A stretch of DNA of 57,437 nt. Source: Candidatus Thalassarchaeaceae archaeon (GTDB lineage: Archaea; Thermoplasmatota; Poseidoniia; MGIII; CG-Epi1). Under the pieces are notes generated by a model that worked only from the letters and a program-made list of their open reading frames with translations, ran no database searches and had not been told where the DNA came from. The position numbers were made by a program, and so were the translations under genes. The DNA lies in assembly GCA_963578705.1 (NCBI GenBank), contig CAUZDT010000002.1, forward strand, positions 1-57,437. The letters are read 5' to 3'. Shown piece by piece: positions 1 through 57,437 of this stretch (positions are counted from its first letter, which is position 1; each line of letters opens with the position of its first letter).

Positions 1-719
1 TCATCGCCGGGATGCACGATAACGACGCCGCAGGCGCAAATCAGCTCGGGGCGCGTGGTGGCGATGATGACATCATCGCCACCGCCGACAGGGCTCCAGC
101 GCACGTCGAGCAGCCGCGTGTTCCGCTGCAAGCGCGTCACTTCCGCCTCGGCGATGGTCGTGCCTTCGACCGGGTCGTAGAGATTCGGCCGCAGCGCCTC
201 GACGATTTCGCCGCGGCGGAACAGGTCGACGAAGATAGACTGCGTCACCGCACGGTAGTTGGGGGAATCGGTCTGGTATTCGTTCTCGAAATCGCACGAG
301 AGCCCGACGCGGCGCGCAATGTGCCGCATTTCGGTGGTGAAGGATTCGATGGTCTCGCGGCATAAATCAAGGAATTCGCCGCGCTCCCAGCTGCGCATCT
401 TGCGGTCGTGCTTCTTCTCGACCGTGAACTCGACGTTGATGCCGTTGCGGTCGACGCCCCACGGGAACTTGACTTCCTTGCCGAGCAGCCGCTGGCTGCG
501 CGCAATCACGTCAATCATCGAGTAATGTGCGACGGCGCCGATGTGCCACGTCCCCGATGGGTAGGGGGGCGGGGTGTCAATCACGAACAGCTCGCGCCCC
601 GAAGCGGGGTCGAAGCCGTAGCACCGCTCGTATGCAGCGAGGTCGCCGTAGTGCTCGCGCTGGATGCGCTGCTCAAGGTCGACCGACCACCGTTTCTCGG
701 AAATCCGGAATTCCGGCAT
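1..719 (-). CDS. valS: valyl-tRNA synthetase, N-terminal ~240 aa (gene continues beyond window start)
   Basis: Reverse-strand frame is open from ATG at 719 to the window edge. It is absent from the ORF track because there is no in-window stop. Translation MPEFRISEKRW...FVIDTPPPYPSGTWHIGAVAHY...VIIATTRPELICACGVVIVHPGD shows the class-I aaRS PPPYxSG/HIGH region and a ValRS-type ATTRPE motif. Confidence 0.7.
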   Translation of the reverse strand, partial: MPEFRISEKRWSVDLEQRIQREHYGDLAAYERCYGFDPASGRELFVIDTPPPYPSGTWHIGAVAHYSMIDVIARSQRLLGKEVKFPWGVDRNGINVEFTVEKKHDRKMRSWERGEFLDLCRETIESFTTEMRHIARRVGLSCDFENEYQTDSPNYRAVTQSIFVDLFRRGEIVEALRPNLYDPVEGTTIAEAEVTRLQRNTRLLDVRWSPVGGGDDVIIATTRPELICACGVVIVHPGD

Positions 720-793
720 TACGCGCTGCGGACCCTGCTGCCGGTTTAATGGCTTCCCCCAAGTGCTATTATTCCCGCGACACTCCCCTGTCA

Positions 794-1966
794 ATGACCG
801 GCGCCCGCGACCCGCTTATCGTCAGCTTCGCCCGCACGCCACAAGGCAAGTTCGGCGGCGCGCTGGCCGGGGTCAGCGCGCCCGACCTTGGGGGCATGGC
901 CATCCGCGCCGCGGTCGCCCGTGCCGGCATCGCGCCGCAAGTGGTCGGCGAAGTGGTCATGGGCATCGTGCTCCCGGCCGGGCTGGGGCAGCACCCGGCG
1001 CGGCAGGCGGCGGTAGCCAGCGGAATCCCCGATGCAGTCCCGGCCTACAATATCAACAAGATGTGTGGCTCAGGGATGAAGGCACTGATGAACGCGGCCA
1101 ACGCCATCCGCGCTGGCGAGCACGACGTCGTCGTCGCGGGCGGGATGGAGTCGATGTCGCGCACGCCGTTCCTGATTGGGCGCCGCAAGTGGAAGCCCGA
1201 TTCCGACAGCGAGCCGGTCGACCACCTGTTCCACGACGGGCTCTGCGACCCTTACCACGACATCGCGATGGGGTGCACCGGCGACCACGTTGCCGCAACG
1301 CGCGGCATCAGCCGCGCCGACAGCGACGGCTTCGCGCTCGAGTCGCACCGCCGCGCCGCGCACGCCACTGACGCTGGCTGGTACGCGGACGAAATCACCC
1401 CTGTCGCAACCCCGCACGGCGACGTGACGTGCGACGAGGGCTTCCGGCCCGACGCGTCGGATGCGGCGCTCGCCGCGCTGAAGCCGGTCTTCGGCGACGA
1501 GGGTGTCGTGACCGCCGGCAACGCTTCGCAAATTTCCGACGGCGGCGCGGCGCTGGTGGTGATGGCGCGCGAGACCGCCGAGGCCGGGGGCATCGCGCCG
1601 CTGGCAACCATCACGGCGCAGGCGGCGACCGGGCTGGCGCCCATGGAAGTCATGTGGGCGCCGGTCCCCGCGGTGCAGCAGCTCTGGGCGCAGAACGGCC
1701 GCGCGGAGGCGGACTACGACCTTTACGAGCACAACGAGGCGTTCGCATCCGCGTCGGTGGCGGTGATGCGCGGACTCGGCCTGCGGCACGAAAAGCTGAA
1801 CCCGTGCGGCGGTGCCGTCGCGCTGGGCCACCCCATCGGCTGCTCCGGCGCGCGCATCGTCGTCACGCTCATCAGCGCGCTGCGCCGCACCGGCGGCCAG
1901 CGCGGCTTCGCGACTGCCTGCCTGGGTGGCGGGATGGCGACGGCGATTGAGGTGGAGGTGGAATGA
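794..1966 (+). CDS. acetyl-CoA C-acetyltransferase (thiolase II)
   Basis: ORF 527..1966 trimmed to ATG 794 (MTGARDPLIVSFARTPQGKFGG). Thiolase motifs are present: NKMCGSGMKA (active Cys), NEAFA, GHPIGCSGAR, CLGGGMA. TATA-like ctattatt at 766-773 lies ~25 nt upstream, consistent with a leaderless start. ATG 749 is an alternative. Confidence 0.9.
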   Translation: MTGARDPLIVSFARTPQGKFGGALAGVSAPDLGGMAIRAAVARAGIAPQVVGEVVMGIVLPAGLGQHPARQAAVASGIPDAVPAYNINKMCGSGMKALMNAANAIRAGEHDVVVAGGMESMSRTPFLIGRRKWKPDSDSEPVDHLFHDGLCDPYHDIAMGCTGDHVAATRGISRADSDGFALESHRRAAHATDAGWYADEITPVATPHGDVTCDEGFRPDASDAALAALKPVFGDEGVVTAGNASQISDGGAALVVMARETAEAGGIAPLATITAQAATGLAPMEVMWAPVPAVQQLWAQNGRAEADYDLYEHNEAFASASVAVMRGLGLRHEKLNPCGGAVALGHPIGCSGARIVVTLISALRRTGGQRGFATACLGGGMATAIEVEVE

Positions 1967-2338
1967 ATAAGGACTTTCGCTTGGAGTTTGGCAGGGAATC
2001 TATGACTGGGAGCCATAGGAATCAGCCATGAACGAAGAAGATAAGAGGAAGAGAAAAGAGACTTACAGAAAATGGAAAGAAGGAAAGGATGACATTTGTG
2101 ATGGTGAAACTGAAGTTTATACAGCCTTATCAACAAATGAGCCTGTGACTATAGAAAATACAAGAAGAGGGCTTGAAATTGCCTTTTTATAAAGAGTTTC
2201 AACCAGAATATCTGCAAATCTCTTGGATTGCTCCAAAAAGAAGGGGGCAGAACTTGGGGAATAAGGGAATTCAGTCAATGCAAATTAAATGGCGTGACTA
2301 TTTTTGCCCTGAAACATCGTCCTGAACTTACGCCAGCA

Positions 2339-2347
2339 CTTATATAG
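2339..2347 (+). promoter_or_regulatory. TATA-like box upstream of the ribosomal-protein operon (would give a ~140-nt GC-rich leader)
   Basis: cttatatag is the only strong TATA-like element between the AT-rich islet and the rpl3 ATG at 2513. The leader contains short hairpins such as CGAGC-N8-GCTCG and CGTCG-ggaaa-CGACG. Confidence 0.3.
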
Positions 2348-2512
2348 GGTCCGTTTTTCGACGCGAGCCGCGCCTGGCTGAACCAGACGTTCGGGGCAAT
2401 CATCCCCACACCCCGCGAGCTAATTCCTGCTCGTCGGGAAACGACGTCACGGTTTGCCCGGGAGAGCGCGGTTCTACGCCTGTCCCTGCTACGGGAGGGC
2501 GCAAGCCAGCAC

Positions 2513-3523
2513 ATGTCGAAGAACAACAAACCCAGACGGGGCTCCCGCGCCTACAGCCCGCGCAAGCGTGCGCGTTCGGAAACGCCGCACGTCTCCAGCT
2601 GGCCGGCTGGCGGCAACGGCGAGCCGCAGCTGCAGGGGTTCGCGGGCTACAAGGTCGGGATGACCCACATCATAGCGATCGACTACCGCCGCACTTCGAC
2701 CACAGCGGGGCAGGAAGTGCGGATGCCAGTTACAGTGGTCGAGGTGCCGCCGATGTTCGCCGTCGGCGTGCGCGGCTACATTCAGGACACGTACGGGCTG
2801 CGGACCTTCAGCGAGGTCTGGGCCGAAGAGCTGGACGAGATGCTCGCACGGCGGCTGCCGCTGCCCGCGGGGCAGGACCGCAAAGCGCGCTGGAAGCAGC
2901 TCAATGATGCGGACCTGGACGAAGTGCGGTTGCTGGTCCAGACGCAGCCGAAGCTGATTACGGGCGTCCCGAAGAAAAAGCCCGAAGTAATGGAGGTCGC
3001 GGTTCGTGGTGGTGACCTGCCGGCGCAGCTCGCCTTCGCCAAGGCGAAGCTTGGCAAGGAGGTCGTGATGGCCGATTTCGCCGAGGATGGCGAGATGCTC
3101 GACGCGATTGCGATTACGACCGGCAAGGGGTTCCAGGGCCACGTCAAGCGCTGGGGCGTCAAACTGCTGACGCACAAGAATTCCAAGCACCGCCGCATGA
3201 TTGGTAACCTAGGGCCGTTTTCCCCCGGCTACGTCAAACCGACCGTCCCGCAAGCGGGGCAGACCGGCTACCACCAGCGCACCGAGTTCAACAAACGGCT
3301 GCTGCGGGTCGGCGACAATCCTGACGATATCAACCCCAAGGGGGGCTTCCTGCACTACGGGCTAGTGCGAGGGCCGTATGCCCTGCTCCATGGCTCGCTC
3401 CCGGGACCGTCGAAGCGACTGATACGCTTCCGCAAGGCGATTCGATTCCACGGCACCGCGGCCGACTCGAAGGTCGTCCCGGAAATCACGATGCTTTCGC
3501 AGGAATCTGCGCAGGGGGCCTGA
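2513..3523 (+). CDS. rpl3: 50S ribosomal protein uL3
   Basis: 336 aa. PRRGSRAYSPRKRA...FAGYKVGMTHI is typical of archaeal L3. It is the first gene of the conserved L3-L4-L23-L2 order. Confidence 0.95.
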   Translation: MSKNNKPRRGSRAYSPRKRARSETPHVSSWPAGGNGEPQLQGFAGYKVGMTHIIAIDYRRTSTTAGQEVRMPVTVVEVPPMFAVGVRGYIQDTYGLRTFSEVWAEELDEMLARRLPLPAGQDRKARWKQLNDADLDEVRLLVQTQPKLITGVPKKKPEVMEVAVRGGDLPAQLAFAKAKLGKEVVMADFAEDGEMLDAIAITTGKGFQGHVKRWGVKLLTHKNSKHRRMIGNLGPFSPGYVKPTVPQAGQTGYHQRTEFNKRLLRVGDNPDDINPKGGFLHYGLVRGPYALLHGSLPGPSKRLIRFRKAIRFHGTAADSKVVPEITMLSQESAQGA

Positions 3524-3524
3524 A

Positions 3525-4304
3525 ATGAAAGTCCCGGTTTACAGCGTCAGTGGTAAGGCCGGGAAATCGAAGGCTGCGCTGCCGGCCGCGTTTGACGGCC
3601 CGGTGCGCACCGACCTGATCCGCCGTGCGGTACGAACCGCGCAGGCCAACCGCCGGCAGCCCTACGGGGCGATGATTGGCGCCGGTATGCGCCACTCAGC
3701 CGAGTGGCCCGGCAAGGGCCGCGGGATGGCGCGCACACCCAGAACCCCCGTCGGACGCGGAGCCGAGGCGCCCAACGCCGTCGGCGGCCGTCGGGCGCAT
3801 CCGCCCAAGCCGTCAAAGGAGTGGGGGCTGAAGATGAACGCGCGCGAACGCCGTGTTGCGTTCCGCTCGGCGCTCGCAGCCACCGCCGACGCGACCGTGG
3901 TCGCCGGACGCGGTCACCGGCTGCCGGAGAAGGCGACGACGCCTTTCGTTGTTAGCAAGGGCATTGAAACTCTTGCCAGCAAGCACGAGGGCGAGTCGCT
4001 GACCCGCCGCGCGCAGAAGCTGCTGGAGGCGCTCGGGCTCGACGCCGAACTCGCGCGAGGCGCGGAGCGCAAGGTGCGCGCCGGCCGTGGCAAGCGGCGC
4101 GGCCGGCGCTACCGCCGCCCGAAGAGCGCGCTAGTCGTGCTCTCGGAGTTCAACGGCAGCGAGCGCGCGTTCCGCAACCTGGGTGGGGTCGAGGTGACCA
4201 CGGCGGCGCAGCTCAACACCGAGATGCTCGCGCCGGGCGGCGACCCGGGACGGCTGATGGTGATTTCGCAGCCCGCGCTCAAGGCGCTGGAGGCGCGACT
4301 GTGA
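3525..4304 (+). CDS. rpl4: 50S ribosomal protein uL4 (L4/L1e)
   Basis: 259 aa, starting 1 nt after the rpl3 stop. ...GKGRGMARTPR...GGRRAHPPK... and conserved operon position. Confidence 0.93.
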   Translation: MKVPVYSVSGKAGKSKAALPAAFDGPVRTDLIRRAVRTAQANRRQPYGAMIGAGMRHSAEWPGKGRGMARTPRTPVGRGAEAPNAVGGRRAHPPKPSKEWGLKMNARERRVAFRSALAATADATVVAGRGHRLPEKATTPFVVSKGIETLASKHEGESLTRRAQKLLEALGLDAELARGAERKVRAGRGKRRGRRYRRPKSALVVLSEFNGSERAFRNLGGVEVTTAAQLNTEMLAPGGDPGRLMVISQPALKALEARL

Positions 4305-4555
4305 GTTCGCACCGCGTTATCCTGAGCCCCCGTTCGAAGGAACGCGCGCTCTACATGCTCGACGACAACAAGCTCGAGTTCTACGTTTCTCGCACTTCGA
4401 CCAAGCCGGACATCCGCGCTGCGGTGCAGGACCTGTTTCAGGTCGAGGCACTGAAAGTCAACACCCGCATCACAAAGGAAGGCAAGCTCGCCATCGTCAC
4501 GCTGACGGCCGACCATTCGGCGGAAGACCTGAGCAACAGACTGGGGATTCTCTGA
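4301..4555 (+). CDS. rpl23: 50S ribosomal protein uL23
   Basis: 84 aa. GTG start overlaps the rpl4 stop (GTGA). Conserved position between L4 and L2. Confidence 0.9.
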   Translation: MSSHRVILSPRSKERALYMLDDNKLEFYVSRTSTKPDIRAAVQDLFQVEALKVNTRITKEGKLAIVTLTADHSAEDLSNRLGIL

Positions 4556-5253
4556 TGGGCAAGCGCATCATGAACCGGCGGCGCGGGCGGGGTTTCCGCT
4601 ATCGCGCGACCGACAACCGCTTCAAGGGCAAGGTGCGCCACCCGCGCGCCAAGTCTTCCAGCGGCGTCGTCCAGAAGCTGCTCCACGACCCGGGGCGCTC
4701 GGCTCCCGTGGCGCAGGTGCGCGATGGCGACGGCGACTACATGATGCTGGCGCACGACGGGATGCGCGTGGGGCAGTCAGTGACTGCCGGCCACGGCGCC
4801 GAAGTCGCGCGCGGTAATACGGTCTATATCGGCTCAATCCCCGAAGGGACACGAGTCTACAACGTCGAGCTGCAACCGGGTGACGGCGGGCGGCTGGCGC
4901 GCGCTGCGGGGCAGCGCGCGATTGTCGTCTCACACGGCAAGCAGACTACCGTGCGGCTCCCGTCGCGCAAGCACAAGACGCTCGATAACATGTGCCGTGC
5001 CACGATTGGCGCGGTCGCCGGCTCGGGCCGCGGCGAGAAGCCGATTGGCAAGGCTGGCAAGAATTTCCACCGCAACCGCTCGCGCGCTCGCATCTGGCCC
5101 ACAGTCCGCGGCGTGGCGATGAACGCGGTTGACCACCCGCACGGCTCTGGCCGCAAGCAGACCATCGGCATCCCGTCGTCGGTCTCGCGCCACACACCAC
5201 CCGGCCGCAAGGTCGGCCACATCGCGCCCAAACGCACGGGGGTGAAGCGCTAA
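4555..5253 (+). CDS. rpl2: 50S ribosomal protein uL2
   Basis: 232 aa. ...IGSIPEGTRVYNVELQPGDGGRLARAAG...VDHPHGSGR... TGATG junction with rpl23. Confidence 0.95.
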   Translation: MGKRIMNRRRGRGFRYRATDNRFKGKVRHPRAKSSSGVVQKLLHDPGRSAPVAQVRDGDGDYMMLAHDGMRVGQSVTAGHGAEVARGNTVYIGSIPEGTRVYNVELQPGDGGRLARAAGQRAIVVSHGKQTTVRLPSRKHKTLDNMCRATIGAVAGSGRGEKPIGKAGKNFHRNRSRARIWPTVRGVAMNAVDHPHGSGRKQTIGIPSSVSRHTPPGRKVGHIAPKRTGVKR

Positions 5254-5717
5254 TGGCCCGCCAGCGCAAGTCGGCGACGCCAAAGGCCGCGCGGAGGCGC
5301 GAGCGTAAGAGGCGCGCAGGCGTACAGGTACGCCGCAAGAAGGAGTACACCTACCGCGGGCTGACCGTCACCGAGCTGAAGGCGCTCTCGCTCGAGGAAG
5401 TTCTGGAGCTGATGCCGTCGCGCCAGCGCCGCTCGTTCACCCGCGGGCTGACGCGCGAGCAGGCAAAGATAATCCGGGACGCCGAAGCGGACCCCGATTC
5501 CGTAATCCGCACCCACCGCCGCGAAATGATTGTGATTCCCCTGTTCATCGGCCGCAAGTTTGCCATCTACGACGGGCAAGAGTTCGTCGAGGTGGAAGTG
5601 CAGCCGGAAATGGTAGGCCACTACTTCGGCGAGTTTGCGCAGACACGCACACCGCCTACGCATACGGGACCCGGCGTTGGGGCGACCCGTTCATCCAAGT
5701 TCATGCCGCTCAAATGA
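5253..5717 (+). CDS. rps19: 30S ribosomal protein uS19 (with basic N-terminal extension)
   Basis: 154 aa. ...KKEYTYRGLTVTEL...RTHRREMIVIPLFIGRKFAIYDGQEF...GHYFGEFA. TAATG junction with rpl2. Confidence 0.93.
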   Translation: MARQRKSATPKAARRRERKRRAGVQVRRKKEYTYRGLTVTELKALSLEEVLELMPSRQRRSFTRGLTREQAKIIRDAEADPDSVIRTHRREMIVIPLFIGRKFAIYDGQEFVEVEVQPEMVGHYFGEFAQTRTPPTHTGPGVGATRSSKFMPLK

Positions 5718-6166
5718 AAGGCTATTCGTTCCCCTACGACCCCGAAATCCACGCCGCCGCGCGCGGCAAGGAGATGGCAATCTCCCCCCGGCACGCGCGC
5801 GAAATCTGTCGCGCCATCCGCGGGATGGAGCTCGAGCGCGCGCGTGGCTATCTCGGGCGCGTAATCGATATGCGCGAGCCGGTCCCGTTCACGCGGCACG
5901 CCGGCAAGGTGGGGCACCGCAAGGGCAAGGGCCGCGCCGCAGGGCGCTACCCACGTAAGGCGGCCGCCGCCATTCTGAAAGTCATCGAGTCGGCGCAGAG
6001 CAACGGCGAGACGATGCACCTTGACATTGACGAGTGGCGCATCGTGCATGTTGCCACGTCGCGCGGGCCGGCCTTCGAGGCGCGCTTCCCGCGAGCGCGC
6101 GGCCGCTCCACGCCCAAAATGCGCGAGACCGCCAACGTCGAAGTGGTGCTGGAGGGCATCGAATGA
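5714..6166 (+). CDS. rpl22: 50S ribosomal protein uL22
   Basis: 150 aa. ATGA overlap with rps19. ...AISPRHAREICRAIRGM... in the conserved position. Confidence 0.92.
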   Translation: MKGYSFPYDPEIHAAARGKEMAISPRHAREICRAIRGMELERARGYLGRVIDMREPVPFTRHAGKVGHRKGKGRAAGRYPRKAAAAILKVIESAQSNGETMHLDIDEWRIVHVATSRGPAFEARFPRARGRSTPKMRETANVEVVLEGIE

Positions 6167-6951
6167 CGACTATCGCGCGCGAGATGGTCGAGGAGCGCGT
6201 GCGTCGCATGCTGGTCCACGACTTCGTCCGCAAGGAGGTGGCGCGCGCCGGTTTCGGCGGGCTCTCCATCCAGCGCACCCCGCTGGGAACGCACGTCCGC
6301 ATCCAGGCCGAGCGCCCCGGCATCGTCATCGGCCGCAAGGGGGTCGACATCAACCGGCTGACTGGGGAACTCGAGCGCACTTTCGGCTACGAGAACCTGC
6401 AGATCGAGGCGGCCGAGGTGGAGACTTGGGCGCTGAACCCGGACGTGATGGCGTCGAAGGTCGCCAACACGCTCGAGCGCGGCTGGAACTACCGCCGTGC
6501 GGGTAACTCGATGCTGCAGCGCGTCATGAGCGCCGGCGCACGCGGCTGCCAGATTACGATTGCCGGCAAGCTGACCGGGCTACGGCACCGCACCGAGAAG
6601 TTTATCGAAGGCCACATCAAGCACTGCGGCGAGCCCGCGCTGAAGCTGATGAAGGTCGGCTACGCGCAGGCGAAGCTGAAACCGGGAACCATCGGCGTTA
6701 AGGTCGTCATCATGCCGCCTGACGCGAAACTACCGGCCGAAATCACCGTCAAGCCGGTCGCCGTGCCAGAGCCGCCCGCGGAAGCCGTTGAGGGCGAGGA
6801 AGCCCCGGAAGCGGCGGACGCCGAAGCGGACGCAAAGGCCGCCCGCGAAGGCGAGGCGCAGCCAGAAGCTGAAGCGGCGCCGGCCGAAACCGCACCCGAG
6901 GCAGCTCCCGAAGAGCCGCCCGCGAAGGAAACCAAGGAGGATTCAAAGTGA
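6163..6951 (+). CDS. rps3: 30S ribosomal protein uS3 with Ala/Glu/Pro-rich acidic C-terminal tail
   Basis: ORF 6034..6951 trimmed to ATG 6163, which overlaps the rpl22 stop (ATGA). KH-type ...RPGIVIGRKGVDINRL... The last ~60 aa are AVPEPPAEAVEGEEAPEAADAEADAK... Confidence 0.93.
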   Translation: MTTIAREMVEERVRRMLVHDFVRKEVARAGFGGLSIQRTPLGTHVRIQAERPGIVIGRKGVDINRLTGELERTFGYENLQIEAAEVETWALNPDVMASKVANTLERGWNYRRAGNSMLQRVMSAGARGCQITIAGKLTGLRHRTEKFIEGHIKHCGEPALKLMKVGYAQAKLKPGTIGVKVVIMPPDAKLPAEITVKPVAVPEPPAEAVEGEEAPEAADAEADAKAAREGEAQPEAEAAPAETAPEAAPEEPPAKETKEDSK

Positions 6952-7154
6952 GCCGTAAGGCCGCTGCGCTGCGCGAGCTGGCGCCCGAGGAGCGCGTTGC
7001 GCGACTGGGCGAGCTGCGTAGTGAGCTGATGCACGAGCGCGGCGTCGCATCGATGGGCGGACAGCCCGCTTCGCCTGGACGCATGCGCTCGCTGCGCAAG
7101 CAGGTGGCGCGACTGCAGACCGTGATGCGCGAACTGGGGGAACGCTATGGCTGA
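6948..7154 (+). CDS. rpl29: 50S ribosomal protein uL29
   Basis: 68 aa. GTGA junction with rps3. ...LRELAPEERVARLGELRSELM... is typical of L29. Confidence 0.9.
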   Translation: MSRKAAALRELAPEERVARLGELRSELMHERGVASMGGQPASPGRMRSLRKQVARLQTVMRELGERYG

Positions 7155-7443
7155 CATCTGTTCCACCTGCGCGCTGCCGGTCGAAATCTGCGTCTGCGAG
7201 GATATCGCGCGCGAGCAGCAGGAAATACGCGTGCGTATCGAGAAGCGACGCTACGGTAAGCTGATGACTGTGCTCGAGGGGCTCGGCAGCGATATTGACA
7301 TTCCCGACCTGCTCAAGACGTTGAAGACCAAATGTGCCACTGGCGGCACCTACAAGGATGGTGCCATCGAGCTGCAGGGCAACCACACGCGTAACGTGAA
7401 GAAAATCCTGGGCGACATGGGCTTCCCGGTGGGTGACGCATGA
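7147..7443 (+). CDS. sui1: translation initiation factor aIF1 (SUI1 family)
   Basis: 98 aa. N-terminal CSTC..CVC knuckle followed by RRYGKLMTVLEGL...GGTYKDGAIELQGNH. 8-nt overlap with rpl29. Confidence 0.9.
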   Translation: MADICSTCALPVEICVCEDIAREQQEIRVRIEKRRYGKLMTVLEGLGSDIDIPDLLKTLKTKCATGGTYKDGAIELQGNHTRNVKKILGDMGFPVGDA

Positions 7444-7682
7444 AGATGGCGCAGCGCGAATTCATCGGCCGGCGCGTCACCGTCGCGGAGCACAGCGACC
7501 CGTCGCTGCGTGGTCTGGCGGGGACGGTCATCGACGAGACGCGCGAAACGCTACTGCTCGAGTCCGACGGGGGGCGCAAGCGCGTCGCCAAGCGCGGCGG
7601 CGGCTTCGACTTCGACGGTGAGACCGTCGCGGGCGACCGGATTGCGTTCCGGCCGCAGGACCGCACCCGGAGGTGCGCATGA
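7440..7682 (+). CDS. rnp1: RNase P protein component 1 (Rpp29/Pop4)
   Basis: 80 aa. REFIGRRVTVAEHSDPSLRGLAGTVIDETRETLLL. Canonical archaeal position before rps17. ATGA junction. Confidence 0.85.
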   Translation: MKMAQREFIGRRVTVAEHSDPSLRGLAGTVIDETRETLLLESDGGRKRVAKRGGGFDFDGETVAGDRIAFRPQDRTRRCA

Positions 7683-8014
7683 GCAAGCCGCGCGACATCG
7701 GCGTCGACGTGCAGCCGCCCGCGCACGAGTGGGACGGCGACCTGAACGACCCGTTCTACGGCACGCTCCCCGTCCGGGGGCAACTGTTGCAGGGCGTCGT
7801 CGTGCGTGCGCGGGCACAGCGCACCGCAGTGGTCAAAATTGAGCGCATGAAAGCCGATTCAAAATACGAGCGCTACCAACGCCGTTCGTCGCGTATCCAG
7901 GTCCACAACCCAGCCAGTGTCGGCGCGCAGGAGGGGGATGCGGTGACCATCATGGAGTGCCGCCCGCTCTCGAAGACCAAGTCGTTCGTGATTATCGAGC
8001 GGAGGGGCGCATGA
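7679..8014 (+). CDS. rps17: 30S ribosomal protein uS17
   Basis: ATG 7679 overlaps the rnp1 stop and has GGAGG 5 nt upstream. ...LQGVVVRARAQRTAVVKIER...IMECRPLSKTK... Confidence 0.92.
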   Translation: MSKPRDIGVDVQPPAHEWDGDLNDPFYGTLPVRGQLLQGVVVRARAQRTAVVKIERMKADSKYERYQRRSSRIQVHNPASVGAQEGDAVTIMECRPLSKTKSFVIIERRGA

Positions 8015-8409
8015 GGGCGGTCCCCGGTCGCCAGATGCGGGGTCTCCCGCAGGGAGCGCGTATCGACTGCGTCGACAACAGCGGCGCCAAGGTGGTCGAA
8101 ATCGTGACGGTCCTGAACTACAAGGGCGTCCACCGCCGCTCACCGTCGGCAGGCGTCGGCGACATGGTTGTCGCGTCGGTCAAGAAGGGAACCCCGGAAA
8201 TGCGGCGCCAGCTAGTGCGCGCAGTTATCGTCCGCTGCCGGCGGCCGTTCCGCCGCCCCGACGGGACGATGGTGAAATTCGAGGATAACGCGGTCGTGCT
8301 GACCAACGAAATGGGCGAGACGCGCGGATCCGGAATCAAGGGGCCCGTCGCCCGCGAAGCGGCTGAGAGGTGGCCGCGCATTGCCGCTACGGCATCTACT
8401 ATCATATGA
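8011..8409 (+). CDS. rpl14: 50S ribosomal protein uL14
   Basis: ORF 7957.. trimmed to ATG 8011 (ATGA junction), giving 132 aa. ...GARIDCVDNSGAKVVEIV... Confidence 0.95.
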   Translation: MRAVPGRQMRGLPQGARIDCVDNSGAKVVEIVTVLNYKGVHRRSPSAGVGDMVVASVKKGTPEMRRQLVRAVIVRCRRPFRRPDGTMVKFEDNAVVLTNEMGETRGSGIKGPVAREAAERWPRIAATASTII

Positions 8410-9026
8410 GCTCAAAACAACCCCGCAAACAGCGACTCGCCCGGCGTAACGCGCCGCTCCACCGACGGCACCGCGAGATGGCGGCACCGCTCGACCGCGG
8501 ACTCCGCAAGCGGCAGGAAGAGCGCGGCTACATCTATCCCCGTTCAATCCCGGTCCGCACCGGCGACCGCGTGCTGATTGTGCGCGGTGAGGGGCGCGGC
8601 ACCAAGGGGCACCGCATCTCGCAAATTGACCGCCGCGCGCGCAAGGTCTACGTCGACGGATTCACCTACCACAAGTCGGACGGCACCGAGCTACAGCGGC
8701 CGATTGACCCGTCGAACCTGGTGGTCATCAACCCCGACTGGTCCGACGTGCGCCGCCGGCGCATCCTGGACCGCGTCAACGAAGGGGTCGAGTGGACCGA
8801 AGAGACCGTCGCCGCGCTGGAAGCGGCCGAGGACGATTACGAGACCGAAGTTACCGGTGTCGACCCGCGCGCGGTGGAAGCCGACGAAGAAGAGGCTGGC
8901 GACGAGGAGGCGCAGGACTGGAGCGCTCTCACCGTTCCCGAGCTGAAGGCGGCGCTCAAGGAGCGCGACCTGCCCGTATCGGGCAAGAAGGCGGACTTGG
9001 TGGCGCGGCTGGAGGACTCCGCATGA
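8406..9026 (+). CDS. rpl24: 50S ribosomal protein uL24 fused to acidic linker + C-terminal SAP domain
   Basis: ORF 8370.. trimmed to ATG 8406 (ATGA junction). The KOW core is ...VRTGDRVLIVRGEGRGTKGHRI... The protein is 206 aa versus ~120 aa for typical archaeal L24. The tail ends WSALTVPELKAALKERDLPVSGKKADLVARLEDSA. Confidence 0.9.
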   Translation: MSSKQPRKQRLARRNAPLHRRHREMAAPLDRGLRKRQEERGYIYPRSIPVRTGDRVLIVRGEGRGTKGHRISQIDRRARKVYVDGFTYHKSDGTELQRPIDPSNLVVINPDWSDVRRRRILDRVNEGVEWTEETVAALEAAEDDYETEVTGVDPRAVEADEEEAGDEEAQDWSALTVPELKAALKERDLPVSGKKADLVARLEDSA

Positions 9027-9718
9027 GCGACCACCTGAAGCGCATCACCGCGCCGCGTTCGTGGAACGTCGGCCGTAAGTCACACTTCTGGGCCACCAGA
9101 CCAGCGCCGGGACCCCACTCGCTCGAGGGCAGCGTCCCGCTGGTGATGGTTCTGCGCGACTACCTGCACGTCTGCGACAACGCGCGTGAGGCGCGCCGGG
9201 TGCTCGCTGACGGCAAGGTGATGGTCGACCAGCGCGTCGTGCGCGACCCGAAGCGCAGCGTGGGGCTGATGGACGTCGTCTCGCTGCCCGCGGCCAAGGC
9301 CGATTACCGCTGCCTGCTCGACCACCGCGGCCGGCTGCATTTCTCCGAAATCAAGGCGGCCGAGGCGAAGTGGAAGCTGCTGCGCGTCGAAGACAAGACG
9401 ACGGTGCGCAGCGGAAAGACGCAACTCAACCTGCACGACGGGAGCAACCTGCTCTACGAGGGCGCGGTCGCAACTGGCGACGTGTTGCAAGTGGCGTTGC
9501 CGGGCCGTAAAATCAAGAAGGTTCTCAAGTTCGACAAGGGCGCCCCCGCGCTCGTCACGGGCGGGGCGCACGTCGGAACGATTGCGCCGCTGAAGGAGGC
9601 GCTGGTGACGCGCAGCCCGCGGCCCAACATCGTCTACTTCACCGAGTTCGAGACGTTGAAGCAATATGCGTTCGTCGTCGGCGCCAAGAAGGCGCTCGTC
9701 GCCGAGGTTGCGGCATGA
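9023..9718 (+). CDS. rps4e: 30S ribosomal protein eS4
   Basis: ORF 8792.. trimmed to ATG 9023 (ATGA junction). MSDHLKRITAPRSWNVGRKSHFWATRPAPGPHS. Confidence 0.95.
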   Translation: MSDHLKRITAPRSWNVGRKSHFWATRPAPGPHSLEGSVPLVMVLRDYLHVCDNAREARRVLADGKVMVDQRVVRDPKRSVGLMDVVSLPAAKADYRCLLDHRGRLHFSEIKAAEAKWKLLRVEDKTTVRSGKTQLNLHDGSNLLYEGAVATGDVLQVALPGRKIKKVLKFDKGAPALVTGGAHVGTIAPLKEALVTRSPRPNIVYFTEFETLKQYAFVVGAKKALVAEVAA

Positions 9719-10224
9719 ACGCGATGCGCGAACTGCGGATTGCCAAGGTGGTGCTGAACATCGGCGTCGGCGAGGCAGGCGACCGGCTCTCCAAGGCCGA
9801 AACCGTGCTGGGCAAGCTGACCGGCTGCCAGCCGGTGCGCACGCTTTCACGCACGCAGAACCGCGATCTGGGGCTGCGCAAGGGGATGCCCATTGGCTGC
9901 AAGGTGACGCTGCGCGGCGAGAACGCGCACCGCGTCCTGAAGAACGCGCTCTGGGTGCGCGAGAACCGACTGCCAGCCTACTGCTTCTCCGTTGCGGGCG
10001 GACTCAATTTCGGCATTCCCGACTACACCGGCTTCGCCGACGAGAAATACGATCCTGACATTGGCATCTTCGGACTGGACGTGGCTGTCGCGTTCGAGCG
10101 GCCCGGCTTCCGCGTCTCGCGGCGCAAGGTGGCACGGCGCAAGGTGGGCCTGCGCCACCGGCTGACCCGCGAGGAATGCCAGGAATTCATGCAGCAGAAC
10201 TTCAAGCTGGAGGTTGTCACATGA
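9715..10224 (+). CDS. rpl5: 50S ribosomal protein uL5
   Basis: 169 aa. ...[23 protein letters not shown]... ATGA junction. Confidence 0.95.
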
Positions 10225-10376
10225 AGACCAAGGAGCGCACCGTGTTCCACGGGCGCATCATCGGCTGCCGCCGCTGCGGACGCAAGCGCGGCATCGTGAG
10301 GCGCTACAAGCTGCATCTATGCCGGCAGTGCTTCCGCGACAAGGCGACCATGCTGGGGTTCAAGAAATACTCATGA
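10221..10376 (+). CDS. rps14: 30S ribosomal protein uS14 (zinc type)
   Basis: ORF 10176.. trimmed to ATG 10221 (ATGA junction), giving 51 aa with [24 protein letters not shown]. Confidence 0.92.
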
Positions 10377-10759
10377 GACACGACCTGTTATCCGATGCGC
10401 TGGTGGCCATCAAGAACGCCGACCGCGTCGGCAAGCCCGACGCACGCGTTCCCGCGTCACGCCTGGTTGGCGAAATCCTGCGGCTGCTGCAGGAGAAGGG
10501 CTACATTACCGGCTTCAAGCGGCAGGAGAACGGCCGCGGCGGCGAATTTAAGGTGCAGCTCAACGGCCGCATCAACAGCTGCGGGGCGATACGCCCGCGG
10601 TTCTCGGTCAAGGTGCGCGAGATGGACCGCCACGAGGCGCGCTACCTACCAGCCAAGGACTTCGGCATCCTGATTCTCACGACGCCGCAGGGCGTCATCA
10701 ACAATGACCAGGCCAAGGCAGGCCACACCGGAGGGAGACTGCTCGCGTATGCTTATTGA
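10373..10759 (+). CDS. rps8: 30S ribosomal protein uS8
   Basis: ORF 10214.. trimmed to ATG 10373 (ATGA junction). [21 protein letters not shown]... Confidence 0.93.
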
Positions 10760-11297
10760 GGAACTGACGCACACGGTCCCGCTGCCGGAGGGCGTCAGCG
10801 CCAGCTACGACGGTGCGACCTTCGTGGTCGAGGGGCCGCGCGGCAAGCTGGAGCGCGACTTCAGCCACCCGCAGCTCGGCATCCAGCCGGGCGACGGCGC
10901 GGTAGTCATTTCCGGAAAGAAGCTGCGCAAGCGGCAGAAGGCGCTGCTGGGGACATGGCGCGCGCACCTGTCCAACATGGTCAACGGCGTCGCATTCGGC
11001 TTCCGCTACCAGATGAAGGTGGTCTTCGCACACTTCCCGATGAAGGTCTCCGCCAAGGGCAACAGCGTCGTAATCAACAACTTCCTGGGCGAGAAGGCGA
11101 ACCGCCACGCCGCGATTGTCGGCGACACCAAGGTAATCGCCAAGGGCGATTCCGTTACGATTGAGGGCAACGACCGCGAAGCGGTCGGCCAGACCGCGGC
11201 CAACCTTGAGCGCGCCACGATTGTCAAGGGGCGCGACATCCGCGTCTTCCAGGACGGCATCTATCTCGTCTCGAAAGGAGTGATGCATGACGCATAA
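10749..11297 (+). CDS. rpl6: 50S ribosomal protein uL6
   Basis: ORF 10704.. trimmed to ATG 10749, with an 11-nt overlap with rps8. ...VSASYDGATFVVEGPRGKLERDF... Confidence 0.9.
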   Translation: MLIEELTHTVPLPEGVSASYDGATFVVEGPRGKLERDFSHPQLGIQPGDGAVVISGKKLRKRQKALLGTWRAHLSNMVNGVAFGFRYQMKVVFAHFPMKVSAKGNSVVINNFLGEKANRHAAIVGDTKVIAKGDSVTIEGNDREAVGQTAANLERATIVKGRDIRVFQDGIYLVSKGVMHDA

Positions 11298-11739
11298 GCC
11301 GAAGGCGAAGCCGAAGCTTGACGCGGACGCCCGCAAGGCGCTCGCGAAGCGCAACGCTGCCAGCCGCAAGCGGCCCGCCTTCAAGCGGCAGAACTGGTTC
11401 CGCTACAAGCGACTCGGCACCGCCTGGCGCAAGCCGCGCGGGATGCACAGCAAGATGCGCGCCCGTCGCAAGTATCGCCCGCCGGTGGTCTCGGCCGGCT
11501 ACCGCGGCCCCGCCGCCGCGCGCGGGCTGCACCCGTCCGGCTTCGCCGAGGTGCTGGTGCACCGCCCCGAAGAGCTCGAGGCGCTGGACGGCAAGCTGGA
11601 GGCAGCACGCGTCGCCGCCACCGTCGGCGACCGCAAGCGCGAAGCGATTGAGGCGCGCGCCGCTGAACTGGAAATCCGCGTGCTCAACCGCCGCGGCTAC
11701 GATGATGATGATGCCACGGAAGAGGAGGAAGAGGAATGA
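11287..11739 (+). CDS. rpl32e: 50S ribosomal protein eL32
   Basis: 150 aa. RKRPAFKRQNWFRYKRLGTAWRKPRGMHSKMR. Acidic DDDDATEEEEEE tail. Confidence 0.93.
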   Translation: MTHKPKAKPKLDADARKALAKRNAASRKRPAFKRQNWFRYKRLGTAWRKPRGMHSKMRARRKYRPPVVSAGYRGPAAARGLHPSGFAEVLVHRPEELEALDGKLEAARVAATVGDRKREAIEARAAELEIRVLNRRGYDDDDATEEEEEE

Positions 11740-12194
11740 ATCTCGCTTACCAACGCCGCGTCGCCGCCCGCCTGCTCAAGTGCGGGCTCGACCGGGTCTG
11801 GATTGACGACCGCGCCGATATTCAGGAGCGCATCGGCGAAGCGGTCACGCGCGACGACGTGCGCCACCTGATTGTCCAGAAGTTCATCCGCAGGCACCAG
11901 AAGAAGGGCATCTCCCGCGGTCGCGCACGCCAGCGCGATGCGCAGCGCGCCAAGGGACGCCAGCGCGGGCACGGCTCGCGCCGCGGCCACGGCAAGGCGC
12001 GCACGCCGAAGAAGGAGGCATGGATGACGCGCATCCGTGCGCTGCGCGACGAACTGCGTGGCCTACGGGTAGCGGGCACGCTCACCGCGTCGCAATATCG
12101 CCACTACTACCGCCGCGCCAAGGGCGGGATGTATAATTCGCGGGCGCACCTGCGCTCGCACATGCAGACCGACGGCATCGAGGTGAAACAGTGA
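11736..12194 (+). CDS. rpl19e: 50S ribosomal protein eL19
   Basis: 152 aa. LAYQRRVAARLLKCGLDRVWID. ATGA junction. Confidence 0.93.
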   Translation: MNLAYQRRVAARLLKCGLDRVWIDDRADIQERIGEAVTRDDVRHLIVQKFIRRHQKKGISRGRARQRDAQRAKGRQRGHGSRRGHGKARTPKKEAWMTRIRALRDELRGLRVAGTLTASQYRHYYRRAKGGMYNSRAHLRSHMQTDGIEVKQ

Positions 12195-12676
12195 GGCAAT
12201 TCCGCCGGCGCCGCGAAGGCACGACCGATTACCGCAAGCGGCTGGCGCTGCTCAAGTCGGGAGAGGCGCGCGCAGTCGTGCGCGTCACCAACCGGCAGGT
12301 GCTCATCCAGCTAATCCGCTTCGCGAAACAGGGCGATGAGGTTGTCGCCGCGGTCAGCTCGCAGCAGCTGGGCGCGCTGGGCTGGAAAGGCTCCGGCACC
12401 AGCATCCCCGCCGCCTACCTGTCGGGACTGCTCGCAGCGCGCAACGCGCAAGCCGCGGGCGAGACACGAGCGGTGCTCGATATCGGCCGCGTCACCCCCA
12501 CCTCGGGCGGTCGCGTCTTCGCGGTGCTCAAGGGACTGGTCGATGGCGGACTCGAAGTCCCGCACTCGGATACCCTTTACCCGGGCGAGGAGCGCATCCG
12601 CGGCGAACACATTTCCAAGGCGACCGCAAAGCAGGTCGAGAAGGTCACTGCCGCTATCAAGGAGGCGAAGGCGTGA
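12191..12676 (+). CDS. rpl18: 50S ribosomal protein uL18
   Basis: 161 aa. GTG start (GTGA junction). RRRREGTTDYRKRLALLKSG. Confidence 0.92.
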   Translation: MRQFRRRREGTTDYRKRLALLKSGEARAVVRVTNRQVLIQLIRFAKQGDEVVAAVSSQQLGALGWKGSGTSIPAAYLSGLLAARNAQAAGETRAVLDIGRVTPTSGGRVFAVLKGLVDGGLEVPHSDTLYPGEERIRGEHISKATAKQVEKVTAAIKEAKA

Positions 12677-13500
12677 ACCCGCCGCCCGAGCGCAGGACCA
12701 GTACCAGCCCGCCACCACGTGGCGGCCCCCGGGCTGGCGGCCCACCCCGCGGTGGACCCCAGCGCGGCGGTCCGCCCCGCCGGGGCGGACCGCCGCGTGA
12801 CCGCGGACCGCGGCTGACGCCGGCACAGCAGCGCCGCAAGGCGGCTTCCGAGCGCGTCGACGCGTGGAAGCCGAAGACCGAACTGGGGCGCAAGGTCGTC
12901 GCCGGCGAGATTACTACAATTCACGACGCGCTGGCGTCGGGCCTGACGCTGCGCGAGCCCGAAATCGTCGATATCCTGCTGCCCGATCTGAAGGAGGAGG
13001 TTATCGATATCCACATGGTCCAGCGCATGTCCGATTCGGGGCGCAGGGTGCGCTTCGCCGTTACGACCATGGTCGGCAACGGTGACGGCTGCGTCGGGCT
13101 GGGTCGCGTCTCGGGCAAGCTGGTGCGGCCGACCATCCAGAAATCCATGGACCGCGCCAAGCAGAACCTGATTGAAATCCGGCGCGGCAGCGGTTCCTGG
13201 GAATGCTCGACCGCGGTACCGAACTCACTGCCGTTTACCGTCGCGGGCCGCACCGGCTCGACGCGCGTGACGCTCAAGCCGGCGCCGCCCGGCGTGGGGC
13301 TGGTGACCAACGACGTCGGACGCATCATGCTCCGCATGGCGGGCGTTCAGGACATCTGGTCGTTCAGCAAGGGGCAGACACAGACTATCTACAATTACGC
13401 CAGCGCGATGTTCAAGGCGCTCGAGAAGACCGCCAGCACGAAGCTGCTGCCGGGCCAGGAAGAGGCGCACAACATGCTGTTGGGGGCGGCGGCCACATGA
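12673..13500 (+). CDS. rps5: 30S ribosomal protein uS5 with N-terminal Pro/Arg/Gly repeat extension
   Basis: 275 aa. GTG start (GTGA junction). N-terminus is PPPRGGPRAGGPPRGGPQRGGPPRRGGPPRDRGP, followed by the canonical S5 core (...WKPKTELGRKV...VGNGDGCVGLG...). Confidence 0.9.
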   Translation: MNPPPERRTSTSPPPRGGPRAGGPPRGGPQRGGPPRRGGPPRDRGPRLTPAQQRRKAASERVDAWKPKTELGRKVVAGEITTIHDALASGLTLREPEIVDILLPDLKEEVIDIHMVQRMSDSGRRVRFAVTTMVGNGDGCVGLGRVSGKLVRPTIQKSMDRAKQNLIEIRRGSGSWECSTAVPNSLPFTVAGRTGSTRVTLKPAPPGVGLVTNDVGRIMLRMAGVQDIWSFSKGQTQTIYNYASAMFKALEKTASTKLLPGQEEAHNMLLGAAAT

Positions 13501-13970
13501 CCTGGGCCGTCGTCCGCGTGCGCGGGCCAATTAACGTCAAGCCCAAGGCGCGCGAAACAATGCGGATGCTGCGGCTGAACCGGGTCAACCACTGCGTGAT
13601 GGTCCCCGAGGACGCCACCCATCTCGGGATGCTGCGGCAGGTGAAGGATTACGTCACTTGGGGCGAAGCCGACGCCGAGACCGCCGAGCTGCTGCTGGGT
13701 GACGCCGGAATGCTGGGCGGCCGCAAGCCGCTCGACAAGGCGGCGCTCAAGGAGGGTGGCTTCACGACGGTGAAAGCGTTCGCGAAGAAAGTGGCTGCCG
13801 GCAAGGCGCGGCTGCGCGACGTTCCGGGACTGAAGCCAGTGCTACGGCTCCATCCGCCCCGCAAGGGGTGGGAGGGCATCAAGCGCTCTTTCACCGAAGG
13901 CGGCGCGCTGGGCTACCGCGGCGACGCCATCAACGCCCTGTTGAGGAGGATGACTCGTGGGGACGCGTAA
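13497..13970 (+). CDS. rpl30: 50S ribosomal protein uL30
   Basis: ORF 13203.. trimmed to ATG 13497 (ATGA junction). WAVVRVRGPINVKPKARETMRMLRLNRVNHCV. Confidence 0.92.
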   Translation: MTWAVVRVRGPINVKPKARETMRMLRLNRVNHCVMVPEDATHLGMLRQVKDYVTWGEADAETAELLLGDAGMLGGRKPLDKAALKEGGFTTVKAFAKKVAAGKARLRDVPGLKPVLRLHPPRKGWEGIKRSFTEGGALGYRGDAINALLRRMTRGDA

Positions 13971-14376
13971 GTCCATGCGACGCGGCCGTACCCGCGGACG
14001 CGGCCACAAGAAAGGGCGTGGTGCCGGCCTGCGCGGTGGGCGCGGCAACGCTGGCTCGCACAAGACCAAGCGAGTGATGTACGAGCGCGTCGGACGCGTC
14101 TGGGGCCGTTCTGGCTTCACACGGCCACCGGCGGTCGTCGCCGCCTGCGCGGTCCTTAACCTGAAGCTGCTCGAAGAATCGCTCGACCGCTGGGTCACCG
14201 GCGGCAGTGCAACCCGGAAAGGGAAGCAGGTCTCCGTCGATCTGGGGCCACTCGGCTTCGACAAGCTGCTCTCGACCGGCGACCTGAGCCGCCCCTGCAC
14301 GATTACCGTAAGCGCTGCCTCCGCCCGCGCCATCCAGAAGGTGGAAGCCGCCGGCGGAGAGGTGCAGCTTGGCTGA
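13957..14376 (+). CDS. rpl15: 50S ribosomal protein uL15
   Basis: 139 aa. GTG start. RGRGHKKGRGAGLRGGRGNAGSHK. Confidence 0.92.
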   Translation: MGTRKSMRRGRTRGRGHKKGRGAGLRGGRGNAGSHKTKRVMYERVGRVWGRSGFTRPPAVVAACAVLNLKLLEESLDRWVTGGSATRKGKQVSVDLGPLGFDKLLSTGDLSRPCTITVSAASARAIQKVEAAGGEVQLG

Positions 14377-14524
14377 CGACATTCCGCGCGAGCCGTCGAG
14401 GGCGTTCGGCCCCTGCATCGCGGTAATCCTGCTCTACCTGCTCTGGTTCCGCTGGAAGGACCCCAGCACCGAGGCGGCGCTGCTGATGGGCGGTGGCATG
14501 GCCATCTTGACCTGGCTAACCTAC

Positions 14525-16087
14525 ATGGCTTCCTCGTATTCTGGTGACGGGTCGAAACTGCACGGGCTGGCGCCGATTATCGAGCGCATGCCGAGCATCA
14601 CCAAGCCGGACGGTCACGTCCATTTCCGGACCAAGATGACCTGGACGCTCGGCATCCTGATTCTCTACTTCGCGCTGACTAACGTCACGATGTATGGCCT
14701 GGGCAGCGACACCGTCGACCTGTTCGTCCAGTACCGCGCCATCCTTGCCGGGGCATCGGGGAGCCTGATGCATCTCGGTATCGGGCCGATTGTGACCGGC
14801 TCGATTATCATGCAGCTTTTCACCGGTGCCAAGATTATCAACCTCAACCTGCAGGACGCCAAGGACAAGGCCATCTACCAGGGCACCCAGAAAGTGCTGG
14901 TAGTGGTGATGATTTTCGTCGAATCCATCCCGCAGGTCTTCGGCTTCCTCGAGCCCAGCGCAACCGTCGTCGGCGAACTCGGGCTGACATGGGCTCGCAT
15001 GGCGATTATCACCCAGCTGATTATCGGCTCGTACATCGTGTTCCTGATGGACGAGGTGGTCTCCAAATGGGGCATCGGCAGCGGTATTTCCCTTTTCATC
15101 GCCGCTGGTGTCAGCCAAGCGCTCTTCACCGGCACGCTCAACTGGGAGTCGGCGCCCGGGACGACCGACCCCAACACGCCACCGACCGGGACCATCCCGA
15201 TGGTTATCTGGTACATCATGAACTCCACATCGCGCGAGCTGATGCAGGGGGGCTACGAGGCGATGCTGCTGGCACCGCCCAATCCGGTCGTCGCGCTGGT
15301 CGGGACACTCGTTGTGTTCTTCGTCGTGGTGTATGTCGAGTCGTCGCGCATCGAACTGCCGCTGGCGCACGGACGCGTCCGCGGCGCGCGCGGACGCTAC
15401 CCCATCCGGCTGATTTACGCCAGCAACATCCCGGTCATCTTGATGGCGGCGCTGCTCGCCAACGTCAACATGTTCGCGATGCTATTCTGGTCGCATCCGA
15501 CCATGTCCAAATGGCCGATTATCGGGCATAACTGGATGATTGGCGCTTTCGACGTCAGCGATGGCAACCCGGTCCCGACCATGGGTGCTGCCTACTACCT
15601 CAACCGCATCAACGGCATGCAGGACTGGTTCCTGCCGCTGGCAAGCCCCAAGTACGAGAGCTACATGACCATCGGCGGCGTGAGCCACGAGCCGTACCAG
15701 CTGCTGTTGCATATCATTGTCTACATGGGCGTCATGATTCTGGGCTCAATGATGTTCGCCAAGTTTTGGATTGAAACGACCAACATGGGCCCGCAAGCGG
15801 TCGCCAAGCAAATCCAGGGCTCGGGGATGCAAATCCCCGGCTTCCGGCGCGACCCGCGTATCGTTGAGAAAGTGCTCGAGCGGTACATCCCGACGGTGAC
15901 CATCTTCAGTGGCTTCATAGTGGGGTTGCTCGCCGCCGCCGCCGACATGGTTGGCACCACCGGGCAGTCCTCCGGCACGGGAGTGCTGCTGACGGTCGGC
16001 ATCATGATTCGCATGTACGAGCAGATTGGCAAGGAGCAGATGATGGAAATGCATCCGGTCCTGCGGCAGTTCTTCGGCGAGGAGTGA
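14525..16087 (+). CDS. secY: preprotein translocase subunit SecY
   Basis: ORF 14369..16087. I prefer ATG 14525 (520 aa). LAPIIERMPSITKPDGHVHFRTKMTWTLGILILYFALTNV is a typical archaeal SecY N-terminus, followed by multiple TM segments. The TTG 14369 start would add a 52-aa hydrophobic extension. Confidence 0.9.
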   Translation: MASSYSGDGSKLHGLAPIIERMPSITKPDGHVHFRTKMTWTLGILILYFALTNVTMYGLGSDTVDLFVQYRAILAGASGSLMHLGIGPIVTGSIIMQLFTGAKIINLNLQDAKDKAIYQGTQKVLVVVMIFVESIPQVFGFLEPSATVVGELGLTWARMAIITQLIIGSYIVFLMDEVVSKWGIGSGISLFIAAGVSQALFTGTLNWESAPGTTDPNTPPTGTIPMVIWYIMNSTSRELMQGGYEAMLLAPPNPVVALVGTLVVFFVVVYVESSRIELPLAHGRVRGARGRYPIRLIYASNIPVILMAALLANVNMFAMLFWSHPTMSKWPIIGHNWMIGAFDVSDGNPVPTMGAAYYLNRINGMQDWFLPLASPKYESYMTIGGVSHEPYQLLLHIIVYMGVMILGSMMFAKFWIETTNMGPQAVAKQIQGSGMQIPGFRRDPRIVEKVLERYIPTVTIFSGFIVGLLAAAADMVGTTGQSSGTGVLLTVGIMIRMYEQIGKEQMMEMHPVLRQFFGEE

Positions 16088-16716
16088 TGGCGCGCGTCAT
16101 CGGCGGCTCGACCATCGGTGAGGGTTGCTTTCTGGACCGGGACGTCGTCATCGGCTACCCGTCAGGCGACGAGCTGCCGCTCCTCGACGGCGACCGCGAA
16201 GCGGAAATCGCGGGCGCGACCGTCGGCAACGATTGCACGCTACGCGCCGGGACACTCTACTCCCGCGCGCGGCTCGGCAGCACCGTGCGCACCGGCCACG
16301 GCTGGCTGGTGCGCGAAGATTCCACCGTAGGCGACGGCTGCCTCATCGGCACCGGAGTAACAATCGACAACGACTGCCACGTCGGCGACCACTGCAGCTT
16401 GCAAACCGGTGTCTACATCCCGACCGGCTCGCGCATCGGCGACCGCTGCTTCCTCGGTCCGAATGCGACGCTTACCAACGACCGCACTCCGCTGCGGACC
16501 GACTACCGGCTCGAGGGCGTTACGCTCGGCGACGACGTCACCGTCGGCGCCAATGCGACACTGATGCCGGGCATCAGTGTCGGCGACGGTGCGTTCATCG
16601 CCGGTGGCGCGGTCGTCACGCGCGACGTGCCCGCCTGGAAAATGGCGGTCGGCGTCCCGGCGCGGATTATGGATTTGCCGGAAAATCTGAAGAAGCCCAA
16701 CCGGCTCGGTGAGTGA
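16087..16716 (+). CDS. left-handed beta-helix (hexapeptide-repeat) acyl/acetyltransferase
   Basis: 209 aa with repeated [LIV]G-x4 hexapeptides (IGEGCFL, VGNDCTL, VGDGCLI, VGDHCSL, IGDRCFL, VGANATL, VGDGAFI). TGATG junctions with both secY and adkA. Confidence 0.75.
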   Translation: MARVIGGSTIGEGCFLDRDVVIGYPSGDELPLLDGDREAEIAGATVGNDCTLRAGTLYSRARLGSTVRTGHGWLVREDSTVGDGCLIGTGVTIDNDCHVGDHCSLQTGVYIPTGSRIGDRCFLGPNATLTNDRTPLRTDYRLEGVTLGDDVTVGANATLMPGISVGDGAFIAGGAVVTRDVPAWKMAVGVPARIMDLPENLKKPNRLGE

Positions 16717-17249
16717 TGGGCGTCGTCGTCGTTACCGGCGTGCCGGGGGTGGGCAAGTCCACCGTCATGGCCGGCGCCAGCGAAGCGGGTTACGGCAGCG
16801 TCAACTTCGGTGACATGATGTTCGAGGTCGCACAGTCGGAGGGCGTCGCTGACCGCGACCAGATGCGCAAGCTACCGATAGTAGAGCAGCAGCGATTGCA
16901 ACGCCTGGCGGGCGAGCAAATTGCCGCGATGGGTGACGTCGTCGTCGATACGCACGCTTCCATCCGCACCGCGCAGGGCTTCATGCCGGGCCTGCCCGAG
17001 TGGACGCTGCGCGCGATGGCGCCCGCGATTATCGTGCTGGTCGAAGCCACGCCCGCCGAGATTGCCGGCCGCCGCGCGAAAGATGCGACCCGGCAGCGCG
17101 ACGGCGACAGCGTCGCGCTGCATCAGGAAGTTAACCGCGCCTTCGCCGCAGCCGGTGCGGTGATGGTCGGCGCGACCGTCGCCATCATCGAGAACCACGA
17201 CGGGGGGGTCGACGCAGCGGTCGCGCAATTCCAGGAGGTGCTCGCGTGA
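16716..17249 (+). CDS. adkA: archaeal-type adenylate kinase
   Basis: 177 aa. VVVTGVPGVGKST P-loop. Canonical position after secY. Confidence 0.85.
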   Translation: MGVVVVTGVPGVGKSTVMAGASEAGYGSVNFGDMMFEVAQSEGVADRDQMRKLPIVEQQRLQRLAGEQIAAMGDVVVDTHASIRTAQGFMPGLPEWTLRAMAPAIIVLVEATPAEIAGRRAKDATRQRDGDSVALHQEVNRAFAAAGAVMVGATVAIIENHDGGVDAAVAQFQEVLA

Positions 17250-17899
17250 GTGAGTCGGAGCAGCAGCAGCCCCCGGCGATGGGCGGCATGTTCCTGACCA
17301 TGTTCCTGATGCTCTACATCATCATCAACCCCGGGCTGCGGGTGACGATGGGCGAGGTGGCCGAGACGCTGCTCGAGCCGCGCATCGGCTTCGACGGCGC
17401 ATACCCGGCGGTCACTATCCTGCTGGCGGGGATAGTGATGATTGGTGGCACGACCGTCATTCGCCACCTGCTGGTCGACTGGCAACAGATGGCCGAAGTG
17501 CAACTGAAAATGCAGGTGTACAACAAGGCGCTGAGCGAGGCTCGTAAGAGCGGGCAGCAGGCGCGGGTGCAGAAGCTGATGAAAATGCAACCGGAAGTGC
17601 TGATGCTCCAGTCGGGGATGATGTCCAACCAGATGCGCCCGATGGTTTTCACGATGCTGATTGCGATTCCCATCATCATGTGGCTCTACGAGTTCACGGC
17701 GGGACTGCCGGTGCAGGCGCTCTCGCTACCGTGGGAACCCCATTGGGAATTGCAGGAGCGGCTCTGGATCCTGCCGCACTGGATCGTGATCTACTCCGTA
17801 ATGGCGCTGCCGTTCGGCCAGATCCTGCTGCGCGGGCTGAAGCTGGCGAGCGCATTGCCGCAGCTGCGCTTCGGGCGGCTGGAAGCCGAGCACGAATAG
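17246..17899 (+). CDS. DUF106/EMC3-TMCO1-like membrane protein (archaeal Oxa1/YidC-superfamily insertase candidate)
   Basis: 217 aa. GTGA junction with adkA. TM1, then a basic coiled coil (KMQVYNKALSEARKSGQQARVQKLMKMQPEVL), then further TMs. This is the usual archaeal neighbour of adkA. Confidence 0.7.
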   Translation: MSESEQQQPPAMGGMFLTMFLMLYIIINPGLRVTMGEVAETLLEPRIGFDGAYPAVTILLAGIVMIGGTTVIRHLLVDWQQMAEVQLKMQVYNKALSEARKSGQQARVQKLMKMQPEVLMLQSGMMSNQMRPMVFTMLIAIPIIMWLYEFTAGLPVQALSLPWEPHWELQERLWILPHWIVIYSVMALPFGQILLRGLKLASALPQLRFGRLEAEHE

Positions 17900-17917
17900 C
17901 TGGGGGGCGCGATTATA

Positions 17918-18499
17918 TCAACCGGAAACGGAGACGGTGAGCGAAAGCCGCTCCACTCGCAGGATTTCGCCATCGAAATTATGCTCGCCGAACCGCTCGC
18001 GTTCCCAGCCCTCCGGCAGCTCACCCATCAAGCTCGAGAGCAGCAGCCACACCCCGCCGCCCGGCCGCAGGTGGCGCGGCGCCCCGGTGAGCAGCCGCTG
18101 AGTGAACTCGCCGCCGGTCGGGCCGCCTTCGACCGCCAGCGCCAGCCAATCGTCGCCGTATTCACCGCCCGGCGGTAGGTAGGGCGGGTTGCAAACAATG
18201 GCATCGAAGCGGCGGTCGCCGACCGGCTCGAACAGGTCACCTTGCGGGAATTCGATTGCGGCCCCCTGCTCCCGGGCGTTGCGGCGCGCCAGCGCGATAG
18301 CGTGCGGATTCAGGTCGGTTGCGGTGACCGCCGCCCCGAGCGCGGCGAGCGTGAGTGCGACGATGCCGGTGCCGGTGCCCAGCTCCAGGACGGCGGCGCG
18401 CAGCTCGGGGAAGCGCGGCGCCGCGTGCTCGAGCGTGGCGCAGAGCAGCCAGCTGTCCTCGGCCGGCTCGTAGACGCGGTCGTCCTTGTGAAGGCGCAC
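17918..18499 (-). CDS. HemK/PrmC/Mtq2-family N5-glutamine (protein) methyltransferase
   Basis: 193 aa, GTG start. SAM-binding motif VLELGTGTGIVAL and catalytic IVCNPPYLP (NPPY). Confidence 0.7.
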   Translation of the reverse strand: MRLHKDDRVYEPAEDSWLLCATLEHAAPRFPELRAAVLELGTGTGIVALTLAALGAAVTATDLNPHAIALARRNAREQGAAIEFPQGDLFEPVGDRRFDAIVCNPPYLPPGGEYGDDWLALAVEGGPTGGEFTQRLLTGAPRHLRPGGGVWLLLSSLMGELPEGWERERFGEHNFDGEILRVERLSLTVSVSG

Positions 18500-18511
18500 G
18501 GCGCGGCAGCG

Positions 18512-18527
18512 GTATAGTTATATAACC
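18512..18527. promoter_or_regulatory. bidirectional TATA region between the divergent HemK-like and RHH::PIG-L genes
   Basis: gtatagttatataacc lies ~20-28 nt from both start codons (GTG 18499 on the minus strand, ATG 18548 on the plus strand). This is consistent with leaderless transcripts. Confidence 0.4.
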
Positions 18528-18547
18528 AATTGTGCAGGGCTATAGTA

Positions 18548-19318
18548 ATGGCCTGGAAGAAAGAGAACAAGCCGGCGCAGTTCCTGCTCTCGATTACCGC
18601 AGCGCACGGCGACGACTGGGCAGCGCTCAAGGCGCTGGCTACCGAACAGGACCGGCCGGTCAGCGAGCTGGTGCGCGAAGCGATTTCCGACAAGGTCGGC
18701 GCGGGCGAGCCGCGCCGTGCGCTGGTGCTGAGCCCGCACACCGACGACGCCGAGCTGGGGTGCGGCGGGACGATTGCCAAACTAGTCGAGCGCGGCTGGT
18801 CGGTGCACGTCATCTACTTCAGCGCGGTCGCCGAGCGGTATCCCGACCTAGCGGCTGAAGCCGCGGCGTCGGGGAAAATCATGGGCGTCACGCATGAAAT
18901 CCTTGATTTCTACACCCGCCAGTTCCCGCGCGACCGGCAGGAAATACTGCAGATACTCTACGACCATTCGCGCCTGCACAGCTACGAACTCGTGTTTACA
19001 CCGGCGACGACTGACATCCACCAAGATCATGGCGTCGTGACCGCCGAGGCGCTACGCGCCTTCCGGAATTGCACGCTGCTCGGCTACGAGCTGCCGTGGA
19101 ATAATCTCGAAATCGAGCTCAACTGCTTCGTCTCGCTCGAGGAGCGACACGTGCGCAAGAAGCTCAAGGCACTCGACAGTTACAACAGCCAGAAGCACAA
19201 TCCCTACTTCGACCCCAAATTCTTCCGCTCCGTGGTCCGCATGCGCGGGGTCCAGCTCGCGGTGCCGTATGCCGAAGGCTTCGAGACGCTGAAGGTGCGG
19301 CTGGACGGCATGCTGTGA
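18548..19318 (+). CDS. RHH (CopG-like) domain fused to PIG-L/LmbE-family N-acetylglucosaminyl deacetylase
   Basis: ORF 18530.. trimmed to ATG 18548. The N-terminus KPAQFLLSITAAHGDDWAALKALATEQDRPVSELVREAISDKV has a strand-helix-helix pattern. It is followed by VLSPHTDDAELGCGGTIAKL and HQDH, which are LmbE motifs. Confidence 0.8.
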   Translation: MAWKKENKPAQFLLSITAAHGDDWAALKALATEQDRPVSELVREAISDKVGAGEPRRALVLSPHTDDAELGCGGTIAKLVERGWSVHVIYFSAVAERYPDLAAEAAASGKIMGVTHEILDFYTRQFPRDRQEILQILYDHSRLHSYELVFTPATTDIHQDHGVVTAEALRAFRNCTLLGYELPWNNLEIELNCFVSLEERHVRKKLKALDSYNSQKHNPYFDPKFFRSVVRMRGVQLAVPYAEGFETLKVRLDGML

Positions 19319-20463
19319 GCCGGGTCGTGATGCTGCTAGGGCACGACCTGCTCGAGCCGACGGTTGACACTCGCGCCTGGCGCGAGGCGCTCTCGCTCGT
19401 CGGCGCCGGCTACGAAGTGACTGTTTTCTGCTGGGCACGGCGCGACGACTCGTTGCCGACCGAGGAGCTGCGCGACGGCGTCCGCGTGCGCCGCATCTTT
19501 GCGGCGCTCGACGGCTGGCTACCGGGGCGCATGCTGGCGTTCCGCAGCGCGATGCGACAGCTGGCCGAAGCGGCCGCCGACGAGCTGCCAGCAGTGGTGC
19601 ACGCGCACGACCTGGAGACGCTGCCGGCCGCCTGCCGGGCGGCTGACGCATGCGGCGCGAAGGTCGTCTTCGATGCGCACGAGGACTGGCCGCTACTCGA
19701 GCGGGTGCAGGGGGCGGCGCTCGGCGCCTGGTTCGGCTGGCAGCAGCGTCGCTGGCTGCCGCGCGCCGATACCGTCGTGACCGTCTCGCCCGAGCTGGCG
19801 AAGCGGCTCGGTGGGGCGGAGGTGCTCTACAACTCCGAGCCGCTGGCGGTCGTCGAGGCGCCCGCGGGGGAGGACTTGCGCGCGACGCTGGGGCTCGGTG
19901 GGGTCGTCGCGGGCTACATCGGCGCGCTGCGGCGGCGAATTATCGAGCAGTTGCTCGACGCCGCCGCGCAAGTCCCGGAGGTCACGATGCTGGTTGTCGG
20001 CGGCCCGCCGAAGGGGCGCGCCGGCTATGCCGGGCTGCAGGAGCAGCTCGAAACGTATGCAGCCGCGGCGGGTGCGAAGGCGGTCTTCACCGGCCCGCTG
20101 GCGTACGGCCGCATGGGCGACTGCTACCGCGCCTGCGACCTGCTGCTGGTCGGCCACTACGTCGCCGAGCCGTTGCGACACGCCGCCGTCCCGAAGAAGC
20201 TGCTCGATGCGATGGCGTACGCTGTCCCGGCCGTGGTTGGTCCCTATGATGCGCGGCGCGTGATTGTCGAGCGACACCGCTGCGGGATTGTTGCTAAGGA
20301 CTGGGTGGCACCGTTGCTTAAGCTGGCCGGAGACGTGAATCTGCGGCGGGAAATGGGTGCAAGTGGCCATGCGGCGTGGCGTAGTGAATACTGCTGGGAT
20401 CGCATGGAGGAACGGTTGCTGACGCTCTACGCGGGGATGCTGGCAGCACCGGGGGTGCCATGA
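19315..20463 (+). CDS. GT4-family (GT-B) glycosyltransferase
   Basis: 382 aa. GTGA junction with the deacetylase. Two Rossmann halves with a C-terminal ...VPKKLLDAMAYAVPAVV... (E-x7-E-like region). Confidence 0.75.
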   Translation: MSRVVMLLGHDLLEPTVDTRAWREALSLVGAGYEVTVFCWARRDDSLPTEELRDGVRVRRIFAALDGWLPGRMLAFRSAMRQLAEAAADELPAVVHAHDLETLPAACRAADACGAKVVFDAHEDWPLLERVQGAALGAWFGWQQRRWLPRADTVVTVSPELAKRLGGAEVLYNSEPLAVVEAPAGEDLRATLGLGGVVAGYIGALRRRIIEQLLDAAAQVPEVTMLVVGGPPKGRAGYAGLQEQLETYAAAAGAKAVFTGPLAYGRMGDCYRACDLLLVGHYVAEPLRHAAVPKKLLDAMAYAVPAVVGPYDARRVIVERHRCGIVAKDWVAPLLKLAGDVNLRREMGASGHAAWRSEYCWDRMEERLLTLYAGMLAAPGVP

Positions 20464-20488
20464 ATAACCCGGTGGTATTGGGGAGTCA

Positions 20489-21505
20489 ATGCGCATCCTG
20501 CTGACGGGGGTCGGCTGCCCCGGCGCGCACGCTCTGATTACCAATCTCCAGCTGCAGTCGCCCGAACTCTGGATTGGCGGCACCGACGCTTCCCGTCAGG
20601 CGATTGGCCGCTGGCTCTGCGACGACTTCGCGCAGGTGCCGTGGGCGCACGACGAGGGATACGTCGACGCCGTCGTCAAGCTGGCACGACGCTGGGAGGT
20701 CGAGGTGGTATTCCCGCAGACGTCGTGGGAAATGTTCGAGCTCTCGAAAGCAGCGGACCGCTTCGAAGGTGTGGCGACGCTGCTGGCGTCGCCACACGAA
20801 TGGGTCGCCGCGTGCGAGGACAAATTCGTGATGTATGAAGCCCTGAAGGGCAAAATGGAGCTGCCGCGCTACGAACTGGTCCACTCGCTGGCGGAGCTCG
20901 AGGCGGCCGCTGCGCGGCTTGGGTTCCCGGAACGCGATGTCGTCTTCAAACCGCCGCGCGGCAAGGGCTCGCGCGGCGTGCGGGTGCTGACCGAGCACGC
21001 TGACCGTGACCGCTACGAGCTGCTCTTCGAGGGGCGGCCGTTCGCGCGCTACATCTCGCTACAGGAGCTGCGCACAACCGTTGGCGACCGCGAAATTCCG
21101 CCGCTGCTGGTGATGGAATTCCTCGACGGGGAGGAGCACAAAATTGACCCGCTTGCACGCAGCGGTGAGGTGCTGCTCGGGACGGTCAAGCGGCGGCTCA
21201 ACTACGCTTCCGGCCTGGCAATGGGGTTCGAGATGATCGAGGCGCCGGAGCTGCTCGCATACGGCACCGAGGTGCTGCGCCACATCCCGCTCGACTGGTG
21301 CGTTGACATCTCGACCCGCGGCGGGGTGCTGATGGAAATCAACCCGCGCGTCTCGACCTTCATCTATGGCGAGGAGTGGTGCCCGCCCTGGCTGGCGTTG
21401 CATCTCGCGACCGACCGCATCAGCGACGCTGAGGTGCGTGCGCGGCAGCCCGATGCGCCGGTTGGGACGCGTATGTTCCGCTATTACTGCCAGCAGGAAT
21501 TCTGA
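20489..21505 (+). CDS. ATP-grasp domain ligase
   Basis: 338 aa. MRILLTGVG pre-ATP-grasp domain, DVVFKPPRGKGSRGVRVL, LLVMEFLDGEE, MEINPR. The pattern resembles carbamoyl-phosphate-synthase-L/PylC-like ATP-grasp enzymes. Confidence 0.65.
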   Translation: MRILLTGVGCPGAHALITNLQLQSPELWIGGTDASRQAIGRWLCDDFAQVPWAHDEGYVDAVVKLARRWEVEVVFPQTSWEMFELSKAADRFEGVATLLASPHEWVAACEDKFVMYEALKGKMELPRYELVHSLAELEAAAARLGFPERDVVFKPPRGKGSRGVRVLTEHADRDRYELLFEGRPFARYISLQELRTTVGDREIPPLLVMEFLDGEEHKIDPLARSGEVLLGTVKRRLNYASGLAMGFEMIEAPELLAYGTEVLRHIPLDWCVDISTRGGVLMEINPRVSTFIYGEEWCPPWLALHLATDRISDAEVRARQPDAPVGTRMFRYYCQQEF

Positions 21506-21544
21506 CCCCGTTAACGGTAATAGCCACCCCTGAATCGCGGCGCG

Positions 21545-22387
21545 ATGTTCATCGTCAGCGGCTCCACCCACCAGCGGCTCGGGGTCGCGCTGGCGCAGGA
21601 AACTGGCGCCGAGTTTTGCGGTGTGGTAAACAAGGCGTATCCCGACGGGGAGCGCTATGTTCGCATCCTGCGGCGGGTGAGCGGGAGCGATGTGGTGGTT
21701 ATCCAGAACACTTTCCCCGACGAGAAAATTGTCGAACTGCTGCTGCTGCTCGAGGCCATCCACGAAGCTGGCGCCGCGTCGGTGACGACCGTTATCCCCT
21801 ACATGGGCTACGCACGGCAGGAGCGCATCTTCCAAGAGGGTGAGGGCGTCTCCGCCCGCGCCGTGGCGCGCCCCATCGGGATGCGCAGTGATCGCGTCCT
21901 GACCGTCTCGGTCCACACGCCAGAAGTGCTCGACTTCTTCGGCTGCCCTGCCGAGGATATCGACGGGCTGCGCGAGGTAGTCCACTATCTGAAGGGCTTC
22001 ACGCCGGGGCTGGTGGTCGCACCCGATGAGGGGGCGCGCGAACGGTGCTCCATCGCCGCCAAAGAGCTGAAGGCGCCGCTACACATCATGTCGAAGACCC
22101 GGCTGGACGACCGTACGGTCGAGACCGATTCGGGCAAGGTTTCAGTCAAGGGGCAGACCGTCGTAATCCTCGACGACATCATCGCCACCGGCGGGACTAT
22201 TGCGTCGTCGGCGCTGCTACTCAAGGACTGGGGCGCCAGCCAGGTGCTGGCGGCGTGCACCCACGGGCTGTTCATCGAGGACGCCGCCAACCGGCTGCGG
22301 GTCTGCGACGACATCCTCAGCTCCGACACGCTCGAGGGCGTCTACACCCGCTACTCGGTCGCGCCCGCCATCGCCGCTGCGCTCTGA
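21545..22387 (+). CDS. prs: ribose-phosphate pyrophosphokinase
   Basis: 280 aa. ...YMGYARQER... and the PRPP loop VVILDDIIATGGT. Confidence 0.9.
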   Translation: MFIVSGSTHQRLGVALAQETGAEFCGVVNKAYPDGERYVRILRRVSGSDVVVIQNTFPDEKIVELLLLLEAIHEAGAASVTTVIPYMGYARQERIFQEGEGVSARAVARPIGMRSDRVLTVSVHTPEVLDFFGCPAEDIDGLREVVHYLKGFTPGLVVAPDEGARERCSIAAKELKAPLHIMSKTRLDDRTVETDSGKVSVKGQTVVILDDIIATGGTIASSALLLKDWGASQVLAACTHGLFIEDAANRLRVCDDILSSDTLEGVYTRYSVAPAIAAAL

Positions 22388-23403
22388 TGCGCTGGGCCGG
22401 CCCACTCCTTACGCAGAGTGGCTTCGTCGAGGGGTGGTTCGACCCGGACAGCGGCAAAGAGGGTGAGGGCCCCCCGCACGGCGATGCGCTGGAAGGGCTC
22501 ATCCTGCCGCCGTTCCATAACTGCCATGCTCACCTCGGCGACACGCTGGCGCGCGCTGAAGCGCCCGAAGCGCCGCTGGCGGAGCTGGTCGGCCCGGGCA
22601 GCTTCAAGCACCGCTGGCTCGAAGCGGCCGACGTGCCCGCCTCGATTGCTGCCGGGCTGCGCGAGGCGGCCGCCAGTGGCACCGCGCTGCTGCTCGACTT
22701 CCGCGAGGGGGGTGAAGCGGGTCTCGCACATCTGGCGCAAGGCGCTGACGCTGCCGGCTGGAGCGTCGACGAGGGGGCGCCACAGGTGGTCCCGTTCGGC
22801 CGCGCCGTCGGGGGGCGGCCGCTGCCGGGCCGCCATGTGGGGCTGCCCGGACTCGCGGATATGCCAGCCGGCGCGGGACACCGCATGGCCATCGAGGCGC
22901 GCACCGCCGGGGGGCTGGTGGCGCTCCACTTCTCGGAGGGCGAGCGCGAATCGGTTACGCGCATGCTCGAGCTCGGGCCGGACATCCTAGTGCACCTCTG
23001 CTGCGCCAGCGCGGAAGACTTGCGTGGTGTGGCGGACGCCGGTATCGGCGTCGTCGTCTGCCCGCGTAGCAACGCACGTTTCGGCCTGCGGCCGCCGCTA
23101 GAGGAGCTGCTGGAGCTGGGGGTTGATGTTGGTTTGGGAACCGACAACGGCATGTTCTGCGCACTCGATATGCTGGCGGAACTGCGCTTCTGCCGCAAAG
23201 CGTACCCCACTATCGGGCCGGAAACGCTGCTGCGGCTCGCCTGTCGGGGACTGGATGAAACCCTTAAGAAGGCTGAAAAGTGCGGCCGGTGCAGCCCCCT
23301 GCCGGTAGGGAGGGTACTGGTTTCGCAGCACAGGACTGACCCGCTGGAGGCAGTATTCGACGCGCGGGCGAGGGTGCTGGAAATGAGGTCTGGATGCGAA
23401 TAA
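22387..23403 (+). CDS. metal-dependent amidohydrolase (chlorohydrolase/nucleoside-deaminase-like)
   Basis: ORF 22045.. trimmed to ATG 22387 (TGATG junction with prs). The HxH motif is PPFHNCHAHLGD. Later motifs are ...VHLCCAS... and ...GLGTDNG. Confidence 0.65.
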   Translation: MRWAGPLLTQSGFVEGWFDPDSGKEGEGPPHGDALEGLILPPFHNCHAHLGDTLARAEAPEAPLAELVGPGSFKHRWLEAADVPASIAAGLREAAASGTALLLDFREGGEAGLAHLAQGADAAGWSVDEGAPQVVPFGRAVGGRPLPGRHVGLPGLADMPAGAGHRMAIEARTAGGLVALHFSEGERESVTRMLELGPDILVHLCCASAEDLRGVADAGIGVVVCPRSNARFGLRPPLEELLELGVDVGLGTDNGMFCALDMLAELRFCRKAYPTIGPETLLRLACRGLDETLKKAEKCGRCSPLPVGRVLVSQHRTDPLEAVFDARARVLEMRSGCE

Positions 23404-23411
23404 GACAGGTA

Positions 23412-23608
23412 ATGACGAGCCCGGTCATCTGCGCCGAGGTACCGGGTAACCGTACCGACGTGCTGCACCTGATGATCAGGCATCACACCTCGGGAGTCCC
23501 GGTCGTCAGAGAGGGGACTATGGACAGGTCCCACTGGTTGACGCTGGGGGGAAGCTGACTGGGATGATTTACTGCCAGGACCTCCTGAAGGTGCTCCTGT
23601 CGGCATGA
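23412..23608 (+). pseudogene. single CBS-domain gene split over two frames (frameshift, assembly error or recoding)
   Basis: Frame from ATG 23412 reads MTSPVICAEVPGNRTDVLHLMIRHHTSGVPVVREGT... and stops at TGA 23556. The -1 frame reads ...VPLVDAGGKLTGMIYCQDLLKVLLSA*, ending at TGA 23606-23608, which overlaps the glyS ATG. That second frame has no start of its own. The switch must lie between the G4 run (23513-16) and the G6 run (23546-51). Confidence 0.6.
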
Positions 23609-25194
23609 ACTTCAGGGAGGTGATGGCGCTCGCCAAGCGGCGAGGAATCTTCCAGCCCGCCTACGAACCCTATGGTGGCGTTGCCGGGCTGCTCGATTAT
23701 GGCCCCATAGGGGTGCGGATACGCCGCAAAATTCTCGAGCTCTGGCGCCAGCAGTTCGTAATCGAAACCAGTGCGCTCGAGTTGGAGGGTGCTACTATTG
23801 GCCCGGAAGCACTTTTCCAGGCGTCGGGCCATCTTTCAGAGTTTGATGACCTGCTGGTAGAATGCAAGGAGTGTAAGAAACTGCACCGGGCGGACCATCT
23901 TGTCGAAGGTGGCGACACTCTCGATAAAGAGGCTCTCATCGCCGAAGTTGCAAATATTGTATGTGGATGCGGCGGCGCACTAGGCACACCCCGCCCTTTC
24001 AACCTGATGTTCGCAACCTCGATTGGTGCCGGGCGCGGCACGGTTGGATACCTGCGACCGGAAACTGCGCAGGGCATCTTCCAGGCTTTCCCATGGCTCC
24101 TGCGCCAGAACCGGGGGAAACTGCCGCTCGCGGCGGCGCAAATCGGCCGCGCATTCCGCAATGAAATCGCCCCGCGTCAGGGGCCGTTACGATTGCGGGA
24201 GTTCACCCAGATGGAGGTGGAATCGTTCTTCCTACTGGGCGCTGAACCGGCTTTGTCGGCAGGCATTGGTGAGGTGGTGGTTTCGCTACTACCTGCTGGT
24301 GGTGATGTTGTTGAAGCTCCCGCCAGCGAGGCGCTCGCGAGGGGGATTATTGCATCACCCCAGGTAGCCACGTGGCTGGCGCGTAGCTGCAGATTCATCC
24401 TTGCTTGTGGGGTACCTCCTGCGAAGCTCAGGTTCCGGCAGCACAACCAGTACGAGATGGCGCACTACTCATCAGATTGCTGGGATGGAGAGGTGGAAAC
24501 TTCTGTAGGGTGGGTTGAGGTAGTCGGAATCGCGCATCGCGGTGACTACGACCTCAGGGCACACACAGCCGCCAGCGGCCGCGAGATGCGCGTTCCTGTG
24601 GATGGAGAGTCGCGGCAAGTCGAGCGTTGGGTTCCGAACAAAGGGGCCATCGGTAAGAAATTCAAGTCTGTGGCTGGTGATGTGCTGGAACAACTGGATG
24701 ATTCTGCTGCGCCTGGAGTGTTGGTTGAGGTCACTGGAAAGAAAATCGAACTGGGCGAAGATTGTTTCACGCAAGAAACAACAACCGAGCAGGAAATGGC
24801 TTTCCCGCAAGTGGTCGAGCCTTCGTTCGGACTGGACCGTTTACTCTATGTTGTGCTGGAAACCACATGGCAGTCTGAAGGTGAACGAGGTTGGTTGGCT
24901 CTACCGGAAGCGATCGGTCCCTACTCTGCACTCGTCGCCCCATTGATGGTAAAGGACGGTATGGGGGATCGAGCTGAGGAAATATGCACAGAGCTGCACC
25001 AGAATGGAATGGATGTTTATCTCGATGTAGCTGGCTCCATCGGCCGCCGCTATGCACGCGCCGATGAGATCGGCGTGCCGCTGGCGATAACAGTAGACCA
25101 CCAGACGCTGGAAGATGGAAGCATTACCGTGCGCGAGCGCGACACAACCAGACAAGAACGGAAGCGCATTGAAGACGGTTGGCCCGTAACGTGA
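23605..25194 (+). CDS. glyS: glycyl-tRNA synthetase (archaeal/eukaryotic-type class II)
   Basis: 529 aa. ...YGGVAGLLDYGPIG...YLRPETAQGIFQAF...GRAFRNEIAPRQGPLRLREFTQMEVESF... Confidence 0.9.
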   Translation: MNFREVMALAKRRGIFQPAYEPYGGVAGLLDYGPIGVRIRRKILELWRQQFVIETSALELEGATIGPEALFQASGHLSEFDDLLVECKECKKLHRADHLVEGGDTLDKEALIAEVANIVCGCGGALGTPRPFNLMFATSIGAGRGTVGYLRPETAQGIFQAFPWLLRQNRGKLPLAAAQIGRAFRNEIAPRQGPLRLREFTQMEVESFFLLGAEPALSAGIGEVVVSLLPAGGDVVEAPASEALARGIIASPQVATWLARSCRFILACGVPPAKLRFRQHNQYEMAHYSSDCWDGEVETSVGWVEVVGIAHRGDYDLRAHTAASGREMRVPVDGESRQVERWVPNKGAIGKKFKSVAGDVLEQLDDSAAPGVLVEVTGKKIELGEDCFTQETTTEQEMAFPQVVEPSFGLDRLLYVVLETTWQSEGERGWLALPEAIGPYSALVAPLMVKDGMGDRAEEICTELHQNGMDVYLDVAGSIGRRYARADEIGVPLAITVDHQTLEDGSITVRERDTTRQERKRIEDGWPVT

Positions 25195-25280
25195 CGCTGC
25201 AGTCTTCTGGCCGCGAGCGGGGCTTTGGCCCGGCGGATAGAAAAGAATTTGAGCGGGAACGCGTGCGGTTTTCTGGCCGG

Positions 25281-25304
25281 GGCCCCCTCTGTTTCCTCTG
25301 GAAC
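25281..25304 (-). promoter_or_regulatory. ORB-like origin recognition box (left copy)
   Basis: Minus-strand reading is 5'-GTTCCAGAGGAAACAGAGGGGGCC-3', i.e. dyad TTCCA-N3-GGAAA, a 4-nt spacer, then a G-string. The alternative reading is a glyS terminator hairpin (GTTTCC-tct-GGAAC) followed by oligo-T. Confidence 0.4.
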
Positions 25305-25374
25305 TTTTATTTTTTGTTCGACGGGCTGTTATAATATTCTTTTCCTCAATAAAGATATAAATTAAAAGAAAATA
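25305..25374. other. AT-rich ~70-bp core (candidate DNA unwinding element; its 5' part, ttttatttttt, is also an oligo-T terminator for glyS)
   Basis: ttttattttttgttcgacgggctgttataatattcttttcctcaataaagatataaattaaaagaaaata is by far the most AT-rich stretch in this part of a high-GC window. It is bracketed by inverted ORB-like boxes. Confidence 0.4.
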
Positions 25375-25396
25375 TTTCCACTCGAAATCAAGGGGT
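25375..25396 (+). promoter_or_regulatory. ORB-like origin recognition box (right copy, inverted relative to left)
   Basis: 5'-TTTCCACTCGAAATCAAGGGGT-3' shares TTCCA-N3-GAAA-N3-A-GGGG with the left box at identical spacing (15 of 22 positions identical). Confidence 0.35.
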
Positions 25397-25420
25397 CTCC
25401 CTAGTCTTTCCTACGTTTGT

Positions 25421-25470
25421 CTTTATTGTGCCCATGGTCTCTTTGGTGTTGGTTTTATTGTTGAATGGCG
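25421..25470 (+). repeat. G/T-rich arm of an imperfect long inverted repeat
   Basis: ...TTTATTgtgcccATGGtctctttgGTGTTGGTTttaTTGTTGAatgg. The core at 25445-25464 matches the reverse complement of 25753-25773 (GTGTTGGTTgtgggTTGTTGA). Confidence 0.5.
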
Positions 25471-25748
25471 CTTCGCCGCGTTCAGTCTTACTGTCTTGTC
25501 CCTCGGCGGCAATACCCCGGCCTTCGATGCCCGGCGCTCCATTAATCCCTCCTCGATCGGTTTTGCAATCTAGAACGGGAGCAACCGGCCGCGGCAACGC
25601 CCGCCCTAGCTCATCAACGTTCGTGATGGCGGTTTTCCCCATTTCGACCAAAGCCAGGCAACGCTCGGTAGCGCGGGTGGTCTGGGGGAACCTCTGTCAC
25701 GGCACCCTATTGGTGGGTAATACGTCAGCTTTGGCCACCAACCACATC

Positions 25749-25800
25749 GCAATCAACAACCCACAACCAACACAATCTCCATAATAACCCACACGCCCCA
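25749..25800 (+). repeat. A/C-rich arm of the imperfect inverted repeat, continuing as a ~130-nt almost G-free tract up to the top6A start
   Basis: caatcaacaacccacaaccaacacaatctccataataacccacac... Matching blocks in the same order are TCAACAA, AACCAACAC, CCAT and AATAA. CCCAC recurs four times. Confidence 0.5.
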
Positions 25801-25877
25801 CTACGATACCACCATTCCTGACAAACCCCCACTAACTCAAGCCCAACATCTCAAAAGCACCTGCACAATGGAGCAGC

Positions 25878-26960
25878 ATGCCTCAATCCGCGATCGGGCA
25901 ACTGGAACAGATTGCCGGCCAGATCCACAAGCAACTTAACCAAGGAAACATCCCCGAGATGAACCTCCCGACCCGCAGCAAAAACAATATAATCTTCGAC
26001 CAGCAGCAACAGGTCTGGAAGTATGGGAAAGCGAGGACGACCCGCACGGCCAAGAAACTGGACGGGGCGTACATGCTGCTACGCACGACCTACTTGCTCG
26101 ACTTCATCCGCGACATGGTTGGCCAGCAGAAATCCTCGACTCTCAGGGAGCTCTACTACATCTCTGAAGGGTGGGACCTTGGCAAGTTCCAGTCACAGGA
26201 TGAATCCAACAAACTCATCGAGGACCTCGAGATTGTCACCAATTTCCAGCGCGAGGATTTCAAGATTCGGCCCGAGGAGGATGGCGCCAAGGTGCTGGGC
26301 AACCTCACACTCACAGAGATTAACCGCAAGGGCAAGCCGATGCGCATCAACTGCCGCGACGATGTTGGAGATACCGGCTACGCAATTCCCTACAATGTCG
26401 AGCCGGAGAAGATTACCTTCAATAGCGCAGGTAACGCGCGCTGCATCATTGCCATTGAGACGGGGGGGATGTTCGACCGACTGGTCGAGAATGGCTTCGA
26501 CGAAAGCCATGGCGCAATCCTGGTCCACATCAAGGGGCAACCCGCCCGCTCGACGCGCAGGTTCCTGCAGCGGCTCAGTGATGAGACCAGCCTGCCGCTC
26601 TTGATCTTTACCGACGCCGACCCGTGGTCGTACCGGATTTACGGCTCGATTGCGTATGGGGCGATCAAGACCGCCCATATTTCGCACCTACTGGCGACCC
26701 CCTCAGCGCGCTACCTTGGGGTGACCCCGTCAGATATTACGAACTATGACTTGCCGCACGACGAGCTCACCGAGCGCGACCGGCAGGCGCTGAAATCTAT
26801 GCGCAGCGACCCCCGTTTCCTCAATGATTACTGGAGCTCGGAAATAGAGCTCCAGTTGGAACTGGGGCTCAAGGCTGAGCAGCAGGCGCTGGCCAAGTAT
26901 GGCCTCGACTTCGTGACCGACACGTACTTGCCGGAGAAGTTAGCTGAAGCAGGTCTTTGA
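25878..26960 (+). CDS. top6A: DNA topoisomerase VI subunit A (Spo11 family)
   Basis: 360 aa. ...STLRELYYISEGW... (catalytic Tyr region) and Toprim IAIETGGMFDRL...LLIFTDADPWSYRIY. Confidence 0.9.
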   Translation: MPQSAIGQLEQIAGQIHKQLNQGNIPEMNLPTRSKNNIIFDQQQQVWKYGKARTTRTAKKLDGAYMLLRTTYLLDFIRDMVGQQKSSTLRELYYISEGWDLGKFQSQDESNKLIEDLEIVTNFQREDFKIRPEEDGAKVLGNLTLTEINRKGKPMRINCRDDVGDTGYAIPYNVEPEKITFNSAGNARCIIAIETGGMFDRLVENGFDESHGAILVHIKGQPARSTRRFLQRLSDETSLPLLIFTDADPWSYRIYGSIAYGAIKTAHISHLLATPSARYLGVTPSDITNYDLPHDELTERDRQALKSMRSDPRFLNDYWSSEIELQLELGLKAEQQALAKYGLDFVTDTYLPEKLAEAGL

Positions 26961-26964
26961 GGCC

Positions 26965-27108
26965 TTAGTTTCCTAGGATGCGGTACATGCCGGTGCTGCA
27001 GGTAGGGCAGGTGCCCTTCATTGCCTTACGGCCGTTCTTCATGGTAATCTGGGCACCGTTGGACATGGTTCGCTTGGACTTGCATTTGACACAATAGGCT
27101 TCTGTCAT
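26965..27108 (-). CDS. small zinc-ribbon protein (DUF5679-like)
   Basis: 47 aa, below the track cutoff. MTEAYCVKCKSKRTMSNGAQITMKNGRKAMKGTCPTCSTGMYRILGN has CxxC...CxxC. A TATA (tataaa, 27131-36) lies ~25 nt upstream of the ATG. Confidence 0.6.
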   Translation of the reverse strand: MTEAYCVKCKSKRTMSNGAQITMKNGRKAMKGTCPTCSTGMYRILGN

Positions 27109-27166
27109 GTAAGGACACGCTCCGTAATGGTATAAATATCAATCCCCTCGACGATAAAACCGGTTT

Positions 27167-27424
27167 TCAGCCGGTCAGGAGTGCATTAATCCGGCCGGCA
27201 AGCGCGTGATCGCGGTCGGCGATGGCCTTGACATCGTGGCTCCAAGCTGGCAACGCGCACCCAGTTCCAGCTATGTATCGGGATGTCGGGATGGTGGTTC
27301 AATTCCTCGGCAATTTCAGCGACCTGGTTGACGAATTCCATTGCTGCCATAAAGTCCTTGAATTCGAGTTCACGCTTGAGCCAGCCGCGCTCGCAGTTTC
27401 ACCCCACCTTTCTGACGGTGCCAT
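27167..27424 (-). pseudogene. pterin-4a-carbinolamine dehydratase (PCD/DCoH) with two compensating frame disruptions
   Basis: The middle frame reads ERGWLKRELEFKDFMAAMEFVNQVAEIAEELNHHPDIPIHSWNWVRVAS. The C-terminal WSHDVKAIADRDHALAGRINALLTG* and the N-terminal MAPSERWGETA are in a different, shared frame. The shifts lie near 27244-45 (extra A/T) and ~27390-97. Total length is 258 nt, a multiple of 3. Confidence 0.6.
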
Positions 27425-27438
27425 GATACCTGAGCGGT

Positions 27439-27448
27439 GGGGGGGGGG
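27439..27448. repeat. G10 homopolymer in a divergent intergenic region
   Basis: gcggtGGGGGGGGGGcttt lies between the PCD pseudogene start (27424, minus strand) and the DUF63-like gene start (27498, plus strand). Confidence 0.9.
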
Positions 27449-27491
27449 CTTTAGCGCTGCGCCGCAGCGCCCAAATAAACCCCTTTGGTAG

Positions 27492-28712
<1,221 letters not shown>

Positions 28713-28730
28713 TTTTGGCCGCGGCCAAAA
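28713..28730. terminator. perfect 18-nt palindrome immediately after the DUF63-like stop
   Basis: TTTTGGCCGCGGCCAAAA begins 1 nt after the TGA at 28710-12. It is followed by atcatataagtaaa, a TATA-like box for the ACT gene. Confidence 0.35.
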
Positions 28731-28785
28731 ATCATATAAGTAAATCAACGACTTCTCACAACTCGATCGAACTGGAAGTGAAAGT

Positions 28786-29131
28786 ATGGGCATGGAACGG
28801 CAGATATCGGTAATGCTGAAGAACAGCCCTGGCCAGATGGCTGCGGTAGGCGGCGTGCTGGCTGACGCCGGCGACCACGCCGTGATACGGCTGGTGACTA
28901 GCGATTGGGTGGCGACCCGCACGACGCTTGAGGGAGGGCTACGACACTCTCGTGACCAAGGTGCTCGCTATCGAGCTCCCGCACAAGAAGGGCGCGCTGG
29001 CAGAAGCTGCCGCCAAGCTAGCTGCCGCCGGCATCAACATCGACTACATTTATGGCTCCGCCGCGGGGCGCAAGTCGATACTGATGGCGCGGGTTTCCAA
29101 CCTCAAGGCGGCGCAGAAAGCGCTCGGCTGA
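28786..29131 (+). pseudogene. tandem-ACT-domain protein gene with internal deletion and frameshift (the distal ACT half may survive as a 67-aa TTG-initiated ORF)
   Basis: Frame 1 reads MGMERQISVMLKNSPGQMAAVGGVLADAG|DHAVIRLVTSDWVATRTTL... The usual INI...strand after ADAG is missing. The frame then shifts near 28915-28930 (cgcacgacgc) to (L)REGYDTLVTKVLAIELPHKKGALAEAAAKLAAAGINIDYIYGSAAGRKSILMARVSNLKAAQKALG*. Confidence 0.55.
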
Positions 29132-29170
29132 AGGGAACCTTTAAAGGAGAGGCTCAGGTCGCGAAGCCAT

Positions 29171-30661
29171 ATGCGTGCGCTAGTGGCGCTGACGGCCTTC
29201 CTGCTACTCATGTCGCTATTGTCGGTCGATACGGCGCGAGCCGCCGAGCCGGACTACGGCAGCGGCCAGTTCCACGAGCTGGGCCTCTACTTTTACGGCG
29301 ACCTTGACGGCGGCAGCGGCAGCTTCAACACCACTGCGCCGGCCGGCGACAGCGACACCGAGAGTGACTGCCCGCAGGACGGCAACCGCCTCGGTGTTAC
29401 TGGTAGTCGTAACTGGGAGGACGTCGGCAGCTGGTTCAGCCCCGCCTTCAACACTAATACCACTGCGCGCGGAACGGTCCCCTTCGAAATCTGGGCCATG
29501 GCGACCTCCGGCTCGGTCAAGGACGTCCAGTTCCGTGTGACGCTGGCGGTGCCGGGTGCAGGCGGGTTGCAGAGCGAAACCGAGACACGCACGGTCAACG
29601 ACAATGCCTCACATTTCTCGACCAGCTTTTCACTCGACGGCGAATACCAGATTGACCGCGGCCAGACCATTCGGGTTGACCTCGAGTATTCGGGCGGCGA
29701 CGACTGGCAGCTGATTGGTGCTTCGAGCGACCAGATAGTGGTGCTGACCTCGAGCCAGAACCATTCAGCCGGCATTGCGCTGGAGCTGGACCACTTCCGC
29801 GCCGAATTCCCGCGTATCGAAGTGGACCACGCGCGTGAAGTGGTTGAGGTCAAGGCGCGGCTGCTCTCGGCCTTCGGCAGCGAGGACTTGCAATCGGAGA
29901 CCTGGGGCCTCGAGGTGCGCGGCACCAACTCGGGCACGCACGTCACCGTCGCCGGGGGCATGCCCGAGGACTCGGACGGCGAGGCGCTGCGGGTGAAATG
30001 GGAATGGTCCTACAACGAGGACGAGGCGCCGAGCGACACCTACTACCTGACGGTCAGCTGCGGCGATATCCAGGGCAATGAGTGGGAGAGTAGCGGTGAC
30101 GAACGACTCTATCTGGTCGTCCACCAGAGCGACATCGACAACTACGTCAGTTGGGAGGACGTCTCAATCAACGGCGCGACCAATTCAACCACTGTAACCA
30201 CTGGCAAGCAGTTCGCGATTGCCATCACCATTCGCACCACTGGCGACCCAGCTATAGGTTACAACCCGGTGCCGGTTGTGGTTTACTACAGCCACAACAA
30301 CGGCCCGCTCATGCTGGCGCACGACACTTTCACCTTCGTTACCCCCGGGGAGAGCGGGGTCGTCAGCTTTGCGATGGCGTTCGACAGCCCGGGCAGTTAC
30401 ACCCTGCGCATCGTCCTCGATGAAGATGATTACGCCCTCGAAACCGACGAGACCAACAACATGGTCGAATATTCGCTGACCGTCGCGGACGAAGATAGTG
30501 GTCTCGTCTCGGGCGACTGGTTCGAGGGCTTGCAGGACCTCGACACGCCGACCCTCGGTATCGGCGGCGTTGCCGTGCTGGTAATTCTCGGTGTGGTGAT
30601 GGCGTTACGCCGTTCCGCAGGCGGCGACGACATGGAGTGGGATGACGACGACGAATTTTGA
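29171..30661 (+). CDS. secreted/surface protein with CARDB-like domain, C-terminal TM anchor and acidic tail
   Basis: 496 aa. The signal peptide is MRALVALTAFLLLMSLLSVDTARA. A CARDB-like block ends ...YTLRIVLDEDDYALETDETNNMVEYSL. The C-terminus is LGIGGVAVLVILGVVMALRRSAGGDDMEWDDDDEF. Confidence 0.6.
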   Translation: MRALVALTAFLLLMSLLSVDTARAAEPDYGSGQFHELGLYFYGDLDGGSGSFNTTAPAGDSDTESDCPQDGNRLGVTGSRNWEDVGSWFSPAFNTNTTARGTVPFEIWAMATSGSVKDVQFRVTLAVPGAGGLQSETETRTVNDNASHFSTSFSLDGEYQIDRGQTIRVDLEYSGGDDWQLIGASSDQIVVLTSSQNHSAGIALELDHFRAEFPRIEVDHAREVVEVKARLLSAFGSEDLQSETWGLEVRGTNSGTHVTVAGGMPEDSDGEALRVKWEWSYNEDEAPSDTYYLTVSCGDIQGNEWESSGDERLYLVVHQSDIDNYVSWEDVSINGATNSTTVTTGKQFAIAITIRTTGDPAIGYNPVPVVVYYSHNNGPLMLAHDTFTFVTPGESGVVSFAMAFDSPGSYTLRIVLDEDDYALETDETNNMVEYSLTVADEDSGLVSGDWFEGLQDLDTPTLGIGGVAVLVILGVVMALRRSAGGDDMEWDDDDEF

Positions 30662-31019
30662 CCTACGTTTCCCGCCCGCGGACGAGACGCATTACGTCTA
30701 CGACAAGGAGGCGGTCGGCGAAGGCTCGCGCTACGGCGAGTCGACGGTCGGCAACGTGGAGGAGCGCACCTGTCGTGGCTGCGGCCAGCGCTTCAACTGG
30801 GCCTTCAAGGTCGGCAATGCGATGACCGATTCGACGCCGGACGGCGTCGCGCACGCGGTCGACAACGGTGCCAGCCGGGGCTACTGCTCAATTGAGTGCT
30901 TCATGGCGGGAGATTCCGACCTCGAGCAGGCGACGCTCGACCGCGACTCCGCCGGAATTTGGGCGCTGGCGAAGCGCAACTGGTTTGGGTTGAAAGTGCT
31001 GCGCGGGCTGGGCCGTTAG
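30642..31019 (+). CDS. hypothetical Cys-containing (possible zinc-ribbon) protein
   Basis: 125 aa with CRGCGQRF...CSIEC. 20-nt overlap with the upstream gene. Its stop overlaps the radA stop. No family recognised. Confidence 0.35.
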   Translation: MTTTNFDLRFPPADETHYVYDKEAVGEGSRYGESTVGNVEERTCRGCGQRFNWAFKVGNAMTDSTPDGVAHAVDNGASRGYCSIECFMAGDSDLEQATLDRDSAGIWALAKRNWFGLKVLRGLGR

Positions 31020-31966
31020 TCGCGGATCCCGTCTTCCAGGATCTGGACTACCGCTTCCCCGTCGGGCAGGTGTGGTGAATCGACGAGCCGGAAGATGCGC
31101 TTCCCCGCCTTGCCGCGCCGGATATAGATCCTGAATTTTGAGGTGTGGCCGACGATGTGGCCGCCAATTGGCCTGGTCGGGTCGCCGAAAGCGAAACCGT
31201 CCGGTTTGGAGAGCACCTGATTAGTGACTGCCACTGCAGCGTTATGCTCGTCTGCGAATTTAGTTAGGGCCTCCATATGACTGCCGATTTTGCCCTGTCG
31301 TTCGGCTAGCATGCCGCGGCCGATATACTCCGACCGGAACGCGCCGGTCAGTGAGTCGACCGCCAGTAGCCGGATTGGCCGCTCCTCGGCCAGTTGCTTG
31401 ACTTTATCGACCATCAGCATCTGCTGGTGCGAGTTGTAGGCGCGGCCGACGTGGATGCGAGCCAGCACCTCATCGGGGTCCAGGTCCAGGGCTTTGGCCA
31501 TCGAGATGATGCGTTCGGGGCGGAAGGTATTCTCGGTATCGATAATCGCTGCTTCCCCATTCAGGCCCCCCTGCTCCTCCGGCAGCTGTACGGTCACTGC
31601 CAGCTGGTGGATAATCTGCGTTTTACCCGAACCGTATTGTCCATAGAATTCGGTGATTAACTGCGTCTCGACGCCGCCGCCGAGCAGCGCGTCCAGCTCG
31701 CTGGAGCAGCTGGTCAGCTTGCCTACAGTCTGCCGTTTCTCGAGCAGTTCAGCCCCCGTCAGGATTCCACCAATATCGACCATACCGATTGCGGCATGGA
31801 TGATCTCAGCGCACTTAGAATTACCAACACCAGCAGCCTCGCTCAGGCGCGAGGGCGATTGAGTCGCAATCGATTCGAGGGTACGGTATCCTGCACCTCG
31901 TAGTTTATCGCCGATGGTGGGGCCGACCCCGGGGAGGTCCTCGATTGATTCTTCTTTCTTGCCCAT
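31016..31966 (-). CDS. radA: DNA repair and recombination protein RadA
   Basis: 316 aa from ATG 31966 (TTG 31969 is possible). HhH region LPGVGPTIGDKLRGAGY, Walker A GQYGSGKTQ, Walker B LLAVDSL. Confidence 0.93.
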   Translation of the reverse strand: MGKKEESIEDLPGVGPTIGDKLRGAGYRTLESIATQSPSRLSEAAGVGNSKCAEIIHAAIGMVDIGGILTGAELLEKRQTVGKLTSCSSELDALLGGGVETQLITEFYGQYGSGKTQIIHQLAVTVQLPEEQGGLNGEAAIIDTENTFRPERIISMAKALDLDPDEVLARIHVGRAYNSHQQMLMVDKVKQLAEERPIRLLAVDSLTGAFRSEYIGRGMLAERQGKIGSHMEALTKFADEHNAAVAVTNQVLSKPDGFAFGDPTRPIGGHIVGHTSKFRIYIRRGKAGKRIFRLVDSPHLPDGEAVVQILEDGIRD

Positions 31967-32088
31967 CAACGCCTCCGGGGGACGGTTGCCAGTGGTAGTT
32001 CGACTTCCCGCAGCCAGTCAAACTCGCGAGGGTCTTCCCAGCGCGGGGCGATAGCCTTGAGGAACTCGCGTACAGACTTGCTTGGCAT
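31966..32088 (-). CDS. 40-aa micro-ORF translationally coupled to both the rpa2-like gene and radA
   Basis: MPSKSVREFLKAIAPRWEDPREFDWLREVELPLATVPRRR. Its ATG overlaps the upstream stop (TGATG) and its TGA overlaps the radA ATG (TGATG). It exactly fills the 118-bp gap. Confidence 0.4.
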   Translation of the reverse strand: MPSKSVREFLKAIAPRWEDPREFDWLREVELPLATVPRRR

Positions 32089-33050
32089 CATGCTACCCGG
32101 AATTTGTTGAACGCTGGCTGGTAGGTCAGCCCCTGGTCGTTGAGCGAGTCGATGACCTCGTCGAGGCGCGAGCCGTCGATGCCGGCTGCCGCTGCGGAAT
32201 CGCGCAGCGTCTCGTAGATTACGCCTTCTCCGTCGCCTTCCTTGTCGAGTGAGCCTATGAGCTCGAGCACGGCCGCCTCGGCGTCCGCGTCGCCTTCCGG
32301 TTCCCCGTCAGGCGCTGCGGCAGGCGTTTCATCGCCTGCGTGGGTGTCCTGCTCCGCTATGGACGCAGGCGGTTCCGGTGCCACCGGAGCCGCTTCCGTC
32401 TCGGCCGCTTCCACATCGCTGGCGGTCTCGAACTCGCCGGTGAACTGCGCCGTGCTCGGCGCAGTCGTGTCGCCGCTGAGATTCCGCAGGCAGTCGTAGA
32501 GCAGTCCGGCGTAGGATTCGGTCGATACCGTCTCGTATTTTTCCTGCGCCAGGCCAAGCCCTTCTTTTTCGCGGTTGCTCAGCTCGGCATCGTCGCCCTT
32601 CAGGCGGCGCATCAGTGATTCGCACGCCTTGATGGCCCAGACTGAGACTTCCTGCTCGCTGACCGCGCGCACGTTCTCGGGCTGGACGCTGACGTAGACC
32701 GAGTCGCTGTCGTCAGGTGAATAGGCACGCACCCTCCCGACGGAGATTACGTGCGTGGGCGTCTCGATTTTGGAGAGCGCCGCAGCGCCTTCGGGATTGT
32801 ACTGCCCGGCGCGCAGGTAGTAGGTGTCGCCGTGTGGGTCAACCATGCGCGCCATGTAGAACGGATCCGTCTCGCTGCCGCGGTTCTCGACATCGGTCAG
32901 GATACCGCCGATGAGCACGCGCGAGAGTTTGGAGCCCATCTCCGAAATCAGGTAGGTGGGCGAATACTCACGGTCCTCGACATGCGTCTCGTGGGCGCGC
33001 GAAAGCTCCTGCGCCAGTACCGGAAGGGCCGGCTCCCTGCGACGCGCCAT
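32088..33050 (-). CDS. RPA32-like / RPA-associated OB-fold protein with acidic linker and C-terminal winged-helix
   Basis: 320 aa. OB-like N-half (...VLIGGILTDVENRGSETDPFYMARMVDPHGDTYYLRAGQY...), then an Ala/Glu/Pro acidic linker, then C-terminal ...VIYETLRDSAAAAGIDGSRLDEVIDSLNDQGLTYQP... Its start abuts the rpa1 stop. Confidence 0.65.
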   Translation of the reverse strand: MARRREPALPVLAQELSRAHETHVEDREYSPTYLISEMGSKLSRVLIGGILTDVENRGSETDPFYMARMVDPHGDTYYLRAGQYNPEGAAALSKIETPTHVISVGRVRAYSPDDSDSVYVSVQPENVRAVSEQEVSVWAIKACESLMRRLKGDDAELSNREKEGLGLAQEKYETVSTESYAGLLYDCLRNLSGDTTAPSTAQFTGEFETASDVEAAETEAAPVAPEPPASIAEQDTHAGDETPAAAPDGEPEGDADAEAAVLELIGSLDKEGDGEGVIYETLRDSAAAAGIDGSRLDEVIDSLNDQGLTYQPAFNKFRVA

Positions 33051-34385
33051 TCAGGCCTCCAGCGCCGCCAGGAATTGCCTAGCGACAGAGGGCACGTCAA
33101 GATTGTGTGCCGGCTGGCACTTGCGCGCGAAGAACATCAGACCGTAGTCGTCGGAGCGGGTGTACCCCTCCACCGTCAGTGGCTTGAGCAGAAGCGCCTG
33201 TTCCAGCTCTTCGGTCAGCGACTCAGCCGAGTAGTTCTCGCGTACCAGTTCGAGGCACGAATCAAGGTCGCGCCCCAACACCTTCTCGGTCAGCTCTCGG
33301 TTCAGGAATAGCTGTAGCGAACCGGTGCCGTCATCGAAGAGTAGCTTGGTCCGCAGGTCGGGCTGCCCCTCCTGCTCGCCGTGTACCATGCACTGCCGGC
33401 TGCGGAGCATGCGGTTGCACTCAGGGCAGCGGAAAATCAGTCCGCTGCCCTCGCGCACTGCCAGCACGTGCCCCTCCAGGAGCGCGTCGCTAGCGCCACC
33501 GCGCTCGTCGAGCAGGTCGATAGTGTAGCTGGTCCCCACCGCCAGTTCTTCCAGCGATGGGAGTTCGGCGTCGACCGTGCTTACTGCGGTGTTTTCGTTG
33601 ATTTGCAGCTCGGGGATGCCCTGCCACTCGCGCACGTAGGCGTTGCCGATTTCGTAGATGGTATCTGCCTGTAGTTTGTGGTCGTGCCAGGCGGTGAAGC
33701 GGCAGCTACCGCTGGCGTCTGCCAGCGTCCCGCTCCAGAGCGCTTTCGGCTCGGTGCGTACGGTCACCTCGCGCTCCTGCACATCCAAGATGCGCACGGT
33801 CAGCGTGACCGAGCCCATGCCGTCCCGTAGTCCCGCAACGTCGCTCGCGGAGCCGGCGGTCGGACTGTCGGCCGCCGGCACATCCAGCGCCGCCAGAGCC
33901 TCGTCTTCGACCTCCCGCACCCGGCAGCGGTCGCCCAGATTCAGGTCGACGCGATCTTTCCAGCCTTTGGAATAGGCGTTAGTGACCTCGAGGATAGTCC
34001 CCGGCACGGCCGTGAACTCGTCACGCCAGACGGTGAAGCGCAGGGTAGCGCTGCCGTCGGCGATTTGACCCTCGAAAATGGTCTTCTGCGAGCCATCTTT
34101 CAGGTTGATTTCCTTCGAGAACACAGACACGATCTTCGCGCGGAAGCTGATCGATGACTCGTCTGCTTTGATGTCAGCCAGCGGCATGAATGCGCTGGCC
34201 TGCAACGTGCGGGGGTCGCCGTAGTGCTTCCGGACAATCGCCTCTTTGGCGGTTGCCAGATCGATGCCGTAGTTCTCCACGTATTGCCTCAGTTCTTCGA
34301 CAATCGTGGCTTCGTCCAGTTTGTTTTCCAGGGCCTCTGCAATGTCCTTGACATGCGGGCCAAAGTCGGTTTCGTTTGCTTGCAT
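33051..34385 (-). CDS. replication factor A large subunit (multi-OB with zinc finger)
   Basis: ORF 33051..34439 trimmed to ATG 34385, which has AAGGAG 7 nt upstream. Repeated OB blocks are present (...GQIADGSATLRFTVWRDEF..., ...GTLADASGSCRFTAWHDHK...), plus CPECNRMLRSRQCMVHG. Confidence 0.8.
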   Translation of the reverse strand: MQANETDFGPHVKDIAEALENKLDEATIVEELRQYVENYGIDLATAKEAIVRKHYGDPRTLQASAFMPLADIKADESSISFRAKIVSVFSKEINLKDGSQKTIFEGQIADGSATLRFTVWRDEFTAVPGTILEVTNAYSKGWKDRVDLNLGDRCRVREVEDEALAALDVPAADSPTAGSASDVAGLRDGMGSVTLTVRILDVQEREVTVRTEPKALWSGTLADASGSCRFTAWHDHKLQADTIYEIGNAYVREWQGIPELQINENTAVSTVDAELPSLEELAVGTSYTIDLLDERGGASDALLEGHVLAVREGSGLIFRCPECNRMLRSRQCMVHGEQEGQPDLRTKLLFDDGTGSLQLFLNRELTEKVLGRDLDSCLELVRENYSAESLTEELEQALLLKPLTVEGYTRSDDYGLMFFARKCQPAHNLDVPSVARQFLAALEA

Positions 34386-34557
34386 GGAGTATCTCCTTTG
34401 TTTATGCCCCAGGACTCCACTCCGGGACAACCCATACACCCTACTAGGGGTTATAAACTTAATGGTGATTATGTTGATTACCCTTTTTAGGTATTATACT
34501 ATATGGGGGAAAGGATGCATCTCAACCGTTATATGGAGGCCAGTCTCGGCGCAGCCG

Positions 34558-35238
34558 ATGAGGGTAGACGAACTGACCCTGCGCAGCAGCCGCATTAGCA
34601 TGGCGGTCAAGGTGCTGTCGATGGATGAGCCCCGCGATATCGATAGTGGCGGCCGGGTCTGTGAAGGACTGGTAGGCGACGAAACCGGCACGATCGTGAT
34701 GAGTTTCTGGAACGAGGAATGCGACCAAGCGGCGGTCGATGCGACCATCTGGCTCAAGGATGCGCGCGCCACCCTGGTGCGCGGGTCGCTCCGTTTAAGC
34801 CTCGGCGAGTTCGGCTCGCTGGGCGAGCCCGACCGGGAAGTGGGCAGCATCCGCGATGACCTAAACCTCTCCGACATCGCATACGCGATGCCGCGACCCG
34901 ACCGCGGACGCGGCGGTGGCCGGGGCGGCGGTGGCGGAGGCAAGTGCTTCAACTGCGGCAAGCCGGGCCATATCTCCCGCGAATGCCCGGAAGGCGGTGG
35001 CGGCAAGCCGGGCGGCGGCAAGTGTTTCAACTGCGGCAAGCCGGGCCATATCTCCCGCGAATGCCCGGAAGGCGGTGGCGGCAAGCCGGGCGGCGGCAAG
35101 TGTTTCAATTGCGGCAAGCCGGGCCACATCTCCCGTGACTGCCCAGAAGGCGGTGGTGGGAAGCCGGGCGGCGGCAAGTGTTTCAACTGCGGCAAGCCGG
35201 GCCACATCTCCAGTGACTGCCCCGACCGGGGGAACTGA
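34558..35238 (+). CDS. SSB-like OB-fold protein with RGG tract and four CCHC zinc knuckles
   Basis: ORF 34306.. trimmed to ATG 34558, giving 226 aa. The N-terminus ...GRVCEGLVGDETGTIVMSFWNEE...ATLVRGSLRLSLGEFGSLGE... has an OB pattern. It is followed by RGRGGGRGGGGGG and then 4x KCFNCGKPGHISR(E/D)CP (C-X2-C-X4-H-X4-C) separated by EGGGGKPGGG. Confidence 0.8.
   Translation: MRVDELTLRSSRISMAVKVLSMDEPRDIDSGGRVCEGLVGDETGTIVMSFWNEECDQAAVDATIWLKDARATLVRGSLRLSLGEFGSLGEPDREVGSIRDDLNLSDIAYAMPRPDRGRGGGRGGGGGGKCFNCGKPGHISRECPEGGGGKPGGGKCFNCGKPGHISRECPEGGGGKPGGGKCFNCGKPGHISRDCPEGGGGKPGGGKCFNCGKPGHISSDCPDRGN
34942..35222 (+). repeat. four tandem 78-bp coding repeats (zinc-knuckle units)
   Basis: Units start at 34942, 35020, 35098 and 35176 (exact 78-nt period). 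Units 1-3 differ by only a few synonymous or near-synonymous positions. Confidence 0.95.
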
Positions 35239-35338
35239 GCTGGCGCGACGCGGGCGGCACCGCAGGCGCGGCCCCAAGAAGGCGCAGCCGCCGCGACGCA
35301 AGGTGAAAAAGCCGCAGAAGCGGCAGATTCGGCAGCGG

Positions 35339-35578
35339 ATGCTCAATCCTGCGCGCCGCACCGAGACGATTTACTTCCTGGACGAGGCGCTACAGGAATC
35401 GGACCTGGGCGAGAAAGAGACCGAGCCGTTCATCGCCACGCTGGTAGCGCTGGCGACGCGCGAAACGCTGGGCGCCGCGGCCGACATGCTGGAAGAGAAA
35501 AGCGGGGAAGGCATCATCACCCCTGACATGAGCGAGCAGCTGCTCAGGATAATGAGCCGCTTTTCCGTAATGCGGTGA
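35339..35578 (+). CDS. hypothetical small protein (possible GTG 35303 start adds a Lys/Arg-rich N-terminus)
   Basis: MLNPARRTETIYFLDEALQESDLGEKETEPFIATLVALATRETLGAAADMLEEKSGEGIITPDMSEQLLRIMSRFSVMR. This is the 3' part of track ORF 34916..35578. It is followed by a T6 run (35581-86) and then infB. No family recognised. Confidence 0.35.
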   Translation: MLNPARRTETIYFLDEALQESDLGEKETEPFIATLVALATRETLGAAADMLEEKSGEGIITPDMSEQLLRIMSRFSVMR

Positions 35579-35596
35579 GCTTTTTTAGCGTCCGCC

Positions 35597-37429
35597 GTGC
35601 GGCCGGTCCTGATGGCCAGCGACGACGAGGCTGCAGACGCCGACGCTCCTGATGAGGGGCAGCCGCCGACAGGACCGCTGCGCCAGCCCATCGTGGCAGT
35701 GCTGGGGCACGTCGACCACGGCAAGACGTCGCTGCTCGACTGGGTGCGCGGTACCGCGGTCGTAAGCCGCGAGGCGGGCGCGATTACGCAGCACATCGGC
35801 GCGACCGAGGTGCCATTCGAGACTATCAGCGACATCTGCGGCGCGCTGTTGCCGGAGGAGAACATCCGGCTCCCCGGGCTGCTCTTCATCGACACCCCCG
35901 GCCACCACTCCTTCAGCACTCTGCGCGCGCGTGGGGGACAGCTGGCGGACTTAGCGGTGCTGCTCGTCGACATCATGGAGGGGTTCAAGCCGCAGACCAT
36001 CGAGTCGCTGCAGGTGCTACGGCGGGCGCAGACGCCCTTTATCCTGGTGCTGAACAAGATTGACCGGCTCCCCGGCTGGCGCACTCGCAAGGGCACTTTC
36101 GCCGCCAACCGGCAGGAGCAGTCGCAGCTGGCGCAGGATGCGCTGCAGGAGCGCATCTGGGAGATTGTGCGTGAACTGGGCGGACACAACTTCGATTCGG
36201 CGCTCTACTCCGAGGTCGAGGATTTCCAGAAGACGATTGCGCTGGTGCCCACGTCGGTCCGCGACAGCGGCGAAGGCGTCCCTGAGCTGTTTATGCTGCT
36301 GATGGGGCTGGCGCAACGCTATCTCGAGGGGCGACTGGCGCAGAAGGAGGGCGTAGCCGAGGGGACCGTGCTCGAGGTAAAGGAGGAGCGCGGGCTCGGC
36401 AAGACGCTTGGCGTCATAATCTACAACGGTGTCCTGCGCGCGAGCGACACGCTGGTCATCGGCGCGACGCCCGAGCCGCTGGTAACGCGCGTGCGCAGCC
36501 TGCTGCAGCCGCGGCCGCTGGACGAAATTCGCGACCCGCGCCAGCAGTTCAACGTGGTCACGGAGGTCGCTGCCGCCGCCGGCCTGAAGGTGGTCGCGCC
36601 TGATCTTGAGGGCGTCATCGCCGGCGCGCCCTTCTACGGAGTCCCGCAAGGCGACGATATCGCGCCAGTGCTGGAACGGCTTTCGGGGGAGATGGAGAGC
36701 AACGTCGCGCTCGAGGACCGCGGGTTGGTGGTGCGCGCCGACGCCATCGGCTCGCTCGAGGCGCTCGCCTACGAACTGCAGGAAGCTGGGGCCCCGATAA
36801 TGCGCGCCGCCGTCGGCGACGTCTCGCGCCGCGACGTGCGGCTGGCTGAGACCGCGCCGGCCGAGCAGCGCGCGGTGCTGGCGTTCGGCGTCAACGTGCT
36901 GCCCGACGCGCGCGAAGCACTGGTCGAGAGCGAAGCGAAGCTCTTCGAGGCGGACGTGGTCTACCAGCTGGTCGAGGAATACGGCGAGTGGCTGCTGGAG
37001 CTGAAGCGCGAGCAGGCACGGGCGTTGCGCGAGGAATTCCCGCACCCGGGCAAAATCGAGTTTCTGGAAGGGCACACCTTCCGCACGCGTGACCCCGCCG
37101 TCTTCGGCGTGCGAGTGCTGGCGGGGCGCATCATGGTGGGTCAGAAAGTGCTGCGAGCGGACAACCGCGTTATCGGCCGCATCCGCTCGATGCGCTCCGG
37201 GGAGCAAGGCCTGAAGGAGGCGACACAGGGCGACGAAGTCGCGATTGCCGTGACCGAGGCGACCGTCGGCCGGCAGGTAAACGAGGGCGATATTCTTTAT
37301 ATAGAGATGGTTGAGCGCGACGTGGTGCGTCTGCGCGACGAAAACGTCAAGCTGACGCCCGACGAGGAAGACGTTATCACCGAGTTACAGCGCATCAAGA
37401 AGGCGGATTCCCCGTTCTGGGGGCGTTGA
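35597..37429 (+). CDS. infB: translation initiation factor aIF5B (IF-2 family GTPase)
   Basis: 610 aa (GTG 35597; ATG 35612 is the alternative). G motifs VLGHVDHGKTSLLD, DTPGH, NKID. Confidence 0.92.
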   Translation: MRPVLMASDDEAADADAPDEGQPPTGPLRQPIVAVLGHVDHGKTSLLDWVRGTAVVSREAGAITQHIGATEVPFETISDICGALLPEENIRLPGLLFIDTPGHHSFSTLRARGGQLADLAVLLVDIMEGFKPQTIESLQVLRRAQTPFILVLNKIDRLPGWRTRKGTFAANRQEQSQLAQDALQERIWEIVRELGGHNFDSALYSEVEDFQKTIALVPTSVRDSGEGVPELFMLLMGLAQRYLEGRLAQKEGVAEGTVLEVKEERGLGKTLGVIIYNGVLRASDTLVIGATPEPLVTRVRSLLQPRPLDEIRDPRQQFNVVTEVAAAAGLKVVAPDLEGVIAGAPFYGVPQGDDIAPVLERLSGEMESNVALEDRGLVVRADAIGSLEALAYELQEAGAPIMRAAVGDVSRRDVRLAETAPAEQRAVLAFGVNVLPDAREALVESEAKLFEADVVYQLVEEYGEWLLELKREQARALREEFPHPGKIEFLEGHTFRTRDPAVFGVRVLAGRIMVGQKVLRADNRVIGRIRSMRSGEQGLKEATQGDEVAIAVTEATVGRQVNEGDILYIEMVERDVVRLRDENVKLTPDEEDVITELQRIKKADSPFWGR

Positions 37430-39230
37430 ACCCTCGTACCAGTGCCGGCACCGCACTGCTGGTGCAGTGCCGCACCTCTTTCGGCAGGAAGCGGCGGTAG
37501 GGGCGGTGCCCCAGCCGGTTGTCGTAGAGCAGCACCACGCCGCGGTCGGTCTCGCTGCGGATGCAGCGGCCGGCCGCCTGTAGCACGCGGTTGACCGCCG
37601 GGTAGGTTTGCGCGTAGAGACGCCCCTTTCCGTCGCCGAATTTTCGCTCGAAATACTCTTCGAGCTTCTTCTGCTCGAGCGATGGCGGCGGCACCGGTAT
37701 CCCGACGACGGCGACCGCGGCGAGCAGGTTGCCGGGATAGTCGACCCCCTCACCGAAGATGCCCCCCATCACCGCTAGCAGCAGCGCGTCGCGCTGCTGC
37801 AAGCGTCCGAGCAGCGCCGTCCGCTTTACCGGAGATGCACCGCGCTCCTCGAGCAACAGCGCCTTGCCATGCTCGCCGAGCCGGCTGGCGACGTCGTCGC
37901 GCAGCGCGTAGCTCGGGAAGAACGCAGCGACGTTGCCCGGCGTCGCTTGCGCCACCGCGGTCAGCGACGCCGCCAGCTTGCGGTAGAGCGGGTCGCCGCG
38001 ATTACGGAAGAGGGTCGAGACGTCGTCGATGCAGAGCAGCAGCCGGTTCTCGGGCGGGAAGGGCGAGCTGTAGGTCGCCTTGCGGGAGCGCTCCGCGTCG
38101 AGCCCCAGCAGGTCGCGGTAGAATCCGCGCGGCTTCAGCGTGCCCGACATCAGTACCGAGCCGCGCACGGCGCGGAAGACCGGCGCGCTGATTGACGCGG
38201 GGTCGAGCAGCCGCAGCGAGAGTTTGCGTTGCCACGGCTTGTCGCCGCCGTGCGCCAGCCGCAGGTCGCTGCCTTCCTTCAGGAAGCGCCAGTGGTGCAG
38301 GAAATCCGCCACATCGCCCATGCGCGCCACCTTGCCGCGCTGCAGCCGCCGCTGGGCGGACCGCTCGAGCAGTCGCACGAAGCCCTCCAGGTCGGTCAGC
38401 TTCTGCTTCAGCGCCGCGTCGAGCATGCGGCTGACGCTGCCGCCGTCAATCTCCTTCTCGCCCTTGTGGTCGGTCAGGCTCTCGACCAGCCGCTCCAGGA
38501 TTGAGAGCTGCGTGCGCAGCGCCTGGCCCGCCTCGCGCTGCGCCTCGCGGATACGCTGCAGCGAGAGCGTCGGCGACGCGGAGAGCCGGATGCGGTCGGG
38601 CAGGTTGTGTGCCTCGTCGACAATCAGCAGCACCTCCTCCAGCGGCCGCTGGATGCGGTCCCACACCACGTCGGACCACGGGGTGAAGAGGTAGTTGTAG
38701 TCGCAGACCAGCACGTCGCATTCCTGCGCCGCTTCCAGCGCGACACGGTGCGGGCACTGCACCTCCTCGCGACAGAGCGCCTTCAGACCGGCCGCCGAGA
38801 GCGGCTCGTCGAAGACCTGCGGCAGGAATTCGGGGCGGTAGCCAGCATGGTAGCTACAGTCGTTGTTGCGCACCAGTGCGGTGCAGACTGCCTGGAAGAC
38901 GCCGTAGCGGCTCTCGTCCAAATCGTCGCGAGGGCACATGTCCTGCTTGGAAATCACGTCCACGATTTTCAGCGGCTGTTGCGCGTGGATGCGCTTCAGC
39001 GTCTCGACGAAAATCGCGTGCTGCGTCTGCCGTGACGTCAGCGCCACCACCAGCAACCCTCGCTCGCGCGCCACCTCGACCGCGGCGGTCAGCGCCGCGG
39101 CGGTCTTCCCCAGCCCAGTGGGCGCGTGCGCCAGCAGGTGCTCGCCGGCAGCGAACGCAGCGCGGCAGCCATCCAGCATCGCATCTTGCCCCTTGCGGAG
39201 CTCCGGGAACGGGAACAAGGAGTGCCCCAC
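37395..39230 (-). CDS. XPD/Rad3-family 5'-3' DNA helicase (FeS-cluster helicase)
   Basis: 611 aa, GTG start. Walker A AHAPTGLGKTAA and DEAH box IVDEAHNL. Four Cys are spaced as in the XPD FeS domain (DMCP...AVCT...NDCSYH...VQCPH). The 3' end overlaps infB by 35 nt (convergent). Confidence 0.8.
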   Translation of the reverse strand: MGHSLFPFPELRKGQDAMLDGCRAAFAAGEHLLAHAPTGLGKTAAALTAAVEVARERGLLVVALTSRQTQHAIFVETLKRIHAQQPLKIVDVISKQDMCPRDDLDESRYGVFQAVCTALVRNNDCSYHAGYRPEFLPQVFDEPLSAAGLKALCREEVQCPHRVALEAAQECDVLVCDYNYLFTPWSDVVWDRIQRPLEEVLLIVDEAHNLPDRIRLSASPTLSLQRIREAQREAGQALRTQLSILERLVESLTDHKGEKEIDGGSVSRMLDAALKQKLTDLEGFVRLLERSAQRRLQRGKVARMGDVADFLHHWRFLKEGSDLRLAHGGDKPWQRKLSLRLLDPASISAPVFRAVRGSVLMSGTLKPRGFYRDLLGLDAERSRKATYSSPFPPENRLLLCIDDVSTLFRNRGDPLYRKLAASLTAVAQATPGNVAAFFPSYALRDDVASRLGEHGKALLLEERGASPVKRTALLGRLQQRDALLLAVMGGIFGEGVDYPGNLLAAVAVVGIPVPPPSLEQKKLEEYFERKFGDGKGRLYAQTYPAVNRVLQAAGRCIRSETDRGVVLLYDNRLGHRPYRRFLPKEVRHCTSSAVPALVRGFNAPRTGNPPS

Positions 39231-39273
39231 GCAGGTGGGGCAAAAAGACTATTCAGGCCGCCTGTCGGGGGGC

Positions 39274-39654
39274 ATGAAGGAAATAGTCGAATCGCCCAAC
39301 GCGCCCCCCCCCATCGGCCCCTACTCACAGGCGGTCGCCGACGCCGGGCTGCTGTTCATGAGCGGACAGGTCGGTCGCCAGCCCGATGTCGCAACGCTCG
39401 AGGAAGGCGTCGGCGAGCAGACCCGCCAGGCCATCCACAACCTGCAGGCGGTGCTGGCAGAGCGCGGACTCGCGCTGGTGGATGTGGTCAAGGCAACGGT
39501 CTTCTTGATAGACATGGATGACTTCGGCGCGATGAATGCAGTTTATATAGAGATGTTTGGAGAAGACGCGGCGCCGGCGCGCTCCACCGTTGAAGTGGCG
39601 CGGCTGCCGCTGGACGCGCTGGTCGAGATTGACGCCATCGCCGTGCTGCAGTAG
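39274..39654 (+). CDS. ridA: RidA/YjgF-family reactive-intermediate deaminase
   Basis: ORF 38938.. trimmed to ATG 39274, giving 126 aa. PPIGPYSQAV...LFMSGQ...ARSTVEVARLPLDALVEIDAIA. Confidence 0.88.
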   Translation: MKEIVESPNAPPPIGPYSQAVADAGLLFMSGQVGRQPDVATLEEGVGEQTRQAIHNLQAVLAERGLALVDVVKATVFLIDMDDFGAMNAVYIEMFGEDAAPARSTVEVARLPLDALVEIDAIAVLQ

Positions 39655-40524
39655 ATGGACGGCGCCCACCGCGCGGTCGCCTGGATGCTGCTCGCCAGCC
39701 TTGCGTTCGGTACCGGCAGCGCGCTGGTGAAGTGGACCGCTGGCCATGCGGCGGTCGCGACGGTGATTTTCGGCCGCAGCCTGGTAATCACGCTGGCGCT
39801 GCTGGCGTGGTCGCGGCTGCGCGGCTCTTCGCTCCACGCCGGCGACCGCCGGCTGCTGCTCTGGCGCTGCGCGGTTGGCCTGTCGGCGATGGCGTGCTAC
39901 TTCTATGCGGTGCAGCAGATACCACTCTCGAACGCGGTGACGCTGCAATACACCGCGCCGCTCTTCGTTGCGCTCTTCTCCGGGGCGATGCTGCGCGAGC
40001 GCGTCTCGCCGCTGGTCTACGGTTGCATCGCGCTCTCGTTCGCCGGCACCGTGCTGATAGTCTCGCCGTCGCTACGGCAGGTCGAGCCGGTCGCGCTGGT
40101 CGCGCTCATCTCGGGCGTGCTCTCGGCGTTTGCCTACCTCGCCGTGCGCGGGCTGCGCACCAGCGCATCGCCTGACGGGGTCGTTTTCTGGTTCGCGCTC
40201 TTCTGCACGCTGGTCACTCTGCCGTTGGCCGCCGCCGAGCTGCCGCAGCTGGCACTGCCGGAAGCGCTCGCGATAATCGGTGTCGGCGTCTGCGCGGGTG
40301 TCGGCCAGACGGGAATGACGCGCGCCTATCAGGCAGCTCGCGCAGCCTACATCGGCGCATTCTCCTACGCAACGGTGCTCATCGGTGGGATTTACGGCTG
40401 GCTACTGTTCCATCAAACGCTTGTCTGGGGCGATGCTATCGGCGCGGCGCTGATTGTCGGCAGCGGTGCACTGCTCGTCAGCAGCGCGCCGGAGGCGAAG
40501 CCCGAAGGCGGGCAGCTGCCGTAG
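39655..40524 (+). CDS. EamA/DMT-superfamily transporter
   Basis: 289 aa, about 10 TM segments in two EamA-like halves. It starts immediately after the ridA stop. Confidence 0.7.
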   Translation: MDGAHRAVAWMLLASLAFGTGSALVKWTAGHAAVATVIFGRSLVITLALLAWSRLRGSSLHAGDRRLLLWRCAVGLSAMACYFYAVQQIPLSNAVTLQYTAPLFVALFSGAMLRERVSPLVYGCIALSFAGTVLIVSPSLRQVEPVALVALISGVLSAFAYLAVRGLRTSASPDGVVFWFALFCTLVTLPLAAAELPQLALPEALAIIGVGVCAGVGQTGMTRAYQAARAAYIGAFSYATVLIGGIYGWLLFHQTLVWGDAIGAALIVGSGALLVSSAPEAKPEGGQLP

Positions 40525-40755
40525 GCGTCCGCCTACTGTGACTTGAGGTAGAAGAGCACCGCAAAGACGGCATTCATCACGGTTCCAAAGATGTTTTGGC
40601 CGTCGCTGGGCGTAATCCCCGCATAGAGGTCATAAACGCTCATCAGGAAGAACGTAGCCCAGAGGGTCTGTACAGCATTTCAGTCGAGAGACCTTTCAGG
40701 AATTCTGTTATGGGTGACAGGCTGCAACGCGGTTTTTAAATCGGTCGGCGGCCGG

Positions 40756-41760
40756 CTACGTGTCGTCGATTGCTACGAGCTGGTTGCCCATCCGCTCGGT
40801 GTCGAGCATGTGTTGCACGAAGTAGCGCGCCCGCGCGCCCTGGTCGGCGGTCAGGACGCTGCGATCGCCGTAGCGGCTCATCAGGTTTTCGAGCGAGGGC
40901 GAGTGCTGCTCCGGGGTGCAGTCGGGGTATTCGTTCTCTGCCTGCCCTGGCTTCTCGCCTTGGTAGAGGAAGGCGGCGCTGCAGCCAATGGCTTCCTCGC
41001 ACTCCTGGTAGCAGTCGTAGGGCGTGCCGCAGACAAAGTCCCCTGTGCGGTAGCACTGTTCGTCCGGGACGACCCAGTCGGCGGTCCAGGCGGTCGCACG
41101 GTCGAGGTCCGAATCCGAGGCCGGGTCATCACTATACTGGTGGGTGTGGTAGAGCCCGGTGAAGTGGCCCAGCTCGTGTGACGGGATGTAGCTGGTCTCG
41201 AAGGTGGTCGCCCGCACGAAGGTAACGTAATAGGTCCGGTCGTGCCAGGGATACATGCTGTAGGCGCCCCAGCCGTCGGTGAGCAGGACGATGTTCACAT
41301 TGCTGGAGTTGTAGTGCTGCTCGAACTCCGCACCGAGGGCGGAGACCGCGATTCCGTCGCCGTAGTCGCCCCCCGCCCCGTCGCTCCCGTTCCCGACGGC
41401 TCCGGTCTCGCCCTCCGGCTCGCCCCCGATGTCAGGGAAGGCAACGTCCACGTAGATGATTTCCCCCAGCGCGAAATCGATTCCATGTGGGTTGAAGACG
41501 CTGTTAACCAGCTCGAGCCCCGCCTGGAGGGAGCTCTCGTTGGAGATGTAGCTGGCGTTGGTGTTGTCCCGGTAGACGAAGAACGTGATTGCGAGCGTCT
41601 TCGCGGGTCCCTCTTCGCAGCCCAGCCCGGGGTAGGACGCAGCCTCCGAAATCTGGCGCCAGTATTGCTGCTCGTCGCACGGCTCATCCTCGTCGCCCAG
41701 GCAGCCGGAGAGCGACGTGGCGAGCAGGATTAGCGTGAGCAGTAGCGGTGCACTGCGCAT
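40756..41760 (-). CDS. lipoprotein zinc metalloprotease, metzincin (M43/pappalysin-ulilysin-like)
   Basis: 334 aa. The signal peptide plus lipobox is LLATSLSGC. The motif is HELGHFTGLYHTH (HExxHxxGxxH). The C-terminal half is Cys-rich. Confidence 0.65.
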   Translation of the reverse strand: MRSAPLLLTLILLATSLSGCLGDEDEPCDEQQYWRQISEAASYPGLGCEEGPAKTLAITFFVYRDNTNASYISNESSLQAGLELVNSVFNPHGIDFALGEIIYVDVAFPDIGGEPEGETGAVGNGSDGAGGDYGDGIAVSALGAEFEQHYNSSNVNIVLLTDGWGAYSMYPWHDRTYYVTFVRATTFETSYIPSHELGHFTGLYHTHQYSDDPASDSDLDRATAWTADWVVPDEQCYRTGDFVCGTPYDCYQECEEAIGCSAAFLYQGEKPGQAENEYPDCTPEQHSPSLENLMSRYGDRSVLTADQGARARYFVQHMLDTERMGNQLVAIDDT

Positions 41761-41805
41761 ACCAGGGAATCTGGGCGCGCGGTGATTAAACCCTTTCCGT
41801 CGCCT

Positions 41806-42567
41806 TCAGGCGACGCGGGTAATCATCTCGGGCGTAATACCGTGCTCAGTGACGGCGTAGATTAGCACCGCTGCCTTCTCCGGGTGGTTACGGATCTTCT
41901 TGAGAATCATGCGATTCTCGAACTCGGCCGCCATGCGCCCTACTTCGAGCTCGATAATGACGTCGGCGACAGCCTCAATCTGGCTCTGCGTCTTCGAATC
42001 GTGCGCGTCCTGCGAGACGGTGTAGAGCACGAGGCCGCCGTTAGCTTGCGCGTATTCCTTGATGGTCCGCATTGACGAGAGTACCTCAGCCAGCGAGTAA
42101 TACTGCAGGAAGAAATCGAGTGAATCAACGACGACCCGGAAGGGTGAGCGCAGCTTCGAGATTTCGTACGCCATGTCTGAGACGAAGTTAATCTGGTCAG
42201 CGGTCGCACCGTAGGCGCCGACGTTGCGCAGCTCGCTTACCGAAAGCCCCTCCTGCTTGAAGCGGGAGGCCTGCAGGTCGCGCGCCAGAACCTTCTCGAA
42301 ATACTGGGTGCCGATGTTGACAATCCGCATGTCAGTGGGCCAGTTGTAGTGCTCGAAAGTCTCAATCAGCTCCTCGGAGGTTTCGTCGGTCGAGAAATAG
42401 ACGACATTCTCGGCGCCGACACCCGCTGCGGCGTACTGCTTGGCGAGCAGCTCCTTGCCCGCCCCGGAGGTGCCCGCAATCAGGATTGAGCTCCCCATCT
42501 TGAACCCCTTGCCTTCTATCAACGCCGCGTCGAGGCGGGGAATGCCGCAGGTTACGATTTCAGCCAT
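41806..42567 (-). CDS. KaiC/RecA-superfamily ATPase (single domain), paralog 3
   Basis: 253 aa. GIPRLDAALIEGKGFKMGSSILIAGTSGAGKE (Walker A) and RVVVDSLDFF (Walker B). 8-nt overlap with the upstream gene. Confidence 0.75.
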   Translation of the reverse strand: MAEIVTCGIPRLDAALIEGKGFKMGSSILIAGTSGAGKELLAKQYAAAGVGAENVVYFSTDETSEELIETFEHYNWPTDMRIVNIGTQYFEKVLARDLQASRFKQEGLSVSELRNVGAYGATADQINFVSDMAYEISKLRSPFRVVVDSLDFFLQYYSLAEVLSSMRTIKEYAQANGGLVLYTVSQDAHDSKTQSQIEAVADVIIELEVGRMAAEFENRMILKKIRNHPEKAAVLIYAVTEHGITPEMITRVA

Positions 42568-43117
42568 CTGTGTTTTCGATGTAGCGGTCGGTCAGGGTCT
42601 TCAGCATTGAGGCCAGGTCGTCACTGGTCTGCTCCTCCACCGTAATCATCATGGTATACGACTTGCGGAGCCGCATGGTGTTGGCGAGGACGTTAATAAA
42701 TTCCTTCAGGACCCGGTTCTCGGAATAAATGGTGAGGCCGTTAACCGAGTCAAACATTACGAAGTGCCGCTTGGCCTTGATGCGCCGCTCGAGCAACCCG
42801 ATATTGAGCAGCACCGACTCGAGCATCGTGGGCGACTCGATGAACATGGTACGTGGGTCCTCAGTCTCGCCACCAACAGTGAGCGAAATCATATCCACGA
42901 AATAGAGGTCGCCTAGGTCAGCCTTGATTTTTTCGAGGTCGGTGATGATACTACCCGAGGGCCGGGTCGTGGTGATGTAGATGCCACCCAGCTTTTTGCT
43001 CAGCAGGTGCTTTACGATTTCAGTCGACGTGGGGCGATAATTGTCAGAGTTGAGTGCAAGCGTCGTCAGGGCATCGCCCTCCTTGATGCTTGCGACCACT
43101 TGCTTGAGGATGCTCAC
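42560..43117 (-). CDS. degenerate KaiC-like domain protein lacking a P-loop, paralog 2
   Basis: ORF 42560..43147 trimmed to GTG 43117 (GTGA junction). LGGIYITTTRPSGS sits where Walker A is expected. The Walker-B-like HFVMFDSVNGL is retained. Confidence 0.5.
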   Translation of the reverse strand: MSILKQVVASIKEGDALTTLALNSDNYRPTSTEIVKHLLSKKLGGIYITTTRPSGSIITDLEKIKADLGDLYFVDMISLTVGGETEDPRTMFIESPTMLESVLLNIGLLERRIKAKRHFVMFDSVNGLTIYSENRVLKEFINVLANTMRLRKSYTMMITVEEQTSDDLASMLKTLTDRYIENTDG

Positions 43118-43929
43118 GTGAACACCTGCCCCGTGTCCTGTCCCCACTTGAGCAACGGCACGATACTGAGCCCGATCGGCGTCAGCTCCACCAGCTGTCG
43201 CGAGCGCGAGTGCTTGGCACCCCGCATCTTGACCACTTGCAGCGTGCGTAGCAGGTCCCCCTGCCGCTGGACGTTCCCCATCAGGATAACTCCGTCAGCG
43301 ACCGCTTCTTCAACGCCGAAGATGGAGTAGGTCTGCGTACGCGCGTCGACGACAGTCTCGGAGATGAGCATGGTGGTACAACCGAAGGTGGCCAGGAACT
43401 GCCCCAGCCGGAAAATGAAGTTACGGATAGCTCCCTTGTCGGGGAGTTGATAGCAGATAGCGGTAATCGAGTCAATCACCAGTCGCGTAATTTGGAGTTC
43501 GTCGACGATATCCTCGAACGCCCCCAGCAGTGCCTCCATGTCCTTGGAGGTGTAGGAGCCATCGAGCCGCTCGACTCCCAGTCGGTCGTTGATAATCCCA
43601 AGGTCGAAGACATTCAGCTTCCCCTCGGTGACCAGCGAATCTTCGAAAAACCCGTAAGTTCGCAGGTTCTCTAGCATCTTGGAGGAGGGCTCGGTAACCG
43701 AGATGTAACAGGTGGTCTCACCTTGCTTGGCTCCATTAATCAGGTACTCCATCGCCAGCGTGGTCTTTCCCGAGCCGACGGTGCCTGCCAGCAGGGTAGT
43801 GTTACCGATGGGGATGCCGCCGTTGAGGATGCGGTCCAGCCCCTCAATGTGGGTCATGGACTTCTCGCGCGGCCGGCCGCCGCGGGGGTCCAGCATCACC
43901 CTCTTCGGTTTTACGTTTTCTTCCGCCAT
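43114..43929 (-). CDS. KaiC/RecA-superfamily ATPase (single domain), paralog 1
   Basis: ORF 43114..44070 trimmed to ATG 43929, giving 271 aa. IEGLDRILNGGIPIGNTTLLAGTVGSGKTTLA, RLVIDSITA, ...LQVVKMRGAKH... Confidence 0.78.
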   Translation of the reverse strand: MAEENVKPKRVMLDPRGGRPREKSMTHIEGLDRILNGGIPIGNTTLLAGTVGSGKTTLAMEYLINGAKQGETTCYISVTEPSSKMLENLRTYGFFEDSLVTEGKLNVFDLGIINDRLGVERLDGSYTSKDMEALLGAFEDIVDELQITRLVIDSITAICYQLPDKGAIRNFIFRLGQFLATFGCTTMLISETVVDARTQTYSIFGVEEAVADGVILMGNVQRQGDLLRTLQVVKMRGAKHSRSRQLVELTPIGLSIVPLLKWGQDTGQVFT

Positions 43930-43931
43930 GA

Positions 43932-44357
43932 TTATTCCTCGATAAGGTACTGGTCGATAAGGTACTGGCGGACCCGCTTTTTCAACGTTCTCTCGGTAAT
44001 CCCTTCTTCCTGAGCAGTGTCGTGGACATTCTGTAGTTCTCGCTGCACTTCCACCGGGAGCTCGGCCCACTCGACCGGAGGCTTCTTCGGCAGCAGCCCG
44101 CGCAGGTCAACCGGGTTGGCGTCGGCGAAGACCGAGGCGAAGCGCTCGCGCACGCGGTCCTCGAAGTATTTTTCGGCTTCCCGTTCGCACTCGTTGTAGG
44201 TATTGACCAGCTGTTCCTCGATGACCGGCCCCAGATCCTCCATGAAGACTCCTTCGGGCAGGAAATGGTGGTACCAGCTGCCATCCTCGTGCAGCACATC
44301 CAGATGCGTGCGGTTGTACGCGTCAATCAGCGGCGTCTCGTATTCTTCCTTTGCCAT
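43932..44357 (-). CDS. hypothetical acidic protein, first gene of the KaiC-like operon
   Basis: 141 aa. Its stop lies 2 nt before the next ATG. A TATA-like catatatag lies ~35 nt upstream. The C-terminus QYLIDQYLIEE is encoded by a 15-bp tandem duplication (43940-43969). No family recognised. Confidence 0.5.
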   Translation of the reverse strand: MAKEEYETPLIDAYNRTHLDVLHEDGSWYHHFLPEGVFMEDLGPVIEEQLVNTYNECEREAEKYFEDRVRERFASVFADANPVDLRGLLPKKPPVEWAELPVEVQRELQNVHDTAQEEGITERTLKKRVRQYLIDQYLIEE

Positions 44358-44400
44358 GCCTCGTCTCGGAGCCCGTCGAGGACCGTGCTATATATGAGGA

Positions 44401-46515
44401 TTAGCCTCCGCCCAGCAGCGGCAGTACGTAGTAGATGGCGAGCACGGTCCCCATCAGTGCCTCGCCCACGATCAGCCCGGTCGCAATCATGTAGGTGTTG
44501 AGCAGCTTCAGTGTGCGCCCCTTCTCGCTGAGCCCCTCGCGTTCAACTGCCGGCTCCAGCACTTTCAGCTCCCATAGGTCACGCATTGCCCCGCCGACGA
44601 CCATCGGCAGCGTCACCACCATCGGCAGGTACATTCCCAGTCCGAAGGCGGTCCCCATCCCGGTTAGCAGCTCCATGAAGATGCCGATGCCGAAACCGAG
44701 CCCCAGTAGCTGCCACGGCGTCTCGCCACCGAGCATAATTTGCGCGAAAGCGGCGAATGCGTTCGCCTGCGGTGCGTAGAGCACCAGTTCGCCGCGCGCG
44801 AGCGCCAGCGAGAGGATTCCCGCAAACAGCGCTGAGACAATCGTGCCGGGGATGATGCCGACCAGTTCGGTCTTCATGATGTGCATCGGCCGGTTGCCGA
44901 CGTAGAGCGCCGCCTTGTAGTCGCCAATCACGGTTCCCGACATCGAAATCGCGCCGCCGAAGACGGTCGTGCCGACCAGCGAAAGCAGTGCCGCGTCGCT
45001 CGCCGCGAGTCCCAGCAGGTTCTTGAAAATCAGCACCAGCATCAGCAGCACGATGAACGAAGTGCCCGATACGGGCTCGATGCTGGTCTCGCCCATCACC
45101 TTGACGGCAATCGCTCCCAGCGCAAACGTGGTCAGGCAGAGCACCAGCGCAAAGACGAAGGAGGGGACGAAGCCGAACTCGGTTGCGAACACCAGCGTAA
45201 TCCCGACCAGCGTCACCACCAGCATGACGGGAATATGCGTTACCGGCCACTCATACCAGCCTTTGCCCTCGACGTAGTCGCGCCGCGCGACATCGTCGCC
45301 GCCGGCAAAGATGGCGATAACGTCCGCCGCGGTGGTGCGGAAGACCGGCGCCATCTTCAGTAGCGCGGTGATGCCGCCGCCCAGGATGGCGCCAATCGCC
45401 ATCGGGCGCGCGACGTAGGCGTACGATTTCAGCGACGCCGCGGGGTAGGCAGAGACGGCGTGGTAGAGCCCGTCGACTGGGTAATAAAAGGGATAATCAA
45501 GGGCGAACGCCATCGGCGTCACGACGAACCACGTGAAAAACGTCCCGAGGCTCACCAGCATTGCGACACGGAATTTCATGAACCAGCCGATGGCGCCCAT
45601 CAGCGGAGTGAACTCGAAGCCGAGCCAGGTGTAGTTGGTGATTCCCGAGTCGAACGGCACCATCAGGCCGCCGCCTTCGTAATAGCGCTCGACCCCCAGT
45701 CCGTGCGCCCCCTTGTCGAGCACCGAGGTGCGAATCGGGTCACCCGCCGCGTCAACTGCGCCGGTGGAGAAAACCGGGAAGTCGCGCAGGAAAGTGAAAA
45801 TCCCGACCAGCAGGGTCGAGATTCCGACCAGCCAGATTGAGTGGCGGGCGCTCTCGACCGAACCGGTCGAGGTCTCGCGCGCGATGTCCATCAGCTTGAC
45901 GTTGGCTTCGAAGCCCGGCAGCGGCAGTGGGTCTTCGACCAGCCAGACGCGCCGAAAGATGATGAAGTAGAGCACGCCCAGCATCCCGCCCAGGATTGAA
46001 GCCACCAGCGCTACCCCCGCCAGTACCCACGACTCGGGCAGTAGTAGCGAGGCGTCGACGAGATGGCTGCCGTCCGCCATGCGGTATTTCGAGGAGTAGG
46101 CGAGCAGATAGATGGCGGGATACGTAAACACGAAACCGGTGCAGACCATTGAGGCGCCGGTCGAGGCGGAGGCGGAGAGGTTCACTTCGCCCGGGGTCCA
46201 GCGCAGCGCCATCGCCGTCAGGTAGGCGACGTACCACGAGCCGGAGACAATCATCCCGACCTTGAGCCCGACGTACTGGTTGATGACTGCGAACAGGATG
46301 CCGATGACCAGCCCCAGCATAATCTGGTCCCACTTCCAAGTCGTCGAACCGAAGCCTTCGGTGCGCGACTTCTCCTCGAGATATTCCTCCAGCACCTCGG
46401 TGTTGAAGTTGGAGTACATCTCGGGGTCGAAGTAATCGAGCGTCCCCTCTTCGATAGCGCGCAGCCCTTCGGGGGTTGGCGGCTGCCGATACGGTGACGT
46501 CCTTACTTTTGCCAT
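44401..46515 (-). CDS. OPT-family oligopeptide transporter
   Basis: ORF to 46533 trimmed to ATG 46515, giving 704 aa and more than 14 TM segments. The N-terminal ...LGLVIGILFAVINQYVGLKVGMIVSGS... is an OPT-type motif. Confidence 0.7.
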   Translation of the reverse strand: MAKVRTSPYRQPPTPEGLRAIEEGTLDYFDPEMYSNFNTEVLEEYLEEKSRTEGFGSTTWKWDQIMLGLVIGILFAVINQYVGLKVGMIVSGSWYVAYLTAMALRWTPGEVNLSASASTGASMVCTGFVFTYPAIYLLAYSSKYRMADGSHLVDASLLLPESWVLAGVALVASILGGMLGVLYFIIFRRVWLVEDPLPLPGFEANVKLMDIARETSTGSVESARHSIWLVGISTLLVGIFTFLRDFPVFSTGAVDAAGDPIRTSVLDKGAHGLGVERYYEGGGLMVPFDSGITNYTWLGFEFTPLMGAIGWFMKFRVAMLVSLGTFFTWFVVTPMAFALDYPFYYPVDGLYHAVSAYPAASLKSYAYVARPMAIGAILGGGITALLKMAPVFRTTAADVIAIFAGGDDVARRDYVEGKGWYEWPVTHIPVMLVVTLVGITLVFATEFGFVPSFVFALVLCLTTFALGAIAVKVMGETSIEPVSGTSFIVLLMLVLIFKNLLGLAASDAALLSLVGTTVFGGAISMSGTVIGDYKAALYVGNRPMHIMKTELVGIIPGTIVSALFAGILSLALARGELVLYAPQANAFAAFAQIMLGGETPWQLLGLGFGIGIFMELLTGMGTAFGLGMYLPMVVTLPMVVGGAMRDLWELKVLEPAVEREGLSEKGRTLKLLNTYMIATGLIVGEALMGTVLAIYYVLPLLGGG

Positions 46516-46545
46516 GCGGGAACGGCTCCGCACGCGGTGCCGCGG

Positions 46546-46962
46546 TTAAACCGGTTTGGGGGCGGGCTCGACCAGTTCCAGCAGCACCCCCCCTGTGTCG
46601 CGTGGGTGGAAGAACGCGACGCGCATTCCCTCGGCGCCGTCGCGTGCCTCGCCGCCCAGCGGCTCCAACCCGGCGGCGCTGCAACGCTGCAGCGCCGCCG
46701 TCAAGTCAGGAACCTCGAGCGCGACGTGGTGCAATCCGGGCCCCTGCCGCTCCAGGAAGCGGCCGACGGGCGTATCGCCAGCGAGCGGCTCGAGCAGCTC
46801 CACCTCACTCCCACCGGCTGCCAGGTGCGCGGTGCGCACTCCCTCGGATGGAACGTCCTCGGTATGCCGCAGCTCGAGGCCCAGAGCTTTCCACAGCGGC
46901 AGCGCTGCGTCAATGGATTCGACTGCTACTGCCACGTGCCGCAGCCGTGTCTTTTCACCCAC
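46546..46962 (-). CDS. VOC-family protein, methylmalonyl-CoA epimerase-like
   Basis: 138 aa. LRHVAVAVESIDAALPLW...VELLEPL...GPGLHHVALEV...FFHP..TGGVLLELVE. Confidence 0.65.
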   Translation of the reverse strand: MGEKTRLRHVAVAVESIDAALPLWKALGLELRHTEDVPSEGVRTAHLAAGGSEVELLEPLAGDTPVGRFLERQGPGLHHVALEVPDLTAALQRCSAAGLEPLGGEARDGAEGMRVAFFHPRDTGGVLLELVEPAPKPV

Positions 46963-46988
46963 GCAGCGTGAAGGTCGCGGCTAAATAG

Positions 46989-47918
46989 GTGTTTGCCGCA
47001 TCCACTCGCGTGCTCAGAACTAGATATTTCCAGCGGGACTTAAATATTTCAAACACCCATGGCAGAATTCTGTGGTCACAGAACCACTCTCCCACTCTCA
47101 GCCTTCTCCTGATTTTATCGATGATATTTTCCGGGCTTTACTACCTGCCTCATAACGCTGAAGCACAAGGTACTCCACAGTACAATGATGTTAGCAATGG
47201 TCTACCCACACAAGGTCTCTGGGTTTCCAAGGTCCGGCTTCATGATATTGACGATGGCGTGGATGTGCAATGGTCTGTGGCGGATGCGGACGGCGATCTC
47301 CTCGAAATAGACATTCTTTTCAGAAATTCCTCGAACACGGAACTTGCCACGATATCTTCAGGTTTGGTACCCTCCGGTAGCTTGTTCTGGGACACCAGTG
47401 CATTGGGTGAAGGTGATTACTACCTCGCCATAAGCGCCAGTGATGGGCGGGCCACTACATGGAGAAATGTAAGCGTGTCTATCATGCATCCAGAATTCCT
47501 GGTGGTACTGGCCCCAATTCAAGTTATTACCACAGATTCGAGTGAAGGTGACAACGTGGTTTTCTTCGTGATAGTAAGTAACGCGGGGGACCTTGACGGA
47601 ATTGCAGAACTGACATGGAGTGTGGATGGTGAGGCAGCCACAACGGCCTTGGTTGATTTGGTTGCGGACGCTGACGGCTTCTCGCAATTCGACTGGATAG
47701 CGACAAGCGGCGACCATACCATCACCGTCTCTGCCGGTGGAACCTCACAAGGTGTTATGGTTTCTGTATCCTCAGCTCCTGAAGTAAAAGTGGAGGAAGG
47801 TTTGAATCCATGGATTTTTTCAATACCCGTAATAGCTACGGTTGGAGGAATCGCCACCTTGCTCAGGAGAATGCGAGGAAGTGGCGGCGACGACGAGGAT
47901 GAGTTTGAGTGGGACTAG
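46989..47918 (+). CDS. surface protein with CARDB-like domain, C-terminal TM anchor and acidic tail (visibly lower GC)
   Basis: 309 aa, start uncertain (GTG 46989). Hydrophobic signal/anchor LSLLLILSMIFSGLYYLPHNAEA. The C-terminus IPVIATVGGIATLLRRMRGSGGDDEDEFEWD parallels the tail of the 29171 gene. Confidence 0.55.
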   Translation: MFAASTRVLRTRYFQRDLNISNTHGRILWSQNHSPTLSLLLILSMIFSGLYYLPHNAEAQGTPQYNDVSNGLPTQGLWVSKVRLHDIDDGVDVQWSVADADGDLLEIDILFRNSSNTELATISSGLVPSGSLFWDTSALGEGDYYLAISASDGRATTWRNVSVSIMHPEFLVVLAPIQVITTDSSEGDNVVFFVIVSNAGDLDGIAELTWSVDGEAATTALVDLVADADGFSQFDWIATSGDHTITVSAGGTSQGVMVSVSSAPEVKVEEGLNPWIFSIPVIATVGGIATLLRRMRGSGGDDEDEFEWD

Positions 47919-48636
47919 TCACGTGACCCTGCCCCCGGAAGACCACCCGAGATACAAATCCCTCATGGCCCGTGAGAAGTTGGTAGAAGCTGCTGATGCC
48001 GTCGCCAGGCAGGGGTTGATTGCCCATGGGAGAGGCGAGGCGTTCGATTATCTGTTAGGCGAACAAACATGTCCACCTGCGGTGGATGCAATCAGGGCCG
48101 CCTCATCTATGATGGTTGGTGCCACCAATCCAGTTATTTCGGTCAACGGGAATGTTGTTGCTCTGGCAGCCAGAGAAGTTGCACATCTTTCCGAGGTAAG
48201 TGGCGCCAAAGTCGAAATAAACCTGTTCCACCGAACTCCGGAACGGGTTGCAGCCTTGACCAGGATGATGGGTGATGCCGGGGTAAAGGCACTAGGGGAG
48301 AATGCTGATGCTAATATTCCTGGATTAACATCGGAAAGAGCAAAATGCTGCTCAGACGGAATAGGTTCGGCTGACGTCGTTCTTGTTCCACTTGAGGATG
48401 GAGCCCGTTGCCGAGCTCTGGTAGATATGGGAAAGCAGGTGATTACTATTGATCTAAACCCTCTTTCAAGAACAGCTCAAACTGCCCATGTCACAATAGT
48501 TGACGAACTGACACGGTGTCTGCCACTACTGACCGAGTCTGTCCGTGTCGGGGCTGTGGTCGAGGATTTTGATAACGAAAAAAATCTGCAAAAGGTAATT
48601 GACTTTATTTCTGATAGGCTTTCAAGAACGGAATAG
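47899..48636 (+). CDS. archaeal phosphopantothenate synthetase (4-phosphopantoate--beta-alanine ligase)
   Basis: ORF 47842.. trimmed to ATG 47899 (GTG 47923 is possible). ...HPRYKSLMAREKL...HGRGEAFDYLLGE...VISVNGNVVAL...EINLFHR...VVLVPLEDG...ITIDLNPLSRT... Confidence 0.72.
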   Translation: MSLSGTSHVTLPPEDHPRYKSLMAREKLVEAADAVARQGLIAHGRGEAFDYLLGEQTCPPAVDAIRAASSMMVGATNPVISVNGNVVALAAREVAHLSEVSGAKVEINLFHRTPERVAALTRMMGDAGVKALGENADANIPGLTSERAKCCSDGIGSADVVLVPLEDGARCRALVDMGKQVITIDLNPLSRTAQTAHVTIVDELTRCLPLLTESVRVGAVVEDFDNEKNLQKVIDFISDRLSRTE

Positions 48637-48647
48637 TCCGAACCAAA

Positions 48648-48725
48648 TGGTGCTCCCGCCGGGATTTGAACCCGGGTGTTCGGCTCGAGAGGCCGAGATG
48701 ATGGGCCGGACTACACCACGGGAGC
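48648..48725 (-). tRNA. tRNA-Glu (anticodon CUC), CCA encoded
   Basis: Reverse complement is GCUCCCGUGGUGUAGUCCGGCCCAUCAUCUCGGCCUCUCGAGCCGAACACCCGGGUUCAAAUCCCGGCGGGAGCACCA. It has a 7-bp acceptor stem, anticodon stem UCGGC/GCCGA with loop CUCUCGA, and T arm CCGGG-UUCAAAU-CCCGG. Confidence 0.9.
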
Positions 48726-48750
48726 GCCGGTCCGGCTGCGGGCTTTCACC

Positions 48751-48765
48751 TTAATAGTTTTCGTC
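48751..48765. repeat. 15-bp direct repeat, copy 1 (ttaatagttttcgtc)
   Basis: Exact copy of 49443-49457. It lies between tRNA-Glu and the cyclase-family gene stop. Confidence 0.9.
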
Positions 48766-48796
48766 GGGGCGCGCGCCGGCACACGCCGACGCGCGC

Positions 48797-49417
48797 TCAC
48801 TCGGTAATGAGCACCGCGCGCACCGGCGAGGCGTCACCGCCCTCCAGCCGCAGCGGGAAGGCGGCCAGCGTGTAGCAGCCGGGGGCGACGTGCTCCAGCA
48901 CCAGCCCTTCGAGGATGGCGATGCCGTGGTCGGCGGCCGCGCGGTGCGCCGGGAGGTCGCCCGACTCCTGCGGGTCGATGGATGGCGTGTCGATGCCGAC
49001 CAGCCGCACCCCCTGCGCGTGGAGCGACTCGATGAGTTCGGTGGAGAGGCTGGCAAAGTCCGGGGTCCATTGCTCGGGGTCGGGGAACGACCCGGTGCGG
49101 AAGAGCACGCGCGGCGCTTCCACCGGCGCGTCGAGGTCGCCGGGGCGGATGCGGCCGCTGCGCTTCGCAATAGCCACGACCTGACAGGCGCCGTAGCACG
49201 TTTCCAGCGCCAGCGTGTCGATTCCTTGCCCGTCAGCGGCGCAATGGCTCGGCGCGTCAAGATGTGCGCCGACGTGCAGTGTGGTGCGCAGCGCGCTCAG
49301 GCTGACGCTGTCGCCCGCCTCGCGGCTGGCACTGGCGGTGCGGGAGTAGGGGACGTCGCCGGGCCAGACGCGGATGCGCTCGGAGACCAGCGGCGAGATG
49401 TCGATGAGGCGAACCAT
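48797..49417 (-). CDS. cyclase-family protein (kynurenine formamidase-like)
   Basis: ORF to 49498 trimmed to ATG 49417, giving 206 aa. LHVGAHLDAPSH matches the HxGTHxDxPxH cyclase-family motif. Confidence 0.72.
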   Translation of the reverse strand: MVRLIDISPLVSERIRVWPGDVPYSRTASASREAGDSVSLSALRTTLHVGAHLDAPSHCAADGQGIDTLALETCYGACQVVAIAKRSGRIRPGDLDAPVEAPRVLFRTGSFPDPEQWTPDFASLSTELIESLHAQGVRLVGIDTPSIDPQESGDLPAHRAAADHGIAILEGLVLEHVAPGCYTLAAFPLRLEGGDASPVRAVLITE

Positions 49418-49442
49418 GCCGCCCGCCCGGCGTTCGCAGTCG

Positions 49443-49457
49443 TTAATAGTTTTCGTC
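49443..49457. repeat. 15-bp direct repeat, copy 2 (ttaatagttttcgtc), which is the 3' end (..DENY*) of the epimerase gene
   Basis: Exact copy of 48751-48765. The two copies bracket a 692-bp segment carrying only the cyclase-family gene. Confidence 0.9.
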
Positions 49458-50393
49458 CAGCCAGTGCGCAGTATCAACAATGGCGTCGCGGCTGCCAAAC
49501 TGCGGCGTCCAGCCGAATCCGCGCAGCCGCTCGACCGCCAGCAGCATCCGCTTCACGTCGCCCTCCCAGCCGCGGCCGCCGTCGACGCCGCCGGTGAAGT
49601 TATACTCTACGTCGGAGAGGCCGAGCGCCTCGCAGACCGCGTCGGCAACCGTCACGACGTCGATGCCGTCCTCCGAGCCGACGTTGAGTGCGGTGAAGCC
49701 GCCATCAGGGCACGCCTCCACCGGCGATACGGCGAGCATCCCGGCGATGCAGTCGGCGACGTGGAAGTAGGACTTGAACTGCTGGCCGTCGCCGAGAATT
49801 TCCAATGCAGCCGGGTCGGCCTGCAGTTTGTGGAAGAAATCGAAGGTGACGCCGTGGTTGCTGCGCGGACCGACACAGTTGGCGAAGCGGAACGAGATGG
49901 CGCGACCGCCCTCCGCCTCGCAGAAGCGCTCGATGAGCTGCTCCGCCTCGAGCTTGCTCTGGCCGTAGGCCGAAATCGGCGCCAGAGGCGCGTAATCCTC
50001 GGGAGTCGGCACGACGCTCGCCTCGCCGTAAACGGTCGAGGTCGAGGTGAAGACTATGTCGCGTACGTTGCAGCGCGCCATCGCCGCCAGCACGCCGCGC
50101 GCCGCGTCAACGTTCTGCCGGAACATCACCTCCGGCTCGGTAATGCCGGTGCGCACCTCGGGGTTGGCCGAGAGGTGCCAGACGATGTCCACTCCGTCGA
50201 GCAGCGCGTCGAAACCCTCGTCGAGCAGGTCCAGCTGGTGGAACTCGATGGAGCCGCGCACGCCGGCGAGGAAGTCAAGGCTCCCCGACGAGAGGTTGTC
50301 GAGCACGCTGACGCGGTCGCCTCGCGCGACCAGCGCGTCGACCAGGTGCGAGCCGATGAAGCCGGCGCCGCCAGTGACCAGCGAATGCGTCAT
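49443..50393 (-). CDS. NAD-dependent nucleotide-sugar epimerase/dehydratase (extended SDR)
   Basis: 316 aa. VTGGAGFIGSHLVDAL and YGQSK (YxxxK). Confidence 0.85.
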   Translation of the reverse strand: MTHSLVTGGAGFIGSHLVDALVARGDRVSVLDNLSSGSLDFLAGVRGSIEFHQLDLLDEGFDALLDGVDIVWHLSANPEVRTGITEPEVMFRQNVDAARGVLAAMARCNVRDIVFTSTSTVYGEASVVPTPEDYAPLAPISAYGQSKLEAEQLIERFCEAEGGRAISFRFANCVGPRSNHGVTFDFFHKLQADPAALEILGDGQQFKSYFHVADCIAGMLAVSPVEACPDGGFTALNVGSEDGIDVVTVADAVCEALGLSDVEYNFTGGVDGGRGWEGDVKRMLLAVERLRGFGWTPQFGSRDAIVDTAHWLDENY

Positions 50394-52630
50394 TCCTCAT
50401 CCTCCGTATCGCCTTCGGGTTTGTCGGCGGGCTGCTGCTCCCGTTCGCTCTCGGGCAGGAACGTGTCGAGCACGGTGGCGGTAGTCTTCGAAATCACCTG
50501 CCCCGTCCCCTCGACGGCGCGGAAGACGCCGAGGGTCGCCGCGCCCGCCAGGTCGGCCGCGGCGCCGACCGGGGCGCCGATGATGCCTTCGCGGTGGAGT
50601 CCCAGCACTTCCTGGAATTCGTCCAGGCTCAGCTCGTCCCAGTGGTGGAAGGTATACCAGAGGGTGACGATAATCAGCGCCACCACCAGCGCAATCAGCA
50701 ATCCGTAGGTCCCCATCTGCCCGGCGAGGCCGAGGCCGAAGACAATCGAGGCGGAGATGATGAACGACCCGAGGACGCCGCCAATCGCCACGGCCGAGAG
50801 GATGCGGTAGGGGGTCATCGACATCGAGCGGCCGAGCAGGGTGCCGCCGACCGACCCGGAGCCCTGGAACGGGAACATCACGAAGAGCAGGATGCCGACG
50901 AACGCCAGTCGCTCAATCCACGGCTGCGCGGTCATTATTTCGTGACCCTTGGCCTGCACCCGCTGAATGGCTCCGCCGACGAACGGAATCTTGCGCGCGA
51001 GGTCGAAATTCCACGCCAGGAAAATCCCGACCATGATGTCGACGAAGGCGGTCGCCAGTGCCAGCACCCACGGGTTGATTCCGGCCGCAATTCCGAGTGG
51101 AATGACGGTCCCCTTGCCGAGCGGCGGGACGAAATAGAGCAGCATCAGCTGCGAAACCAACAGGAAGTCGCGGGTGGGGATGGCGAGGAAAAGCAGCAGG
51201 AATCCGCCAGCAGTGGTGAGTATCGGCATGCTGAAGCGCGTTACCGCCAGGATAACCGCATGGCCACCGACAGCGTAAACCAGCAGCATCGCGCCCGCCA
51301 GCACGAACGAGTTGAAGCCGACCGACCACCAGAAGGTGGGACGCACCACTTCAGGCTCAACCACCAGCAGCTCGCGGCTGAGGTTGACCGGCTGCTCGCC
51401 GAATGGACTCGTGAAGCCCTCGCCCGTCACGTTGCCGGCAACCCAGCTTGAGTTGGCGACCGACCCGGCCCCGCCACCTTCACCGATGACCGTGACGTCC
51501 ATGTAGATGGAAGCGCCGACCGGCAGCCGCTGCTTCAGGTCCCCCTCCGCGCGGACGGTAGCGCCACGGAGGACTACGTAGGTATAGCCCAGCTCCTCGC
51601 CGTCGGCGACGTTGGTGACCGGGGTGTTGAGCAGCGTGAAGTTGGTGACGCGCGTCTGCTGGAACAGCACCACATCCAGCTGCGATTTCTGGAAGCTGCC
51701 GTTGGTCAGCTGCGCGTGGTCGAACTTGATTCCACTGAAGCTGCTCTGGAGGCTGACGGTGCTTTCCCAGACCGTGCTGCGGACCACCATCCGATCCACG
51801 GCAGTATGTTCCAGCCGCACCTCCTCGAGGACCGAGTTCTGAAGCAGGACCTCCGAGAACACGACATGCGTCAGCACCGAGCTGCGAATCGTGACGTTGT
51901 GGAAGGCGACCCGCTCGAAGTCGCAGTTGATGAAGAAGCCCTGTTCGAAGACCACGTCCTTGAAGACCACGTCCTCGAAATCCACCTCGTTGAACAGGAA
52001 TCCGTTGATGGAGAGGTTGCTGAAGTATTGCTGCCGCACCAGTCGCGCACTCGAGTAATTGGCCGCCGCGCTGGAGGACTGGCCGAAGAGCGACTCGAGC
52101 GACCCGCTCGCCAGCAGTGTCCCGTCGGCCGCTTGCGGTGCCGGGACCAGCCGCGGCCAGCTTGATTCCTCGAGCGGGGCGTAATACTCGATGGACTCGA
52201 TGTTACCCTGAATCAGGAAAACGTCGCCGGGCGCGAAGTCGGGATAGTCACCGTCGCTGGTGTAGCGCGCCAGGCTGCCGTGGTCGACTGCGGCCACATA
52301 CCAGTAGCCGCTGCGGTCCTGCCCGAGGGCGGCCTGCGGCCAGCCGGCGAGGCTGACGCCGAGCAGGATTAGCAGCACTCCCAGCGCCAGCAGTGGGCGC
52401 GATGCGGCGCGGACGCGCGCGATGAATATCCAGAAGGCGTCGACGACAAAGTCAATTTCGTCCTTCTCGCGCCGGCTGACCTTGACCAGCACCTCTTCCT
52501 GGCGTGCGCGCCACGCAATCGGCCGCTCGCCCAGTTCGTGCCCCGGCAGCGGCGCCTGCGCATCGGGGTCGACCGGGGTGGGCGTCTCGCTTTCCGGCGG
52601 CTGCTCCTCGTTGGACATCCGCCGCCGCAC
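50390..52630 (-). CDS. large membrane protein: N-terminal TM, ~135-aa pentapeptide-repeat beta-helix region, C-terminal multi-TM domain
   Basis: 746 aa. ATGA junction with the epimerase. Residues ~203-338 have a hydrophobic residue every fifth position (FNEVD FEDVV FKDVV FEQGF FINCD FERVA FHNVT ...). The C-terminal polytopic region (...PLGKGTVIPLGIAAGINPW...) may resemble small-multidrug-export-like domains, with low certainty. Confidence 0.7.
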   Translation of the reverse strand: MRRRMSNEEQPPESETPTPVDPDAQAPLPGHELGERPIAWRARQEEVLVKVSRREKDEIDFVVDAFWIFIARVRAASRPLLALGVLLILLGVSLAGWPQAALGQDRSGYWYVAAVDHGSLARYTSDGDYPDFAPGDVFLIQGNIESIEYYAPLEESSWPRLVPAPQAADGTLLASGSLESLFGQSSSAAANYSSARLVRQQYFSNLSINGFLFNEVDFEDVVFKDVVFEQGFFINCDFERVAFHNVTIRSSVLTHVVFSEVLLQNSVLEEVRLEHTAVDRMVVRSTVWESTVSLQSSFSGIKFDHAQLTNGSFQKSQLDVVLFQQTRVTNFTLLNTPVTNVADGEELGYTYVVLRGATVRAEGDLKQRLPVGASIYMDVTVIGEGGGAGSVANSSWVAGNVTGEGFTSPFGEQPVNLSRELLVVEPEVVRPTFWWSVGFNSFVLAGAMLLVYAVGGHAVILAVTRFSMPILTTAGGFLLLFLAIPTRDFLLVSQLMLLYFVPPLGKGTVIPLGIAAGINPWVLALATAFVDIMVGIFLAWNFDLARKIPFVGGAIQRVQAKGHEIMTAQPWIERLAFVGILLFVMFPFQGSGSVGGTLLGRSMSMTPYRILSAVAIGGVLGSFIISASIVFGLGLAGQMGTYGLLIALVVALIIVTLWYTFHHWDELSLDEFQEVLGLHREGIIGAPVGAAADLAGAATLGVFRAVEGTGQVISKTTATVLDTFLPESEREQQPADKPEGDTEDEE

Positions 52631-52656
52631 TCCTTCCGGGCGTTTAATCCTTGGCT

Positions 52657-52863
52657 TCAGCCACCCGAGGCGACCAGCACGACGCGCAATCCCCCTTCCG
52701 GGAGGCGCGATTTGAGCGCCACCGGCCGCAGCGGCTCCCCCTCAGCGAGCACCAGCACGCCGTCCGGGTGCAGCTCCAGCGCCGTGATCAGTTCGCCCGC
52801 GGTCGCCCCCTCTGGTAGCTCGACCTCGCGCTCCTCGCCGCCGACGGTCACGCTGCGCTGCAT
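52657..52863 (-). CDS. ThiS/MoaD-family ubiquitin-like small protein ending in Gly-Gly
   Basis: 68 aa. MQRSVTVGGEEREVELPEGATAGELITAL...LPEGGLRVVLVASGG*. Beta-grasp pattern with a C-terminal diglycine. Confidence 0.6.
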   Translation of the reverse strand: MQRSVTVGGEEREVELPEGATAGELITALELHPDGVLVLAEGEPLRPVALKSRLPEGGLRVVLVASGG

Positions 52864-52921
52864 ACATCTCTATCGTCGCGCCGGCTTAATGCTTATCATC
52901 CGGCCTTACTGGCGCCTGCGC

Positions 52922-53007
52922 GCCAGGATCGCCTAGTCCGGTAGGGCGGTGGTCTCGAAAACCACTGGGGTCTCCCCACGGGGGTTCAAATCCCTCTCCT
53001 GGCGCCA
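52922..53007 (+). tRNA. tRNA-Ser (anticodon CGA), long variable arm, CCA encoded
   Basis: GCCAGGAUCGCCUAGUCCGGUAGGGCGGUGGUCUCGAAAACCACUGGGGUCUCCCCACGGGGGUUCAAAUCCCUCUCCUGGCGCCA. Acceptor stem is GCCAGGA/UCCUGGC. Anticodon stem is GUGGU/ACCAC with loop CUCGAAA. The variable arm is UGGGGUCUCCCCACG. A TATA-like cttaatgcttatca lies ~28 nt upstream. Confidence 0.9.
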
Positions 53008-53009
53008 TG

Positions 53010-53711
53010 TTACTGGGTTGATGGTGATTTGACCAGAGCCGGGAACGTCTCATTCAGGATTTGTTTGTACTCCACCCTGTCTCCCATAGCTTTCGCGCGC
53101 TTTGCAGCTTCATTCAGATCCCGTTGCCGAGTATGGTCATCTGCCTCAGGGAGAGGCTCCCTAGCTTTAATTTCGCTTTCTGGCAGGAGATAAAAAGCCC
53201 CTCCATCAACACGTAACATCGCGTTTCGGCTATAATCGTAAATTCTGGAATCACCCGTAATGTTGCCCTCAGCGGCCTGCTTCACATAGATGTGCAAACT
53301 GAAGGAATTCCTATCTCCTGGGTTCCCCATCTGATGAATCAATGCTGGCGTCACTTCCAGCGTTGTTCCCGCTTCAATGATAGCACGCCCGAGAGTGATA
53401 AGTTTCTGATTAACTATTTCGAACGCGGCGTGTTCGGTATCTCCAAAGACCTTGACCACGCCAAACTCAGCTTCCCCATGATCGTGTATGGCACTATAAT
53501 CTCCGGGTTTCCAGCACATAACCATCACTTCGAAAAAACCACCATCATGCACCATTTTTCGACCATATGAATCAGAGACAGGATAGTCGTAATCTATCCA
53601 TTTCACAAGGTCCTTGAACCCCACAGTAGATTTTGAAACAGCCTCATAGACGCCTTCTAGCGTGAATTCACTCAAGCCCTCAAGGGAGTCTATCAGACTT
53701 TCCAGAGTCAT
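53010..53711 (-). CDS. cupin-fold thiol dioxygenase-like protein (cysteine dioxygenase type I family)
   Basis: ORF to 53723 trimmed to ATG 53711. ...FEVMVMCWKPGDYSAIHDHGEAEFGVVKVFGD...LIHQMGNP... Low GC. The stop lies 2 nt after the tRNA-Ser CCA. Confidence 0.6.
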   Translation of the reverse strand: MTLESLIDSLEGLSEFTLEGVYEAVSKSTVGFKDLVKWIDYDYPVSDSYGRKMVHDGGFFEVMVMCWKPGDYSAIHDHGEAEFGVVKVFGDTEHAAFEIVNQKLITLGRAIIEAGTTLEVTPALIHQMGNPGDRNSFSLHIYVKQAAEGNITGDSRIYDYSRNAMLRVDGGAFYLLPESEIKAREPLPEADDHTRQRDLNEAAKRAKAMGDRVEYKQILNETFPALVKSPSTQ

Positions 53712-53789
53712 CCTCCAACGCAAGCCACAGAGGTTTTTAAAAGTTTCAAGAGTAATAGTGAGTTTTGGCTGGAATGTAAAGGGCGTTTA

Positions 53790-55358
53790 CTAGGCTGAAA
53801 AATCTGCAACCATCTTCAGATACACGTCGAAAAACAGAAACACAGCCAAAATCACAAAGAAAATTGACTTGGGAACAATAAATTTTAACATTCCCGCAAG
53901 ATTCGTATTATGTCTGTATTTCAACCATTCCTTGTCCAGGACAACTACCGAACCGGTGAATATAATCAGCATCAACCAGGTTAACCATTGGAATTTGGGA
54001 AACAGTATTCCTCTCGAACCGGCAAAAAAGAGGTCTAACACCACGAATATGATTGAAAGGGTTGCCAAGAAACCCACAAAGACCGCGTAGGCCGACAATC
54101 CCAAAGAGGTCAGGACAATGTCCCGGCCTTTGCCTTCAGAGAATATCCTTTGGTTGATTCCAGACTTTAGGAAAGCGAAATTGAGTGTCGCGAAAAACAG
54201 AAGAAGCAAAATCAGGTAGGGTGCAGACCTCTTGTAAAAATTAGTCATAGGCTCTTCCCAACCCGCGAAATTCCCTTCAAGCAATGCCCTATGAAGGTTA
54301 TCGGCCCCCTCTTGTGTCACGTCAAGTGAAGTGAAGACCACGACGTATTCGCTACTAGGATTGACTATTATCCGTTGCCCGTGCAAGCCTGATGCAGTGT
54401 AAAAACCGTCATAGGTCCACCATAGGTAGCCATAGCCTCCTGAGGGCTTTACTGAATAAACAAATTGGACGTCGTCCGGCATATGGTCCAATGTTGATTC
54501 CCAGACCCATTCCTTTGATATTATTTCTTCGTCGTTCCACATTCCTTCCTGCAGGAATAATTGGCCAAGTTTTGCCATCTCCCTGGAGGTTAGATACAGG
54601 CTAAAGCCGCCGTATGCCAGTCCCGAGTCATCCGTACCCCATGATACTTCCTGAATTCCTAGGGAATCGAATAGATATTCATTCGCAAAATCTATCAATG
54701 ACATGTTTGATTGAATCTCAATAATCTTGGTGAGTATAGATGGTGCTTGTGAGTCGTAGACCCATGAGGTACCTGGTTCGCGAGTCACAGGACTGTTGAG
54801 GACATGCGTGGCTACTGACCCCTCAACAGGAGGCGCTAGCGTTGGGTCCTCACCATAATCAAATCCAGAGGTCATAGTCAATACATGCCTTATCGTAACG
54901 TTCTGTTTTTCAGGAGAATCATGGTCAAATGTCGCGTTCGGAAAATAACTCACGACTGGATCGTCAACGCTGCCAATGATTCCCTGATCTATTGCGATTC
55001 CCACCAGTGCTGAAGTGAAACTCTTGGTGACCGAATAAGTGTTGAATTGCGTACTGTAACTGAAATCATTGTAATATATTTCTCGAACTATGGTTCCCCG
55101 ATTGACGACGATCACACTATTTGCCGGGTATTCGTAATCATCTATATTTTTCAGCATCAGATCGAATTCATTTGCCATATCGAACTGGGCATCCAAATCC
55201 ACAGACCAACCGTCATTATCCGGGTCATACAATTTATTTCCAGCATGCTCATAATATGAGAAAAGGTCCCGGAAATGACCGTTACTGTAAACGGTCATTG
55301 AAAGAACAAGAACTACAGTGAATACAACGAATGTCTGGTGCCTGTTAATTTCCTGCAT
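53790..55358 (-). CDS. serine hydrolase of the beta-lactamase/PBP fold (class C-like) with N-terminal TM and C-terminal multi-TM domain
   Basis: ORF to 55382 (TTG). I prefer ATG 55358, with TATA tttaaatatt ~25 nt upstream. The SxxK motif is YSVTKSF. There are 4-5 hydrophobic segments at the C-terminus. Low GC. Confidence 0.7.
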   Translation of the reverse strand: MQEINRHQTFVVFTVVLVLSMTVYSNGHFRDLFSYYEHAGNKLYDPDNDGWSVDLDAQFDMANEFDLMLKNIDDYEYPANSVIVVNRGTIVREIYYNDFSYSTQFNTYSVTKSFTSALVGIAIDQGIIGSVDDPVVSYFPNATFDHDSPEKQNVTIRHVLTMTSGFDYGEDPTLAPPVEGSVATHVLNSPVTREPGTSWVYDSQAPSILTKIIEIQSNMSLIDFANEYLFDSLGIQEVSWGTDDSGLAYGGFSLYLTSREMAKLGQLFLQEGMWNDEEIISKEWVWESTLDHMPDDVQFVYSVKPSGGYGYLWWTYDGFYTASGLHGQRIIVNPSSEYVVVFTSLDVTQEGADNLHRALLEGNFAGWEEPMTNFYKRSAPYLILLLLFFATLNFAFLKSGINQRIFSEGKGRDIVLTSLGLSAYAVFVGFLATLSIIFVVLDLFFAGSRGILFPKFQWLTWLMLIIFTGSVVVLDKEWLKYRHNTNLAGMLKFIVPKSIFFVILAVFLFFDVYLKMVADFSA

Positions 55359-55385
55359 GTCAGTTCTCGATTTGACGACCAATAT

Positions 55386-57080
55386 TTAAACTGCTTCGCG
55401 CACCTTGACCGCCAGCCCCTGTTGGCCCAGGGCAATCTCGACAGGCGCCACTTTCAGTTTACCCACCGCGACCAACTCATCGCTCTCAGTAACAATCAGG
55501 CACTCGTCCTGACAGCGCAATCTAGGGTCGCATTCCAGCACGAACTTGCAGAAGGCATTACGTCCCTGCCGGTTGAATTCGGCCGAGTCCGCGTGGACCA
55601 CTACGCGTTGTTGCGGTGCCGCACAGGCGGCGTGGATTACGCACGCACCAGCCGCCCGGAGCGTGAAAAGTCCGTATCGTGCACTAAGCGACAGGCGATG
55701 TTCACCATCAACCAGTACATTGCGCAAGCGCCCGGTATTGCGGCTGGTAACCAGCTCAACCTTACCTCCCAGCAGTGCGTCAGCCGCGGAGCCGCCGAAC
55801 TGAAAGGCGGCGATGGCGTGCACCCGCTCGGGGGTCCAGCTGCGCTGCCGCACGTTGCCGGGCGGCCGCAGTGGCGCGGTATCCGCCAGCGGTTCGGGGA
55901 CGGCGCCGAAGAGCGGATGCTCGAAGCTCGCACCGCCGGTCGCCGTACGGGTCAGCCTGCCGCGCGCAAATCGTAGGAGCGGCTCGCGATTCGCGGTCGG
56001 CTGCCGCGGCCGGAAGGCGGGCTCCCACTGCTCGAGCCAGTCTCCGTGCGGCTCCAGCGCCGCGAGCGCGTCGCCCACCTCAGGCCGCCCGGCGGCGCGT
56101 GCGACGACCAGCTCCCACAGCAGTCCGTCGCGAATCGCCTCGCGCACGCGTCGCAGCTCGGCGAAGCTCACGAGCAGGTTGTGGCGCGCGATCTGGCGCT
56201 CCCGTTCTTCCGTCGGGAGCGCCTTGAGCTCGTCAGCGCTCGTCGTGGAGCAGGCTGCGCAGCCGCACGGCAGCTCCTCCATCTCCGCCAGCCGCCGCGT
56301 GCCCCAGCTGAACATCATGCGGCCGTCGGCGGCGAACTTGGCGTAGCTGGCGCTGTCGAACAGGTCGCAGCCGAGCAGCGCCGCGAGCGCGAAGAGCGAC
56401 GGGTGGCCGCAGCCGAACAGGTGCACCGGCCGCATCGGCACCAGCGCGCGCTTCGCGGCGAGCACCAGCGTCGCGAGTTCGGCATAGCGATACTGCTCCA
56501 TCAGCGGCACGACGCCGCCGATGGGATGGACGTCGGCCTCGACGGTGGAGACCTGCGCGGCGGCGCGCTCGCGGAGCGCCGGATGGCTGCCGCCTTGCAC
56601 CGTCGCGGCGAGCAGCATCTCGCCCTTGAGCGGGACCGCCGCCGCGATGCGCGACTGCGTCTCCGCCAGCTCCGCCTCGGCGCGGTCGGCGTCGAACTCC
56701 GGTTCGGTGAAGACGTCGAGCACGGTGCCGATGTCGCTGCCGATGTCGCGCTGGAACTCGACGATGGCCTGCGGCTCGATCTCGATGTCGCCGTAGACGT
56801 GTGACTGGAAGGTGCCGCTGTCGGTCATCAGCGGGCCGTCCCACCCGACCAGCGCGTGGACGCCGTCCGCCAGCGCGCGCTCGCGCAGCTCGTCGTGCCG
56901 CGAAATAATGTAGGAATTGGTAATCAGTCCGGTCGCCCCGCAGTCGCGAATCTCCGCTGGTTTCAGTGTCAGCTTGCGCGGGTTGACCACCGGCAGCAGC
57001 GTTGGCGTCGTGAGCGTGCCGTGCGGGGTCATCAGGCGGCCGATGCGTGCCAGCCCGTCGCGTTGCCGGATTTTGAACAC
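55386..57080 (-). CDS. tgtA: archaeosine tRNA-guanine transglycosylase (ArcTGT)
   Basis: 564 aa, GTG start. RDGLARIGRLMTPHGTLTTPTLLPVVNP...GPLMTDSGTFQ...CGCAAC (Zn site), plus C-terminal PUA-like ...CLIVTESDELVAVGKL... Confidence 0.88.
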   Translation of the reverse strand: MFKIRQRDGLARIGRLMTPHGTLTTPTLLPVVNPRKLTLKPAEIRDCGATGLITNSYIISRHDELRERALADGVHALVGWDGPLMTDSGTFQSHVYGDIEIEPQAIVEFQRDIGSDIGTVLDVFTEPEFDADRAEAELAETQSRIAAAVPLKGEMLLAATVQGGSHPALRERAAAQVSTVEADVHPIGGVVPLMEQYRYAELATLVLAAKRALVPMRPVHLFGCGHPSLFALAALLGCDLFDSASYAKFAADGRMMFSWGTRRLAEMEELPCGCAACSTTSADELKALPTEERERQIARHNLLVSFAELRRVREAIRDGLLWELVVARAAGRPEVGDALAALEPHGDWLEQWEPAFRPRQPTANREPLLRFARGRLTRTATGGASFEHPLFGAVPEPLADTAPLRPPGNVRQRSWTPERVHAIAAFQFGGSAADALLGGKVELVTSRNTGRLRNVLVDGEHRLSLSARYGLFTLRAAGACVIHAACAAPQQRVVVHADSAEFNRQGRNAFCKFVLECDPRLRCQDECLIVTESDELVAVGKLKVAPVEIALGQQGLAVKVREAV

Positions 57081-57113
57081 GGTGCGGCAGCGCTGGTGGG
57101 AATTATACCTTGC

Positions 57114-57437
57114 TCAATCTTCGCCCGGCGTGAGGACGTCGGCGGCGGCGCCGAGTATTGAGACGACGATAACTCCGCCAATGGCGACCAGCACCGCTAG
57201 CCGGCGGCGCTCGGGGTCGACCGCGCTGCGGGTGGCGACAATCGAGGCGGCGTAGGTTATCAGCAGCAGGATGTGCTTGGTCACCAGCATCGTCACCCAG
57301 CGGTTTTCCATGAACTCCAGCAGGAAGCGGTCGCGGCGCAGGCACCGGTCTTCGCAGCTGGCGGCGCACTGGTGGGAGCAGCCAGCTTCCCCGCGCTGGC
57401 CGCCCTTGCGGGAGTCGCGACCACCGCCCGCACACTG
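57114..57437 (-). CDS. hypothetical membrane protein with Cys-rich N-terminal segment (5' end outside window)
   Basis: The frame is open from the window edge: ...GCSHQCAASCEDRCLRRDRFLLEFMENRWVTMLVTKHILLLITYAASIVATRS...LAVLVAIGGVIVVSILGAAADVLTPGED* (two TM segments). The track lists only the Met-initiated 57114..57311 part. Confidence 0.4.
   Translation of the reverse strand, partial: QCAGGGRDSRKGGQRGEAGCSHQCAASCEDRCLRRDRFLLEFMENRWVTMLVTKHILLLITYAASIVATRSAVDPERRRLAVLVAIGGVIVVSILGAAADVLTPGED

Follow-up and report, generated by a model that had tools for sequence, protein, structure and literature searches.

The two inverted, ORB-like boxes that lie between glyS and top6A raise the question of whether a chromosomal replication origin can be recognised in a region that carries no initiator gene. 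We addressed this question in the window, by which we mean the whole 57,437-bp stretch of DNA analysed, and in related genomic and metagenomic loci. The answer that we favour is that the element is probably an Orc1/Cdc6-type origin of chromosome replication with a minimal, two-box ORB-DUE-ORB layout, a prediction in which we place good, though not full, confidence. The window can be assigned to an archaeon of Marine Group III (MGIII; Poseidoniia, Thermoplasmatota), an uncultured, globally distributed order of planktonic archaea for which we know of no described replication origin. Its Top6A protein was 97% identical to that of L001, 88-89% identical to those of L002-L004 and 72-80% identical to those of the MGIII bins CG-Epi1 and CG-Bathy1.

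Table 1. Position, strand and supporting evidence of the predicted element and of its neighbouring genes in the window.
Feature	Coordinates	Strand	Evidence or description
glyS, glycyl-tRNA synthetase, left neighbour	23605..25194	+	Pfam HGTP_anticodon and tRNA-synt_2b
ORB-L, left origin recognition box (predicted)	25281..25304	-	Sequence read and exact motif match
AT-rich core, presumed duplex unwinding element	25305..25374	.	70 bp, 79% A+T
ORB-R, right origin recognition box (predicted)	25375..25396	+	Sequence read and exact motif match
Truncated PPS (phosphopantothenate synthetase) remnant, 3' third	25391..25666	-	tblastn to L117
top6A, topoisomerase VI subunit A, right neighbour	25878..26960	+	Pfam TOP6A-Spo11_Toprim, Topo_VI_alpha and TP6A_N
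radA	31016..31969	-	Pfam scan
Second supposed rpa	32088..33050		No detectable family
RPA/SSB-like OB-fold protein	33051..34439	-	
XPD	37395..39230	-	Pfam scan

The element sits in the 683-bp gap between glyS and top6A (Table 1). The left 20 kb of the window are occupied by a ribosomal-protein/secY/adk cluster, and the right side of the element carries genes for a DUF63 protein, a CARDB protein, RadA, an RPA/SSB-like protein, aIF5B/IF-2, XPD and KaiC-like ATPases. Among the replication and repair genes that the original prediction had named in this neighbourhood, top6A, radA, XPD and one RPA/SSB-like gene were recovered, while no family could be detected for the second supposed rpa. Both top6A and the PPS remnant are context only and form no part of the origin. 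Within the glyS-top6A gap, Rfam and ARAGORN found no RNA genes and the small ORFs matched no Pfam family; an 87-aa ORF in the spacer is a gene remnant.

Some other features of the neighbouring genes were also recorded. The subunit genes of topoisomerase VI are adjacent in most archaea; here, top6B was seen neither adjoining top6A nor among the window ORFs that were scanned, and downstream, top6A is followed on the opposite strand by a 47-aa DUF5679 zinc-ribbon ORF (26965-27108). Three consecutive genes for ATPases of the KaiC/RecA superfamily (253, 195 and 318 aa) lie in tandem at 41806-44070 on the minus strand. ARAGORN additionally called a tRNA-Ala(agc) at 37411-37494 on the minus strand; this call runs into the ends of the reading frames of aIF5B and XPD and is probably a false positive because the Rfam tRNA model failed to confirm it at the gathering threshold.

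The two boxes read exactly as originally given in sequence, coordinates and strand. ORB-L is GTTCCAGAGGAAACAGAGGGGGCC on the minus strand and is built from a dyad (TTCC-aga-GGAA), a CAGA spacer and a G-string (GGGGG) that lies distal to the AT-rich core. ORB-R is TTTCCACTCGAAATCAAGGGGT on the plus strand, again with its G-string distal to the core, and its last 9 nt overlap the minus-strand stop codon of the truncated PPS remnant. The shared organisation claimed for them, TTCCA-N3-GAAA followed by a 4-nt spacer and a G-string, was present in full, since both boxes match TTCCA-N3-GAAA-N4-GGGG without exception. This motif was found twice in the 57,437-bp window, at 25284-25303 (minus strand) and 25376-25395 (plus strand), and not once in 100 dinucleotide-preserving shuffles of the window, a statistic that is after the fact because the motif was derived from the two boxes themselves. 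Allowing up to two mismatches added no further site in the window.

The boxes are inverted, with their TTCCA ends facing each other and their G-strings pointing outwards, and the DNA that they enclose is exceptional for this window. Specifically, the core was the most AT-rich stretch of 50, 70 and 100 bp in the whole window, which has 63% G+C, and also its least stable 70-mer, with a nearest-neighbour dG of -77.3 kcal/mol against a mean of -110.7 and a standard deviation of 7.9. This places it about 4 standard deviations above the mean of the 70-mers of the 57 kb. The description of inverted boxes around 70 bp of AT-rich DNA was thus accurate. Read on the plus strand, the left box runs into T-runs, and so does the right box when read on the minus strand.

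Two small repeats were noticed beside the left box. At 25276-25289, a G-run abuts the C-run of this box and forms a small GGGG-N0-3-CCCC palindrome, which reads CCGGGGCCCCC in the window and is also found at the matching place in L002-L004, L106 and L146, that is, in several but not all MGIII lineages. In addition, the interval from the glyS stop codon to the left box contains a 16-nt direct repeat (TGCAGTCTTCTGGCCG and TGCGGTTTTCTGGCCG, at 25198-25213 and 25264-25279, 88% identical and 66 bp apart), which is not evidently conserved in L001.

Conservation was assessed in relatives that had been fetched solely through Top6A homology and hence independently of the box motif. Six relatives carry the box pair adjoining glyS or at the corresponding place. 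In L001-L004, both boxes differ by at most one mismatch from the 13-position motif, lie 68-75 bp apart and are found just downstream of glyS wherever that gene was placed, with L002 having it one small gene beyond. In L008, L014 and L015, TTCCA-N3-GAAA is accompanied by a weakened G-string: the boxes of the low-G+C L014 and L015 (CG-Bathy1, 38% G+C) are TTCCACAGGAAAT.. and GTTCCAGTGGAAATGAAGGTCTC, with the L015 pair immediately after glyS, and those of L008 are TTCCACAGGAAACGAAGGTC and TTCCAGTGGAAACAAAGGTG. A further 11 metagenome contigs belong to MGIII and show the gene order glyS, box pair, PPS, top6A. Over the MGIII loci with flanking sequence, the distance from the 3' end of glyS to the pair is at most about 6-90 bp or amounts to a single small gene, and the number of boxes is exactly two in all MGIII loci.

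When the seven loci that had been found independently of the motif were compared, the motif positions were 85% identical in the left box and 92% identical in the right box, against 36-39% in the flanks, 43% in the core and 48-61% at the N positions of the boxes; only TTTC..TGGA and TCCA..GAAA..GG.T were invariant in the alignments. The core behaves differently from the boxes, as its length (64-81 bp) and its A+T content (75-91%) are kept in the MGIII relatives measured, with the exception of L008 (56% A+T), despite a sequence identity of only 43-51%. This pattern reads as a phylogenetic footprint of two protein-binding sites with a constraint on base composition between them, and it points to purifying selection on the pair at the 3' end of glyS across MGIII lineages that range from 38% to 63% G+C. 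A separate match, TTCCAGTAGAAA, located about 490 bp upstream of top6A in CG-Epi1-type relatives (L005-L013), was rejected as a counterpart, as it lies inside a coding gene with no glyS nearby and as no box pair is present at that locus in these relatives.

The side of the element opposite glyS is fluid. Most relatives have an intact minus-strand PPS gene (PF02006) between the pair and top6A, while L015 has one extra gene there, L008 has several, and the window retains a truncated PPS. The remnant aligns with residues 130-237 of the L117 protein, which is intact, at 67% identity (tblastn, E = 9e-38); compared with L117, about 530 bp of the gene, including the 5' two-thirds, have been deleted. 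An intact PPS copy is located 22 kb away at 47935-48636 on the plus strand, beside tRNA-Glu; its third-position G+C content is 0.44 compared with about 0.83 for the genome, and its product is closer to the proteins of low-G+C MGIII (71%) than to those of nearer relatives (57-64%). It looks as though the native PPS was replaced by a horizontally acquired copy and the original then decayed. The left neighbour of the element also stands out, since GlyRS and its L001 counterpart share only 82% identity, against 97% for the adjacent Top6A, and the third-position G+C of glyS is unusually low (0.60); the history of glyS seems to differ from that of its surroundings through recombination or transfer. 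Elsewhere in the window, a low-G+C island at 53000-55400 (0.46 against 0.63-0.70) lies directly beside tRNA-Ser (52922-53007). On it are two genes with a third-position G+C of about 0.48, one cysteine-dioxygenase-like and one of the beta-lactamase family. This island is probably a horizontally acquired insertion.

A link to the initiator came from metagenomes. A collection was scanned with the pattern CCCC-N4-TTTC-N3-TGGA-N55-85-TCCA-N3-GAAA-N4-GGGG, which has 24 fixed bases and returned 83 loci where, by our estimate, far fewer than one was expected by chance. Over these loci, the free positions agreed as well, with T or C before TCCA and almost always T after GGGG, and the core was usually far more AT-rich than its contig. 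An orc1/cdc6 gene was carried by 20 of the 83 loci: in 13 it directly adjoined the pair (Cdc6_C, Cdc6_lid and AAA domains) and in 7 more it was located elsewhere in the locus. As orc1 accounts for about 0.1% of the genes of archaea, this frequency represents a very large enrichment, and one that was not built into the search. Furthermore, the pair was on the upstream side of orc1 in all 13 adjacent loci. One of these, L088, has the pair directly upstream of an Orc1 that matches the Sulfolobus Orc1-1 (2QBY_A, E = 3e-105) and Aeropyrum ORC1 (2V1U_A, E = 2e-93) proteins, both crystallised on origin DNA.

We then scored the window with a weight matrix built from 37 distinct orc1-linked boxes, whose own scores range from 19 to 38 bits. 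ORB-R reached 27.7 bits and ORB-L 26.5 bits, while the next best site in the window had 9.9 bits, and no site above 25 bits was found in 1.17 Mb of other Thermoplasmatota DNA outside the MGIII pairs. Both the metagenome pattern and the fixed positions of the matrix were seeded from the window boxes, so the agreement at those positions is circular; the independent evidence is the number of hits, the agreement at the free positions, the enrichment of orc1 and the relatives found through a protein. With this limit on the scores, the window boxes cannot be told apart by their sequence from boxes lying directly upstream of orc1/cdc6 elsewhere, in line with the reading of them as ORBs that had been proposed at first.

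The remaining pairs have other neighbours. No orc1 was seen in 63 of the 83 loci, and the gene lay within 2 kb in only 3 of the 23 loci that have 2 kb or more of sequence on each side. Other recurrent neighbours of the pairs were TyrRS (6 loci) and a 1449-aa protein (10 loci); another recurrent group (14 loci) combined an HTH-CBS protein and a 157-aa protein with either a class-III aminotransferase or a 536-aa ATPase. The latter, found next to some pairs without orc1, was considered as an Orc1 and rejected, being not detectably Orc1-like, and Pfam scans of the neighbours of other pairs without orc1 gave no taxonomic or functional clue. In about half of the metagenome loci outside MGIII, the pair is joined by a third box, 75-113 bp away on its outer side.

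The closest likeness is with the oriC1 of Aeropyrum pernix and that of Sulfolobus, which share with the window the dyad (T/C)TCCA-N3-GAAA, the 4-nt spacer and the G-string within about 22 bp, as well as the inversion of the boxes around an AT-rich unwinding element. If read as CTCCACAGGAAACGGAGGGGT, Aeropyrum ORB4 shares 17 of 21 positions with the left box. The two crenarchaeal origins lie next to the gene of their initiator and comprise three or four boxes, while the MGIII window, from a host in the Thermoplasmatota, has two boxes and no orc1/cdc6 within at least 25 kb. G-string ORBs inverted around an AT-rich stretch are likewise shared with the oriC1 of Halobacterium, Haloferax and Haloarcula and with the oriC of Pyrococcus, which adjoins cdc6 and polD. 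Among the metagenome loci, the high-G+C L152 and L163, each with a 510-aa Orc1, have the boxes ATCCAGAGGAAACAGAGGGGGA and CTCCACTCGAAACAACGGGGTT, which are nearly the window sequences, and a related group of pairs adjoins Orc1 and the PolD small subunit. None of the haloarchaeal origins mapped by experiment is known to lie away from an orc gene. The high-G+C loci of haloarchaeal kind have a core that is not AT-rich, unlike the glyS-linked candidate of the window with its strongly AT-rich core.

Archaeal origins without a linked orc1/cdc6 are known from Sulfolobus oriC3 (beside whiP) and Pyrobaculum calidifontis, and are predicted in Methanocaldococcus; they have in common with the window an origin apart from the initiator gene and thus an initiator supplied in trans. 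Sulfolobus oriC3 differs in its initiator, WhiP, and in its repeats, whereas the boxes of the window are ORBs of the canonical Orc1 type. The element very probably combines, as judged from its sequence, canonical Orc1-type boxes with an origin that is not linked to orc1. It departs from canonical long ORB origins in its minimal number of boxes and in its linkage to the 3' end of glyS instead of orc1, and a stable link to the end of an aminoacyl-tRNA synthetase gene is particular to MGIII; a TyrRS-linked pair was seen in another lineage.

If the element works as an origin, the steps can be proposed from the established origins of Sulfolobus, Aeropyrum and Pyrococcus. One Orc1/Cdc6 monomer would bind each box with a fixed polarity, placing its winged helix on the TTCCA..GAAA dyad and its AAA+ domain on the G-string. 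The two ATP-bound monomers, oppositely oriented, would deform the DNA by bending and underwinding it and would load MCM at the core, which would then melt, and two forks would leave in opposite directions. That there are only two boxes counts against an origin, many characterised origins having three or more. The initiator would have to be supplied in trans, because orc1/cdc6 is not within 25-32 kb on either side of the element. The mechanism itself is that of textbook archaeal origins, so its conceptual novelty is modest.

The absence of an initiator gene was established in several ways. No orc1/cdc6 was detected in the 57-kb window by Pfam analysis of the ORFs, by tblastn with 13 Orc1 proteins or by an Orc1 HMM run on six-frame ORFs, which confirmed what had been said of the window at the outset. 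Neither was the gene found within 10 kb of top6A in any relative, nor in about 3.5 kb recovered beyond the right end of the window, which encode a resolvase and proteins of unknown function; a look-up from the left end yielded nothing. The strand signals gave no help to the proposed origin. The skew check that the original prediction had named showed no inflection at 25.3 kb when run on the window, the cumulative GC-skew rising straight through the site, and the third-position GC-skew of the plus-strand genes did not switch there (-0.043 on the left and -0.038 on the right), although such a test has low power over only 57 kb. In addition, 34 of the 35 genes on the left, including the whole ribosomal-protein/secY operon, and 16 of the 25 genes on the right point towards the element. 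Genes thus run towards the site and not away from it, which is the opposite of the usual pattern at a dominant origin, and a leftward fork would meet the ribosomal-protein operon head-on. Many archaea show only weak skew and orientation bias. We regard these results as an absence of support together with a mild counter-indication.

These signals bear on the explanation that competes best with a working origin, namely that the boxes bind Orc1/Cdc6 but rarely or no longer fire, the element being a dormant or auxiliary origin or a site of chromosome organisation or regulation, with the main origin elsewhere. Dormant or dispensable origins that carry ORBs are known in Haloferax mediterranei and Thermococcus kodakarensis. 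The window lacks an origin signature in skew and gene orientation, the genes on both sides, the ribosomal-protein operon among them, point towards the element, and the initiator gene is not adjacent, all of which would fit this explanation. Against it stands the apparent purifying selection on the boxes, their inverted geometry and the AT-rich core from 38% to 63% G+C, because selection on boxes, geometry and core together is what a working origin predicts. A weaker argument in the same direction is that none of the metagenome hits from the samples that yielded the 11 MGIII pairs was an orc1-linked pair of the same architecture, although the spacing of such a pair could differ. Because skew and orientation lack the signature of an origin, we keep a silent or auxiliary role as an unlikely explanation that nevertheless deserves some weight.

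A bidirectional transcription terminator between the convergent glyS and PPS genes, with the boxes acting as hairpins followed by T-runs, appears improbable. The T-runs stand where such a terminator would have them, behind each of the two boxes, the element is the place where the genes on both sides end in relatives, and one weak consensus site was found at 25278-25291, where 1.5 were expected by chance. However, the RNA of the glyS 3' region folded worse than its shuffles (z = +1.55, with 189 of 200 shuffles at least as good), and the GTTTCC-tct-GGAAC stem, which had been named as a terminator hairpin after glyS and as the alternative to the boxes, was absent from the minimum-energy fold. No common hairpin was found in five orthologues either (z-scores of -1.5 to +1.4), and this alternative was accordingly abandoned. 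Most relatives retain only 3 bp of the dyad while TTCCA, GAAA and GGGG stay fixed, and the same boxes occur elsewhere upstream of orc1 genes rather than at gene ends. Moreover, archaeal termination needs only oligo-T, a requirement that gives no reason for 13 positions of a 20-bp box to stay conserved. The T-runs are another matter: those at the left end of the core probably also terminate glyS transcription, which may well be a secondary function of the element, and those at both edges may end transcription of the two convergent genes, which is compatible with an origin. A role as promoter or operator was also considered and is unlikely, because both flanking genes (glyS and PPS) end at the element in relatives, leaving the pair between two convergent gene ends.

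Finally, a chance inverted repeat, the terminal inverted repeats of a MITE or the origin of an integrated plasmid or virus could be imagined from an inverted repeat that flanks AT-rich DNA in a rearranged neighbourhood (PPS truncated with a copy elsewhere, glyS of atypical G+C), but we consider this highly improbable given that the pair is unique in the window, keeps one syntenic place across deeply diverged genomes, is conserved at motif positions rather than over whole arms, has no adjoining integrase or transposase, and that its architecture matched once in 2.9 million viral contigs.

Altogether, every sequence-level prediction of an origin that could be put to the test here held, while skew and gene orientation lent no support, and we retain the interpretation of the element as a probable two-box origin of the Orc1/Cdc6 type. 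A wider proposal, which we put forward tentatively and regard as possible rather than probable, is that the MGIII origin, possibly the sole one, is a two-box module permanently uncoupled from orc1 at glyS, and that most environmental ORB-DUE-ORB modules are not adjacent to orc1. If this were true, the rule of orc1 adjacency in archaeal origin prediction would miss many real origins. In the metagenome loci, whole lineages have the pair linked to housekeeping genes of another kind, that for TyrRS being one. More immediately, the element would be a well-supported case of an Orc1-type origin candidate that is not beside orc1, a point of relevance to tools whose search is confined to the surroundings of initiator genes. 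For Marine Group III itself, it may provide a fixed coordinate from which in-situ growth rates could be derived from metagenomic read depth (peak-to-trough ratios), as well as a defined 120-bp substrate for biochemistry with the Orc1 of these archaea.

Follow-up and report, generated by a model that had tools for sequence, protein, structure and literature searches.

[quoted passage not shown] It is not a new gene: it is the lineage's ordinary SSB ortholog with a clade-specific tail swap, in which an array of CCHC zinc knuckles follows the RGG box, and this knuckle tail probably makes the product a stronger DNA/RNA-binding chaperone.

Domain organization

The open reading frame is complete, running from the ATG at 34558 (a start backed by homologues that open with M[RK]VDELTPR) to the TGA at 35236-35238, and encodes 226 amino acids: an Ssb-like OB fold, then an RGG tract, then four C-X2-C-X4-H-X4-C knuckles. 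Sources call the knuckle-bearing protein "hypothetical" or "CCHC-type domain-containing protein," and its family of relatives is annotated SSB/RPA. An earlier note on this DNA, made from the sequence alone, had proposed this architecture and knew of no characterized archaeal counterpart, which agrees with these generic names and with full-text literature searches, in which no publication describing a knuckle-bearing archaeal SSB was found.

The OB fold (residues 11 to 90, positions 34588..34827, + strand, with its GDETG loop) bears out the SSB-type N terminus read by the earlier note. It matches the Pfam model PF21473 (Ssb-like_OB; E=3.4e-11; 43.6 bits, where the cut-off is 24), and its AF2 model contains a single OB fold with the expected strand order (pLDDT 71 to 87 over residues 11 to 90). 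The top Foldseek matches of this model (5d8f, 7wcg, 1wjj, 4oww, 1o7i, and 2k75; E 2e-6 to 5e-5, probability 1.00) comprise hSSB1, Sulfolobus SSB, the Arabidopsis protein 1wjj, and Thermoplasma Ta0387; the hSSB1 and Sulfolobus SSB (SsoSSB) structures among them include ssDNA-bound ones. [quoted passage not shown] In the alignment to 1o7i, of the three SsoSSB residues that we take to be the base-stacking aromatics of the ssDNA cleft (W56, W75, and F79), the first is kept as W51, whereas the other two are replaced by R70, which is invariant in Marine Group III SSBs, and V74. Because only one of three base-stackers is kept, extra stacking modules could matter to this protein.

Past the OB fold lies a segment (residues 95 to 114, ending in NLSDIAYAMPRP; 34840..34899, + strand) that is conserved across Marine Group III SSBs, with N103, S105, D106, Y109, M111, P112, and R113 invariant; the AF2 model predicts, with low confidence, helices at residues 95 to 100 and 104 to 110. 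It overlaps the start of the RGG/Gly-Arg tract RPDRGRGGGRGGGGGG (residues 113 to 128; 34894..34941, + strand), which can be read directly from the sequence, as the earlier note had done. An RGG tail is the usual state in the wider SSB family.

The knuckle array

The four knuckles occupy positions 34945..34986 (knuckle 1, CFNCGKPGHISREC), 35023..35064 (knuckle 2, whose unit differs from unit 1 at 1 nt in 51), 35101..35142 (knuckle 3), and 35179..35220 (knuckle 4, the terminal unit, ...HISSDCPDRGN*), all on the + strand. That they are canonical CCHC knuckles, as the earlier note had it, follows from both the Pfam zf-CCHC model PF00098 (E=5e-35, in four stretches) and four exact CFNCGKPGHISxxC units, each with an aromatic residue after the first Cys and a Gly after the second. 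The pattern C..C....H....C occurs four times in a six-frame translation of the window, always inside the SSB frame. Each knuckle is predicted to bind Zn. At the DNA level, the array is a tandem repeat (34933..35222, + strand; period 78 bp, 3.7 copies, 94% matches in TRF) that encodes a knuckle plus the Gly-rich linker GGGGKPGGG.

Two other genotypes (P0399 and P0403) have four knuckles, and a protein from another assembly (P0400) has the same OB sequence as the window with three; because units 1 and 2 are also near-identical, the count of four here may reflect polymorphism or assembly, and the number in this genotype is uncertain between three and four.

The knuckles evolve under purifying selection, which acts on the whole unit and not on Cys and His alone: between subclades, dN/dS is ~0.03 to 0.13 for the knuckles and ~0.07 to 0.08 for the OB fold (where dS is saturated, at ~1.8).

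Tail variants and distribution

Three kinds of tail are found on the Marine Group III SSB. Distant relatives have a plain RGG tail, an AT-rich clade (with "CG-Epi" MAGs as its named members) has a helical acidic tail, and a GC-rich clade (including the MAG "CG-Bathy2") has one to four knuckles. The helical acidic tail of the sister clade, RWGxLMKLKRxTGNKKFFNRDEMxxEQIxAAIKEMGGE, sits at the exact position of the array. The knuckle clade forms a monophyletic group in a neighbor-joining tree built from the OB domains, with the helical-tail clade as its sister and the RGG-only lineages outside; knuckles are found in none of the 268 OB homologues outside the knuckle clade among the matches listed. 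A possible association of the knuckles with deep or cold water is read from MAG names ("CG-Bathy2" versus "CG-Epi3/4") and GC content.

One apparent exception was rejected as a knuckle-free allele. P0002 has 92% OB identity and a Gly/Lys tail that is not a frameshifted array, but on its 11-kb contig (3.7x coverage) synteny ends directly behind this gene, with a PqqD/TPR-like ORF in the place of the usual downstream ORF X; we treated it as a possible chimera and left it out of the analysis.

The earlier note had suggested a count of the architecture across archaeal genomes and MAGs; a count across prokaryotic genomes confines knuckle arrays to a single clade of Marine Group III, the GC-rich one. 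Among 185,579 genomes of prokaryotic species, the pattern C[FY]NCGKxGH occurs at 62 loci, and the only canonical arrays among these belong to seven archaeal MAGs, each in the SSB gene. Most of the other loci lie within long Gag/Pol-like frames or are HIV-1 gag, many of them on short contigs, and have the look of contamination. The sole archaeal "zinc knuckle" mention that we met in the literature concerns treble-clef fingers.

Origin of the knuckles

The knuckle module was most probably captured from a eukaryote. To our knowledge, it is hardly met outside eukaryotes and retroviruses; the best matches to the array outside Marine Group III are CNBP/HEXBP-like proteins (45 to 58% identity), and the unit KCFNCGKPGHISRxCP aligns, nearly identical, with finger 1 of HIV-1 NC, KCFNCGKEGHIAKNC. 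In the ancestor of the GC-rich clade, the tail past the RGG box would have been replaced by a canonical CCHC module, and the array would since have grown and shrunk between one and four units by 78-bp tandem duplication. The donor is untraceable because the units lie near the family consensus, matching animals, fungi, and protists about equally.

Two further sources were considered and set aside. A knuckle-core scan of IMG/VR for a viral vehicle returned 30 single matches (several on contigs labeled giant-virus MAGs [GVMAG] and several on whole contigs of ~9 kb), none of which was a multi-knuckle array, and the other prokaryotic knuckle proteins, being mostly the Gag/Pol-like and HIV-1 gag loci described above, were rejected as donors.

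Genomic neighborhood

On the - strand, upstream of the SSB gene, lie rpa1 (33051..34385; NF005554, E=5e-96), which encodes a multi-OB RPA with a C-X2-C...C-X2-H finger and whose start is fixed by 444-aa homologues; rpa2 (32088..33050), an RPA32-like partner placed by synteny, whose identity is tentative because its C-terminal RPA_C/winged-helix match is weak (PF08784, E=0.15); a 41-codon ORF; and radA (31016..31969; PF08423, E=1.8e-81). ORF X (35240..35578) and the gene for aIF5B (infB; 35597..37429; PF00009, PF11987, and PF14578) follow the SSB gene on the + strand. The earlier note's description of an SSB gene divergent from rpa1-rpa2-microORF-radA and codirectional with a small ORF and aIF5B is accurate, and its 172-bp shared spacer agrees provided that the rpa1 start is the ATG of the 444-aa homologues. 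An alignment of five lineages reveals in this spacer (34386..34557, no strand assigned) a conserved element, GGGTATATAAACTTAA, together with a second T/A-rich box, and the spacer may act as a promoter for both sides.

The order rpa2<-rpa1<>SSB->X->aIF5B is identical in knuckle-bearing, helical-tail, and RGG-only lineages. The rpa-divergent synteny, whose conservation the earlier note had left to be checked, is thus kept across three diverged lineages as far as rpa1-rpa2 is concerned, with radA in the operon in two.

Function of the knuckle-tailed SSB

We consider it somewhat more likely than not (a probability of roughly 0.55) that the Marine Group III SSB with its captured knuckle tail is a multivalent single-strand nucleic acid binder and chaperone. 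The OB cleft would hold a few nucleotides, the RGG box would supply electrostatic and G-rich contacts, and each Zn knuckle would offer a Phe/Ile pocket to exposed bases, like finger 1 of HIV-1 NC; Gly-rich linkers would let these units behave as beads on a string, so that the product would melt secondary structure, including that of RNA, or keep it open. The chaperone role, its extension to RNA, and the contacts of the knuckles with nucleic acid are all inferred. Recent work has argued that single-OB archaeal SSBs are RNA chaperones, not replication factors: the single-OB SSB of Saccharolobus islandicus is not required for replication or repair, acts on RNA, rises at low temperature and melts dsRNA, and has an OB domain that complements the csp-deficient Escherichia coli strain BX04 (PMC10684826). 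The presence of a separate RPA (rpa1/rpa2) beside the SSB gene fits the chaperone reading as well, as does the retention of a single base-stacking aromatic in the OB fold, but the conserved divergent pairing with rpa1-rpa2(-radA) speaks for DNA metabolism at least as much. The module does not tell these substrates apart, since knuckles of the CNBP/UMSBP type bind G-rich ssDNA and RNA. The stronger proposal that selection fixed the captured array and turned the SSB into a Lin28/plant-CSDP-like RNA chaperone, offsetting stable RNA structure in a GC-rich genome and in the cold, is more doubtful.

The leading rival, which we hold to be possible but rather unlikely, is that the protein is dedicated to binding ssDNA during replication, recombination, or repair and is coregulated with rpa1-rpa2-radA through the shared divergent promoter, with RNA not a physiological substrate. 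The knuckles would then widen the ssDNA footprint or favor G-rich ssDNA (the genome has 63% GC), as in kinetoplastid UMSBP and CNBP. Retention of the divergent layout in three diverged lineages, the TATA-like element conserved in the spacer, the SSB/RPA annotation of the family, and the resemblance of the OB fold to ssDNA-bound hSSB1 and SsoSSB all accord with such a role. Gene order inside one order-level lineage is nevertheless weak functional evidence, and the SSB gene is linked just as tightly downstream to X and the translation factor aIF5B. Moreover, a multi-OB RPA is already present in the genome, and the acidic or helical C-terminal tip of the sister clade is missing from the knuckle version; such tips recruit DNA-processing partners in other SSBs. 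The characterized crenarchaeal single-OB SSB, as noted, proved dispensable in both replication and repair and has RNA as a target (PMC10684826).

It is improbable that the tail serves chiefly in regulation or protein interaction, whether as a zinc- or redox-sensitive switch or a docking site that replaces the helical tail. Switching of this kind has been reported for UMSBP, SSB tails are classically protein-interaction elements, the array occupies the exact place of the sister clade's conserved helical acidic tail, and knuckle copy number varies; however, the units are near-identical to nucleic acid-binding knuckles (finger 1 of HIV NC and CNBP), down to the Phe and basic residues, and strong purifying selection affects all unit residues. 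That the array is an artefact (a chimera with eukaryotic or retroelement reads, or a misassembled low-complexity repeat), as might be suspected from contigs that often end within it (L078, L080, L082, L084, L085, and L113), from the three-knuckle P0400 of the same genotype, and from P0002, in which a near-identical OB fold is followed by a knuckle-free tail and synteny breaks off at that point of a low-coverage contig, can be dismissed except as regards exact copy number: the array recurs in dozens of independent assemblies, lies in frame with an unchanged OB fold before it and an unchanged downstream ORF behind it in >20 contigs obtained independently by different projects (some of them 110 to 277 kb long), has the base composition of its host, and differs mostly synonymously among orthologs.

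Relation to known systems

Like the archaeal single-OB SSBs, hSSB1/NABP2, and Arabidopsis At4g28440 (1wjj), the Marine Group III protein has a single OB fold with a VGDETG loop and a following Trp, and it shares with the archaeal single-OB SSBs a flexible Gly/Arg-rich tail after the fold; as with Thermoplasma Ta0387, it coexists with a separate RPA. It departs from them at the end of the tail, which in the window consists of four CCHC knuckles rather than an acidic tip. Euryarchaeal RPAs (the neighboring rpa1 and Haloferax Rpa1-3) are also OB-fold single-strand binders with a zinc module, but theirs is a single C4/C3H finger inside a multi-OB protein, whereas the Marine Group III SSB has tandem CCHC knuckles in a flexible tail and, with one OB fold, does not fit the description of an RPA, as the neighboring rpa1 does.

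Plant cold-shock-domain (CSD) proteins (AtCSP1-4 and wheat WCSP1) and animal Lin28 present the same order of small five-stranded beta-barrel, Gly-rich spacer, and CCHC knuckles, and they provide a precedent for an RNA-chaperone or cold function; plant CSDPs rescue the E. coli csp mutant BX04. Their barrel is a cold-shock domain, whereas the archaeal barrel is an SSB/RPA-type OB fold, and a Pfam search of the SSB protein for the cold-shock domain PF00313 gave no match at E<=0.01. The likeness is one of architectural convergence, not whole-protein homology: most likely, a prokaryote arrived separately at the "beta-barrel + Gly-rich + CCHC" design that plant CSD proteins, Lin28, and CNBP show. 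The nearest sequence relatives of the array, CNBP, Gis2, HEXBP, and UMSBP, likewise have an RGG box adjoining the knuckles and Gly-rich linkers, and they bind G-rich ssDNA and RNA; they are eukaryotic and have 5 to 9 knuckles without an OB fold, whereas the archaeal protein joins an OB fold to one to four knuckles. As for HIV-1 NCp7, whose finger 1 is nearly identical to the archaeal unit, retroviral NC is the paradigm of a nucleic acid chaperone, but the archaeal gene has no Gag context or nearby retroelement and lies in a conserved chromosomal neighborhood.

CCHC knuckles that are conserved and selected in a core archaeal gene bear on the provenance and mobility of the module, with transfer likely from eukaryote to archaeon, and mean that archaea arrived on their own at the "beta-barrel + Gly-rich + knuckle" chaperone design. 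If the RNA-chaperone reading is true, prokaryotes would have in this SSB their first native and functional CCHC-knuckle protein, and it would be a natural experiment on the retuning of single-strand binders, a clean one because the OB fold stays the same while sister clades differ in its tail (RGG-only, helical, or knuckle); these three natural variants of one OB protein also make the idea testable in vitro and by E. coli complementation. The impact is conceptual rather than broad, since the lineage is uncultivated and the architecture occurs in a handful of species.

ORF X

The frame after the SSB gene is conserved over 112 codons and has no canonical start codon. Gene callers take 79 aa from the ATG at 35339, and the only homologues found are 79-aa "hypothetical" proteins, yet the 33 codons before this ATG (LARRGRHRRRGPKKAQPP...) are conserved at the protein level, with a CTG 1 nt past the SSB stop as the first. 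Ahead of the conserved basic segment there is no ATG, GTG, or TTG, and translation of the stretch LARRGRHRRRGPKK... would need a noncanonical start (CTG or reinitiation). The product has no Pfam or NCBIfam match, and its AF2 model, a four-helix bundle with a disordered basic arm, has no Foldseek match below E=0.9; an Rfam search gave no match at E<=1. Programmed frameshifting or read-through from SSB into X was considered and rejected: relative to SSB, the X frame is +1 in GC-rich lineages and +2 in the AT-rich clade, and TGA, TAA, and TAG all occur as stop codons, variation that makes a single recoding mechanism unlikely.

Domain architecture and fold

The SSB gene is an intact ORF of 226 codons (window 34558 to 35238, + strand) in which Pfam identifies an Ssb-like OB domain (PF21473; E = 3.4e-11, 43.6 bits versus a cut-off of 24) and four stretches of zf-CCHC (PF00098; E = 5e-35), with an RGG tract at residues 113 to 128. 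A search for C-X2-C-X4-H-X4-C in all six reading frames across the 57,437-base window returned four matches, all inside this ORF. The knuckle array is a tandem repeat (period of 78 bp, 3.7 copies, 94% matches) whose G+C content of 70% exceeds the 63% of both the OB part and the whole window because of its Gly codons.

AlphaFold2, supplied with an alignment of 47 sequences, modeled residues 11 to 90 at pLDDT 71 to 87, with strand, helix, and strand elements ordered as in an OB barrel; the tail received low confidence, in line with a flexible region. The best PDB matches in Foldseek (E of 2e-6 to 5e-5, probability 1.00) were human SSB1 (5d8f, 4oww), Sulfolobus SSB (7wcg, 1o7i, 2mna), Arabidopsis At4g28440 (1wjj), and Thermoplasma Ta0387 (2k75). 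A phmmer search recovered 1wjj (E = 1.8e-8) and SsoSSB (E of about 5e-6), and the top NCBIfam model was PRK06461 (“single-stranded DNA-binding protein”), with a score under the equivalog cut-off. W51, R70, and V74 align with W56, W75, and F79 of SsoSSB, which we take to be its base-stacking residues. As judged from sequence and model, the N terminus folds as an OB domain of the SSB type.

The earlier note had recognized this OB-RGG-CCHC architecture from the window sequence alone; Pfam domains, pattern matches, the OB model, and recurrence across independent assemblies now confirm the observation, and its interpretation of the gene is supported. The protein belongs to the Ssb-like OB family, and its zf-CCHC units are bona fide. 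It falls outside CNBP by carrying an OB domain, outside Lin28/CSDP by lacking a cold-shock domain, and outside RPA by having a single OB and Zn modules that are not embedded; a like working in CSD-Gly-CCHC proteins would reflect convergence. A full-text literature search found no description of the architecture in archaea, and databases name the knuckle SSB “hypothetical” or “CCHC-type domain-containing protein.” What appears novel is the presence of a eukaryote-type knuckle tail on an archaeal SSB; the combination is limited to one uncultivated clade, and its function is predicted only.

Gene neighborhood and orthology

Upstream and divergent from the SSB gene lie rpa1 (NF005554, E = 5e-96), its 320-aa partner rpa2 (with a faint RPA_C match only), a 41-codon ORF, and radA (PF08423). 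Downstream and codirectional are a small ORF, termed X, and aIF5B, past which a convergent gene (− strand) encodes an XPD/Rad3-type helicase (TIGR00604, E = 3e-52). At their 3′ ends, aIF5B and the helicase gene overlap by 35 nt (window 37395 to 37429), as they do in knuckle locus L001.

If rpa1 starts as in its 444-aa homologues, the spacer separating it from the SSB gene is 172 bp. The spacer contains a TATA-like element, GGGTATATAAACTTAA, that is kept in five diverged lineages and is a candidate promoter element. The longest rpa1 ORF (window 33051 to 34439, − strand; GTG start, 462 aa) overshoots the true start, which we place at ATG 34385 (444 aa) because homologues span 442 to 454 aa and a conserved GGAG lies 7 nt upstream. 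The rpa1 protein bears a C-X2-C-X8-C-X2-H finger (CPECNRMLRSRQCMVH). The 41-codon ORF (window 31966 to 32091, − strand) overlaps both rpa2 and radA by 4 nt, and its protein sequence is conserved in both GC-rich subclades (SVREFL..PRWEDP[HR]EFDWLR); the AT-rich clade lacks it, and there rpa2 directly adjoins radA. It has the appearance of a genuine clade-specific microprotein.

A first search with the OB domain recovered 253 relatives, and the source names among them are all Marine Group III (MGIII), Candidatus Poseidoniia, or Thermoplasmatota. The nearest named relative, from Marine Group III euryarchaeote CG-Bathy2, is annotated “hypothetical protein” (93% identity, 200 aa, three knuckles). 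Tails are of three types: (i) RGG only, in more distant relatives; (ii) RGG plus a conserved, expectedly helical segment (RWGxLMKLKRxTGNKKFFNRDEMxxEQIxAAIKEMGGE), in a large AT-rich clade with named members “CG-Epi3” and “CG-Epi4”; and (iii) RGG plus CCHC knuckles, in the GC-rich clade to which the window belongs. The type ii segment (residues ~130 to 172 of, e.g., the MGIII SSBs P0016, P0037, and P0092) has no Pfam match and may be a partner-binding tail.

The gene order rpa2<-rpa1<>SSB->79-aa ORF->(aminotransferase)->aIF5B is shared by all three types (knuckle loci L001 to L003 and L008 and L009, helical-tail loci L004 to L006, and RGG-only locus L180), and the three are therefore orthologues. 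About 4 kb from the SSB gene of L004, an AT-rich MGIII genome, an 84-aa RRM_1 (PF00076) protein is encoded (10737 to 10991, − strand); RRM_1 is an RNA-binding module, chiefly eukaryotic and bacterial and uncommon in archaea.

Conservation and copy number of the array

In many independent assemblies, including contigs of 110 to 277 kb, the array sits in frame between the same OB domain and ORF X. Its bearers form two subclades, with linkers of GGGGKPGGG or GGGGKGGG and ends of PDRGN or PERGS. Synonymous divergence of the OB between subclades is saturated (dS of about 1.8), yet no more than 5 to 6 of 51 knuckle residues differ, and dN/dS is about 0.03 to 0.13 for the knuckles and about 0.07 to 0.08 for the OB; both are under purifying selection.

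Complete genes carry one, two, three, or four knuckles (four also in two other genotypes, P0399 and P0403), and contigs frequently terminate within the array. Because homologue P0400 has an OB sequence exactly matching that of the window yet three knuckles, and because window units 1 and 2 are identical except at 1 of 51 nt, the count in this genotype is either polymorphic or assembly dependent; the array itself is not in question. One homologue, P0002 (L007, 5350 to 5990), combines a 92% identical OB with a knuckle-free Gly/Lys/Arg tail. Its contig has 3.7x coverage and loses synteny just after the SSB stop, with a PqqD/TPR-like ORF instead of the 79-aa ORF and aIF5B, such that it probably represents a chimera joined at the Gly-rich repeat and not a genuine knuckle-free allele.

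Rarity and origin of the knuckles

Across 185,579 bacterial and archaeal species (one genome each), the pattern C[FY]NCGKxGH occurs at 62 loci. Multi-knuckle arrays account for seven, each in an archaeal MAG and each located in this SSB gene; most of the others lie in long Gag/Pol-like frames or are HIV-1 gag, frequently on short contigs, and have the look of contamination. Among the OB homologues listed (120 plus 148), none outside the MGIII knuckle clade has knuckles. One of them, P0272 (a distant single-OB relative of 203 aa from the representative search), has an RGG tail that contains a C4 zinc ribbon (C-X2-C...C-X2-C, CADCGKDCEIPFTPTQSRPVYCRDC), and zinc modules have therefore joined SSB tails more than once. 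Among the best 120 matches to the array, PF21473 and PF00098 co-occur in MGIII proteins only.

In a neighbor-joining tree of the OB domain (built without bootstrap values), knuckle bearers are monophyletic and sister to the helical-tail clade, with RGG-only proteins outside, a topology that points to a single acquisition of knuckles on an RGG-tailed ancestor. By sequence and synteny, the window gene is the ordinary SSB of the MGIII lineage carrying an exchanged tail. Outside MGIII, the array is closest (45 to 58% identity) to CNBP/HEXBP-like proteins from animals, fungi, and protists and to unnamed metagenome proteins of similar appearance. Each window knuckle is almost identical to finger 1 of HIV-1 NC; the viral contigs scanned yielded single knuckle matches only and no multi-knuckle array. 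Given the near-consensus units, their absence from all other prokaryotes, and the monophyly of their bearers, we favor one capture from a eukaryote, now probably untraceable, followed by tandem duplication.

Predicted function

The protein joins a single-strand-binding-type OB fold to an RGG box and then to four canonical knuckles with Gly-rich linkers, and purifying selection acts on all of these parts. By analogy with these families, single strands would be bound multivalently and dynamically, with a preference for exposed G, through the OB cleft, the RGG box, and a Phe/Ile pocket in every knuckle. Such binding is the physical basis of chaperone activity in NC, CNBP, Lin28, and plant CSD proteins. 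There is also an archaeal precedent: Saccharolobus islandicus does not need its single-OB SSB for replication or repair, and this protein increases at low temperature, melts both dsRNA and RNA/DNA hybrids, and through its OB domain rescues E. coli BX04, a csp mutant; the authors of that work propose that single-OB SSBs substitute for Csp in archaea without Csp (PMC10684826).

These family features and this precedent, together with the separate RPA that MGIII encodes next to the SSB and the loss from knuckle SSBs of the acidic/helical tip of the sister clade, lead us to regard the protein as a general single-strand nucleic acid chaperone with RNA among its substrates, at a probability of roughly 0.55. 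The main rival, a dedicated ssDNA role, draws on linkage to rpa and radA; we hold it to be less likely. An attractive idea, based on MAG names and base composition only, is that in the cold of the deep ocean the knuckles aid a genome of 63% GC.

A putatively extended downstream ORF

Gene callers annotate ORF X as 79 aa (window 35339 to 35578, ATG at 35339). The 99 to 108 nt preceding this ATG (window 35240 to 35338; L004, 6522 to 6620; L180, 6398 to 6505) are conserved at the amino acid level, in frame with X, in three lineages. The encoded peptide is basic (LARRGRHRRRGPKKAQPP.RK.KK...), reading LARRGRHRRRGP[KS]KAQPP... in both the GC-rich knuckle lineages and the AT-rich lineage and LGRRRGRNRRRGPVKAQPP in the RGG-only lineage. 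Its Arg codons switch between CGN and AGR from GC-rich to AT-rich lineages, a hallmark of coding DNA.

No ATG, GTG, or TTG precedes the conserved segment, which starts at a conserved CTG 1 to 2 nt past the SSB stop (TGA-N-CTG, TAA-CT-CTG, TAG-G-CTG). This arrangement suggests a 112-aa X protein made via noncanonical initiation or termination-reinitiation. As the frame of X relative to SSB varies by lineage, termination-coupled reinitiation at a noncanonical codon appears likelier than frameshifting, as a candidate mechanism. The X product had no match in family searches or the fold search; it is predicted to consist of a disordered basic arm and a four-helix bundle.
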